Below, piece after piece: positions 1 to 64,000 of a stretch of DNA of 64,000 nt. The stretch lies in contig NW_027361684.1 in assembly GCF_039654945.1 (NCBI RefSeq), forward strand, positions 32,240,001 through 32,304,000, given 5' to 3'. The notes beneath the pieces were generated by a model. It worked only from the letters and a program-made list of their open reading frames with translations. It was not told where the DNA came from and did no database searches. The stretch comes from Dendrobates tinctorius (lineage: Eukaryota). Made by a program: the position numbers and the translations under genes. The stretch's first letter is position 1. Each line of letters begins with the position of its first letter.

Positions 1-790
1 TGCCTAAACAGTGGAAACCCCCATAAGTGACACCATTTTGGAAACTAGACCCCCCAAGGAACTTATCTAGATGTGTGGTGAGAACTTTCAACCCCCTGGT
101 GTTTCACTAAAGTTTATAACGCCCGGGTGTGAAAATAAAAAATCATATTTTTTCCACAAATATGATCTTTTAGTCCCCAATTTTTTATTTTCCCATGGGT
201 AACAGGAGAAATTGGACCCCAAAAGTTGTTGTCCAATTTGTCCTAAGTACGCTGACACCCCATATGTGGGGGTGAACCACTGTTTGGACACACAGCAGAG
301 CTCGGAAGGAAAGGAGCGCAGTTTGACTTTTTTAAAACAAAATTGGCTGGAATTGAGATCGGACGCCATGTCGCCTTTGGAGAGCCCCTGATGTGCCTAA
401 ACAGTGGAAACCCCCCACAAGTGAAACCATTTTGGAAACTAGACCCCCTAAGGAACTTATATAGATGTGTGGTGAGCACTTTTAATCCCCAAGTGCGTCA
501 CAGAAGTTTATAAAAAAATCATATTTTTTCACAAAAATGATCTTTTTGCCCCCAAATTTTTATTTTCCCAAGGGTAACAGTAGAAATTCAACCCCAAAAG
601 TTGTCCAATTTGTCCTGAGTACGCCGATACTCTATATGTGAGGGTAAATCACTGTTTGGGCGCACAGCAGAGCCTGGAAAGGAAGGAGCACCGTTTGACT
701 TTTCCAAAGCAGAATTGGCTGGAATTGAGATCGGATGCCATGTCACGTTTGTAGAGCCCCTTATGTGCCTAAACAGTGGAAACCCCCCAA
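1..790 (+). repeat. ~390-bp tandem satellite units
   Basis: Marker GGAACTTAT.TAGATGTGTGGTGAG recurs at ~58 and ~452; GGAATTGAGATCGG recurs at ~349 and ~721. Confidence 0.85.
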
Positions 791-792
791 TT

Positions 793-1062
793 CTAACTCC
801 AACCCTAACCCCAACACACCCCTAACCCTAATCCCAGCTCTAACCATAACCCTAACCACAAACCTAACTCTAACACACCCCTAACCCTAATCCCAACCCT
901 AACCCTAATCCCAACCCTAACCCTAATCTAAACCCTAACTTCAACTCTAGCCCCAACCCTAACCTTAACTTTAGCCCCAACCCTAACCATAACTTTAGAC
1001 CCAACCCTAACCCTATCTTTAGCCCCAAACCTAACCCTAACTTTAGCCCAACTCTAACCCTA
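793..1062 (+). repeat. Degenerate telomere-like (CCCTAA)n tract
   Basis: Many CCCTAA, CCCCAA, CCATAA and CTCTAA hexamers. Confidence 0.9.
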
Positions 1063-1666
1063 ATGTGAAAATGGAAATAAAACCTTTTTTAATATTATTA
1101 TTTTTCCCTAACTAAGGGGATGGTAAAGGGAGGTTTGATTTACTATTTTTTTTATTTTGATCACTGTGATAGGGTCTATCACAGTGATTAAAATGAACCA
1201 ATAGGAACAAATCTCCTATTGTTGCTGGGTGCCGGCTGGCAGATCTCGGCGGGTGCACTGTTCATGTGCCCACCATGTTCTCCCGGAAGAAGCTGGTGGC
1301 CTGGGGACTTCAGGGGTGCCTGCAGGGACAACGGAGGTACCGGGGGAAGATCGGGGACCCTATTTCTCTCTCCTCTGATGTGCAATCACATCAGAGGAGA
1401 GAGAAATTAAATGGCACATCGGACTTTTTTTGCGCTCGCCGTTATACTGTTAATAATGGCGATCGCAACATCGGGGTTGGTAAAAACCGACTTGAATCAT
1501 GTTCTCTGGCATCTCGGCTACCCCCGGCAACCGAGATCCCAGAGAAATTCCGACGGAGGGGGCGCTGTAACCTCAAACCTCAGCGCCGTTAAAAAGCAGT
1601 GCTGTGGTTTAAGTACCCTTAACTACCGCCGTTAAAACGTGTATCGGCGGTTATTAAGGGGTTAAA

Positions 1667-1902
1667 TGTAACTCTCATCATTCTCCCCTGCTCACGCCGA
1701 TCGCCGGTAGAGCAGAGGAGAATGACGAGAGCTGTGTTCAGCATCCAGCGCCGGGGAACAGCGCTTACTGCAAAGCCTCTTCCCTGGCGGCCATCCGTGT
1801 GGTAGTGATGCAGCACATGCATGCCACATGTGTGCTGCAAGTATTACACACACGGACACTGACATCTCCGGTACAATAAATATCAGGACGTGTGAAAGAG
1901 GC
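1667..1902. mobile_element. Right end of a Harbinger-type MITE
   Basis: Ends in GTGTGAAAGAGGC, resembling the GGCT...CACAC termini at 46225 and 49056. Confidence 0.45.
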
Positions 1903-2992
1903 ACACGCTAAAAGACGCTTTTTATTGTAAAAAAAAATAGTTTTTACATCACCACATTTTGAGAGATATAATTTTGCATATTTTGGCCCACAGAGTCATG
2001 TGAGGTCTTGTTTTTGCAGGACAAGCTGACTTTTCTATTGGTACCATTTTCGGGCACATGACTTTTTTTGATCGCTTTTTATTACGATTTTTGGGAGGCA
2101 GAATGAACAAAAACTAGCAATTCATGAATTTCTTTTGGGGGGGTGTTTATACCATTCCGCGTGTGGTAAAATTGATAAAGTGGTTTTATTCTTCAGGTTA
2201 TATCATTTTTATGTTTTGGTGCTTTTATACAATAAAAACTATTTTATATAAAAAATAATTATTTTTGCATCGCTTTATTCTGAGAGCTCTAACTGTTTTT
2301 TTTTTGCTTATGATGCTGTATGGTGGCTCGTTTTTTGCGAGACAAGATGACGTTTTTAGCGGTACCACGTTTATTTATATCTGTCTTTTTGATAGGCGGT
2401 ATCATGATAAAGCATTGTTTTTTTGCCTTTGCCTTGTTTTTTTTCATAGGGTTCACTAAAGGGGTTAACTAGTGTGACAGTTTTATAGGTTGGGTCGTTA
2501 CGGACGCAGTGATACCAAATATGTGTACTTTTGTTGTTTATATTTTTTTCATTCAAATATTTATTTATTGATATAATAAATATTGATTTTTTTATTATAA
2601 TTTTTTTAAAAAAAATATTTTTGCAATTATTTAAAAAAAAATTTGTTTCATTCTTACTTTTACACTTTGTTCCTCTATGGGACACTCATTTTGTGCAGGC
2701 TGATCGCTTATATGGCATGCAGATGAAGCAGCATCTGGATGCCATATAAGCTGTCAGTGCTACACTTTCTGCACACTGACTTGTGAGACTTCCTGACATG
2801 CTCTGCGTATGACAGGAAGTTTCTTAGCTCTGGTAACCCAAATGTTGTCATGACATCATCGGGTTATCATAGCAGCAATCGGGACCCCGCGTTACGCTGC
2901 GGGGTCTCCAATCCAAAGGCAGAGAGGCTCTCAGCCCCTCTGCCGGCACCAGAACGCTGCAATCTTGTTTGATCACAGCAGGAATAGTGTAC
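1903..2992 (+). mobile_element. AT-rich tail segment of another TTAA-element copy, cut off by a Gypsy LTR
   Basis: Collinear with 38600-39093 plus 40002-40310 (e.g. TTTTTATTG.AAAAAATAGTTTTT.CATCACCACATTTTGAGAG; GTGCAGGCTGATCGCTTATATGGCATGCAGAT). Confidence 0.75.
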
Positions 2993-3434
2993 TGTAACGG
3001 GGTCTTCTGTGCTGTAATACCTCTTACATTACCACCCCGTTTCTTAGAATGTCCACTCTGCTTTTCCTCACTTCTGTATGAAGGGCGCTGGCTCGAAAGG
3101 CTTTGTAACATGGGAACATATAAAAGATCACTGCTTCTTCACATATTTCCAATGTGACAACATTTTACTCATCGGTCTCAGAATATATATAGATACAGAG
3201 AATAGGACTATCAATATGTGGCGGGCCAGTAGATAACAGGCTCCAATTAAGACGCCAGACGTTCAATACAATAGCCATGGGATTTACAAAGGTGGGGGGA
3301 GGTCAGAAGTGGGATATCTCGTTTACCTCTGCCCAGGGGGCCAGCGGGTCGGTTGCTGCATTAAGGGCATACATCTCACATTACACCTATCGTACATGCA
3401 TCTCCTATTTGGGGTGCTGGGGGGTTCTGTAACA
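2993..3434 (-). repeat. 3' LTR of Gmr1-like element 1
   Basis: Direct repeat of 9217-9658 with about 22 substitutions by eye. Confidence 0.92.
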
Positions 3435-3450
3435 TGGCTCCCCCTTTTCA
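3435..3450 (-). promoter_or_regulatory. Polypurine tract
   Basis: TGAAAAGGGGGAGCCA on the minus strand, abutting the 3' LTR. Confidence 0.8.
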
Positions 3451-3605
3451 GCGACGCGATTGGCATACACAGTCTGATCCTTAACGGATCGGTTTGTGGA
3501 TTACCAGAGTCTATGGGGTTGGTACAAGTTCCGTTTGTCGACTTAGTCTATCGACGTTACCATTTTGTTTGCCGGGCTGTAGTGGATAGTGAAGTCTAGA
3601 GGTTG

Positions 3606-4785
3606 AAACCAAATGACCTGTTTACCAGCAAATACCACAAAGAAACGGTAGAAAATTAAAAAAATTATATAACAGAAATCATTTAAGGTTCCTATTTCCA
3701 ACGTTTAAAAGTGGATGCTAATGGAAGAATGGTAGACCATTCGAGGGAAACTTACATACCGAACCACAAGGAAAAAGCACGAATATATGGTCAATAATAA
3801 AAATATTTAAAATAATTAAAATATTTAAACATAAATGAGATTTAAAATACCTTTATTATATAATAGTGGTACATATATATAGAAAAGCAATGTGTGCACT
3901 GATTGATTAAAATATATACCTGTATAGGTTTAATAAACAACATACACAACGGTCCACATATATGAAAAAATGTAATTACACCATTTTATAAAATACTTGT
4001 CCTATGGAAAAGTGACATGAAATATAAAGAGCCAAACCTGGTATGTCTAGGCTCAAACAAAGTGTCAGTGTATTCAAGGCAAAAGTGCAAGAGTGCAATA
4101 TAAGCCAACAACAGTGGAATGTTCATCCAAATGTGCAAAATAAAAATGCTGAGTGCAAAAAAATGGGAATGGAAGTGAACAAGGACAAATGAGGGTGTAT
4201 ACCTTTAAGGGCCGCTGGTAAACGAGCAACACAGCCCCGATGCGCGTTTCAGAATGAATCCTTCATCAGGGGGTAAAGGATTCATTCCGAAACGTGCGTC
4301 GGAGCTGTGTTGCTCGTTTACCAGCGGCCCTTAAAGGTATACACCCTCATTTGTCCTTGTTCACTTCCATTCCCATTTTTTTGCACTCAGCATTTTTATT
4401 TTGCACATTTGGATGAACATTCCACTGTTGTTGGCTTATATTGCACTCTTGCACTTTTGCCTTGAATACACTGACACTTTGTTTGAGCCTAGACATACCA
4501 GGTTTGGCTCTTTATATTTCATGACACTTTTCCATAGGACAAGTATTTTATAAAATGGTGTAATTACATTTTTTCATATATGTGGACCATTGTGTATGTT
4601 GTTTATTAAACCTATACAGGTATATATTATAATCAATCAAAGCACACATTGCTTTTCTATATATATGTACCACTATTATATAATAAAGGTATTTTAAATC
4701 TCATTTATGTTTAAATATTTTAATTATTTTAAATATTTTTTTTATTGACCATATATTCGGGTTTTTTCCTTGTGGTTCGGTATGT
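3606..4785. mobile_element. Penelope-like fold-back insertion (~514-bp inverted arms) in Gypsy RNase H
   Basis: Arms 3750-4263 and 4276-4789. 14-bp TSD AAGTCTAGAGGTTG at 3592-3605 and 4786-4799. Hammerhead motif at the centre. Removing it restores RWSLALQPLDFTIHY. Confidence 0.8.
4235..4273 (-). ncRNA. Minimal type I hammerhead ribozyme motif
   Basis: CCCC-CTGATGA-AGGATTCATTCT-GAAAC-GCGC-ATC-GGGG; the partial mirror copy reads TCC-GAAAC-GTGC-GTC-GGAG. Confidence 0.7.
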
Positions 4786-4799
4786 AAGTCTAGAGGTTG

Positions 4800-5845
4800 T
4801 AGGGCTAAACTCCACCGCAGTAATCTGGCGTTGTCTCCAGAGACCCGATTAAGCCACACTAGGGGATTATGGTCCGTTAAGAGAGAAAACTGTCATCCAT
4901 ACAAATATGGTTGTAACTTCTTGAGTGCCAGGCACTCCTTCTCGATGGCCACTTAGCTTACTTCGCGGGGCAATAGTTTCTGACTCAGGTAAGCTACCGG
5001 GTGGTCTTGACCGTCCTGCCCGACTTGGCTCAGCACTGCCCCCAATCCAAACATAGAAGCGTCTGTGTGAACAAGGAAACGTTTAGCTGGATAGGGTGCG
5101 GCCAATACCGAGGTATTTGTGAGGGCGTCCTTTAGCTGGCGGAAGGCTTCCTCACACTCGGGGGTCCAGGTTACCTGGGAGGGAGGTTCTTACGGGTCAG
5201 ATCAGTGAGGGGCTTGGCTATGCTGCTGTAATTGGGGACAAATTTCCTATAATACCCTGCTGTCCCTAGAAACGCCATGACCTGGGTTTTAGTGCGTGGG
5301 GTGGGCCATTTGCCTATGGCCTCAATCTTGGCTGGCTCTGGTCGCTGTTTCCCACTTCCCACCCAATGTCCTAAATATTGAACCTCTGCTTTGCCCATGT
5401 GACACTTGTTGAGGTTCAAGGTGATTCCGGCCTTGTGGATCCTGTCCAATACTGTCTCTAGGTGATTTAGACGCTAATCCCATGTCGCGCTGTAGATGGC
5501 GATGTCATCCAGGTAGGCACAAGCATAGTCCTGGAGACCATCCAGAAGCCGGTCAGCCAGCCTCTGGAAGGTCGCAGGGGCATTCTTCATCCCAAATGGC
5601 ATAACTCGAAACTGGAATAAGCCGAACGAGGTGAAAAATGCAGACTTGGAAATAGCGTCAGGACTTAGGGGGATCTGCCAATAGCCTTTGCATAAATCGA
5701 TGGTGGTCAAATACTTTGCCCCCGCCAGCTGATCTAACAGCTCATCCACACGCGGCATGGGATACGCATCCGTCACCGTTTTCTCATTTAGCTTGCGATA
5801 GTTTACACAAAACCGGGTAGGTCCCATCCTTCTTGGGCACTAACA
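4800..5845 (-). pseudogene. Gypsy reverse transcriptase / RNase H (disrupted)
   Basis: RFCVNYRKLN, DLCKGYWQ, MPFGMKNAPATFQR, YLDDIAIYS, FLGTAGYYRKF; interrupted by stops and frameshifts. Confidence 0.9.
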
Positions 5846-7621
5846 CTACGGGGGATGCCCAGGGACTGACTCTTCAATGGCCCCTAAATGCAATATCTCT
5901 TGTATCTCTTGTCGCATCCCTTCTCGTACAGACTCAGGGACGCAGAAGGGGGGTTGTCTCAGGGGGGTCTGATCCTGGGTCTCAACCTTGTGATGTGCCA
6001 GGCGGGTGTACCCCGATCTCTCTGAAAACATCCTCTGTCGCTGCCTCAACAACACCTCCGCCTGCTGTGTCTCCCGGGGCCCTAGGTTTTCTCCCAAGTG
6101 TACCTGGTCCCCTGTTTTAGACTGAGTCCTCTCCCCTAAGAGATCAGGCAAGGGGAGTCCTGCTAAATCCTCTGCTTTGGGTGCACAGATGGCCACTACC
6201 TCTTCAAGGCACTCCTGGTAGGGCTTCAGCATATTCACGTGGAACACGCAGATAACCCTGGGGTCGTCACAATCTGCGACATTGTAGGTGGTGTCGGCTA
6301 TTTTCCCCACTACCTGGTAGGGCCCATGCCATACAGCTTTGAACTTGTTCTGCCTAGTTGGTTCTAACACCAGGACCTTCTGTCCTATCTCAAAGGTGCG
6401 TTCTCTGGCCCTCCGATCGTACCAGACGCGCTGGCGCAGTTGGACTGCCTGCATGTTCCCACGTACAGCCTGAGTCAGCTCCTGTAGGCGGTCCCGGAAT
6501 TCCAACACATAGGGCACAATAGGTATCCCTTCTATGGTTTCCTCCCCTTCCCAGTGTTCTCGCACTAAGTCTAGGGGTCTCTTTACCCGCCTCCCGTATA
6601 GCAGTTCAAACAGGGAGAACCCCGTGGATTCTTGGGGCACCTCCCGATAGGCAAACAGGAGGTGTGGCAAGAATTTCTCCCAGGCCCTGTAGGTCCTGGT
6701 AAAAGTCCCAATGAGTTGTTTTAATGTTCCGTTAAAACGTTCACACAACCCATTGGTTTGTGGGTGGTACGGGGCGCTTCTAATGGACTTTACGCCACAC
6801 AGCTTCCACAGTTGGTTGGTCACCTCTGCTGTAAACTGGGTACCCTGGTCCGAGATAACCTCCTGGGGAAATCCAACCCGTGAGAAAACCTGGAGCAGGG
6901 CAGCCGCCACCGTCTCTGCCAGTATGTTAGGTAATGCAACCGCCTCTGGGTACCTTGTGGTATAATCTACCACTGTCAATATATACTTTTTCCCTGACGG
7001 ACTGGGTTTGGCTAACGGCCCTATCAGATCGACCGCTACTCTGCTAAATGGCTCCTCCACAATGGGGAGGGGGTGTAATGTGGCCTTGCAGTAATCTCCC
7101 CTCTTGCCAATGTGCTGGCAACTGTCACAGGTCTGGCAGTACTGATGAATATCATAGGTTACCCCCGGCCAAAAGAAGTTTTGTGTTAGACGATGCCTGG
7201 GGCGACTGACGCCGAGGTGCCCGGCTAAGGGTATGTCATGAGGGATTCGCAGTAGCTCCTGCATATACTTCTTGGGAACTACCAGCTGTCGTTTTATAGT
7301 GGGGCTCATCCCTGTGTGGCGCTGCTCTGTAACCTGGTAGAGGAGTCCCTGATGCCATACAAACTGTTCTACTTTCAGTACTCCTATTCCCTCCTGTGCC
7401 TTCCCACGATACCCCTGTAATGAGGGATCCTCAAGTACCTCCCTTTTAAACTCAGCTGGGGTGGCCCAAGAAATGTGTCTGGCTATGGGAATACGTGTAG
7501 GGCTGGGGTGTCTTACCTGGGCCTCCTCTGAGTGTGATTCCGCCTCCGCAGCTCGAGCTTGTCTTTGGGTGGTCACAGGATAGGTCTCAGCCAGAGGAGC
7601 GACCGAGAATGCAGACAACAT
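5846..7621 (-). pseudogene. Gypsy integrase (H2C2 + rve core) running into the RT N-terminus
   Basis: HDIPLAGHLG...CQTCDSCQ, VAVDLIGPL, ISDQGTQF, YHPQTNGLCERFN; C-terminal part is the start of RT. Confidence 0.92.
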
Positions 7622-7890
7622 GGCCCCAAGTCATTTCCCAGCAAGACGTCTGCAGGCAAATCCTCCATCAGGCCGACTTCAACAAGGCCATCCCCGACTC
7701 CCCAGTTCAGGTGAATCCTGGCAGTGGGCAGTCAATGTATGGCTCCCCCTGCTACACGAACGGCCACTGTCCGGTCCGTCTTCCCTTGTTCCCTACGATA
7801 TGAGGCTTCACAAGGGTTAAAGTTGCTCCGGAATCTCTTAGTCCCTGCATACATTTCCCATTAACCCACACCGCCTGTCGATGCTGTTGT
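7622..7890 (-). pseudogene. Aspartic protease
   Basis: Minus strand reads GLRDSGATLTLV near 7815-7845. Confidence 0.7.
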
Positions 7891-7966
7891 CAGTTATCTG
7901 TCCGGGCAGCCTGCATGGGGTCTACTTCATGCAGCACTTCCTCCATCTCTTTCATCCCCGGATTAG

Positions 7967-9165
7967 TCATAGCCCCCAATGCCGGGTCAGCTTCACCCTG
8001 GTAGTAGTGTACAGCGGCCCTTTGACCACTGGGTACGCTGAGTCTGGTTGGGACATTGTCTTTGCAGGTGGCCCAGCTGATGGCAGGTGTGGCATCGCAC
8101 CCCAGGGGGACTCTGGTAAGCCGGGGTTTTTAGCTGGTCCCCCGACAATCTTCTGTGGTTTAGGGGCCTCCAGACCCATGGGATGGCCCCTAGTGACAGT
8201 CTTTGATCCTGACAACTGAGACCTCCTGGCATCATGATGTTCATCGGCCAGACGAGCGGCCTCCTCAAGAGTCATTGCCCATCTGTCCCAAAGCCATTCT
8301 TGTGTCTCGGGGTTTAGTCCAGTAAAGAATTGCTCTAACAAGAAGAGCTGGAGGACGTCCTCCTTAGTGGTTCCTTGGCTCCCTTGTACCCACTGTAGCA
8401 GTGACCGCCGTAGTTTACAGGCCCATTCAGTGTGGGTATCTGTTACCTGTTTTATAAGTCCGCTGAACTTTTGGCGGTATGTCTCTGGTGTCAGCGCATA
8501 CCGGGCCAAGATCACTTCTTTGACCCGCTCATAGTCCATACAGTTCTCATCAGGTACCGTGCGATAGGCGTCCACTGCCCGGCCTGTCAGCTTGCTGGCC
8601 AGAACCTAAACCCAATCCTTCGGCTTCACTTGATGAAGGGCACACTGCTGCTCAAAGTCCTGCAGAAAGCCATCAATGTCTTCCTCTGCCTCCCCCAACA
8701 GTCGGAAGGCATTATACTGGATTTTTTTTGGCTTACTGCTGATGGTACCTGGGCGGAGGCCAGAGCTCCCCCTGCTCGCTAACTCTCCTCTCTCCGCTCT
8801 GCCATCTTCATCTTTGCTAGCTCTATCTTGGCTAGATCTATCTTTGTCCGCTCTGCCATCTCCATCTTGGCTAGCTCTATCCTGGTCCGCTCTGCCATCT
8901 TTTCCTTCAGATCAGTATGCACATCGGCCATCACCTCTCGTACGATCTCTACTGCAGGGTTTGGGCCATAGAACACCAGTCTGCTCTTTACCTCCCTCCC
9001 CTGGAATTCAGTCTCTTCCACGTTCACATTGGGAGGCTGTGCACTGTCGTGTTCCATGATGGCTGCTATCAAATCGGCTTTTGTTTTGTTGCTGACGATT
9101 AACCCTCGAACTTCCACCAGGTCTTTTAATGTATTCCTCTTTAACTTCTGGTAGTTGTTTTCCAT
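7967..9165 (-). pseudogene. Gag with N-terminal SAP/HeH-like motif, coiled coil, SCAN-like capsid domain and CCHC knuckle (frameshifted)
   Basis: LKRNTLKDLVEVRGL...KADLIAAI; YERVKEVILARYALTPETYRQKF...LLEQFFTGL; CHTCHQLGHLQRQC. Confidence 0.85.
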
Positions 9166-9197
9166 TCAGTCCTTTACTCCTATAGACGGGGTATCAT

Positions 9198-9215
9198 ATC
9201 CCGCCGCTGCCACCA
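9198..9215 (-). promoter_or_regulatory. Primer binding site, tRNA-Leu
   Basis: TGGTGGCAGCGGCGGGAT, 1 nt from the 5' LTR; complementary to the vertebrate tRNA-Leu(AAG) 3' end as recalled. Confidence 0.8.
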
Positions 9216-9216
9216 G

Positions 9217-9658
9217 TGTAACGGGGTCTTCTGTGCTGTAATACCTCTTACATTACCACCCCGTTTCTCAGGAGGTCCACTGTGCTTTTCCTCACTTCTG
9301 TATGAAGGGCGCTGGCTCGAAAAGCTTTGTAACATGGGAACATATAAAAGATCACTGCTTCTCCACGTATTTCCAGTGTGACAACATTTTACTCATCGGT
9401 CTCAGAATATATATAGATACAGAGGACAGGACAATCAATATGTGGCGGGCCAGTAGATAACAGGCTCCAATTAAGACGCCAGATGTACATAACAATAGCC
9501 GTGGGATTTACAAAGGTGGGGGGAGGTCAGAAGTGAGATATCTCGTTTACCTCTGCCCAGGGGGACAGCGGGTCAGTTGCTGGATTAAGGGCATACATCT
9601 CACATTACTCCTATCGTACATGCATCTCCTATTTGGGGTGCTGGGGGATTCTGTAACA
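9217..9658 (-). repeat. 5' LTR of Gmr1-like element 1
   Basis: Direct repeat of 2993-3434; adjacent to the PBS. Confidence 0.92.
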
Positions 9659-9668
9659 CGGGCTGCTA

Positions 9669-9770
9669 GGGACATGAGCACAATATTCGGAACAGCAGAG
9701 TGCCATAAATACCCTTTGTGGGACGTGAGCTCAATTTTTGGGACAACAGAGTGCCGTAAATACCCTTTGT
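9669..9770. repeat. 51-bp imperfect tandem duplication
   Basis: GGGAC.TGAGC.CAAT.TT.GG.ACA.CAGAGTGCC.TAAATACCCTTTGT twice. Confidence 0.75.
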
Positions 9771-10049
9771 GTGATTCCATCTAATGGCCAAGGGCAACCT
9801 CGAGATGAACGTCGGGGGCAAGGGACACACTCAGCTTGCGAAGCTAGATGAAAGACCACGAGGGGCGGAAAGTATTGCAATCCAGAAATGCTGTCAGAGG
9901 TGAGGAAGATCCCCAAGGACTAGGAAAGCCAGAGAGGGGGGATATGCCAGGACTGAGACACCCATTGCCTGTGGGATGCCAGAGTGAGTGCGGACTAAAG
10001 CTCACCAATGACTACCTCGCTTGGGCATCTTACACATGCAGCAAACACA

Positions 10050-10305
10050 GCTAAGGAGAGAGTGGCCTCAGGAGATAAGAAAGAAAATTATAGACAGACA
10101 TGTTAAGATAAAGGCTATAAAACCATTTCCAAACAGCTTGTTGTTCCTGTTACTACAATTGCACATATTATTCAGAAGTGTAAGGTCTATGAACTGTAGA
10201 CAATCTCCCTATACATGGATGGAAGAGTAAAATTTGAAGAGACAAATAATATGAATGGTAATTAAACCACCCAGAACAACTTCCAAAGAGATTAAAGGTG
10301 AACTA
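10050..10305 (+). pseudogene. Tc1 transposase N-terminal fragment
   Basis: Frameshifted EIRKKIIDRH...KGYKTISKQLVVPVTTIAHIIQK (paired-like HTH). Confidence 0.7.
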
Positions 10306-11159
10306 ACTTTTGTAAGACTTTTTTATGTGTAGGACAAAGTTGTATGTAGCATAGAAGCATACTATGCGGGTGATGTGAGGTCCCTAGATAAAGGAGACCC
10401 TGGCTTGGTTGGCATATTTTTTTATTTGTATGAATGTTGAGGATGTGTGCAGGAATTTCTTCTCCATAAATTCTACAACTTTATTAAACAAGACCTTGGG
10501 TAATGGGTTATGATCGTGGTGCTGTTAACCTATTATATTGTTCAACATGGGTCCTTTCTCCTTTATGTATAGCCCTGGTGTAATGCTGCCAAGAAAGAAA
10601 ATAGTTCAATATCGTCTTAACAGAAAAGAAAAAGCTTGATCTAGCCAAAAAAGAACAAAAGAGGAAGGCCTAAACGCAAAAGTACAAATGCATCAGGGTC
10701 TGCAGTCTAAGAAACAAACATTACAGATTCGAAACTGGCAACTGACTAGAAGAAAATCAAGCAAGCATCCCACAATCATAGCTTCAAATGAAAAAGTCTT
10801 AAAAATGTGCAGACTTATAGTGTTTTTACAACAATTGCTGTCCATTAATCAGCATAGGGTAATTATACAGTTATTAACAAATTGCTAAAAGGCAAATAAT
10901 CCATAACTAAACACCATAAAAATTCACTTTTAATTGTACTAATTAAAGGAAGATTATTAAAATATGTGTCAGTCAGTGTGTATCTCTAAGGACACAAAAT
11001 ACTGTTCATTAGGCAAACATCCTAAATATTGTCAGAGTCCTAAAAAGTAAACCTCTTTCAGGGGGTAAGATAATTTGGTGCAGCCGTTACATATATCCTT
11101 TTACTGGGTATACCCCATTAACACACTGACTAGCATAATTAAAACTAGATACTAAGCCT

Positions 11160-11199
11160 CCCCAACATTTTTCACCAGGTAGACTGGCGTCATCAGGGG
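11160..11199 (-). ncRNA. Degenerate hammerhead motif in a probable old Penelope-like remnant (~10850-11215)
   Basis: CCC-CTGATGA-CGCCAG-TCTAC-CTGGT-GAAA-AATGTT-GGGG. Confidence 0.5.
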
Positions 11200-11706
11200 A
11201 TTGAGGCTACAAAGACTTAGAGTGGTTGAGGGCATATTCTATAAGTAGTAACAGCTTATTGTCATATTCCAGTGATTGTTACCAAAAATGATCAAGCAGA
11301 AAAATAATGCAGACATAGAAGTGATAGAGTGGAAATTCAATGTAGGTATGCTTTATAAGAATTTTCCAGGCTATATTCTCTTGGCTGTGCACCTGCATGG
11401 ATGTGAACGGTGAGTAGATTAACAAATACATGTTGTATAGGGATAGACCTGCATTATAGCAATATTGCTATAAAAGCAATATATTCAGTGTTTGTGAAAT
11501 ATTATAGTCTACTTCCAATTCAACAACTGGGGCAGCAGAAAAGATTCTTTACAATAAAGATGGTGAAATAATGAATTATTATTTTTTTACCACAGGAAAG
11601 ATGTATATCTTTGTACCGTGTTAGCCAGTAGATAGAAAAATATTCAGGATTGAGGGTCCTCAGTAGTTGATACGTTTTAATGGCTAACTGAAAAGATGGT
11701 AACACA

Positions 11707-11746
11707 TTGCAAGCTTTCGAGACTACTCAGGTCTCTTCATCAGGCG
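11707..11746 (-). ncRNA. Penelope-associated minimal hammerhead motif
   Basis: GC-CTGATGA-AGAGAC-CTGAGTA-GTCTC-GAAA-GCTT-GCAA. Confidence 0.7.
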
Positions 11747-12305
11747 AGACTAATACAAAATCTGAAGTCACATATTTATGCACAATACAGCCTAGGAAAA
11801 ATGCAATAGATAAGACAAGTGACGTGAAGCAGAACTATCAATATGGGAGAGGGAGAAACATAAATATAAACATTGGACCAGTTCATAGATAAGGAGTCCG
11901 GATGTTTTATGGTCCTCTGATTGGGGTCTAGTTCTGTGTTGTGATGCCCCCACAAGGATTTAAAAGGAAATTCCTTAATTGATGTAAAAAGACATAAATT
12001 TGTACAAATTTATGACGAACTTTGACACTCTCAGTGCTGGAATGAATGTGTCGCATGGATTTATGTCTTTTTACATCAATTAAGGAATTTCCTTTTAAAA
12101 CCTTGCGGGGCAACACAGAACTAGACCCCAATCAGAGGACCATAAAACATCCAGACTCCTTATCTATGAACTGGTCCAATGTTTATATTTATGTTTCTCC
12201 CTCTCCCATATTGATAGTTCTGCTTCACGTCACTTGTCTTATCTATTGCATTTTTTCTAGGCTGTATTGTGCATAAATATGTGACTTCAGATTTTCTATT
12301 AGTCT

Positions 12306-12345
12306 AGCCTGATGAAGAGACCTGAGTAGTCTCGAAAGCTTGCAA
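12306..12345 (+). ncRNA. Penelope-associated minimal hammerhead motif
   Basis: GC-CTGATGA-AGAGAC-CTGAGTA-GTCTC-GAAA-GCTT-GCAA. Confidence 0.7.
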
Positions 12346-12961
12346 TGTGTTACCATCTTTTCAGTTAGCCATTAAAAGGTATAAACTACTGAGGACTCTC
12401 AATCCTGAATATTTTTCTATATTTTTACCAAAGTCTGGGAAATATTGAATCATGGCAAAAAAAAGGAAAAGAAAAGAAGTTTAAAAAAAAACGATAACAA
12501 GATACATATTCCATACAAGAAGATATGCATGAACTCTATCTAATTTATACTGTATATTCTCCTGTGTCAGGTACATAGCTTTTTTTGTTTTTACAGTTCT
12601 GAATTGCAGCTTTAAACTTGGGTGGGATTAAGCCAGGAAAAATAGTTTAACCCTTGTTTGTATAGAAAAGTCATGTACCTCTAAAGTCTACTGACAAGTA
12701 TAATTTACCACAACTTGGCTGCATTCTTCTTTTAACTTTCTCTCACTTTGGTTGATCCCTGTGACATAAATAAGTAGCCTTGTGGGCAGCATTTCACATT
12801 CCTTTCTCCTACTTCGAATCCTTCAGGTTCAAACTAAAGTCAATACTTGAAATGAGAAAATCTATTGCTCAACTCTCATAGCCATTTTTTTTTACACGGA
12901 GCAGAACAGGGTATAAATCACCTATTCTATCTGCCATCAGTAAATGAATATTTTTGTTCAG

Positions 12962-13061
12962 TCTGTTTGAAGAATTGGACATTGACCTGTTGGTAATTAA
13001 GTTACGGTCAGTCATAAGGATCTTCTTGATGCCTCTGTGGAATTATGTGACCTTTGATATA
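12962..13061 (+). other. Candidate 100-nt host exon
   Basis: TTTTTGTTCAG acceptor and GTAAGT donor; one open frame (LFEELDIDLLVIKLRSVIRIFLMPLWNYVTFDI); not recognised. Confidence 0.2.
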
Positions 13062-13417
13062 GTAAGTACACAAAGCTTTAGTGTGGAAAACGATTAAAAT
13101 ATTTTTTTTAATTAGGCCAAAATATATTTCAAAAATGTTTTCTACAAATGAAAGATATTAAAATCAAGTTTCTACTCGAAGTTAGACTATTAGATATGGA
13201 CATATCTATGCTACCATAAGCCAGCATACCATCTGGCTTGACTCAACCCCTTCTCATGGGAAGTCTTTTGTGTCATCACGATCCTATTGCAGCACGTCAC
13301 CTGTGATTCCTTTCAAACCAGCAAAATTAGATTTCAGTTTTCTCACATCCTCACTATAATGTACAATGGCCATGTGGCTATTGCACCGTCATGGGACACA
13401 AGATATCGTACTATCGG

Positions 13418-13456
13418 GCCTCCTGATGAGCCTACTCAGGCGAAACGCGTTGTGGC
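13418..13456 (+). ncRNA. Minimal hammerhead motif heading a probable non-coding Penelope-like segment (to ~14150)
   Basis: GCCTC-CTGATGA-GCCT-ACTC-AGGC-GAAAC-GC-GTT-GTGGC, followed by a T-rich tract ending in AATAAA at ~14134. Confidence 0.7.
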
Positions 13457-14529
13457 GTTAACCAATTGATGGCAGGTGGCGATAAACACAGATGAGTATT
13501 GCTGTAGCAGTTCTGTGTTTATCTTCTTATGTTTTAATGGGATGTTAATGAATCTAACAATGGGATACTATTGATATTTAATCTTTTGCCATACTGGTGA
13601 ATTAAGCCGCCAGTGTATTGATATATATTTCTTTCTACATTAAGAGATCTTATGTATGTGAGATTGTGGCAACATTGAATCTACTTAAAGTGTCCGGTTT
13701 TGACTCCCATTATTTTGTGCATGATGTCTCACTGTTGATATCCTATGTGGGGCACTGTAATGCAATTCAGTATCCAACTATACCACCTGATGCCATGTGT
13801 GTTCTATTTTTAACCTCTTTCTTTGGGACACAGGGTCCTCTTTAGAGCAGATTGGTCTCTGTCTAGTAATAGGGGCCCCCTTTATTATCGAGTAGAGGGA
13901 CCACTAGTGGTTGTAGGGTACATCAGGGCCCCTAGAGATAGTCATCGTTGAGCGGGGGCGCCAATAAGTTCCCCCCTAGGGTGCCAACCTCTGCGGACAG
14001 GCAGACTCAAGCTCAGGATTACATCAGGGATTCCTAGGTGTCACCTTAGTGTGGTCTCTGTTTGAACACTTTTTCTTTATTTTTTGGTCACTGTTTTTCT
14101 TTGGTGTGTTTACCACATTTGTGGTTTTTAACTAATAAAGTATCTTTTTAGGGGATATACATAGATGAGATTACTTTAGACCCTTTAAAAAATTATATTT
14201 GAGATTTCTGTGACAGTACCCACATGTCTGTGAGGTCATGGGTGATTTTCCCCTGACATGTGCATGGTGTGTTGAAGGACCGAAGTGGTGTAACATTATG
14301 GACATGGGTCCCGGTCCACAAATGCTGCACCACCAGCGCTTGTCTGACAATTTAGACCATACTATATATAGCTTAGTACACACAAGAAACACTTGTACCC
14401 ATTGAAAAAGGCTATGCGAAATGCACATCTGGGTTCATATGCTGGATATTTAATAGCAGAACATCAGGTGTAGAGTTTCACTCCAACATTAATGAAGTGA
14501 TCAAAAATAAAATATAAACTTTATTTATT

Positions 14530-14795
14530 CTCATACTATCCTTATTGAAAAAGTGAGCAAGTATGGAATTAATAAGGCTGCGGTTAGGTGGATTCATAAC
14601 TGGCTCAGTGATCACACTCAAACAGTGGTAATAATTGGTTTCACATCTAATTGGAAATATGTTTCAAGTGGGGTACCACAAGGCTCTGTCCTTGCTCCAG
14701 TATTGTTTAACATTTTTATAAATGATCTTGATAAGGGAACTGAAGGAAAACCAATCAAATTTGCAGACATTGCAAAAGGTAGGATGGATAGCTAA
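14530..14795 (+). pseudogene. CR1 LINE reverse transcriptase fragment
   Basis: VRWIHNWL...[24 protein letters not shown]...IKFAD. Confidence 0.88.
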
Positions 14796-15171
14796 TATTG
14801 ATGAACAAATGTGATCGGATAAGGAGTTATTCGAGCATGTTCATGTGCTACTTAGTAGGAAAATAGTTGAAGAATAGTTGGTGTGTTAATGTAAATAATC
14901 TAAGTACTTCCAGGTAGTGTATGTGTTCTGTCCTTACTAATGAACCGGGATTCATGTAGCGTATACAGGCAGCTAAACCGCAATACCGGGGGTCCAATAA
15001 GAAGACTGTAGGTTGAATCTGTGCTTTATTGAATGTGATGGTATATTGGTGTGGTGAAACTACAAGTAAACATATAATACAATCAGTACTGGGTTCATAG
15101 AAAAATATTCAGAATTGAGAGTCCTCAGTGGTTGATACCTTTTAATGGCTAACCGAAAAGATGGTAACACA

Positions 15172-15212
15172 TTGCAAGCTTTCGAGACTACTCAGGTCTC
15201 TTCATCAGGCAT
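15172..15212 (-). ncRNA. Penelope-associated minimal hammerhead motif
   Basis: ATGC-CTGATGA-AGAGAC-CTGAGTA-GTCTC-GAAA-GCTT-GCAA. Confidence 0.7.
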
Positions 15213-15435
15213 AGACTAATACAAAATTTGAAGAGTCACATATTTATGCACAATACAGCACAAAAAAAATGCAATAGATGAGACAAGTGACGTGAAGCAG
15301 AACTATCATTATGGGAGAGGGAGAAACATAAATATTGGACCAGTTCATATATAAGAGTCTGGATGTTTTATTGTCCTCTGATTGGGGTCTCCTAATGTGT
15401 TGTGATGCCCCCACATGGTCTTAGTAGCAAATTCC

Positions 15436-16176
15436 TTAATTGATGTAAAAAGACATAAATCCATGCGACACATTCTTTCCAGCATTGAGAGTGTCAAAGG
15501 TCATCATAAATTTATACTCACAGACTCTTCTCTCTCTCTGAGATGTGAAGTTACCTTTCAATACCAGTAATTTTATATCCATGTTGCTGTGATCAGGCAT
15601 ACAAAAATGTTTTGCCACAGGTAGATCCATTCTTTTTTCTCTTATTGTGTGACGATGAGCATTCATCCTTGTTCTAAGCTTTTGCCCTGTCTCCCCCACA
15701 TACAGACCCCCTGTTGGACATTTAGTACAAATAATTAAGTACACCACATTAGATGTAATGCAGCTGAAAGTACCTGGGATCTTGTAGTCCTGATGTGAAT
15801 TGGGGATCTTTATCTTGTCCATGGTCATTATAGTTGGACAGGTTTTACATTTTTTCTGGTTGCAAGGAAAGGTTCCTCCAGCTGTTGGAGAGGACAGGGA
15901 GCTTCTGACAATGATGCTTCTTAGATTTGGGGGCTGCCTAAAGCACAGTAGTGGGGGGTCTGGAAAAATGGATTGTAATCGGGCATCTTTTTGTAGTAAA
16001 GGTTGTAATTTCCGTGCAGCTCCCCTTAGCACTTCCAGATTTGGGTTGTAGGTGACTACTAGAGGCACCCGGTTATTTTCTTCTTTAGCTTTGTAATGTA
16101 GCACGTGATTCCTTGACATTTTGGTGGCTCTTGTAATTTGGTTTTCAATTGTTCTTGGATGGTAGCCCTGATTCAA
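15436..16176 (-). CDS. Penelope ORF C-terminus: Cys-rich linker + GIY-YIG endonuclease (5'-truncated)
   Basis: CNQKKCKTC, NVVYLIICTKC...LYVGETGQKLRTRMNAH, VAKHF, terminal G.N motif. Confidence 0.9.
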   Translation of the reverse strand: MNQGYHPRTIENQITRATKMSRNHVLHYKAKEENNRVPLVVTYNPNLEVLRGAARKLQPLLQKDARLQSIFPDPPLLCFRQPPNLRSIIVRSSLSSPTAGGTFPCNQKKCKTCPTIMTMDKIKIPNSHQDYKIPGTFSCITSNVVYLIICTKCPTGGLYVGETGQKLRTRMNAHRHTIREKRMDLPVAKHFCMPDHSNMDIKLLVLKGNFTSQRERRVCEYKFMMTFDTLNAGKNVSHGFMSFYIN

Positions 16177-16672
16177 AAAGGTTCCACGAACAGTTTAATC
16201 AATTTCATCCCACCATCAATTTAACACTCAACTACTCCAGCACTGAGATGAACTTTTTGGACACCATCATTAAGCTAAAAAACAATGAAATAGAGACATC
16301 CCTGTATCAGAAGCCAATCGACCGTCCAACATACCTTAAATGGGACAGTTTCCATCCAAAAAACATAAAGAACTCTATTATCTATAGCCAAGCCATCAGA
16401 TACAATCGTATATGTTCCAAACCCAAGGATAGAGACAAACACCTTGGTCACCTCAAAAAGACCTTTTTGTTGAATCAGGGCTACCATCCAAGAACAATTG
16501 AAAACCAAATTACAAGAGCCACCAGAATGTCAAGGAATCACCTGCTACATTACAAAGCAAAAGAAGAAAATAACCGGGTGCCTCTAGTAGTCACCTACAA
16601 CCCAAATCTGGAAGTGCTAAGGGGAGCTGCACGGAAATTACAACCTTTGCTACAAAAAGATGCCCGGTTACA
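16173..16672 (+). pseudogene. Penelope RT C-terminal/thumb fragment (inverted)
   Basis: FNQFHPTINLT...NFLD...LYQKPIDR...SFHP...SQAIRYNRICS; its 3' part is an inverted copy of ~15970-16180. Confidence 0.88.
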
Positions 16673-17452
16673 ATTATGTATGTTATGTTATGTTACCATC
16701 TTTTCAGTTAGCCATTAAAAGGTATCAACCACTGAGGACTCTCAATTCTGAATATTTTTCTATCTACTGGCTAACAAGGTACAAAGATATACAAAGATAT
16801 TTCCTGTATCATACTGGGTTCATAGGAATACATAATACACATAAGATAGATTATCTGCGCTAATAGCTAGCCAGGGGAGAGCTAACTGTTGTGAACTCCC
16901 TTGATTGGATTTCTGAGCCGAAGCTCCCTCTGCTCCTTCTGGTGGTTACTGAGAGTAGTGGAGCTGGCCAGGTGGATGGAGGTTCTCCACCTGACGATGA
17001 TAATTGGGAATCTGGGAATGCTGGCTGGGAGCATATAAAGGAGCTGGCTGCTCTTGAAGGTTGCTGGTGATTTTTTCCTCTGTGTGCATTTGGAGCTCTT
17101 TTGTCCCCTGCCTGATCTGCATGTTCAGCTAAGTGATTCTTTTGCTAATCCTTTGCATCTAATCTCGTTGTGTCTTTTTTTTGCTCTCTGTTTTGCTGTT
17201 AGGGTTCAGCGTGCTCCCTGCTGGGGGCAGCGCTAGGCCCTGCTTCATAAGTTGCAGCTTGTTCAGTCCCCTGTTATGTTTGTATATTTTTGCTTGCTGC
17301 CAGTTAATACCAGAGTGCTGATCTAGCGGGGGTGAGATCGTGTGATCTCAAGTGTTTCTGTATATCAGAAGTGTTGGGCTTTTTCAGGGTTTTGTGTGTG
17401 ATTGCAGACAGTACCTTTTTCTGTCCTGTCCTGTCTAGACTGCTTGGGCCCC

Positions 17453-18243
17453 TTTTGTGAGTTCATTTTCCCCTCCGTCACTGAGGCCTGGTGAACTCCC
17501 TATTCTAGTGAAGGAAGGTAGTGAGCCTGATTATCAGACACCTGGGACTAATGAAGACGATTGGCTGAGTGGAGTCACTGACTGGATTTAAGGCAGCCTA
17601 CGCCCTTTCTGCCCTGCGGGTGATTTCTCTGTGGACTCTTGGACACCAGTCTGATTCCTGCTCTCCTAAAGCTAAGTTTTCTGTTTTGCCTTTTGCATCT
17701 AAGATTTGTTTTTGTTTTTCTTGCTTTTTGGATTCTGCCACTCCCTGCTGGAGTGTGCAGTGTTCCTTGAGCTCTGTCTTCTGAAAGTACCTGAGCGCTG
17801 ATTTAGTTTTTGAAGCTTAGTTGCTTCAGGGCCATTTTTATATCAGCTTGTTGGCTTTTGTCTCTGATAGGGTTTTGGCAGATTGCAGACAGCAGCCTTC
17901 CTATCCGTTCCTATCTAGGTAGTTTTTGGGCCCCGTCTTTGCTCAGCCTGTCTTTCTGTCTGTGTAAGTGTTTTCATCTTGCTTCACCGTCATTATATGT
18001 GGGGGGCTGCCTATTGCTTTGGGGTCTGCTCTGGGGCAGTTAGATTTCCCCTTTCCTTCTTTAGGCCTATGTATCTCTCCGACTGTGATCGAGGGGTCTA
18101 GGTCATCGTAGGAACCCCCCACGGCTACTGCTAGTTGTGTTGATAGGTTCAGGGGTCTGCAATCTGATAGTTGCCAACTTCTCTGGTTTTCAGGACTTAG
18201 CTAGCATTTTGTTTTTGCCTCCTACGGTGACTCAATCATAACA
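17453..18243 (+). mobile_element. Solo LTR of family B inserted in LTR A
   Basis: Homologous to 19430-20231; 6-bp TSD GGCCCC at 17447-17452 and 18244-18249. Confidence 0.87.
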
Positions 18244-18473
18244 GGCCCCACCGTTTGCTCAGTCTGTCCTCTGCCAGTTTTTGGGTCTCATCTTGTCTCA
18301 CCGACAATATATGTTTGGGGGCTGTCTATTCCTTTGGGGATCTGCTCCTGGGCAGTTTAGATTTCATCTTTCTGTCTTTAGGCTTAGTTAGTCCTCCAGC
18401 TGTGATGAAGTGTCTAGGGCATCGTAGGAACGCTCCACAGCTACTGCTAGTTGTGTGGATAGGAACAGAGGTC

Positions 18474-20231
18474 TGTTGTGAGTTCATTTTCCCCTTCGTC
18501 ACTGAGGTCTGGTAAGCTCCCTATTCTGGTAAAGGAAGGTAATGAGCCTGATTATCAGGCACCTGAGTCTAATGATGATGACTGGCTGAGTGGAGTCACG
18601 GACTGGATATAAGGCTGCCGATGCCCTTCTGCCCTGCGGCTGACTTCTCTGTGGACTTCTAGGAAACCAGTCTGATTCCTGCTCCTCTAAAGCTAAGTTT
18701 TCTGCTTTGCCTTTTTTTTGCCCTTGGCCGAATTTGCTTTAAATAATAGAGCTAATTCTGCCACTTTGATGTCACCTTTTTTTGTAACTTTGGGTTTCAT
18801 CCTCGATTTTCTTCAGGGCAGGTGGAGCCTTCTGCCTGCCCAGGTGTTGACACTGTGGTGGAGAGAATGCACCATATCTGGGACCAATTGGTGGATAAGT
18901 TATCTTTCTCCCAGGAAAAGGCCCAGCGGTTTTCCAATCGACATAGGACCATTGGTCCCCAGTTTAAGATTGGTGATATGGTGTGGTTATCATCAAAAAA
19001 TATTGCTATGAAGGTGGCTTCTCCTAAGTTTAAGCCTAGATTTATTGGACCTTACAAGATTTTGGAGATTATTAATCCGGTCTCTTTTCGTTTGGCTCTC
19101 CCTGTCACATTTAAAATCCATAATGTGTTCCATAAGTCCTTGTTGAAGAGGTTTGTTGAACCAGTTGTTCCTGGGGTGGCACCTCCGGACCCTGTATTGG
19201 TGGAAGGTAACATGGAATATGAGGTAGAGAAAATACTGGATTCCCGTCTGGCTAGACGGAGACTCCAGTATTTGGTTAAGTGGAAGGGTTATGGTCAGGA
19301 GGATAATTCCTGGGTCTCTGCCTCTGATATTCATGCCAAAAGATTGGTGCGTGCCTTTCATCGGGCTCACCCTGATCGCCCTGGAGGCGTGGTTGAGGGT
19401 TCGGTGACCCCTCCTCAAGGGGGAGGTACTGTTGTGAGTTCATTTTCCCCTTCGTCAATGAGGTCTGGTGAACTCCCTATTCTGGTAAAGGAAGGTAATG
19501 AGCCTGATTATCAGGCACCTGAGTCTAATGATGATGACTGGCTGAGTGGAGTCACGGACTGGATATAAGGCTGCCGACGCCCTTCTGCCCTGTGGGTGAC
19601 TTCTCTGTGGACTTCTAGGAAACCAGTCTGATTCCTGCTCCTCTAAAGCTAAGTTTTCTGCTTTGCCTTTTAGCATTTGTGTTTTGTTTTTGTTTGCCTT
19701 GCTTTTCTGGATTCTGCCATTCCCTGCTGGGGTGAGCTGATTCTTCTTTTGCCTGTTGCTCTGTCTTCAGAATATTCCTGAGTACTGACATAGTATTTTT
19801 GAAGCCTAGCGTCTTCAGGGCCTTTTTCACTGTCAGTCTGTTGGTTCTTATTTTCATAGGGTTTTTCACGGATTGCAGACAGCAGCCTTCCTGTCCTTTC
19901 CTATCTTGTTAGCTTGGGCCCCGTCTTTGCTCAGTCTATCTTTCTGTCTGTGTTGTGTTTTCTTCTTGCTTCACCGTCATTATATGTGGGGGGCTGCCTT
20001 TTGCTTTGGGGTCTGCTCTGGGGCAGTTTAGATTTCCCTTTCTGTCTTTAGGCCTATGTATCTCTCCGACTGTGATCGAGAGGTCTAGGGCATCGTAGGA
20101 ACCCCCCACGGCTACTGCTAGTTGTGTTGATAGGTTCAGAGGTCTGCAATCCGATAGATGCCAACCTCTCTGGTTTTCTGGACTTAGCTAGCATTTCTGT
20201 TTTTGCCTCCTACGGTGATTCAATCATAACA
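18474..20231 (+). mobile_element. Internally deleted chromovirus B (partial 5' LTR, INT C-terminus + chromodomain, PPT, full 3' LTR 19430-20231)
   Basis: 6-bp TSD GAGGTC at 18468-18473 and 20232-20237; PPT AAGGGGGAGGTAC at 19417-19429. Confidence 0.87.
18718..19568 (+). pseudogene. Integrase C-terminus with GPY/F motif and chromodomain
   Basis: LPLAEFALNN; KFKPRFIGPYKI; YEVEKILDSRLARRRLQYLVKWKGYGQEDNSWV. Confidence 0.92.
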
Positions 20232-20323
20232 GAGGTCTGCAATCCACTTAGTTACCAACCTCTCTGGTCTTATGGTGGCTTAGCCTGTTCCTGCCATCTT
20301 CCTTGGTGACCCATTCATAACAG

Positions 20324-20333
20324 AATCACCAGC
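20324..20333 (+). promoter_or_regulatory. Putative self-priming PBS (Tf1-type)
   Basis: AATCACCAGC is the exact complement of GCTGGTGATT at 17063-17072, ~25-30 nt downstream of the TATA box; no TGG tRNA-type PBS is present. Confidence 0.65.
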
Positions 20334-20459
20334 CTAACCACAGACTCTAGGGTACTCAAAAGAAGGAAAGAACTGTAAAGAAAAAAAGTGTCAGAATTTT
20401 TTTTTTATATATTTTTTCCTCTTTTTCTCTGGGGCCATAGGAGGATTTTTTTTTCTTTA

Positions 20460-21030
20460 ATGGAAACTAAGCAATTATCCCATCATGTTGAGCAGCTCGC
20501 TGCTGAAGTGCAGGGAATTTCTGCCTATCTTGCTCAATCATCTGCTGTAGAACCAAAGATCCTCCTGATGTATTTTCTGGGGATCGGTCTAAATTTTTGA
20601 ATGTCAATAATAACTGTAAACTATTTCTTGCTTTGAAGCCTAATTCATTGGGGAGCTCGGTGCAGCAGATTAAAATTGTCATCTCACTGCTGCGCGGTGA
20701 TCCCCAGGATTGGGCTTTTTCTCTGACACCTGGAGATCCTATTCTGGCTAATGTGGATGCGTTTTTTCAGGCCCTGGGGTTGTTGTATGATGAACCTAAT
20801 ACTATTGATCAAGCTGAGAAGACCTTATTGGCATTGAACCAGGGTCAGGATGCTGCGGAGTTATACTGCCAGAAGTTCTGAAAGTGAGCGGTCCTTACTA
20901 AATGGAATGATGATGCCCTAGCAGCTCTCTTTCGGAAAGGTCTGTCAGAAACTGTAAAAGATGTTATGGTGGGATTTCCAGTGAACAAACTTTTCAACAC
21001 ATGCAATGTGATAGGGTTCTGTCTAGGACG
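20460..21030 (+). pseudogene. Sushi/PEG10-like gag (disrupted)
   Basis: VEPKI...FSGDRSKF; NNCKLFLALKP...IVISLLRGDPQDWAF; QGQDAAELYCQKF. Confidence 0.8.
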
Positions 21031-21199
21031 CAACGTCAAGAGTTTAGAAGGCGTAATAAGTTTTGCTTCTTTTGTGGAGACGCCTCTCATGTTATTTCTG
21101 TCTTCCCTAAATGAGAAAAACGTTTTGCTCACGCATTTGCGGTGGGCAGTGTACAGCCTAAGTTCCTTTTGGCGGTTACCTTGATCTGCTCCTTGTCTA

Positions 21200-23496
21200 C
21201 TTTTTCTGCTAAGGCCTTTGTGGATTTAGGAGCAGCTTTGAATCTGATGGATCTTGACTGCCAAGCATTGTGGTTTCCCCATGGTGCCCCTGAGAACCCC
21301 TATTCCCTTGAGGGGGATTGATGCTACCCCTTTGGCAGATAATAAACTCCAGTTTTGGACCCAGGTGGTAATGCGGGTTGCCCCGGACCATCAAGAGAAT
21401 TGTAAATTTTTGGTGTTGCACATTTTACATGATACTATTGTACTGGGTTTTCCTTTGTTGCAAACCCATAATCCTGTTTTAGATTGGAAGTCTCTGTCTG
21501 TGGTGAGTTGGGGTTGTCAATGTGTTCTTAGTGACACTCCTGTTTTCTCCACCTCTCCCCAGTTTCAAGACGTTCCTGACTATTTGGCTGATTTTTGTGA
21601 TGTATTTAGTGAGAATAAGTCCACGTCTTTGCCTCCTCATAGGAGTTATGACGCATTTGAGTTAATGCCCGGTTGTAAATTTCCCAAGGGTCGGCTTTTC
21701 AACTTATCTGTACCTGAACATGATGCTATGCGATCTTATATCAAGGAATCATTGGAGAAGGGTTATATCAGACCATCCTCTTCGCCTTTGGGTGCTGGTT
21801 TTTTCTTTGTGGCCAAAAAAGATGGCTCATTAAGGCCATGTATTGATTATCGTTCCCTTAACAAGATCACTGTTAAATATCAGTACCCCTTACCCCTGAT
21901 TTCTGATTTCTTTTCCAGAGTTAAAAGTGCTTGTTGGTTTACCAAACTTGACCTCAGGGGGATGTATAATCTTATTCGCATCAAGCTTGGGGATGATTGG
22001 AAGGCGGCGTTTAATACTCCGGAGGGACATTTTGAGTACCTGATGATGCCTTTTGGGCTCACTAATGCCCTTTCCGTCTTCCAATCTTTTATGAACGATA
22101 TTTTCCGGGACCTTGTGGATAAGTTTTTGATCATTTATCTGGATGATATTTTCATTTTTTCCAGTGATTGGGATTCTCATGTGGAACATGTCCGGACTGT
22201 GTTCCGGATTTTGAGGGAAAATAATCTGCATGTTAAGGGATCGAAATGTCTTTTTGGTGTACAGAGGATTTTGTTTTTGGGATTCATTTTGTCCCCGTCT
22301 GCTATTGAAATGGACCCGGCCAAGGTACAGACCATTTATGATTGGGTTCAGCCCACTTCTCTTAAGGCTCTTCAGAAGTTTTTGGGTTTTGCTAATTTCT
22401 ACCGTAAATTTATAAGTAACTTTTCTGGTATTGTTAAACCTTTGACGGATTTGACAAAAAAGGGCGCTGATGTGGTAAATTGGTCTCCAGAGGAAGTCTC
22501 GGCATTTCAGAAGCTTAAGCAGAGATTCACTTCTGCTCCGGTTCAACGGCAACCTGATGTTTCACTCCCTTTTCATGTGGAGATAGATGCTTCTGAGATT
22601 GGGGCAGGAGCCGATTTGTCTCAAAGAGATCCAGTAACCTCTAAGATGAATCCCTGTGCCTTCTTTTCTCGAAAATTTTCTCCATCTGAACGTAACTATG
22701 ACGTGGGGAATCGGGAATTATTGGCCATGAAGTAGGCATTTGAAGAGTGGAAACATTGGTTGGAGGGAGCCAGACATCAAGTTGTGGTCCTCACCGATCA
22801 CAATAATTTGATTTATCTTGAATCACGCAAGAGCTTGAATCCTAGACAGGCTAGGTGGGCCTTTTTTTCACGCATTTTAATTTTGTGGTCTCTTTTCTTC
22901 CGGGCACTAAGAATTTTAAGGTGGACGCCCTTTCTGGGAGTTTCTTTGTGGATTCTCTTGATGTGACCAAGCCTACGACCATTCTAAATGAGGGTGTAGT
23001 TCTTTCCGCCATGTCTCCTGATTTGAGATGTGCCCTGGAGGAATTTCAGGAGGATAAACCTGAACGATGCCCTATGGGAAAATTGTATGCCCCTGACCAC
23101 TGGAGGAAAAGAGTAATGTCTGAAATTCATTGCTCCGTGTTGGCTGGTCATCCAGGTATCTTTGGTACCAGAGATTTTGTGTGTCGGTCTTTTTGGTGGC
23201 CTGCCTTATCTCGTGATGTCAGGAATTTTGTGCAATCCTGTGGGACTTGTTCTCGGTCTAAGCCCTGTTCTCGTGCTAGTGGTTTGTTGATGCCCCTGCC
23301 GGTGCCCAGGAGGCCATGGACCCATATCTCAATGGATATTATCTCTGATCTCTCTGTCTCTCACAGAATGACTGTTATTTGGGTGATCTGTGATAGATTT
23401 TCTAAGATGGTCCATCTTGTACCACTTCCAAAGTCGCCATCGTCTTCTGAGTTGGTGCCCTTGTTTTTACAACAAGTGGTTCATTTGCATGGGATT
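21200..23496 (+). pseudogene. pol of element A: protease, RT, RNase H, integrase N-half (disrupted)
   Basis: AFVDLGA; LRPCIDYRSLN; YLDDIFIFS; IDASEIGAG; NYDVGNRELLA; HCSVLAGHPG...CGTC; ISMDIISDL. Confidence 0.92.
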
Positions 23497-23907
23497 GCAC
23501 CAAAACGCGCGTCGGGGCAGGTAGGACTGTCCGGGAAGGTTTGCTCTACTTTCTATAAGGTACCTGTATATATCTTTACTATTATGGTGGGCTATTAGTG
23601 CTATTATCCTATTTGATGGATGGGGCCTAGTGTTTGTTCCTGGCACATTCGCCTGATTTGGGTACCCTGCAATATATTGCCACTGTGCATGATTTTATGA
23701 GCGATGTGATATGTTTACACTATTATAATGTCTATGTATACCTCCTTGTGACATACCTACCTTGGGCCTCCTGTGTGGCTGTAATGACCATGTTCCATCT
23801 CTTAGCCCTACTTTGTGCATGTTTGTCTGTATATTTTTATATACTAATAAAATTGTTTGTACTTGCTATTTGACCTTATGACTGGATTCTTGTCCTCTTG
23901 ATTGTGA
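23497..23907 (+). mobile_element. Probable Penelope-like pLTR fragment at the deletion junction of element A
   Basis: Starts with a hammerhead 3' half (C-AAAAC-GCGC-GTC-GGGG); T-rich; AATAAA at ~23846. Confidence 0.55.
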
Positions 23908-24281
23908 GTTTTGTGCATGATTGCAGACAGTACCTTTTTCTGTTCTGTCCTGTCTAGTCAGCTTGGGCCCCACCATTTGCTCAGTCTGTTTTCTGCCTGT
24001 GTTTGTGTCTCATCTTGTCTCACCGACAATATATGTTTGGGGGGCTGTCTATTCCTTTGGGGATCTGCTCTGGGGCAATTTAGATTTCATCTTTCTGTCT
24101 TTATGCTTAGTTAGTCCTCCGGCTGTGATGAATTGTCTAGGGCATCGTAAGAATGCTCCACGGCTACTGCTAGTTGTGCGAATAGGATCAGGGGTCTGCA
24201 ATCCGCTTAGTTACCAACTTCTCTGGTCTTCTGGTGGCTTAGCCTGTTCCTGCCATCCTCCTCAGTGACCCATTCATAACA
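23908..24281 (+). repeat. 3' LTR remnant of element A
   Basis: Matches the joined 5' LTR pieces and shows both pre-insertion (empty) sites. Confidence 0.87.
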
Positions 24282-25002
24282 GCTAACTAAGCGGGGTGAT
24301 CTAGGACAGGAATTAGATGTGGGAAGCGTGATTACCTACCGATGATGCTGACACAATGGGAGTAGAGAAATGAGATGTTCACATGAAGCAGGCTTGATAG
24401 AAAATGGCAGACTGAAGAGAATAATGGGGCTGGAATAGACTATCATGCTTTGCAAACTTACCCAGAATACATTGTGGATTGGGGGGGAAACAAAACGAAA
24501 GTGAAATAAAATAACACTGCAGTTATTACTTTGACCACTAGATGGAGCCAAAACCACTAAACATTAAAATCTATGGAAAAACTGAGCATTATAGATATTC
24601 TCAGCAAATCAATATGTATATACATAAACAACTAGACAGTCAAGGGTTGTGAATTATGTCGGAGACAGAACAGTACGGCTTAAGGGGGGTGGTTTACAGA
24701 GCAAGAGGAACAAAGCTATTACATTTTAAATATTTAATCCAGAAAGGTAGGCCGTGTTTACAAAAAAATATACAAAGATGTTACAAAATGGGAACAAAAC
24801 AATACAGTATAGACAATTACATAAAATAAAAAGGAATAACAAAAGAGAATTGCTAAACCTGATGTTGCAGAAATGGCTCTTATCTTTATAGAAGGAAGTA
24901 CTCATATTATGAAAATGGAACACTCATAGAGAACTGTGTCTTCCAGAAATTAACAATGACAGAAACCTAAACTCTGATTTTTATTAGATCAAGGTTACGT
25001 AT

Positions 25003-25460
25003 TGTGAGAATCATATGGGAATAGTGGATGAGGGCAGGTATATCTCACCCAGATTCCTTTCCTATGTGGCCTAGTCTGGTCAGTATCGCACCTGCTTACT
25101 AATGGATAATGGGAGGTGGATATAAAAGGATGCAAGGTGGTTGTGTGAGTGTCTCAGCCTGGGAACACAGAGAGCCTGTCTGTGTGAGAGACACACGTGA
25201 GTGGAAGCAGTGCCCACTGCAACTGTGGTTTGGCTGGACGGGAGAAGCCCGCCAGTTGGTAGTTAGGTTGTCCATTGTTTAGTTAGTGCCGGACAGGCAA
25301 GGATTTGTTTTATGTTTTATTTCCTTTTGCATTGCTTTCACCGTTAATAAACCTGACCTAGTGTCAGTTATACCCGGACCCCGGCTGTGCGCCTGAGTTT
25401 CATGCTGAACGCACGTGACCTTTGACCCCAGCAAAGGCGATCCCGGAGTGTTTTATCACA
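25003..25460 (+). repeat. 5' LTR
   Basis: TGTGA...TCACA; TATAAAA at ~25121; AATAAA at ~25346. Confidence 0.95.
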
Positions 25461-25463
25461 TTG

Positions 25464-25483
25464 TGGTGGAGAACGCGGGCATC
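25464..25483 (+). promoter_or_regulatory. Primer binding site, tRNA-Ala
   Basis: TGGTGGAGAACGCGGGCATC; complementary to the tRNA-Ala(AGC) 3' end as recalled. Confidence 0.8.
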
Positions 25484-25494
25484 ACGTTGCAAGC

Positions 25495-25973
25495 ATGAGC
25501 ATGGAGGACGTGGTGAAAGCGCTGGTACAGTCCACCGCTGTCCAGCAAGAAGCTAATCGGGTGATGATGGCCCAGCTGAAGGAGTTGGTGGACATGACAG
25601 CTACCGATCGTTCGCTTCTCCAGCAGGTGGCGCAGCGCCTGGCAAGCCTACATGAGGGTAACCTGGAAGCCGAGTCGAGAGTGATTCACGTGAGTCGGTA
25701 CTGGCAGAAGATGACAACCGAAGATGACGTCGAGGCATACCTGACCACGTTTGACGTCGAGAAAAATGGCCGAAGGCACGGTGGGCCGGCCTGATTGCCC
25801 CGTTTCTTTCCCGTGAGGCCCAAAAGGCTTATTATGACTTAGAGCCAGAAGCCGCGCAGGACTTTGACAAATTGAAAGCCGAGATCTTGGCCCGGCTGGG
25901 AGTGACGACCGCTGTCCGTGCACAGAGAGTGCATCAATAAACTTATCAGCCGGATAAACCACCGCGGTCACAG
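25495..25973 (+). pseudogene. gag N-terminal part (frameshift and stop)
   Basis: KMTTEDDVEAYLTTF, then shifted to AQKAYYDL...FDKLKAEILARLG. Confidence 0.8.
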
Positions 25974-28175
25974 ATGTTCGACCTGGTCCACGTGACGAAG
26001 AAGTGGCTACAACCCGAGGTGCTGACAGCGCCAGAGATAATCCAGAGAGTCGTCATGGACAAGTACCTGAGACCTCTACCGCCAGCCCTGAGGAAGTGGG
26101 TAAGCCATGGAAATCCTACGACGGCAGATCAACTGGTGGATCTGGTTGAACGTTACTCCGTGGCGGAAGGACTCCGAGACGACGTTACCCCACCTCGTTC
26201 TTCATCATCTCCACGTGGAACCGGTAAGACTGTTCCAGGGAGTAGGGGAGATGGAAAAATCCCTAAGACAGTGGGGGAGGAAAATGGGACTGCCCGCACT
26301 GCGAGGCCGAGAGTAACGAACTATGGTCTAAGCAAGGGGCCCGTTAAGTGTTTCCGCTGCCAAGAGATGGGACATATTGCTGTGAACTGTCCGGTCACTA
26401 CTGAACCCATGCAGTGCGACGTCACAGACTCTAAAAACCGCATGTCTATGGTTGCACGGGTAGTGAGTGTGAATGCCGGTCAAAAGGATGCGGAAAAACA
26501 CTTGTGCGAGTTAACTGTTGATGGCAAAAAGGTGGTGGCATTGTTAGACTCGGGAAGTGTGGTGACTCTGGTGAAGGCCAGTCTGGTGTCAGCCCCGACT
26601 GGACCATCAGACAAATTTTCTGTAACGTGTGTGCATGGAGACACCTGTTCGTACCTCACCACGGTCATATGCATTACTACTTCCTATGGGTCTGTGCAAC
26701 ATAAAGTGGGACTTGTCCCGGCGTTATTGCATGATGTTATCCTGGGCCGGAATTTTCCCCACTTCTGGCAATTGTGGGAGAATCAGTTGATGCCCTCGGG
26801 TAATAGTGTACATGATTCTTCTCCCAGGGAGCGTGTGGGTCCCAAACCCCTGGAAGAGGTCTCCCCGGAAGACTCGGGGGAAGGGTCTGCGGGAAATGAC
26901 CTGCCGTTCCCGTTTTCAGTCATGGCGGGTGATACGGAGGAGACCGGGGAAGAGGAGGAGGCCGACAGCCGTCCACCTCCCCGTTTGCCGGATTTAGAAG
27001 TTCAGAAAGATGACTTCCAAAGCGAGCAAATAAAGGATCCTTCCCTTTCTCAGGCTAGGACAAATGTAAAAGTGATAAATGGGGTACCCGTAGAACCTGG
27101 CTCTAGGCTGGCATATCCTTACATGGTTCTGGAGAATGATTTACTCTATCAGATAGAGAAAAAGGGCGAAGATACGGTGCAACTATTAGTCGTGCCAAAA
27201 CCCTACCGGCGGCAGGTGCTGCACCTGGCCCACGGACATGTGATGGGAGGTCACCTGGGAGTCCAGAAAACCACCGAAAGGATATTACACTGTTTTGTTT
27301 GGCCAGGCATGCATCACGATATTCGAGTATATTGTGAGTCTTGTCCTGACTGCCAAGCCTCTGCACCTAAGCCCCGGTTCTGTAGCCCTTTGGTACCCCT
27401 ACCTATTATTGAAGTCCCGTTTGAGAGGATTGGGATGGATTTAGTTGGGCCCCTTCCACGGTCTGCACGTGGACACCAACATAGCCTGGTCATCTTGGAT
27501 TATGCCACTCGTTACCCGGAGGCCATCCCTTTGCGTAACACGGCCACCAAGACGATTGCCAAGGAACTGGTGCATGTGTTTAGTCGGGTCGGTATACCAA
27601 AACAGATACTCACCGACCAGGGGACCCCCTTTATGTCCAGGATAATGAAGGAGCTCTGCCGTTTGTTACAAATCGAACCGTTACGCACATCCGTGTATCA
27701 CCCTCAAACAGACGGGTTGGTCGAACGGTTCAATAAAACTCTGAAGCAGATGCTGAGAAAGGTGATAGACAAGGATGGGAAGAACTGGGACTATTTACTT
27801 CCGTATTTGCTTTTTGCCATCAGGGAAGTACCCCAGTCTTCCACGGGATTCTCGCCTTTCGAGTTATTGTACGCCCGACGTCCTCGCGGACTGTTAGACG
27901 TTGCAAAAGAAACCTGGGAGGGTCAGGTCACTCCGTTTAAAACGGTGATAGATCACGTCACACAGATGCAGGGTCGTATTGCGGCTGTTATGCCTATCGT
28001 CAAAGAACACATGATGCAGGCTCAAGGAGCCCAAAAAAGAATCTATGATAGGGGCGCCAAGATCCGTACGTTTGCACCAGGAGATAGGGTGTTGATCCTG
28101 GTCCCCACGGTGGACAGTAAGTTCCTGGCAAAGTGGCAGGGCCCTTTGAGATCAAGGAAAGAGTTGGTGAAGTAA
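25974..28175 (+). CDS. gag-pol fragment: SCAN-like domain, CCHC knuckle, protease, integrase
   Basis: KKWLQPE...MDKYLR; CFRCQEMGHIAVNC; ALLDSGS; HGHVMGGHLG...CESCPDC; MDLVGPL; LTDQGTPF; QTDGLVERFN. Confidence 0.92.
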   Translation: MFDLVHVTKKWLQPEVLTAPEIIQRVVMDKYLRPLPPALRKWVSHGNPTTADQLVDLVERYSVAEGLRDDVTPPRSSSSPRGTGKTVPGSRGDGKIPKTVGEENGTARTARPRVTNYGLSKGPVKCFRCQEMGHIAVNCPVTTEPMQCDVTDSKNRMSMVARVVSVNAGQKDAEKHLCELTVDGKKVVALLDSGSVVTLVKASLVSAPTGPSDKFSVTCVHGDTCSYLTTVICITTSYGSVQHKVGLVPALLHDVILGRNFPHFWQLWENQLMPSGNSVHDSSPRERVGPKPLEEVSPEDSGEGSAGNDLPFPFSVMAGDTEETGEEEEADSRPPPRLPDLEVQKDDFQSEQIKDPSLSQARTNVKVINGVPVEPGSRLAYPYMVLENDLLYQIEKKGEDTVQLLVVPKPYRRQVLHLAHGHVMGGHLGVQKTTERILHCFVWPGMHHDIRVYCESCPDCQASAPKPRFCSPLVPLPIIEVPFERIGMDLVGPLPRSARGHQHSLVILDYATRYPEAIPLRNTATKTIAKELVHVFSRVGIPKQILTDQGTPFMSRIMKELCRLLQIEPLRTSVYHPQTDGLVERFNKTLKQMLRKVIDKDGKNWDYLLPYLLFAIREVPQSSTGFSPFELLYARRPRGLLDVAKETWEGQVTPFKTVIDHVTQMQGRIAAVMPIVKEHMMQAQGAQKRIYDRGAKIRTFAPGDRVLILVPTVDSKFLAKWQGPLRSRKELVK

Positions 28176-29827
28176 ACTACAAAGTTTACCAGGCAGGTAA
28201 ACAGAAACCTGAACAGATTTATCATGTAAATCTGATAAAGCCCTGGAAGGATCGGTCTGCCTTGTCAGCGGAGCTGGCCCGTCCTGTCTGCTCGCATGCC
28301 GTACCGGAGGTACGGGTTGCAGAGACTCTCTCGGAGCGGCAAAAGACTGAAGTCAGGCAGTTTCTACTTCACAACCAAAAGTTTTTCTCAGAAAAACCCG
28401 GGCAGACTATGCTAATGAAACATGACATCTTAACGGAACCTGGTGTCACAGTTCACGTAAAGCCCTACCGAATCCCGGAAGCGCGCCGTGAAGTCGTTTC
28501 CCGAGAAGTGAAGGCAATGTTAGAGTTAGGAGTCATTGAGGAATCGCACAGTGCATGGTCCAGCCCGATTGTGCTAATTCCTAAACCGGACGGCACCATC
28601 CGGTTCTGCAATGACTTCAGGAAACTGAATGCGGTCTCAAAATTTGATGCCTACCCTATGCCCCGGGTCAACGAGTTAATAGATCGGTTAGGAAAAGCCC
28701 GGTATATTACGACCCTAGACCTAACAAAGGGGTATTGGCAGATCCCTCTGGCTGAGGCTGCCAAAGAAAAGACGGCATTTGCTACGCCGGAAGGTTTATT
28801 TCAGTATGTGTATATGCCGTTTGGACTGCACGGGGCACCGGCGACCTTCCAGAGACTGATGGATTGAGTCTTGAGGCCACATAGGCGGTATGCTTCGGCC
28901 TATTTGGATGACATTGTCATTTACAGCTTGGACTGGGAGACTCATCTCCAGAAAGTACAAGCTGTGATTGACGACCTGTGGGAGGCAGGTCTAACCGCGA
29001 ACCCCAAGAAATGTCACATCGGGCTAGAAGAAGCCCGGTATTTGGGGTATGTAATTGGGAGGGGTGTTGTTAAACCCCAGGTTGATAAGATTCAGGCGGT
29101 TCAGGACTGGCCACAACCTGTCAACAAGAAGCAGGTGCAAGCCTTCCTGGGGATCGCCGGCTATTATCGCCGGTTCATACCCAATTTTGCAGCCATCGCT
29201 ACCCCCCTGACGGATCTTACAAAAGGGAAAGACTCCGTCATGATTAAATGGAGTTTAGCGGCTGAAGAAGCCTTCCATAGCCTAAAACGGGCACTTTGCT
29301 CTCAGCCCGTACTGGTGACTCCGGACTTCCGCAGCGAGTTTGTGGTACAAACGGATGCCTCTGATACTGGTATCGGGGCCGTACTCTCACAAGTGAGGGA
29401 CGGAGTGGAACATCCAGTCCTCTATCTCAGCAGGAAGCTGAATAAACACGAGCAAAGGTATGCCGTCATAGAAAAAGAGTGCCTCGCCATTAAGTGGGCT
29501 CTAGAGGCCCTCAAATATTACCTGGTGGGCCGAAAGTTCAAGCTGATCACTGACCATGCCCCTCTCAAGTGGATGCACTTGAACAAGGAACGGAATAGCC
29601 GGGTGACCCGGTGGTTCCTTGCCCTGCAGGCCTACACTTTTACGGTGGAGCACCGCCCAGGGGTACAGATGGGAAATGCAGATGCCCTGTCCCGAGTGCA
29701 CTGTTTGGCGGGTGTCATTGCTCGACCGGAGTGGTCTGAGCAGAAGGGGGGGATATGTGAGAATCATATGGGAATAGTGGATGAGGGCAGGTGTATCTCA
29801 CCCAGATTCCTTTCCTATGTGGCCTAG
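28133..29827 (+). pseudogene. pol: INT end, RT and RNase H (in-frame TGA at 28865-28867)
   Basis: RFCNDFRKLN; DLTKGYWQ; YLDDIVIYS; QTDASDTGIG; EKECLAIKW; frame ends inside the 3' LTR. Confidence 0.93.
29738..29755 (+). promoter_or_regulatory. Polypurine tract
   Basis: GAGCAGAAGGGGGGGATA abutting the 3' LTR. Confidence 0.85.
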
Positions 29828-30213
29828 TCTGGTCAGTATCGCACCTGCTTACTAATGGATAATGGGAGGTGGATATAAAAGGATGCAAGGTGGTTGTGTG
29901 AGTGTCTCAGCCTGGGAACACAGAGAGCCTGTCTGTGTGAGAGACACATGTGAGTGGAAGCAGTGCCCACTGCAACTGTGGTTTGGCTGGACGGGAGAAG
30001 CCCGCCAGTTGGTAGTTAGGTTGTCCATTGTTTAGTTAGTGCCGGACAGGCAAGGATTTGTTTTATGTTTTATTTCCTTTTGCATTGCTTTCACCGTTAA
30101 TAAACCTGACCCAGTGTCAGTTATACCCGGACCCCGGCTGTGCGCCTGAGTTTCATGCTGAACGCACGTGACCTTTGACCCCAGCAAAGGCGATCCCGGA
30201 GTGTTTTATCACA
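29756..30213 (+). repeat. 3' LTR
   Basis: Near-identical to 25003-25460. Confidence 0.95.
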
Positions 30214-31914
30214 GTATACATAGCTCCCCTTCGTGAGCTTATATGGAGGCTTGTTGTGGGATGTGCTGGACCTTTAGAAAATTCTGAGATCCCCAACTAT
30301 CATTATATCTTCGCCCCTGGGGGTCCCAGGAGGGAGAGAGTGTCGTCATGTTTCCTCTCACAATTTTACCTTTCTATGGAGATAAAGCATGGCATGGATA
30401 GCTTCATTCATCTGACAAATGTGAAGTGGGGAGTGTTCTGCCAGCCTTATGGTGATGTGAGTGAATACGTTATCTTTGTCTCTTCATTGTGATGCCAAAA
30501 ATATATCTCCCTTAAATATCAGATTGATGCAAACCCCAATATTCATCATTGACCATTGGCTCCAGAAAGTTTGAGACCAGTCTTTGAACAGAGGAAGTTC
30601 TTGCCTCGGAAGTGTAGTTCTTCACCTAAGAATATACAAATCCTAGACTTGTTGTCTGGGTCTCAGAGCAGATTTCTGCTGTAATTTCTATGCTCCCGAG
30701 ATATCTTTAAGGATTTTAATTTTTCTCTATGACATAATGAATAACACAATAATTGTGCATAGAAAAATTCTGAACAAATTCTTTTTAAGTTTTAAGTGGC
30801 ATATCTCGGAGTAAAGCATCATTCCTGTGGTCTTTCACTTGCAGTGCAGAGGAACCATTTTATCTTTCCCTTAACATTTCTGGTTGTACCGCTGGATCAG
30901 CAGCAGCAGCTGATTATTTCCAAGCTTTAATACTGTTGTATAATACACAACTGTACCAGGAGAGCAATTTTTTTATTGTACTGTATTTAGTATTGCTCAC
31001 CACCAGATAAGACCCTATTGCGCTTCCTTTGCTTCCCAGTTTTCTCTCCACTAAACTTAAAATACTGTACTTTTGACTATAACTGAATTTCTAGACCACC
31101 CCATTTATATTAATGGTATATTATAAGCATGTACCAAGATTATTATTTGCATAGCATAGTATCTGTCAAAGTCCCTTTAACAAAATGCCTTAAATTCCAT
31201 TATGCCCTCAAAAAAAGTTAATGTGATTGATGATGGTTCATCTGTTTAAAGCAATGTAGTTCTGAAATTTAAAAAAACAAACTTTATTTCTGGGAAAATA
31301 TATTTTTACTGTACAATTCATACCCTTCTATTTTAATAAACTCATGGGGAAACTAAACTGTTAAATGGTGGCCATTAGTATTTTCTTAATGCATTTCATC
31401 TCCCTTCTGAATTATATATTTCCTTTTCATTATCAATGGAGTTAATTCTGAGATGTGTTTTACTTGTCTCGTCCACTTTAGTTCCCATCCACAGGTCATC
31501 AGCTTCATCTCCAGTTCCCGGCTTACGAGATAGCTAATAATTATTGCTTTTCATAAATGCATCCCATCATTTCATGATGAGTCACAACATTGGGTGAGGA
31601 ACAGATTCTAAGATTTTGTTTCACTATCAATTCTTAAGATTTTGTTTGATACATATACATTTTCTTTACTTCTTAAGTTTAACTCTATTTTTGCATTACA
31701 GTTTATAAAGAAAATCAATAGTCATTTTGGAATTTACTGTTAAATTATAATCTGTCTCCTGTTTCCAATATAGCATAAAGAATAATATAAATGTAAGAAA
31801 ATTCACATTTTTTAAATATTTCTATTGTTATGAAATCATTTGTAAATGAAAAATAATTAATTGTATAACGAAACTTAATTTTTTAGTATTGTTCCAATAA
31901 TAGATTTGTTTTAA

Positions 31915-32784
31915 AGGGAACCTGTCAGCGCCGTTATACTCATTAAAACAATAACCTGGCTGATGAAATCCATCTTGTGGTTGTTGTTAAATTTTTATTT
32001 GTAGTTTCCACTTAATGAGATTCTCGTCCTAAAGGGCAGGGCTGTGGCGGGGTCTTCATGTTGTGCCCTGCTTACATATTCATTAGTATTGCTTCTGACA
32101 GGTCACTGATCCCTCACTGACCTGTCCCCTATTTTACATAATGAATATTATAATGAATATTGTATGGATTTAAAAAATAAAATCCCCTTGACCAAGCAGG
32201 TGCCGGCACTTGTGCTGCAGCATTTATAATATGCATTGAATTGATTTATTTGCTGATATAAATTTTGTAAGAAAAATAAATAAATTCTGTCTCAAAGCGA
32301 CTCCAGCCATATTGGTGAAGACAATTTTTTTTTTCTCTAGCAACATGGCATCGGCGGCGCCTGCTCAGTAGAATCTATCGGATTTTGAGACAGAATTTTT
32401 TTTCCTTAATAATTTCATATCAGCAAATATAACAATTTAATGCATATAATACATGCAATTATGTTGCAGCGCTAGTGCCACCGCCGGTGCATGCCTACTG
32501 AAGGTGATTTTTTTTTCAATACATATAATATTCAATATGTAAATTAGGGGGAAGGTTACTGAGGGATCAGTGACCTGTCAGCATTCCTCATTATGATTAC
32601 CTAATCAGAGCACCCCCAGAGGCTGCCCCAGAGCACGAGCATATCATTAACTCAAAACTGAAAATAAAGATTAAACAACCACAAGACGGATTTTATCACC
32701 CCAGGTATCATTTCATTCAGAATAACAGCGCCGACCTGACACTGTGTGTAGGTTACTAAGCACAACTCTGCTGACAGGTTCCCT
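31915..32784. mobile_element. T2/Kolobok-type MITE
   Basis: TTAA|AGGGAACCTGTCAGC...GCTGACAGGTTCCCT|TTAA; internal inverted repeats at ~32095 and ~32560. Confidence 0.88.
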
Positions 32785-33288
32785 TTAATTAATTATTTAC
32801 TATTTATGATCTCTAAATACTGTTAGTGAATGGAATCATGTTTGACCCTACTTTCAGTGACCTCTGTGAGGCTTACTCCTCCAAACCTCCACAAAAAGGG
32901 ATTCGGGCCATTGATTACAATGAGGCTGATGGAGTCACAGGGTGCTCTGTTGTTCGTCATTTTGGCAGTAAATGCATACTAGGTGCTGGCAGCAAGTCGT
33001 ACTCTATCAGGTCTTACAGCCCACTTCCAATAGGTGTGTACAGCTGAAAATTATGTACAAGAGAGCACACGGTGACTCTGCATTATGTGCCCCTGAAAGA
33101 AGCTACGGGCAAAAAGCCCATTGGGGCGAGGGAGCACCACCGGACAACTCACACTTTCTGCCTTTCCTTTGTGCAAGATGTCACTGTTCCATTGTTCAGG
33201 TAATATGTTTTTACTTCAGGTGTAAATCTGTATTTGGTTATACTTGCCTCTGCTTAATCTAACTCCATATGTGGGTAATGTTATTTAA

Positions 33289-33858
33289 AGATGTCACTGG
33301 CACTCTGATATTTTCTTGAATTTTGCAAAATCTATTAGCTCCCCCATCCCCTTCATCCCCCCATAAATTACCTTGGCTATGAGGAGGACGCTGACTGGAA
33401 GATAACTCTTCCTCCAGAGTTTTACATGAAGGGGAGTTACCAGTGTGATGTGTAATGGCCGCTCTCTGCTCTCCTGATCTCACTGCAGAGCTGTGTGTGG
33501 TTATAACTGACACACCTGCAGGTTCCTCTCAGCTTCAGCCTCGCAGGCAGACAGAGTGGCAATGCTTTTGCAATAGAGCAGAGCTCAATAGGCTGCAAAA
33601 AATGTGTTTTCAAGAAGACAAAGTTAATTTCTCCAGTTCTGTGTTAGTTAGTTGTCTCACGCTGGTAATGTCATCTTTTATTTAAAATAAGCTGTGGGGG
33701 CAGAATTATCCTTCAAGCAAACTCCTATCCCTTACCTGGAAGAGGTCATTTACATACTGTATAAGAAAAATGTGCATTTCTCATCTTTCTTCAACTTCCT
33801 ATGACCTACATGCCCATATAGACAACTTAGGAGGGTTGATCCTACAGACAGATTCCCT
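33289..33858. mobile_element. T2/Kolobok-type MITE (degenerate left end)
   Basis: Right end GACAGATTCCCT|TTAA; TTAA at 33285. Confidence 0.5.
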
Positions 33859-34886
33859 TTAAAACAAACTTTCCCAAAAATGGAAAACCTCTAAAATTAG
33901 GTCTTCCCTGCTTCTTTCAAGGTGACACTTTAAGCAATCTTCTATTCCCACTTACCCTTCATTCCAGGCATGGATTGGGGGGATTTACAGATTTCCTATG
34001 CTAGTGCTTCAGCTACTTTTGTGGACTGTAGAAGCAAGACAGAGATCTTATGAGCAAAGTTATCCTGTATAGAAGCATCAACGTTGAGAGGATGCTGTCA
34101 CTTGGAACTGAAAAAGAATGGGGAGGCCAACGGCAGACATGCCGTATGGGCAGCTGCACAGGGGCCAGGGAGGAGAGGAGGCCCTGGTCTACTAGGCTTC
34201 CATAGTTATTGCTTGCCTATGCTTAAATGGATTCTGTCAGCACAGAATGACTTTTCATAAATAGTACAGGTGCTCGATGCATCATTGTGTGGTCAATCTT
34301 GTAACTACTCTTTCCATCCTGTGTTTTTTCACTCTACCTCCACCATTCTCTGGTGCTATAAAGCGACAAAATATTGGATCGCACTCGGACCAATGATAAT
34401 CTATGGGGCTATGCACATGTCCGATTTTTTCCTTGGATCGAGCAAGTCCGAGGAATAAATCGCTGCATGTTCGAATTTGACCCAATATTCAGATCGAACT
34501 TGGCCATGCAAGTCAATCAGTGCGTGGAAATCACCAGGCTGCACTCAGATGACATCTAGTGCAGTGACACATTGGAGAAGTTTGTTCTCCATCTTCTCCT
34601 CACTCACAGTGTCCTGCGATTCTCTCATCTAAGAGAATCGGATCGTACTATGCTAACACTCAGATCAAACTCTGATGAAATTTGCATAATTGGCCAGATT
34701 TTCTCGGATGTGAAAATCCATGGCCATCTGACAATATCCTAAGAGTATACTCTCATCAACTTGGCTGCTACTGTAATATGTTGTGAATTTTATCATTGCA
34801 AACCTGGAAAGAAAATCTACATCATTTTGATAGATTTTATGTTTCAGTGTAGTCCTGATTTTTGGTAAATGTGTTCTTCTTGACTA

Positions 34887-35300
34887 CAGGGTGGGCCATT
34901 TATATGGATACACCTAAATAAAAATGCTATCAGTGTGTCAAGAGTAGGAGAAGAGGGTTGCATTGACAATCCATCACAATGGGCAGCACTTTGAACACAT
35001 TTTATAAGTGGTCATAAACTTGTAAATAACTCATGAAAGAATAAAGTTATGTTAAAACCAAGCACTCCATTGTTTTTCTTTTGAAATTCTCAATAAGTTT
35101 GATGTGTCACATGACCCTCTTCCCATTGAAAAAAATATAGGTGGAACCAAAATAGCCAACTTCAAAATGGCCACCATGGTCACCACCCATCTTGAAAAGT
35201 TTCCCCCCTCCCATATACTAATGTGCCACAAACAGGAAATTGATATCACCAACCATTCCCATTTTATTTAGGTGTATCCATATATATATGGCCCACCCTG
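34887..35300 (+). mobile_element. Tc1/mariner-derived MITE
   Basis: TA|CAGGGTGGGCCAT...ATGGCCCACCCTG|TA; internal transposase C-terminal remnant NGQHFEHIL*. Confidence 0.88.
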
Positions 35301-36147
35301 TATATCACTTTTATGTATGTTGTACCAAGGCAGAGGATAAGGGCCCCTTTCTATTCTTGTTTCATAGGCAACCTCTACTGTCTAGGCAGAGGAATGGATA
35401 GTTTTCACCAGGATAATGAATATAGGAGACGCACTGCTTATATGTAATTTGTATTTAAGTACGGTAATAGTTTAAAATGAGTCTGCAGTATCAGACAGGG
35501 CCACAACTGTTCATTTAGCAAAGTTTCTGGATGATGAATAATTCATACAAGTTTATAATCCCTTGTTTTATAAACAACTATTTGTATGCTTTAGCTTTGT
35601 TCTTTATAACATTCTACAAACTGACCTGAAAAATGTTGTGTTTACATTTCATTACAAGTAGGTTATATTGGCTCCAAGACCGGAATAGCCAAACCTTGGT
35701 TACACAAAGGTGCCAAGTACAACTGACTTTCCTTCTTTAACGTCATGTTACACCTATTCTTCAGGCTTTTTGGACTACTATCTTGCATTTTAAGTACCAT
35801 GTTTGACAGGTATATAAACCACTTAATGCTTCCTGAAGTCTACAGAACAGGTCTGTCTGACAAACATAAATTGCTCTGTGTCTGCTTTTAATTAAATAAA
35901 CTTGTATGTAGTCTACATGTGCTACAACACATTCTATTTAATGGGCAATTTTAAAACAAAATATAATAAGAAAAAGTATAGTAATTAAGATTGAGCATTG
36001 CAGTTCTGTATGACTGCCAAGTTATTATAAAAAGGAACAAGGTGTGTTACAAAAAGGAATAACGATATAAACAATATCAGAAATAAGATTAAAATTACTT
36101 ACAGGCTAAGAGAACATTGAAAATCTAATTACAATGGCAACTATTAA

Positions 36148-36573
36148 ACGGGTTGTCCACTCCTCATGTTTGACCCTGTTAAAATAAGAACACTTATACT
36201 CACCTCTCGTCCTGGCGCTGTTCCAGCAGTGTCGGCACTCACGTTGCGGGAGCTCATGTGAGGTTGCTATGTCACATAAGCTCTGTGCCCAATCATCACC
36301 GGCTTCGCTGTCCCCACCTTCGGACATATTGCGCATCAATAGGAAATCAGGACTGCGGTTACTCTCTGACTCCACCTTGTGGTTCAATTTGTCCTAATGC
36401 GGGGACAGTGAAGCCGACGTTGATTGGGAGCAGGGTTCACGTGACATAACAATCTCACATGAGCCAACATTGCTGGAACAACGTCGGCACCAGAGGTAAG
36501 TATGGGTGTATTTATTTTAACAGGGCCAATCATGAGGAATTAAAAGGGATTGTCCAAGTTGTGAATAGTCCCT
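36148..36573. mobile_element. T2/Kolobok-type MITE
   Basis: TTAA|ACGGGTTGTCCAC start; internally palindromic (CCCTGTTAAAATAA / TTATTTTAACAGGG). Confidence 0.65.
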
Positions 36574-38299
36574 TTTGTCAACCAGATCATTTCTATTGTG
36601 AAAAATATCAAGACATATTCATATTTTGATTTTGTTTTTAGAATCAATCAAGACTAAATGGAATAAAAACACAAGTAAAAAAAAATATACGTCCTTGAAA
36701 ACCAAATACAAAATCAGAGCTATTATCACTTGTTTACTAATGTTTACATACATGAATACACATATAAATCAAAACTATCTGACTGCTCGTGTATTGCACC
36801 AAAATTCAGAGAATCACATCATTTATATATAGTTATCTAGGACCCCTTTGTTTTTCAGAATTAAAATGTAACACTTTGGGTAGATGAGTTAGGAGATTTT
36901 ACAGGTTTATGACAAGTAAATGAACAGACGGTCTATCATAGTGTTTCTGAAAAGGCTTTCCGATGCAATCCGTGGAGTGGTTAACTATTGTTCCCATAGC
37001 TTTATCAATATTTTGAGGGTGTTTCTTTTAACCCCTTTACTCCCAAGGGTGGTTTGCATGTTAATGAAGAGACCAATTTTTACAATTCTGACCGCTGTCC
37101 CTTTATGAGGTAATTACTCTGGAATGCTTCCATGGATCCCGATGATTCTGACGATGTTTTCTAGTGACATAATGTACTTCATGATAGTGGTAAAATTTGT
37201 TTGATATGACTTGCGTTTATTTGTGAAAAAAATGGAAATTTGGCTAAAATTTTGAAAATTTTGCAATTTTACATCTTTGAATTTTCATGCCCTTAAAACA
37301 GAGAAATATGTCACACAAAATAGTTGATAAATAACATTTCCCACATGTCTACTTTACATCAGCACAATTTTGGAACCAACATTTTTTTTTGTTAGGAAGT
37401 TATAAGGGTTAAAAGTTGACCAGTGATTTCTCATTTTTAAAGCACCATTTTATTTTAGGGACCATATCACATTTGAAGTCATTTTGAGGAATCTATATGA
37501 TAGAAAATTCCCAAAAGTGACACCATTCTAAAAACTGCACCCCTGAAGGTGCTCAAAACCACATTCAAGAAGTTTATTAACCCTTCAGGTGCTTCACAGG
37601 AATTTTTGGAATGATTAAAAAAAATGAACTTTTAACTTTTTTTCACAAAAAATTTACTTCAGATCCAATTTGTTTTATTTTACCAAGGGTAACAGGAGAA
37701 ATTGGACCCTAAAAGTTGTTGTGCAATTTGTCCTGAGTATGCTGATATCATATATATGCAGGTAAACCACTGTTTGGGCGCATGGTAGAGCTTGGAAGGG
37801 AAGGAGCGCTGCTTGACTTTTCAATGCAAAATTGGCTGGAATTGAGATCGGATGCCATGTCGCGCTTGGAGAGCCCCTGATGTACCTAAACAGTGGAAAC
37901 ACCACACAAATGACACCATTTTGGAAAGTAGACCCCCTAAGGAACTTATCAAGATGTGTGGTGAGCATTTTGAACCTCCAAGTGCTTCACAAAAGTTTAT
38001 AATGTAGAGCCATAAAAATGAAAAATCTTATTTTTTTCACAAAAATGATCTTTTCTCCCCCAATTTTTTATTTTCCCAAGGGTAACAGGAGAAATTGGAC
38101 CCCAAAAGTTGTGCAATTTGTCCTGAGTATGCTGATTCCCCATATGTGGGGGTAAAACACTGTTTGGGCGCATGGCAGAGCTTGGAAGGGAAGGAGCACC
38201 GTTTGACTTTTTCAACTCAGAATTGGCTGGAATTGAGATCAGATGCGTGTCGTGTTTTGGAGAGCCCCTAATGTGCCTAAACAGTGGAAACACCCCAAT

Positions 38300-38476
38300 T
38301 CTGACTCCAACCCTAACCCCAACACACCCCTTACCCTAATCCCAACCCTAACCATAATCCTAACCACAAACCTTGCCCTAACACACCCCAAACCCTAATC
38401 CCAACCCTAACCCCAATCCCAACCCTTTCCCTAAACCTAACTATAGCCGCAACCCTAACCTTAGCCCTAACCCTAA
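38300..38476 (+). repeat. Degenerate telomere-like (CCCTAA)n tract
   Basis: CCCTAA/CCCCAA hexamers at the same position in the element as 793-1062. Confidence 0.88.
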
Positions 38477-39095
38477 TGGGAAAATGGAAATAAATACATT
38501 TTATTTTATTATTTTTCCCTAACTAAGCAGGTAATAAAGGGGGGTTTGATTTACTATTAATAACTGGATTTTATAGGGGGTATTTATGTTTGGCAGCTGT
38601 CACACACTAAAATATGCTTTTTATTGCAAAAAATAGTTTTTGCATCACCACATTTTGAGAGCTATAATTTTTCCATATTTTGGCCCACAGAGTCATTTGA
38701 GGTCTTGTTTTCTGTGGGACAAGTTGACGTTTTTATTGGTACCATTTTCGGGCGTATGACATTTTTTGATTGCTTTTTATTCTTATTTTTGGGAGGCAGA
38801 ATGAACAAAAAACAGCAATTCATGAATTTCTTTGGGGGGGCATTTATACCGTTCAGCATGTGGTAAAATTGATAAAGCAGTTTTATTCTTCAGGTCAGTA
38901 AGATGACAGCGATACCTCATTTATATTTTTTTTGTTTTGGTGCTTTTATACAATAAAAACTATTTTATAGAAAAAATAATTATTTTTGCATCGCTTTATT
39001 TTGAGAGCTATAACTTTTTTTATTTTTCTGGTGATGGAGCTATATGGCAGCTTGTTTTTTGCTGGACAAGATGACGTTTTCAGCGGTACCAAGTA

Positions 39096-39999
39096 CCGTA
39101 TTTTTCGCTTTGTAAGACGCACTTTTTTTCCCCCAAATTTGGGGGGAAAATAGGGGTGCGTCTTACAATGCAAACATACGTTTTTTTGTGCTGCCGCTGC
39201 GGGTGTCCGATACTTGCCGCCACCGCGCTGGGTCCTCCGGGTGCTGCTGCTGCCGTGCTGGGTCCCCCAGTGCCTGCCGCCGCCGTCGGGCTCTGTCCTG
39301 TGCTGCGTGGGGGGCTCTGCCGTTCCATCCATGCCTGTGCGGTGGCTTGCTTCCTGGAAAATGGCCATCGCGCAAGCGCAGGTGGAAATCTCGCATTGAA
39401 ATCTCGGGAGATGAGATTTCAGCGCTGAAATCTCATCTCCCGAGATTTCAATGCGAGATCTCCATCTGCGCTTGTGCGGCGGCCATTTTCCAGGAAGCAA
39501 GCCACCGCACAGGCATGGATGGAACGGCAGAGCCCCCCACGCAGCACGGGACAGAGCCCGACGGCGGCGGCAGGCACCGGGGGACCCAACGCGGCGGCGG
39601 CAGCACCCGAGGGACCCAGCACGGCGGCAGCATCCAAAGGACCCAGTGCGGCGGCGGCAGCAGCACCCGGAAGACCCAGCGCGGTGGCAGTAGCACCCGG
39701 AGGACCCAGCACGGTGGCAGCAGCACCAGGTACAGAGTGGGCGGCAGCACCCGGGGACAGAGTGGGCGACAGCACCCCGGGGACAGAGTGGGCGACAGCA
39801 CCCCAGGGACAGAGTGGGCGACAGCACCCTGGGGACAGAGTGGGCGACAGCACCCCGGGGACAGACCGGTAAGCAATAAGACGCCTGGATTATAAGAAGC
39901 ACCACCATTTTATTAAAAAAAACATTTTTTCTTATTTTTCTCCTCAAAATTTGGGGTGCGTCTTATAATCCGGAGCGTCTTATAAAGCGAAAAATACGG
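39096..39999. mobile_element. TA-flanked pogo/Tigger-type MITE with GC-rich palindrome and minisatellites
   Basis: TA|CCGTATTTTTCGCTTT...AAAGCGAAAAATACGG|TA; ~200-bp-arm palindrome centred on AGCGCT (39421-39426); 29-30-bp tandem repeats at 39595-39870. Confidence 0.88.
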
Positions 40000-40324
40000 T
40001 ATATTTATATCCGTCTTTTTGATCGCGTGTTATTCCACTTTTTGTTCAGCGGTATGATGATAAAGCATTGTTTTTTTGCCTTGAAATATTGATTTTTTTT
40101 AATTATTATTTAATTATTTTTTATATATTTTTACAATGTTTTAAACTTTTTTTAATTTTATTCTTACTTTTACATTGTGTCCCACTATGGGACACTTTTT
40201 TTGTGCAGGCTGATCGCTTATATGGCATGCAGATCTGCATGCCATATAAGCAATCAACACTACATTCTGTGCACACTGACTTGAGAGACTTCCTGACATG
40301 CACTGCACATGAATCTGAATCCAG

Positions 40325-42700
40325 CCCCCCTTGAACAGAGCAAGTAAGCAAATTCTGGGTTCCAACGATATATGGATTACGAACACAGATTTTATCAAGT
40401 CAACTACCCCCTTCCAATACTTTCCAATGTTTACACACTCTAAAATGATGTGCATTAGGTGAGCGTTGTTTTTCCCGTATCTTGGACACATGTTGTCCAC
40501 TCTTATACCAATTTTAAATAGGATGCTGGGGTACTTATATAGTCTATGAATAAGAAAGATTTTAGACAGTCTTTGTGATTCAGACAAGAATAATTTAGGA
40601 ATTAGATCTAGAACCTCTTTCCATTGTTCCTCAGATAGGGGACCCAAATCTCTTTCCACTTTACTTTGGCTGCGATAGGATACTTTTCTAATTGCACAGC
40701 CATAAGCTGCTTATATATATGGGAAAATGAATCCTTTGTGTTTATTGCAGAAACAATTGTATCAATTAAAGAGTGATTATTTATAATAATGTCATATGTT
40801 CTGGGTTGTGCATTATACGCATGATGTATTTGCAAAATTTGATAAAACATTTTATGAGTAAGATTGTAGCCAGCCCTTATTTGTTCAAAGTTTTTAAATA
40901 TTTCCACATTTAGGAGTTGTGACAAAAGAAAAATACTCATATTTTCCCAATTGCTGAAGCCTTTTAGCTTCAGGTGTGTAGTTTGTGCATTTACCAATTC
41001 CCAGCATATTCTTGCCTCTATCCCACACTTTATATATCAGGTTTAGCATGGGGCCGTTTAGTTGCACTCTCTCGAGGAGGACCCATGTCTAATACTGACA
41101 TTGGCAGTTTCCATTTAGTTCCTTTTCTAAGTAGTTGACCTGATAATCCACAGTGCTCAGTTGTTCCCCAACCATGAAATTGTTGCATTTGTGAGACCAA
41201 GAAGTAGATCCAGGGATTCGGGATAGCCAATCCACCATTATCTTTTCCTCTCTGCAGGGTCTCTAGTTTAATTCTGGCCTGTTTCTTTTTCCATATACCG
41301 GTAAGTTTTCAGACTAAGCTATGAATGTTATAAAAGAAGGTTGTGGGGATCCATACTGGGGTATTATGTAAAAGATATAAAAGTTAAGGCATGAAAATAA
41401 TTTTTATTAAATTGCCTCTCCTAGTTACTGACATTGGAAGTCAGCACCAAGTGCCTATTTTAGTTCTGAATTTTAGCAATATGGGAGCCAGGTTAAGAGA
41501 ATAGTATTCCTGGGACCTCACGATAACCACTACAAGATATTTAAAAATATTTGCTACCTGTATCTAAGTATTTCTCAGGGACAAATCTGTTAGTAAGGGA
41601 TCTATCGGCATGAGGACTGATTTATCCCAATTAATTGATACTTCTGACCAAGTTTCAAACATTTAAATTAGATAGAAGCATGTCATCTGCATATAAAGAG
41701 ATCCTCATCTACAGTGGCCCACAATGGAAGCCAGTTATTTCAGTAGAAACGCGTATTAAACAAGCTAATGGCTCTATGGCAATCGCGAAGAGAAGGGGCG
41801 ACAGGGGACAACCCTGCCTGGTTCCCCTCCCCAACGCGAACGCCCCTGATACACGACCATATACCCTAAGTTTTGCCCTAGGGGATACATATAACAGTTG
41901 GATATACAGAATAAATTTATCCTCAATTCCCATGCATCTCAAGAACACCCACAGGAAAATTCCACTCCACGTTGTCAAACACTTTGGCCGCATCGAGAGG
42001 AAAGACTGCTCTGGACCAGGTAGACTCCTAGCTTAGTTGTGAACCCAAAAAAGGCGTCTCAAATTAGCTGATGTGGATTTGTTTGGCATAAAGCCTGTTT
42101 GGTCGTCATTAATCACTTTGGTAATTACTTTTGACAGTCTGTTGGCTAATGCTTTTGCCAGTAATTTAACATCGGTTGAGAGAAGTGAGATTGGTCTGTA
42201 AGAATCAGACTGACATGAGTCTTTCCCAGGTTTTAATAATAGGATTATTATAGCTTCCTTCATAGATTTAACAAGTTAGGTAATAATATATCGAGATACA
42301 TTTTAACAAATTCCCCTGGTATCCCGTCTAATCCCGGGGCCTTTTCATTTTGAACCTCTTGAAGTGTCTCTTCCAATTCCTCTAAGGTTAGAGGTTTTTC
42401 TAGTAAGTTTCTATCTTCAATTGTTAATTGCATTACTTTTTAGGAACTCTTCAATATCTTCATTTGTGGCACTGCTTTTAGATGGATATATAGAGGAATA
42501 ATAACTATGTAAAGTTTGGAGAATATCCTCATCCTTCGTGACCACTATGCCATTTACAGAGGTTAGTCTAGGTACATATGATGTTCCACTTTGGACTTTC
42601 ACAATAGTTGATAACAAATGTCCTCCACTTTCTCCCTCCGCAAAGAATGCCTGTTTCATAAAAAGTCTCTTTTGTGTAGCTAATAGGTGATCTTTCAACA
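40325..42700 (-). pseudogene. L1-clade LINE ORF2 fragment (RT + C-terminal Cys/His region)
   Basis: SYRPISLLSTDVKLLAKALANRL, DQTGF, RGTRQGCPLSPLLFAIAIEPL, YADD, HRLY...CPR...HLMHIILEC. Confidence 0.92.
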
Positions 42701-45049
42701 TTGTTTGAGTGTTCTCCAGCTATTTGGCTTTATAAATGGAGGGGTCTGCAAGTGAATAATCACTTTAATGGGTTTCATATGTTACAAAGCGCAACAAGGG
42801 ATAAATTATTTCTTGAAGTTGATGTGTTGAAAGTAGGAAAACTGGTCAAGGGTAAGGATATAAAGGACACTGACAAGGGCCCAACCAAAATGATTTAAAG
42901 GGTCTTCTCCAAAACAGTGAGTCTTCAGGAGTGTTCCTGGTATGCAGGGGTTAGTACTAGAGATGAGCACATCTTTTAAAATACAAAAGCTTCAGTCACT
43001 TTTTTTTTAAATATAATTCTTAGTGAATTGATTTGCCACAATTTGAAAGCACTAAAAAGTCTCCAATCGCTTTGGAAAGACTTGCATGACACTTTGAAGT
43101 CTACTAGGACTGAACCTAATCTATTTCACATTTTTTAACGCAAGCACAACCATAGTAATTTCCAAATTACCGTAATATACATGGCTGTCCAAAATGTCCC
43201 TTTTTTCGGACCACCAACAGGCTTACTGTTTGCAGTGAAAAAGCAGTAGCTTTTTTTTAAAAAAAGCAGTCCAAAAATTATGCCCTTTTTTGATCAGTTT
43301 CAGGGTTTTTATATTTACCCCTGTGCAGGGTAGAATTCCAAGCAACAGTACAGTTTAGAATAGAACACAAGATGTGTGGCTATTTGCAGTGCATGCTGGA
43401 GCACAGTATAGAATATAATGGACAGGCTAGAGATATCCAGCTGTGCTGGACCTGCACTGGCAGCTCAGGCAGCAGAAGCAATACAGTATAAGAATAAAAT
43501 ACAATAAAAAGCCAAGAGATGTGTGGCTATCTATTGGCATTGGCAGCGACAGCACACTATACAATATGATGCAGGCAGAACAAGTGCAGCTGTAGAGGGT
43601 CAGTCCTGCAACTACTGCAGCGGAACAGTTTAGAACATAATGAACAGGCAGGCAGATGTTATGACCGATGTAATCATCAGACATAGGTAAATGAAGATCA
43701 TCACTAAGCCATGCCTGATTCCTTCTTACAAATGTCAAGTGTTCCACACCTGTATAAGACAATCTGGTCTGAATGGGCATGGCAAAGCCACCTGCTAAAT
43801 TTCATACTTTTTATGGCAGTTCCCATAGCCTGGACAAGGTAGTATACCAATGGCAAATTGAGCCAGTTCCCGCCACTGGTCCAAACTGATGAACCAGAAA
43901 ACCAGCATTCTAGATACAGTATTCCCTGTGTAGAAACTTAGAGTGTATTAGAATATCTTAAGAAATAGCTACTGTGTGTATAAAAGAATTCACCACCTCA
44001 TTCCAGTGCCAATATCATAGTTCATACATTTCCTCTGTCCACTTACAGCAGACTAAGAAAAAACTTAGGAACAGTACAGTACAATAGTTGATAAACACAT
44101 GTCAAATATTTCATCATGTTAGAAGACCTTAGGGGATCCTCCAACTTGGATGGGCCCATTTACAATCAAAAGGAACCAAATTATACAATAGTTGAATGTC
44201 AGTGCAGAGGGTACTAAAAGAAAGTAGTATTGCCAGATCATACCAGGTTTACACAGAAGCAAAAGTCCAAGAATATTTAACCAATGCCGGATGGTCATGT
44301 AGATGTAGTAAATGGGGCTTATACTTTAAAAGAGTATTAGAAAAATGTTTGGAGCTGTCTGAACATGGCACTAACACTAGTTATGATTGAGCTACAACCT
44401 TCAGTGGAAAGCCATTTAGGTCTCTAGGTGGTTTTCTATCACTAAATGAACATAGACAAAGGATGGCAAAGGAGTACAGCAGTACTGGAAGGCTGTGAGA
44501 GGAGTATGAAGTTGTTTTTGTCTTAGATGAATATTAAACATAATTCTCTGCGATTTAGTGTAAGAATAATCCAGCATTTCTCCTTAAAAATGCAATGGAA
44601 TAGTATATTTTACAAGTTCAAATATTACCTCCATGTAGTGCCAAACTAATACCACCATACAATGTATATGTACTACTGTCAGAAAAATAATGAAAATACT
44701 GCCTACAGTGTTATGTATCATCAAACAGGGCTCCAATAATGCTCCTATACAAGTATTTAAATAACTCTCCCTTAGAGAGACAGAACAATACTGCCATACA
44801 GAACTAACATCAGAACATTTCAACAAATTTAAAGGATGGTGGAAAAATTTAAATAAACTGTTAGGTCCCATTCACATCTATGGAAATTTTATCAGACACT
44901 ACACAGATACAACAAGAAAGACATCAAACTGAAATCCAATATATTACAGATCCATTTGTAGACATGTGAGTTTTTGGTCACAAATTAGACCAAACTCGGA
45001 TATGTCTTCGTTTCATTCTTTGCAGACCATTAGCTGCAAAAAAGGGAAC

Positions 45050-45219
45050 CTCTGAATGCTTGCAGACTGTTAGCCCTCGCGAGCAGCGTCCTCTTTCCTT
45101 TTGTACTTGTGTGTGCCTTGTATTGCTCACATTTATTGTTCTTGTCTTTATATGCCCCTTTTTCACATGTAAAGCTCCATGGAATAAATGGCGCTATAAA
45201 AATGAATAATAATAATAAT
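45050..45219 (+). mobile_element. L2-like LINE 3' end
   Basis: ...TGTAAAGCTCCATGGAATAAATGGCGCTATAAAAATGAATAATAATAATAAT tail. Confidence 0.65.
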
Positions 45220-46576
45220 GCACTAACAAAGTATAATGGGCACGTGTTCAATCCTGTAAAAGCATGGATAGGACACAAAGCATTGACGAGCGAGTGGGGC
45301 CTTGATGTAAACTTTATTCCGTGAAGCAGAGTACACAGTCATGGCCAGATCATAAATTGAGAGAATGGCCTTATTCTTCTAGTTAGATCAACCAGGTAGA
45401 TTATTCACAAAAAAAAAGCTGAACCAAAACCTAAAGTAAAATTAGTTTAATTAGCTGATTCATATACCTTATCCCATGCTGATTTAATTTCTCATTGCTG
45501 TCTGTAACTTTTTTATTTAACTCCTTTTTTTGCACTTTTACTTGACTTTTTTATTTGTTTTGCATTAAACAAGCGAAGGACATGAAGTTCAAAGAAACAT
45601 CTTGTAGAAATTGCACCACTGACTCACGCCTTGTGGTACAGAATAATCCTACACAAACAAATTATATTGACATTTAAAAAAAAAGAATAATAAAGGGTCA
45701 TGAGTTCAAGAAAAACACACATCAGTGTAGGTGGAATTGAACTTTGAAGTGTTAAATCCTTGAATATTTATTTTTTTTGTGTTGTGATATAATTAGAACA
45801 CATGCCCTAGAGGTCTCTTGCAAATTTAGGTCAGTATAGATAGAAAGGTTGTTAACTTTCTCTGCACTTTCCCCAAAGTGCCTCAAATCATTGCCTACTG
45901 GGTGAAAAGCTAATTAATTTTGCATGTTTCATCTGGACAAATGCACATGAAAAACAGAACCACAATACATTATCGACTTCAATACTTACAAGCCTTTTAT
46001 ATGAAAGTAAAGTCATTATTACTGAATTTACTAGTAGACAAAACTTTTTAAGACATATTTCTTTTTATAAAAATAATTGATAGTTTATTCTTCCTGTGTG
46101 GTTTATATTTCTGACCAGCATATGCTATTCCCAGACCATTTTTTATAAGTGGGCATTCAAACTTGACAATGGTGAGGGATCCAGTCCACACAATCCATTT
46201 AAAATTGTTGTACTTGTTTCCTTAGGCTACGTTCACACGATGAGCTTTGGTTTTTGATGCTGCATGTTTTTTCTGTGTCAAAAATGCAGCATCTTACATT
46301 TCTAGCATAGTGGATGGGATTTATAGAAATCTTATTCCCACTGGGCTTCTTTTTAACGCTGCCTAAACTCACCTTTTTCAAATACACAACATGTCAATTT
46401 CTTTTGTGGCTATGCTAAGTTTTATGTGCAGATTTTCCCAATAGACTTCCATTAGATGTGAAAAATCTGCAGCAAAAAAAATACATGTCACAGTTTTACA
46501 GTGACAAAGAAGGGGTAGAGGACCTAAGAGTGTGATTTCAGATGTCTCTGCACTAATTAGAAGCATTTCACCATCA

Positions 46577-47296
46577 TGTAGCACCGGCGTCCCTGCACGC
46601 TTCCTCCCTCCCCCAGCAGAGATGTCAACTTACTCACTGCCATGGCCCCCATCCCGCACTTCCTCCTCCTTCCCTTGCTGTGGGTGCTCAGACACTTATT
46701 ATTTAAGACACCTCCACCTGATGGTAGGTACCAGAGCAAAGTGTTTAGTCAGTTAGTCTGCATGCTCTAGTTCTCAGGTCCCTGGTCATGTGTATACCCA
46801 CCATGTACCCACCAGTTCTCGCTACTACCTGTCTGTACTCTCTTGCTCTGCTCATTCCTGCTTGTGTCATCCAGTGTACCTGCCTACACCTGCCATGCCA
46901 GTCTGTATACCACCCGTACCTGCCTGCACCTGCCTTGCCAGTCTGTATATCAGCCGTACCCGACTGCACCTTCTGTGCCAGTCTGCATACCAGCCATACC
47001 TGCCTGCACTTTCTGTGCCAGTCTGCATACCAGCTGTACCTGCCTGCACTTTCTGTGCCAGTCTGTATACTAGCCGTACCTGCCTGCACATTTCTTGTCT
47101 TACAATCAAGGCCATTCCATCTTCCTGCCTATTTGGTGGTCAGCTCCCGTGTGTCCGAGGTCTGTCCTGGAGTCCATCAGGGGCTAAGTCAAACATCATT
47201 AGGGGCTCTAATGAATAGTCAAGTGTTCACCTAGTCATGCTCCTTCAAGCTCTCTTTGGGCCACAGCACAGTGGTTCCACTACCACGGATGTTACA
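46577..47296 (+). mobile_element. Solo LTR with internal 40-bp minisatellite (~46875-47090)
   Basis: TGTA...TTACA termini; 5-bp TSD CATCA at 46572-46576 and 47297-47301. Confidence 0.85.
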
Positions 47297-47375
47297 CATC
47301 ATATTAAACAGTGCATGTTTCTGCTTGCAGTGCAGTGGTTAATCTGTTCAGTTGAGAGCTAACTTCTGCTACATA

Positions 47376-49022
47376 CAGTCATATGTTAAAGTTTGGGCAC
47401 CCCTATTAATGTTAACCTTTTTTCTTTATAACAATTTTGGTTTTTGCAACAGCTATTTCAGTTTGATATATCTAATAACTGATGGACTCAGTTATATTTC
47501 TGGCTTCAAATGAGGTTTATTGTACTAACAGAAAATGTGCAATCTGCATTTAAACAAAATTTGACCGGTGCAAAAATATGGGCACCTCAACATAAAAGTG
47601 ACATTAATATTTTGTAGATCCTCCTTTTGCAAAAATAACAGCCTCTAGTCTCTTCCTGTAGCTATTAATGAGTTACTGGATCATGGATGAAGGTATTTGG
47701 GACCATTCCTGTTTACAAAACAATTCCAATTCAGTTAAGTTTGATGCTCGCCGAGCATGGACAGTCCGCTTCAAATCATCCCACAGATGTTCAATGATAT
47801 TCTGGTCTGGGGACTAGGATGGCCAGTCCAGAACATTGTAATTGTTCCTCTGCATGAATGCCTGAGTAGATTTGGAGTGGTGTTTTGGATCATTGTCTTG
47901 CTGAAATATCCATCCCCTGCGTAACTTCAACTTTGTCACTGATTCTTGCACATTATTGTCAAGAATCTGCTGATACTGAGTTGAATCCATGCGACCCTCA
48001 ACTTTAACAAGATTCCCGATGCCGGCATTGGCCACACAGCCCCAAAGCATGATGGAACCTCCACCAAATTTTACTGTGGGTAGCAAGTGTTTTTCTTGGA
48101 ATGCTGTGTTTTTTAGCCTCCATGCATAACGCCTTTTTGTATGACCAAACAACTCAATCTTTGTTTCATCAGTCCACAGGACCTGCTTCCAAAATGTAAC
48201 TGGCTTGTCCAAAAGTGCTTTTGCATACCTCAGGCGACTCTGTTTGTGGCGTGCTTGCAGAAACGGCTTCTTTCGCATCACTCTCCCATACAGCTTCTCC
48301 TTGTGCAAAGTGCGCTGTATTGTTGACTGATGCACAGTGACACCATCTGCAGCAAGATGATGCTGCCGGTCTTTGGAGGTGGTCTGTGGATTGTCCTTGA
48401 CTGTTCTCACCATTCTTCTCTGCCTTTCTGATATTTTTCTTGGCCTGCCACTTCTGGGCTTAACAAGAACTGTACCTATGTTCTTCCATTTCCTTACTAT
48501 GTTCCTCACAGTGGAAACTGACAGGTTAAATCTCTGAGACAACTTTTTGTATCCTTCCCCTGAAAAGCTATGTTGAATAATCTTTGTTTTCAGATCATTT
48601 GAGAGTTGTTTTGAGGAACGCATGATGCCACTCTTCATAGGAGAATCAAATAGGAGAACTACTTGCAAGTGGCCACCTTAAATACCGTTTCTCATGATTT
48701 GATACACCTGGCTATGAAGTTCAAAGCTCAATGAGGTTACAAAACCAAATCTAGTGCTTCAGGAAGTCAGTAAAAAGTAGTTAGGAGTGTTCAAATCAAG
48801 AAAATGATAAGGGTGCCCATACTTTTGCACCGGTCAAATTTTGTTTAAATGCAGATTGCACATTTTCTGTTAGTACAATAAACCTCATTTGAATCCAGAA
48901 ATATAACTGAGTCCATCAGTTATTAGATATATGAAACTGAAATAGCTGTTGCAAAAAACAAAATTGTTATAAAGAAAAAAGGTTAACATTAATAGGGGTG
49001 CCCAAACTTTAACATATGACTG
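47376..49022 (-). mobile_element. Full-length Tc1 DNA transposon with ~210-bp TIRs
   Basis: TA|CAGTCATATGTTAAAGTTTGGGCACCCC at both ends; long inverted repeats. Confidence 0.95.
47600..48623 (-). pseudogene. Tc1 DD34E transposase with a premature stop at 47814-47816
   Basis: GEGYKKLS, SGRPRK, WTDETKIELF, FQQDNDPKH, WPS*SPDQNIIEHLW. Confidence 0.93.
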
Positions 49023-49399
49023 TATGTCTCTGGCAATCAGGGATTGCCAGTGTTAGGCTGGAGTCACACCTAACATATAAAAAAATCGGTCCGATTTTGA
49101 CGGTTGAGAATCACACATGTTCCCCGAACAGTGATCCGTATGCAATCCGTTTGCAATTCGAGGATGCGATTTCCTCGCATCTAAGTATCCCTGTGACATC
49201 CGTATTGCATCCGTATGGCATACGAATGGCGTGATTTTCTTGCAGCCTTGCAAAATGGACATATAACGGTTTCTTGGCCTGAAATGAATTGAAATCATAA
49301 TCAGCAACCCTATTTATTGGCTCAACAACAGGTGACAGCCTCCAATCACTGCATTAGAGTCCGTGCTTTTGTTGTGATATTTCTGCTTTGTGTCAAAAA

Positions 49400-51280
49400 T
49401 TTCAGACAGGCTTACTTTCAACACTACTGAGCGAGTGCTTTTCCACTGGGTTTTGTCCCGACATTTTGGGGAGCCACACCCAGTGATTGTGGATCCGAGG
49501 AGGCGGAGATGAATGTGGGTACATACGCTTTTGCGGCGACGGCTGACTAAAGGCCATTTCCATCATCTATATGCTTCTCTACGTAGTCATCCTGACAAGT
49601 TCTTGCAGTATTGTCAGATGAGACTGCCCACATTTGACATTCTGATGGATATTGTGCGCCCTGGGATCACCTTTAAAGACACTAAGATGCACAATTATAT
49701 TTCCATAGAGGAGCGCCTTTTACTTACATTACATTATGTATTCATCCTCTATGTTGATGATGTATTTTCCTTTTTTTTCTTTAATGCACTCATGCCTTCG
49801 ATTTTTTGGTCCATGCTCTTTCATTATTTTTACTCCAACATTTTTCCTTTGACATTATATGCTGGTTTTAATACGAGCAAAGGCATTGCATGTTTTTTAA
49901 TTTTTTAAAGGCAGGGCTTATTAGCTATTGCCGATAACTTTAAGTAAGGACTAAACTGTTTTTGGCGGCATGGATTCTTCTTTTTTTTTATCTTCCCTTA
50001 TAGATTCCTTTCCACTGGGCTTTCCTATGCGGCACTGTATCTTGAATTCTTAATTGGCAAATCCACCATCTCAAGCACTGTCCGTTCTACCGGCTTCGAA
50101 ATATGGTCCTGACTACATCAATCGGTCATGCCTGAGCCCAAAATCAAAGACTGGCTGCGCATAGCCCGTGGGTTTGAGGAAACGTGCCAGTTTCCTAACT
50201 GTATTGGTGCACTGGATGGAAAGCACATCCATGTGCGTAGGCCACCAATTTCAGGGTCCCAATATTATAATTATAAACAGTATTTTTCTGTAATGCTGTT
50301 GGCCCTGGTCGACAGTGCCTACAGGTTTATAATTATATATATTAGGGCCTATGGAAGAACTGGAGACTCCAGAGTCTTCAATTCTTCCATAATGGTTCGG
50401 CAGCTGCACAATACTCTAATAATTTTGACCTCCCACCCCCACGTCAGCTACCAGGGTCCACTATAGGGTCCTCCTGTCTGCACCACTGAGGTAATATGCA
50501 TTCATTGTAGTGTTTATTTATTGCACTTCAGCTCCTTACCTTTTTTGCCCGCTTTGATGTGTGAATATGCATCTCAGGGATAATTATCCCTATACTTTGC
50601 ACTAGCATATATTGTTTATTCCATTTACCTACTATTTACACTTTCATCTGCATTTTGCACTTTTTTAGGGTTTGATATTCCAATGTCTTCACAATGAATA
50701 CTGTCATGGTATCTTTATTTAAATCACAAGATCTCTAATGCGCATATAGAAACAAACCTCAATTTTTTGCATAGTCACTTTCTTGGCATATTTTACCTAT
50801 ATATGTAAATTTCATGTTATTTGGGATATTTATCATCAGCAGCTAATTATGTCATTTACCGCTATGTTGCAGCAGTATTTCTTTTTGTTGCAGTGTCCTC
50901 AATTTTTATGCAGAAAACGCTTTTCATAAAAATTATTTTAATAATACCATAATAAAAATTTGTTATATTTTAGACTTGGCTTCCATTGTTCTTTTTTTGG
51001 AAGACTCATATTTGAAGCTGTTCGCATTTTCATATTAGAAATTCTCAGGGTCCACTATGGAAGCGGTGCCTTATGTCATGGTTTCAGATGAGGCCTTTCA
51101 ATTAACATGCCACGTCATGAGGCCTTATCCACGTAGAGCCCTGGACCACCGACGCAGAATATTTAATTTCCGCCTATCCCGCGCACGAAGACCAGTGGAG
51201 TGTGCCTTTGACATTCTTTGTGTCAAATGGCGGATCCTACAGTCAGCCATTCAACTTAGTGAAGGAAATGTGAATGAGGT
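49400..51280 (+). pseudogene. Harbinger (HARBI1-like) DDE transposase, with one intron (~49736-50003) and an insertion
   Basis: MWVH...KFLQYCQM...ERLLLTL / FLSTG; FPNCIGALDGKHI; YYNYKQYFS; MVSDEAF...MRPYP; FNFRLSRARRPVECAFDIL. Confidence 0.88.
50465..51045. mobile_element. AT-rich non-coding insertion with 13-bp TSD (retroposed, possibly Penelope-like)
   Basis: CAGGGTCCACTAT at 50452-50464 and 51046-51058; AATAAA near the 3' end. Confidence 0.7.
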
Positions 51281-51349
51281 TTTCTTTTTTCAAACAATCA
51301 ACCATATTGCCATCATATGGCATATTTGGCCTATAAAACTGGGCCTATA

Positions 51350-52962
51350 TTAAAGTAAACAATTTCCATCAACAGAAAATAAGGGCCATCTCCAAAGAAC
51401 CTTACAAGTTCTGGTAGGTTGTGGTGGTGATGGCGGGAGGGCAGAATATGAGCTGGTAGGCCTAGGGTGTTGCTCAACATGTGGGTTGGAAGATGTGGAG
51501 GTAGGATTCTGGACCAAGGATTTATCCTGTTTATAACCATAATAGTGGGTTTGAGGGTATGGCTGAATGAACTCATGGGTACTGGAGTGGCCCATTTGTT
51601 CATACTCCCCAATATGGTCATGTCAAGCATACCCATGTTGGGACCAGCTTCCAACAGTGGGTCTGCTCAAGTGGCCATATTGGGCAAGTGCTGTACAATC
51701 ATAACCATCACAGGTTGGGGCTGATGTAGGGTTGGGACGGGCTGTGGCTGAGGTGCCATACATGGAGGTGGTGCAGCGATTGATCCTGCCTGCTCTTCTG
51801 GGATTCCTGGCATCTTCAGAAGGTTATTTGATGACATTTGCCAACTTTCCAAGAACAGAAAAGCAGGGTTAGGGTTGTTTGGGGGTGTGCAGGCATCAAT
51901 GAGGATTTGTATGGCACCTCTTCCCCGCAACCTCTCCTCACGTGGAATGGGCCATAAGTAGCGTGCCAGACTGCGTGTGTATGCTTCCTTCCCATCGTCA
52001 TTAACAGTTCTGGACAAATAGTGCAAAACACCCCAGTGTCCACCTGCCTCCTGTTGCCTGTTGTGGTTAGCTCCCTCCTGCACCACCCACGACATGGTAT
52101 TCCAGAAGGCTGGGGTGATGTATCCAGAGGCAAGGTTAGACTGCTGCTTTGGCCCCAGGCCTCGTCCTCTGGGTTTGCCTCCTGTGTGGCAGAAGGCTCT
52201 GCTGGTAGACGTGGTGATGGTGAATGGGTTCTGCCTGTTGGTGCCGAAGATGGGCCAGTCACTTCGTCATCTTCCCCAACTGGGTCAATGTTGACCTCAG
52301 ACTCCAAAGCTGTCTCCCTCTCTGTAAGGTTTGACTCCATTCTGCTGTTAAACACAAAGTAGAATAAAAAATATATTAAAATATGCTTGTTTAAAAAATG
52401 TGGTGTCATGCATGTACTTACGGTCTGAGATCTATGACCGGTGCAAGAAAACTGAACCTGTCATTGTGCAGATATTTCCGTTTCTTGGGGTTGTATCACC
52501 ACTCCGGCCCCAATGCTACCGTTCCCGCCGCTACTGGTCTCGGCAACTTCGCCAGCGTCTTGTGACATCAGTCACTGCAAACAAACACAACAAATGTATT
52601 AACTTTCAATCACAGTGTGTAACTTCCAAAATATAGGCTTCAATGTAATGTGGCCTGCTACTTAGCATGTGTATAGTCTGAAATATGCCACATATTACAA
52701 ACCACATCACATATGATGAGGTTATTTTAATTTAGTACCTCATGTGAAACTTTACATATTATTTTTTTATGATTGTACTTACTAATTTGTTGCTGCACCT
52801 CACGAGGTCTTTATTCAAAATCGGGGTACATTTATGTGCAGATTCTCCTCCATGTGCCTCCTTACATGCCCGGTCTGCATAGTGTGCATCCTGTTGATCC
52901 CATAGTTCTGGCCTCTCTTGCACCAGAACTATGAGTATCTCCACGTTATTGTGTGGGGCCAT
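51350..52962 (-). pseudogene. Harbinger MADF/Myb-like DNA-binding gene, three exons (52962-52783, 52574-52422, ~52341-51350)
   Basis: ILIVLVQERPELWD...Y.DR; RRWRSCRDQ; GTAAGT donors at 52782 and 52421; TTGCAG and AACAGCAG acceptors. Confidence 0.8.
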
Positions 52963-53999
52963 GATGCTGGATTCCGTGGAGGTGTTTCCTGAATTTTTCT
53001 AGACGTTGCAAGGGAAATTTGTATGCCAAAGCTTCCTGACAATGCCTGATTTAATTTCCTGTCACCTGGAGAATGCTTGCGCATTTCTCGCAAGTCACAC
53101 ACAAGGTCCATGTGTTGTCCGTTTTTTTCTCGCACCCATAGACTTGCATAGGCGAGACTCGGCCGATATACGATGTAAATCATGCAAATCACAGCATGCT
53201 GTGATTTCTCTCACACGTATAAAACGGTGATGGGAGCTGCCCCATAGATTAACATTGGTCTGAGAGCGATGCGATTTTTTTCTAGCATAGCACTCGTTCG
53301 TATTCCTCTCTAGTGTGATTTCAGCCTCAGTTTTCAAAAACGTAAGTAGTCCACACCTAAGTATATCAATAATACAATAATAATTTTTTCAAAGCAAAAA
53401 AACAAGAATCAAAAACAAACCACCTTTATTTAACACCCTTCATGACCCAGCCTATTTTGACCTTAATGACCAGGCCATTTTTTGCAATTCTGACCAGTGT
53501 CCCTTTATGAGGTAATAACTCAGAAATACTTCAACGGATCCCAGCGATTCTGAGACTGTTTTTTCGTGACATATTGGGCTTCATGTTAGTGGTAAATTTA
53601 GGTCGATAATTTTTGCGTTTATTTGTGAAAATAATGGAAATTTGGATAAAATTTTGAAAATTTTGCAATTTTCAAATTTTGAATTTTTATTCTGTTAAAC
53701 CAGAAAGTTATGTGACACAAAATAGTTAACAAATAACATTTCCCACATGTCTACTTTACATCAGCACAATTTTGGAAACAAATTTTTTTTGTTAGGAAGT
53801 TATAAGGGTTAAAAGTTGACCAGCGATTTCTCATTTTTACAACAAAATTTACAAAACCATTTTTTAGGGACCACCTCACATTTGAAGTCACTTTGAGGGG
53901 TCTATATGGCAGAAAATACCCAAAAGTGACAGCATTCTAAAAACTGCACCCCCCCAGCTACTCAAAACTACATTCAAGAAGATTATTAACCCTTCAGGT

Positions 54000-56195
54000 G
54001 CTTCACAGGAACTAAAGCAACGTGGAAGGAAAAATTGGACATTTTAGTTTTTCCAACAAAAATTTTCTTTTAGCATCAATTTTTTCATTTTTACATGGGC
54101 TACAGGATAAAATAGATCCTAAAATTTGTTGTGCAATTTCTCCTGAGTACACCGATGCCTCATATGTGGTCATAAACCACTGTTTGGGTGCACGGCAGGG
54201 CTCAGAAGGGAAGAAGCGCCATTTGACTTTTTGAATGGAAAATATGCTGGAATATTTAGCGGTTGCCATGTCGTGTTTGGAGAGCCCCTGTGTGCCTAAA
54301 CATTGGAGATCCCCCACAATTGACCCCATTTTGGAAACTAGACTCCCCAAGGAACTTATGTAGATGCATAGAATGCACTTTGAACCCCCAGGTGCTTCAC
54401 AAATTGATCCATAAAAAAAGTACTTTTTTTCACAAAAATTTTCTTTTAGCCTCAGTTTTTTCATTTTCACATAGGTAACAGGATAAAATGGATCCTAAAA
54501 TTTGTTGGCCAATTTCTCCTGAGTACGCCGATACCTCATATGTGGTCATAAACCACTGTTTGGGTGCATGGCAGGGCCCGGAAGGGAAGGAGCGCCATTT
54601 GACTTTTTGAATGGAAAATTAGCTCCAATTGTTAGCGGACACCATGTCGCGTTTGGAGAGCTCCTGTGTGCCTAAACAGTGAAAAAAAACCACAAGTGAC
54701 ACCATTTTGGAAACTAGACCTCTTAAGGAACTTATCTAGATGTGTGGTGAGCACTTTGAACCCCCAGGTGTTTCACATAAGTTTATAACGGAGAGCAGTG
54801 AAAATAGAAAAATCATTTTTTTCCTCAAAAATGATTTTTTAACCCGCTATTTTTTATTTTCACAAGGCTAACAGGAGAAATTGGACCACAAAAGTTGTTG
54901 GGCAGTTTGTCCTGAGTACACCGATACCACATATGTGGGGGGAACCACTGTTTGGGCGCATGGGAGAGCTCGGAAGGGAAGGAGCACCATTTTGGAATGT
55001 AGACTTTGATGGAATGTTCTGCGGGCCTCATATTGCATTTGCAGAGCCCCTGATGAGCTTATCTAGATGTGTAGTGAGCACTTTGAACCCCCAAGTGCTT
55101 TACCGAAGTTTATAAACGCAGAGCTGTGAAAATAAAAAATCATTTTTTTTTCTAAAAAATGATTTTAGCCCGCTATTTTTTATTTTCCCCAGGGTAACAA
55201 GAGAAATTGGACCCCAAAAGTTGTTGTTCAATTTGTCCTGAGTATGCTGGTACCCCATGTGTGGGGGGGGAATCACTGTTTGGGCGCACGGCAGGGCTCA
55301 GAAGGGAAGGAGCGCCATTTGACTTTTTGAATGGAAAATTAGCTCCAATCGTTAGCGGACACCATGTCGTGTTTGACGAGCCCTTGTATGCCTAAACGTT
55401 GGAGCTCCCCCCACAAATGACCCCATTTTGGAAACTAGACCCCCTAGGGAACTTATCTAGATGCATAGTGAGCACTTTGAACCCCAGGTGCTTCACAGAA
55501 GTTTATAACGCAGAGCTGTGAAAATTAAAAATCATTTTTTTCCTCGAAAAATGATTTTTCAGCCCGCAATTTTTTATTTTCATAAAGGTAACAGGATAAA
55601 TTGGACCCCAAAAGTTGTTGTCCAGTTTGTCCTGAGTACGCTGGTACCCCATATGTGGGGGGGAACCACTGTTCGGGCACATGTTGAGGCTCGGAAGGGA
55701 AGTAGTGACGTTTTGAAATGCCGACTTTGATGGAATGGTCTGCGGGCATCATGTTACGTTTGCAGAGCCCGTGATGCGCCTAAACAGTAGAAACTCCCCA
55801 CAAGTGACACCATTTTGGAAACTAGACCACCCAAGGAACTTATCTAGATGTGTGGGGAGCACTTTGAACCCCCAAGTGCTTCACAGAAGTTTATAACGCA
55901 GAGCCGTGAAAATAAAAAATCATTTTTTTTCCACAAAAATCATTTTTTTAGCCCCAAATTTTTTATTTTCTCAAGGGCAACAGGGGAAGATAGACCCCCA
56001 AAAGTTGTTGTGCAATTTTTCCTGAGTACGCTGATACCCCATATATTGGGGTAAACCACTGTTTGGGCACACGTTGGGGCTTGGGAGGGAGGGAGCACCG
56101 TTTGACTTTTTGAGCGCAAAATTGGCTGGAATTGAGATCGGATGCCATGTCGCATTTGGAGACGCCCTGATGTGCCTAAACAGTGGAAACACCTC
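54000..56195 (+). repeat. Tandem satellite units (~350-390 bp, mixed variants)
   Basis: ACTTAT.TAGATG marker at ~54354, 54730, 55057, 55451 and 55837. Confidence 0.85.
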
Positions 56196-56197
56196 AA

Positions 56198-56446
56198 TTC
56201 TAACTACAACCCTAACCCCAACACACCCCTAACCCCAACACACCCCTAACCCTAATCCCAACCCTAACCATAACCCTAACCACAAGCCTCACCCTAATGC
56301 CAACCCTAACCCCAACACACCCCTAACCCTAATTTTAACCCTAATTCCAACCCTAACCCTAATTCCAACCATAACCCTAATTCCAATCCTAACCCTAATC
56401 CCAACCTTATCCCTAATTCCAACCCTAATTCTAACCCTAACCCTAA
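56198..56446 (+). repeat. Degenerate telomere-like (CCCTAA)n tract
   Basis: CCCTAA, CCCCAA and TTCCAA hexamers. Confidence 0.9.
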
Positions 56447-57933
56447 TAGAAAAATAAAAATATCAATATTTTATTTATTTTATTATTTGTCCCTACCTAT
56501 GGGGGTGATAAGTGGGGGTGATTTACTATTTTTTTACTTTGATTGCTGTGCTATCAGTGATCAAAATGAATGAATGGAATCTGCGGTTTGGCAGATTCGA
56601 TGGGCGCACTGGGCATGTTCCCGCCATTTTGGAAGATGGCAGCGTCCATGATCCGGGACAGTGGGAAACCGGGAGCCACAGCGGGATTCGGAGGGTACTG
56701 GGGGGAGTGATCGGAAGGTGGGGGGAGCAGAAGGAAGGGGAGGGGGAGAAGATGATGACGGCGGCGGCAGATCACCCCTGTCACCCGGTGGTGGGGGCGA
56801 TCGCCCCCGTCAGTCGTGGGGCGGGGCGGATCGGTGTCTCCAGCCATGCCCGATACTATTTCAGCACAGGCCACGGCTGGATTGTAATATTTCATCAAAT
56901 TTCATTGATGAAATATTACTATCACTCTGATTGGCTGTTTCACTTTTAACAGCCAGTCAGAGCGATCGTAGCCACGGGAGGGTTAAGCCACCCTCCCTGG
57001 GGTGAAGCACAAAGCCTCCTTTATGTGCGGGTCGGTGACCTTTTAGTGACCCAGTTTACCCCACCCGCAGGTGGGCTATCATTTCATGATGCCAAATAGG
57101 CATCATGGGTCGGATTGGCACCGACTTTTATTACGTCTACATGGTGTCAAAGGTTGGGAAGGGGTTAAAGCATGACACATCAAACAGAGACAAACAATGC
57201 AGAGTCAAAAATTCCATAAAAACGCATGTTAGAAAAACGCACACAAAAAGCGCAAGTAATCTAATTTAAATAATAGGTGCAGAAATTATGCAACATGAAA
57301 AACTCACCAAAAGATCATCGTGATGACGAAGTCTAAAGCAAAGGTGTTAAAGGGGTTATCTCATTAATCATTTTCATAATTAATTTTCCCCTTTAGTACT
57401 TTTCAATAGCATCATTTTTTGCTCCATACAATTTATTGATTACATTTCATTAATTCTTTCTGGAGAAAATAAAAAAATTACATTTAACAATGTGCAACGT
57501 TCATTGTACAGCACAAATGCGGTTATCCTTCTGTGTGTCAGTACGATTATGGCCATACGAAGTTTATATATTTTTTGGTTTCTTTTACTATCCTTGCACA
57601 CTAAACATGCTTTGAAAAAATCTATTTTTATGTTGCCTTTTTCTGAAACTTTTTTTCATTTTTGATTGACAGAGCTATGTGAGAGCTACTTTTTTTTGCA
57701 GTACAAACTGTATATTTCAATTATACCATGTGATGTTTAGATCACTTTTTATTCCATTTTAGTATGTGGAATAACAAAAAAAGAAAATCACTATTCTTAA
57801 TTTTTTTTTTTTTCTTCATTTTATTTCTTTACTGTGTTGTCTGTGCTTTGCAATTGATTTTTTTTTTATATTTTACTATTTTTTACACAACGAACAAAAG
57901 CTATCATGCACTTGTACTCAGTTTGGTTCTTAA

Positions 57934-58302
57934 AAGGGCTTTCCCTCTTTTAGAAAAGTGGAGCCCAAACAGTTCTTGTAATGTAAATTAGGAAAGTAAG
58001 ATCAAAATCACCTTTCCCTCCTGCTGTAGTTTCTGTGTTTTTGCTGCAATGGTGACATCAACAGCTTGCGTGACTGCAACCAATCACCGAGCTCAGTGGC
58101 TCTGCTGATGAAGACTGTAGAAGTCGCTGTGCTCAGTCATTGGCTGCAGTGGTGATGTGAGTGTCAACGCAACATCAAATTGCAGCCAAGAGATTGGAGC
58201 AGCAGCGGGAAGCTGGCGCTGATGTGGGTGAATACTATATAGTTCTGTTACTGTACATTATTGAACTCAATTAGAGTCCTCTTTTCTAAAAGAGGAAAAC
58301 CG
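57934..58302. mobile_element. T2-type MITE (degenerate)
   Basis: TTAA start; inverted TTCCCTCTTTTAGAAAAG / CTTTTCTAAAAGAGGAAA ends. Confidence 0.55.
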
Positions 58303-58455
58303 TGAGGACACAGAATTTTTTTATTTTTTTCACAAAAGCCATAACTTTATTTTTCTATCACCATAGATGTTAGAGGGCTTATGTTTTGTGAGACAAATTT
58401 GTATTATTAAAGGGTCCCCCGTGCCCCCAGAACCACCAGCAGTGGTATCTACCTA

Positions 58456-59575
58456 CAGTAAGGAAAATCAGTGTTTAATACACTGCTGATATTGCAAATT
58501 TTCCCACCTACAAAGAATGGAGAGGTCTGTACACACTTCTACTGTGAAAAACAGAATCTAAAAAATAAAAAAAAAACACAGAAAATCACATTGTATGGTT
58601 TTTAAATAATTAAATTGCATTTTATTGCATGAATTAAGTATCTGATCACTTATCAACCAGCAAGAATACTGGCTCTCTCAGACCTGTTAGTTTTTCTTTA
58701 AGAAGCCCTCCTATTCTGCACTCATTGCCTGTATTAACTGCACGTGTTTGAATTTGTTACCTGTATAAAAGACACTTGTCCACACACTCAATCACACTTC
58801 AACCTCTCCACCATGGCCAAGATCATAGAGCTGTCTAAGGACTCCAGGAACTAATTGTAGATGAGAACAAGGCTGTGTTGGGTTACAGGACAATAGGCAA
58901 GCAGCTTGGTGAGAAGGCAACAACTGTTGGCGCAATTATAGAAAATGGAAGAAACACAAGATGACTGACAATCTTTCTCAGTCTGGGGCTCCATGCAAGA
59001 TGTCCCCTCGAGGGGTAAGGATGATTCTCTAAAGGTCAGGAATCATTCCAGAACTACATCGGAGGACCTGGTCTATGATCTAAAGAGAGCTGGGACCACA
59101 GTCTTAAACATTACCATTAGTAACACACTACGCCGTCGTGGATTAAAATCTTGCTCACGCCAGCACATGTCCAGGCCTGTGAGAAGTTCGCCAATGACCG
59201 TCTGGATGATCCAGGGGAGACAGGGGAAAAGGTCATGTGGTCAGATAAAACCAAAATAAACTTTTTGGTATCAACTCCACTCGCCATGTTTTGGAGCAAA
59301 AAGAAGTATGAGTACAATCCCAAGAACACTGCCCCAATCGTGAAGTATGGTGGGGAAACAACATACTTTGGGTGTACTTTTCTGCAAAGGGGACAGGACA
59401 ACTGCACTGTAATGATGGGGTAACGTATCGCGAGCAGTTGGCCAGCAAACTCCTTCCCTCAGTAAGAGCATTGAAGATGGGCTGTGGTTGGGTCTTCCAG
59501 CATGCCAATTACTCGAAACACACGGCCAGGGCAACTAAAGAGTGACTCCGCAAGAAGCATTTCAAGGTCCTGGAG
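58456..59575 (+). mobile_element. 3'-truncated Tc1 transposon (second family)
   Basis: TA|CAGT start; ATG at 58813 [12 protein letters not shown]; VMWSDKTKI; [12 protein letters not shown]; [11 protein letters not shown]. Confidence 0.85.
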
Positions 59576-59850
59576 GACAGAAGACTTTGTATCATGCGCA
59601 GTGCACCTCTCTGAAGCCAGAATGCATACACCCGGCTTCAGAGGCTCAATGATATGAGGACACAAAGACGAGCCCATGCATGAGATTTGCATAGTGCTAG
59701 CGATGACGGCTCTTGTAAGTCATGCTATCATGCCCACAGGGGTGCGAGATCATAATAAGGTAGTCGACTAGTCTGGGGAAACTAATGCCCCATCAAATAG
59801 ACTAAGGATTCATTTACATATCTTTTTCTAAAAAATGTATGTGTATCCAA

Positions 59851-60381
59851 TGTAATAAAGGGACCGTTAGGCAGCGAATTTAGATAGGTAGGGTGACATT
59901 TAGTCACTTCTCATGGACAAGCCGTGAGTCGGGATAGTCGAGGAGTCAGAGATCTATAGCCAGAAGGGTACATCATAAAAAGAGGGAAGAGACAAAGTCG
60001 TAGTTAGGTAACAGTCCGAGGTCAAAATACCAGGAGGATAACGGATCAAAGAAAAGGGGTTAAACAGATGGATAGTCAGAACGAGGTCCAAGGTCAGACA
60101 GAGATACATCAACAAGTAAATAACAAGACACAGAGAAAACCAACCACACTTAGATGAATCTACGGCTGACAGCTATCTGGGACTGCCAGCTCAGTTAAAT
60201 AGCTGAATAATCAAGGAAATCGGGAGCACCTGACGAGAGCTCATCACCTCTCAGTCTTAGATTGGATGACAGAGCTGTCAGTAAAAACTCAGACAGCTCA
60301 GTATGCCCTTGCACCTGACTGGACAACTGAGCTGTCAGTCACTGCACAGACAGCTCAGCACTGAGGGGTGGAATCATTACA
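59851..60381 (-). mobile_element. Probable solo LTR
   Basis: TGTAAT...ATTACA inverted termini and LTR-like strand asymmetry; no TSD seen. Confidence 0.45.
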
Positions 60382-60621
60382 GATAAACACAGCTGCTGGG
60401 GGTCTAAGTCTCGACACTAATAACACTGCTTGTATAACAACCTGCACAGACCAGCGCTGTTCTACAAGAAGTTCTCAGCTTCTGCATGAGTGCACACACT
60501 GAGGGGTGTATAGATCCACACCAAAGTACACTTTATTAAAACAGCTATAACCCATAGAGACTTGGACTCTACCGGTCCTCTGCAGGTGTACCATGCCACA
60601 AAACATTATCAGATCCTTTAA

Positions 60622-63600
60622 CCCCTTCACCCCCAAGGGTGGTTTGCACGTTCATGACCGGGCCAATTTTTACAATTCTGACCACTGTACCTTTATAAGG
60701 TCATAACTCTGGAACGTCTATGGATCCCGGTGATTCTGACATTGTTTTCTCGTGACATATTGTACTTCATGTTAGTGGTAAAATTTCATTCAAATAACTT
60801 GCGTTTATTTGTGAAAAAAATGGAAATTTGGCAAAAATTTTGAAAATTTCGCAATTTTCCAACTTTGAATTTTTATGCCCTTTAATCACAGAGATACGGC
60901 ACACAAAAAACTTGATAACTAACATTTCCCACATGTTTACTTTACATCAGCACAATTTTGGAACCAAAATTTTTTTTTTGTTAGGAAGTTATAAGGGTTA
61001 AAAGTTGACCAGCGATTTCTCATTTTTGCAACACCATTTTATTTTTAGGACCACATCACATTTGAAGCCACTTTGAGGGGTGTATATGATAGAAAATACC
61101 CAAAAGTGACACCATTCTAAAAACTGCACCCCTTAAGGTGCTCAAAACCACATTCAAGAAGTTTATTAACCCTTTAGGTGCGTCACAGGAATTTTTTTGA
61201 ATATTTAAAAAAAAATGAACATCTAACTTTTTTTCACCAAAAAAATACCTCAGGTTCAATTTTTTTTATTTTACCAAGGGTAACAGGAGAAATTGGACTG
61301 CAAAAGTTATTGTGCAATTTGTCCTGAGTACGCTGATACCTGATTTGTGGGGGGGAACGACTGTTTCGGCGCATGGCAGAGCTCAGAATGGAAGGAGCGC
61401 CGTTTGACTTTTTCAATGCAAAATTGGCTGGAATTCAGATCGGACGCCATGTCACGTTTGGAGAGTCCCTGATGTACCTAAACAGTGGAAACCCCCTACA
61501 AGTGACCCCATTTTGGAAACTAGACCCCCCAAGGAACTTATCTAGATATGTGGTGAGAACTTTGAACCCACAAGGGCTTTACAGAAGTTTATAACGTACA
61601 GCGGTACAATTAAAAAATCATATTTTTTCCACAAAAATGATCTTTTCACCCCAATTTTTATTTTCCCAAGGGTAACAGGACCCTAAAAGTTATTGTGCAA
61701 TTTTTCCTGAGTATGCTGATACCCCACATGTGGGGGTAAACCACTATTTGGGCGCATGGCAGAGCTCGAAAGGGAAGCAGCGCCATTTGACGTTTTTGGC
61801 TGGAATTGAGATCGGACATCATGTCGCGATTGGAAAACCCCTGATGTACCAAAACAGTGGAAACCCCCCACAAATGACACCATTTTGGAAACTAGACCCC
61901 CTAAGGAACTTATCTAGATGTGTTGTGAGAACTTTGAACCCCCAAGGGCTTCACAGAAGTTTATAACATAAAGCCGTACAATTAAAAAATCATATTTTTT
62001 CCACAAAAATGATCTTTTCACCCTCAATTCTTATTTTTCCAAGGGTAACAGCACCCTAAAAGTTATTGTGCAATTTGTCCTGAGTACGCTGATACCCCAC
62101 ATGTGGGGGTAAACCACTATTTGGGCACATGGCAGAGCTCGGAAGGGAAGCAGCGCCATTTGACGTTTTTGGCTGGAATTGAGATCGGACACCATGTCGC
62201 GATTGGAAAACCCCTGATGTACCTAAACAGTGGAAACCCCCCACAAATGACACCATTTTGGAAACTAGACCCCCTAAGGAACTTATCTAGATGTGTGGTG
62301 AGAACTTTGAACCCACAAGGGCTTCACAGAAGTTTATAACATAAAGCCATACAATTAAAAAATCATATTTTTTCCACAAAAATGATCTTTTCACCCTCAA
62401 TTCTTATTTTTCCAAGGGTAACAGCACCCTAAAAGTTATTGTGCAATTTGTCCTGAGTACGCTGATACCCCACATGTGGGGGTAAACCACTATTTGGGCG
62501 CATGGCAGAGCTCGGAAGGGAAGCAGCGCCATTTGAAGTTTTTGGCTGGAATTGAGATCGGACACCATGTCGCGATTGTAAAACCCCTGATGTACCTAAA
62601 CAGTGGAAACCCCCCACAAATGACACCATTTTGTAAACTAGACCCCCCAAGGAACTTATCTAGATGTGTGGTGAGCACTTTGAACCCCCCAGTGCTTCAC
62701 AGAAGTTTATAACGCCCGGTCGTGAAAATAAAAAATTTGTATTTTTTCCACAAACATGATCTTTTAGTCACCATTTTTTTTATTTTCCCAAGGGTAACAG
62801 GAGAAATTGGACCCCAAAAGTTGTTGTCCAATTTGTCCTGAGCATGCTGATACCCCATATGTGGGAGAAAACTACTGTATGGGCACACGTCGGGGATCGG
62901 AAGGGAAGTAGTGACGTTTTGGAATGCAGACATTGATGGAATGGTCTGCGGGTGTCATGTTGCCTTTGGAGAGCCCCTAATGTACCTAAACAGTGGAAAC
63001 CCCCCACAAATGACCCCATTTTGAAAACTAGACCCCCTAAGGAACTTATCTAGATGTGAGGTGAGCACTTTGAACCCCCAAGGGCTTCACAGAAGTTTAT
63101 AATGCTAGGGCATGAAAATAAAAAAATCGTATTTTTTCCACAAACATGATCAATTATTCCCCAATTTTTTTATTTCCCAAGGGTAACAGGAGAAATTGAA
63201 CCCCAAAAGTTGTTGTCCAATTTGTCCTGAGTAAGCTGACACCCCATATGTGGGAGAAAACTACTGTATGGACACACGTCAGGGCTCGGAAGGGAAGTAG
63301 TGACGTTTTGGACTGCAGACTTTGATGGAATGGTCTGCGGGTGTCATGTTGCCTTTGGAGAGCCCCTAATGTACCTAAAAAGTGGAAACCCCCCCACAAA
63401 TGACCCCATTTTGAAAACTAGACCCCCTAAGGAACTTATCTAGATGTGAGGTGAGCACTTTGAACCCCCAAGGGCTTCACAGAAGTTTATAATGCCAGGG
63501 CATGAAAATAAAAAAATTGTATTTTTTCCACAAACATGATCAATTATTCCCCAATTTTTTTATTTTCCCAAGGGTAACAGGAGAAATTGAACCCCAAAAG

Positions 63601-64000
63601 TTGTTGTCCAATTTGTCCTGAGTACGCTGACACCCCATATGTGGGAGAAAACTACTGTATGGACACACGTCAGGGCTCGGAAGGGAAGTAGTGACGTTTT
63701 GGAATGCAGACTTTGATGGAATGGTCTGCGGGTGTCATGTTGCCTTTGGAGAGCCCCTAATGTACCTAAACAGTGGAAACACCCACAAATGACCCCATTT
63801 TGGAAACGAGAACCCCTAAGGAACTTATCTAGATGTGAGGTGAGCACTTTGAACCCCCAAGGGCTTCACAGAAGTTTATAATGCCCGGGCATGAAAATAA
63901 AAAAATCGTATTTTTTCCACAAACATGATCAATTAGTCCCCAATTTTTTCATTTTCCCAAGGGTAACAAGAGAAATTGGACCGTAAAAGTTGTTGTCCAA
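60622..64000 (+). mobile_element. TTAA-flanked piggyBac-like element with expanded satellite array, running off the window
   Basis: TTAA|CCCCTTCAC start; collinear with 37032 onward. Confidence 0.85.
61250..64000 (+). repeat. Tandem satellite, ~7 units (372-373 bp, then 389-390 bp)
   Basis: GGAACTTATCTAGAT at 61533, 61905, 62278, 62651, 63041, 63431 and 63820. Confidence 0.92.

What the first reader, a model, noticed from the sequence alone, without database searches (positions are those of the whole stretch)
53430..57168. Large modular non-coding TTAA transposon acting as a satellite and telomere-repeat vector
Seen: a complete 3.7-kb copy with architecture [short TIR, conserved ~600-bp left arm, variable number of ~350-390-bp units, CCCTAA tract, exchangeable right tail, TIR]. 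Five pieces occupy roughly 13 kb of this window. Unit number varies (2 at 37032, about 6 here, 7 or more at 60622). Three different right tails follow the same tract (1190-1661, 56570-57164, 38560-40310). Established: TTAA TSDs with CCC termini are piggyBac-like. Inference: a family that seeds and amplifies satellite DNA at new loci, potentially a major driver of genome size; I do not know whether it is formally described.
Basis: partly seen in the sequence, partly recalled or inferred. Interest (0 to 1): 0.7.

Follow-up and report, generated by a model that had tools for sequence, protein, structure and literature searches.

The report
Frog TTAA transposon carrying satellite repeats
This is one old copy of a very abundant non-coding jumping gene of a frog-type genome; it inserts at TTAA and carries a block of ~390-base tandem repeats plus a decayed stretch of chromosome-end-type repeats, a useful example of a kind of element that is already known.

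Summary
The described architecture is real. The window holds four copies, not five, covering about 10.3 kb (16%).

Each copy has these parts in order:
- TTAA, then a CCCCTT terminus
- a 480-bp unique arm
- a whole number of 375-394-bp units (2, 6, at least 7.5, at least 2)
- a degenerate (CCCTAA)n tract of 180-280 bp
- a 3' region

In every copy the array starts and stops at the same unit position. The tract's degenerate variants align between copies, so array and tract are inherited parts. Neighbouring units in the last copy are 96-97% identical, against 75-89% between loci, so arrays also grow in place.

"Three exchangeable tails" is only partly right:
- Tails A and C share their first 270-290 bp. 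Their distal 300-450 bp show no detectable similarity, yet both end in AAGGGG+TTAA.
- "Tail" B is a deletion derivative fused to another repeat, which also lies 240 bp beyond copy A.

Left and right ends share only 6-7 bases. A TTAA on both sides is uninformative for this superfamily. I obtained no empty site.

Contigs of four related organisms hold the arm and units in very large amounts. There is no coding capacity and no Rfam match.

This scan has already found the same family several times elsewhere in this genome. It is most likely a non-autonomous piggyBac-type family, a new member of the known class of tandem-repeat-bearing DNA transposons.

The parts
53430..53433 (+). TTAA at left edge of copy C
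53434..53918 (+). Copy C unique left arm. The terminus is mutated (CACCCTTC, against the family's CCCCTTC). It holds an internal AAGGG+TTAA motif at 53804-53812.
   Evidence: alignment; arm identities 83-84% to B and D; motif list
53919..56193 (+). Copy C array of six units of 326-394 bp. The first unit is the diverged one joined to the arm. The last stops at unit position 235.
56194..56446 (+). Copy C degenerate (CCCTAA)n tract: 45% perfect hexamers, longest perfect run 12 nt
56447..56715 (+). Copy C proximal post-tract region, homologous to copy A 1064-1355
56716..57164 (+). Copy C distal tail: GC 55%, CpG o/e 0.67, palindromes, no detectable similarity to A's distal tail. It ends in GAAGGGG.
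   Evidence: low contig depth
57165..57168 (+). TTAA at right edge of copy C
1..787 (+). Copy A array, at least 2 units, cut by the window start. The last unit stops at unit position 236.
788..1063 (+). Copy A degenerate CCCTAA tract, 91% alignable to B's tract
1064..1665 (+). Copy A 3' region. 1064-1355 is shared with C. 1356-1661 is a distal tail with CpG o/e 1.14 and a terminal hairpin. It ends in AAGGGG+TTAA at 1656-1665.
1897..2812 (+). Repeat X, 232 bp beyond copy A's right end. It is the same repeat that forms copy B's 'tail'.
37028..37509 (+). Copy B TTAA plus left arm (exact TTAACCCCTT)
37510..38295 (+). Copy B array, two units
38296..38558 (+). Copy B tract (38296-38477) plus 81 bp of post-tract. 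Family homology stops here.
38559..40312 (+). Not a family tail. It is a 42-bp junction, then repeat X (88-95% identical in blocks to 1902-2370), interrupted by a foldback-type element at about 39095-40037.
60618..61098 (+). Copy D TTAA plus left arm (exact TTAACCCCTT)
61099..64000 (+). Copy D array, at least 7.5 units, running off the window. It has two young blocks: D2-D3 at 97% (with D4 at 91-93%), and D5-D7 at 96-97%.

Best explanation
These are old copies, 11-17% apart, of a very abundant non-autonomous DNA transposon family of the piggyBac type.

Shown here:
- The family has a fixed left end (TTAA+CCCCTTCACCCCCAAGGG...).
- It has a 480-bp arm, an array made by tandem multiplication of one ~390-bp internal segment, a degenerate (CCCTAA)n tract and a CpG-rich, palindrome-rich 3' region ending in AAGGGG+TTAA.
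- Array and tract are inherited parts of the element.
- Unit number changes within the element lineage and also after insertion.

Inferred:
- Copies were moved in trans by a piggyBac-superfamily transposase that cuts and pastes at TTAA.
- Unit number changes by unequal exchange or replication slippage, perhaps helped by the 13-bp A/T hairpin in each unit.
- The tract is passive cargo.
- The 3' region is unstable (deletions, fusions, fast CpG decay). This, rather than a system of swappable modules, gives the look of 'different tails'.
For: - Three left ends start at the same base after TTAA, with unrelated upstream flanks.
- Two right ends stop at AAGGGG+TTAA, with unrelated downstream flanks.
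- The exact end motif occurs 6 times against 0.31 expected.
- The array is in phase at both borders in all copies: it starts at about unit position 237 and stops at 235-236.
- Tracts align at 82-91% although only 33-45% is perfect hexamer.
- The unit tree shows shared subtypes across loci and young local blocks in D.
- There is no Pfam domain in any ORF of the copies and no transposase in the window. There is no Rfam match.
- Arm, units and tract reach summed contig depths of about 3e5 to 6e6 in three organisms. In the fourth, arm and most units reach 2e5 to 2e6, with some unit bins and the tract lower.
- Each unit has a hairpin, with z -3.4 to -4.5 in 3 of 4 tested.
Against: - Left and right ends are complementary over only 6-7 bases, and no subterminal repeats were found.
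- The two right ends sit on distal tails with no detectable similarity.
- TTAA on both sides of C proves nothing for this superfamily.
- No empty site was obtained. The output was saturated by paralogues.
- In the A/B lineage about 1.15 kb beyond the AAGGGGTTAA end (up to 2812) was copied along with the element. Simple end-to-end transposition does not predict this.
- No cognate transposase was examined.
Confidence: 0.75

Rival explanations
1. Right ends are truly exchangeable. The family core (arm, array, tract, proximal 3' region) is mobilised together with whichever piggyBac-type right end lies downstream, through alternative end usage or chimeras made during repair. Subfamilies with different distal tails are the result.
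For: - A and C share 270-290 bp after the tract, then carry distal tails with no detectable similarity that both finish in AAGGGG+TTAA.
- The window is enriched in such end motifs, including two conserved inside the arm itself.
- C's tail is 100-1000 times less represented than the arm in contigs, and absent in organism E.
Against: - Only two right ends were seen.
- The depth drop already begins in the proximal region that A and C share, so it may reflect fast CpG-driven divergence past the 85% cut rather than different modules.
- The third 'tail' is a deletion/fusion, not a module.
Confidence: 0.3
2. At least some copies spread by DNA-level duplication of larger segments, or as part of a larger composite repeat, and not by transposition of the TTAA-to-TTAA unit.
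For: - Repeat X lies just 3' of the family DNA in both A (1897-2812) and B (38596-40312), in the same orientation.
- X is as similar between the two loci (88-95% in blocks) as their units and tracts are (87-91%).
- B looks like an A-type locus with a ~750-bp deletion that removed the AAGGGGTTAA end.
Against: - Homology between the two loci stops at 2812/40312.
- Flanks of B, C and D on the left, and of A and C on the right, are unrelated.
- A's left flank lies outside the window, so the test is incomplete.
- X could be a separate repeat with a liking for this region.
Confidence: 0.2
3. It is a rolling-circle (Helentron-type, DINE-1/pearl/DTC84-like) non-autonomous element. That class has exactly this layout of arm, central tandem repeats, microsatellite and second arm.
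For: - The layout matches DTC84: up to five core repeats with position-specific variants, a microsatellite at one array end, and a palindrome in each repeat (PMC3879986 abstract).
- Copy A has a GC-rich hairpin about 10 nt from its 3' end.
Against: - All five observed ends are flanked by TTAA with CCC/GGG termini. This fits piggyBac and not insertion between two T's.
- C's hairpins lie 45 nt or more from its end.
- No Rep/helicase remnant was seen.
Confidence: 0.05

Closest known systems
DTC84 / pearl-type tandem-repeat-containing MITEs of bivalves (PMC3879986)
   Same: - Flanks with short inverted repeats, a central array of a variable number of core repeats, and a microsatellite at one array end.
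- Position-specific repeat variants and a palindrome in each repeat.
- Every copy differs in unit number and flanks.
   Different: - Those units are much shorter and the elements are small.
- The putative target duplication is AA, and the class is now linked to Helentrons.
- Here the flanks are TTAA with CCC/GGG ends, units are 375-394 bp, elements are 1.5 to over 3.7 kb, and the microsatellite is telomere-like.
miDNA4-Xt and Xstir/Xmix of Xenopus (as summarised in PMC12628747 and PMC12054243)
   Same: Frog non-autonomous DNA transposons whose internal motif occurs once or as an array, proposed to seed and spread satellite DNA.
   Different: miDNA4 is a 300-600-bp Tc1/mariner MITE, and Xstir has short units. 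Neither is reported there with TTAA/piggyBac-type ends or a telomere-like tract.
FEDoR of Rana temporaria (PMC12054243)
   Same: A frog, ~3.5-kb, non-coding dispersed DNA element with conserved flanks and several internal tandem-repeat blocks, put forward as a way to spread repeats and enlarge the genome.
   Different: FEDoR has 22-bp repeats, paired inverted repeats of 91 and 49 bp at both sides, and target duplications that vary between copies. None of these is present here.
Non-autonomous piggyBac-type elements of vertebrates (human MER85/MER75, Xenopus TxpB-derived MITEs; from my own knowledge, not checked here)
   Same: TTAA flanks, termini starting CCC(T)TT and ending in GGG, no coding capacity, high copy number.
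   Different: Those are short and, as far as I know, have no satellite array or telomere-like tract. Sequence relatedness was not tested.
Tetris foldback transposon of Drosophila virilis (PMC4079207)
   Same: Internal tandem repeats of a DNA transposon that also form satellite arrays.
   Different: Tetris is a foldback element with long inverted arms made of the repeats. Here the array is direct and lies between unlike arms.

Membership tests
piggyBac-superfamily non-autonomous element | TTAA at both edges (target site duplication) | tested here: met
   TTAA is present at all five observed ends. Without an empty site, duplication cannot be told apart from target preference.
piggyBac-superfamily non-autonomous element | Termini 5'-CCC...GGG-3' | tested here: met
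   CCCCTT at the B and D left ends (mutated in C). AAGGGG at the A and C right ends.
piggyBac-superfamily non-autonomous element | Terminal inverted repeats of about 12-19 bp, often with subterminal repeats | tested here: inconclusive
   Only 6-7 complementary bases. Local alignment of 150-bp ends gives z of 1.5 or less. Copies are decayed and only two right ends are available.
piggyBac-superfamily non-autonomous element | Empty or excised sites with a single intact TTAA | tested here: inconclusive
Read laying on 52600-57900 in four organisms was saturated by paralogous contigs, and the upstream flank is itself repetitive.
piggyBac-superfamily non-autonomous element | A transposase-bearing relative (DDE_Tnp_1_7) with the same ends | not tested
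   There is no such ORF in the window. Intact piggyBac copies are reported elsewhere in this genome by earlier notes, but their ends were not available to me.
Tandem-repeat-containing MITE (DTC84 / miDNA4 kind) | Conserved flanks around an array whose unit number varies between copies | tested here: met
   2, 6, at least 7.5 and at least 2 units, with identical array borders.
Tandem-repeat-containing MITE (DTC84 / miDNA4 kind) | Miniature size (under about 800 bp) | tested here: not met
   Copies span 1.5 kb to over 3.7 kb.
Helentron-type non-autonomous element (DINE-1/pearl) | Insertion between two T's without target duplication | tested here: not met
   Edges read TTAA|CCCC and GGGG|TTAA at all ends. 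No symmetric T|T reading fits.
Helentron-type non-autonomous element (DINE-1/pearl) | Hairpin close to the 3' end | tested here: inconclusive
   Present about 10 nt from A's end. In C the hairpins are 45 nt or more from the end.
FEDoR (Rana temporaria) | 22-bp repeat blocks flanked by paired 91- and 49-bp inverted repeats | tested here: not met
   Units are 375-394 bp. There are no such inverted repeats.

The most novel reading that the evidence does not exclude
One non-autonomous piggyBac-type family, at roughly 10^4.5 to 10^5 copy equivalents, makes up a percent-level share of these giant frog genomes. It is the main source of both their interstitial telomere-like tracts and a ~390-bp satellite. 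It diversifies by pairing its core with different piggyBac-type right ends.
Probability: 0.25. Interest if true: 0.6.

Novelty: new member of a known kind. Interest (0 to 1): 0.4.

Why it matters
- Interstitial TTAGGG signals in frog karyotypes are often read as scars of chromosome fusions. A very abundant transposon that carries such a tract as inherited cargo gives an ordinary alternative source.
- The copies also show directly how a single internal segment of a DNA transposon becomes a tandem array that keeps growing after insertion. This is one route to satellite DNA and to genome bulk in large amphibian genomes.
- The family takes 16% of this window and is plentiful in four related organisms, so it deserves a curated consensus for repeat masking.

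Tried and rejected
- **More copies through ORF 'proteins'.** The 145-aa tail ORF and a 78-aa unit ORF gave no hits in the word-indexed protein search.
- **Public metagenome contigs.** Exact searches for two conserved motifs gave 0 hits.
- **Empty-site test.** Contigs of four organisms were laid on the locus, but the output was saturated by family copies and gave no usable joint at the edges.
- **Nested-element idea.** I asked whether the units, tract and tail form an inner element inside an outer one whose right half should follow the right end. Rejected: the downstream flanks of A and C are unrelated.
- **Large segmental duplication of loci A and B.** Homology stops at 2812/40312. The left flank of A is outside the window.
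- **CpG decay hiding homology of the distal tails.** Transition-tolerant alignment still gives z 0.9, against 17.5 for the proximal control.
- **RNA or protein origin of arm, units or tail.** No Rfam match even at E of 1 or less. No Pfam hit above cut-off; one 18.8-bit DUF832 match is noise.
- **Kolobok/T2-MITE.** Considered and rejected on end polarity. From my knowledge those read TTAA+AGGRR, whereas here it is TTAA+CCCCTT.
- **Dfam/Repbase.** Not available, so 'uncatalogued' is unproven.
Full report
**What is there**

A blastn of 53430-57168 against the window finds four related loci:
- A: 1-1665, cut by the window start
- B: 37028 to about 38558
- C: 53430-57168
- D: 60618-64000, cut by the window end

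All four lie on the + strand. Arms are 83-89% identical and whole-copy matches are about 78%, so the insertions are old. Together they cover 10.3 kb, or 16% of the window.

**Ends**

An alignment of the three left ends shows that homology starts exactly after a TTAA. The terminus reads CCCCTTCACCCCCAAGGGTGG. Copy C carries a mutated version. The upstream flanks are unrelated.

Copies A and C end in AAGGGG followed by TTAA. Their downstream flanks are also unrelated.

The exact 10-mer TTAACCCCTT occurs 6 times on the two strands, against 0.31 expected under a first-order model (maximum 2 in 300 simulations). These edges are therefore real family boundaries of the piggyBac type: TTAA outside, CCC...GGG inside.

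Three cautions apply:
- Left and right ends are complementary over only 6-7 bases. Local alignment of 150-bp ends is at chance level, and no long inverted repeats exist.
- Every piggyBac-type end is flanked by TTAA, so the matching TTAA on both sides of C does not prove that C entered as one piece.
- The arm itself holds two conserved end-like motifs: AAGGG+TTAA near arm position 380 and TTAA+CCCTT near 560. I cannot explain these.

**The array**

Arm-to-unit homology begins at about arm position 482-490, which corresponds to about unit position 237. In A, B and C the last unit stops at unit position 235-236, where the tract begins.

The array is therefore a whole number of copies of one ~390-bp segment lying between the unique arm and the tract:
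- 2 units in B
- 6 in C (one carries a deletion)
- at least 7.5 in D
- at least 2 visible in A

A maximum-likelihood tree of 17 units gives three subtypes that are shared between loci:
- A1, A2, B1, B2, C6 and D1-D4
- C3, C5 and D5-D7
- C1, C2 and C4

The master copies therefore already carried mixed arrays. Within D there are two young blocks:
- D2 and D3 are 97% identical, and D4 is 91-93% identical to them. This block has 97/99 support.
- D5-D7 are 96-97% identical, with 100/100 support.

Units at different loci are only 75-89% identical. This shows tandem duplication after insertion.

Three of four tested units fold into a 13-bp A/T hairpin (z -3.4 to -4.5). This parallels the palindrome per repeat described for DTC84 (PMC3879986).

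**The tract**

The tracts are 182-276 bp long. Only 33-45% consists of perfect CCCTAA, and the longest perfect run is 12 nt. Yet they align between copies at 82-91%, with shared variant blocks. The tract was already degenerate in the common ancestor and is carried as cargo. It was not added afresh at each locus.

**The 3' region**

A and C are clearly homologous for 270-290 bp after the tract. The control z is 17.5.

Beyond that point, A 1356-1661 and C 56716-57164 show no detectable similarity. This holds with plain scoring (z 1.1) and with transition-tolerant scoring (z 0.9). Both distal parts are richer in GC and CpG than the window: CpG o/e is 1.14 and 0.67, against 0.47. Both hold palindromes.

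Copy B follows A for 81 bp after the tract. After a 42-bp junction it runs into another repeat, X. X is itself split by a foldback-type element at about 39095-40037.

X also lies at 1897-2812, 232 bp beyond copy A's right end, in the same orientation. It is 88-95% identical in blocks between the two loci. That is as close as the A and B units and tracts are to each other.

B therefore looks like an A-type locus that lost about 750 bp, including the AAGGGGTTAA end. It follows that in the A/B lineage the DNA beyond that end was copied along. Homology stops at 2812/40312.

I cannot tell which of three readings is right:
- X belongs to a longer subfamily of the element.
- A larger segment was duplicated.
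- X is a separate repeat that tends to lie there.

'Three exchangeable tails' is thus an over-reading. What remains is two right ends on distal sequences with no detectable similarity.

**Other genomes**

Seven coded organisms hold parts of the stretch. I laid the contigs of four of them on the stretch at 85% likeness.

- Arm, units and tract (53485-56316) reach summed depths of about 3e5 to 6e6 in three organisms (X1, X5, X9). In the most distant one (X15), the arm and most units reach 2e5 to 2e6, while some unit bins and the tract are lower.
- The unique flank 57379-57732 is at 20-90.
- C's tail drops to 1e2-4e4 in the three closer organisms, and to about 3-4 in X15. There is a separate peak at 56848-57024, which is absent in X15.

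The tool warns that these figures are not copy numbers. Read only as an order of magnitude, they suggest 10^4.5 to 10^5 copy equivalents.

The drop already starts in the proximal region that A and C share. It may therefore reflect fast divergence past the 85% cut as much as different tails.

The call gave no usable joint at the element's edges, so I have no empty-site evidence of my own.

**Coding and RNA**

- There is no transposase in the window. The larger ORFs are retroelement integrase or reverse transcriptase and a Tc1 remnant.
- ORFs inside the copies have no Pfam domain and no relatives in the word-indexed protein search.
- Rfam finds nothing, even at E of 1 or less.

**Comparison with what is known**

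DNA transposons that carry and spread tandem repeats are well described:
- Xstir/Xmix and miDNA4 in Xenopus, and Helitron/Helentron arrays (review PMC12628747)
- DTC84 in a clam, with the same arm, repeats, microsatellite, arm layout (PMC3879986)
- Tetris in Drosophila (PMC4079207)
- the ~3.5-kb FEDoR of Rana temporaria (PMC12054243)

None of those has TTAA/CCC-GGG ends together with a telomere-like tract.

I found no paper describing this family. The strawberry poison frog genome paper contains none of the words piggyBac, TTAA, satellite or telomere. Dfam and Repbase could not be searched.

Earlier notes of this scan report the same family at several other places in this genome. They call the genome poison-frog-like, which I did not verify. 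One note reports a clean empty site, and others report intact piggyBac copies. I used these as leads only.

**Verdict**

This is a real and very abundant family, most likely a non-autonomous piggyBac-type element. It has an inherited, locally expanding ~390-bp array and an inherited telomere-like tract. Its 3' end is variable and poorly defined. It is a new member of a known kind.

Noticed in passing
window 1897-2812 and 38596-40312: A ~0.9-kb AT-rich repeat (X) with an internal duplication occurs twice, both times just 3' of this family's post-tract DNA and in the same orientation. It has no recognisable transposon ends and no target duplication.
   Followed up: partly
window ~39095-40037: A foldback-type element is nested in repeat X. 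Its ends start TACCGTATTTTTCGC. It has long inverted arms that contain 30-bp and 26-bp GC-rich tandem repeats, and a central palindrome near 39400-39460.
   Followed up: no
window 2993-3437 and 9217-9661: Two 445-bp direct repeats, 94.8% identical, flank minus-strand ORFs that include a 591-aa integrase. This is probably an LTR retrotransposon of about 6.7 kb.
   Followed up: no
window 25974-28175: A 733-aa ORF combines a SCAN domain, a zinc knuckle and an integrase. It is followed by RNase H/RT ORFs at 28871-29827, which suggests a Ty3/gypsy-type element with a SCAN-bearing gag.
   Followed up: no
window 57346-57362: TTAAAGGGGTTATCTC lies 180 bp beyond copy C. It has the opposite end polarity (TTAA+AGGGG) and is reminiscent of Kolobok/T2-MITE ends. 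The bin 57202-57378 is moderately repeated in the contigs.
   Followed up: no
window 37404-37412, 53804-53812, 60993-61001 and 37577, 53986, 61166: All three left arms conserve an internal AAGGG+TTAA and, 175 bp later, a TTAA+CCCTT. These look like extra piggyBac-type ends inside the arm. Their meaning is unknown.
   Followed up: partly
window 47814-48668: Remnant of a Tc1/Sleeping-Beauty-type transposase (HTH domains), on the minus strand.
   Followed up: no
window 46876-47089: A 40-bp tandem repeat, 5.3 copies, 88% matches.
   Followed up: no
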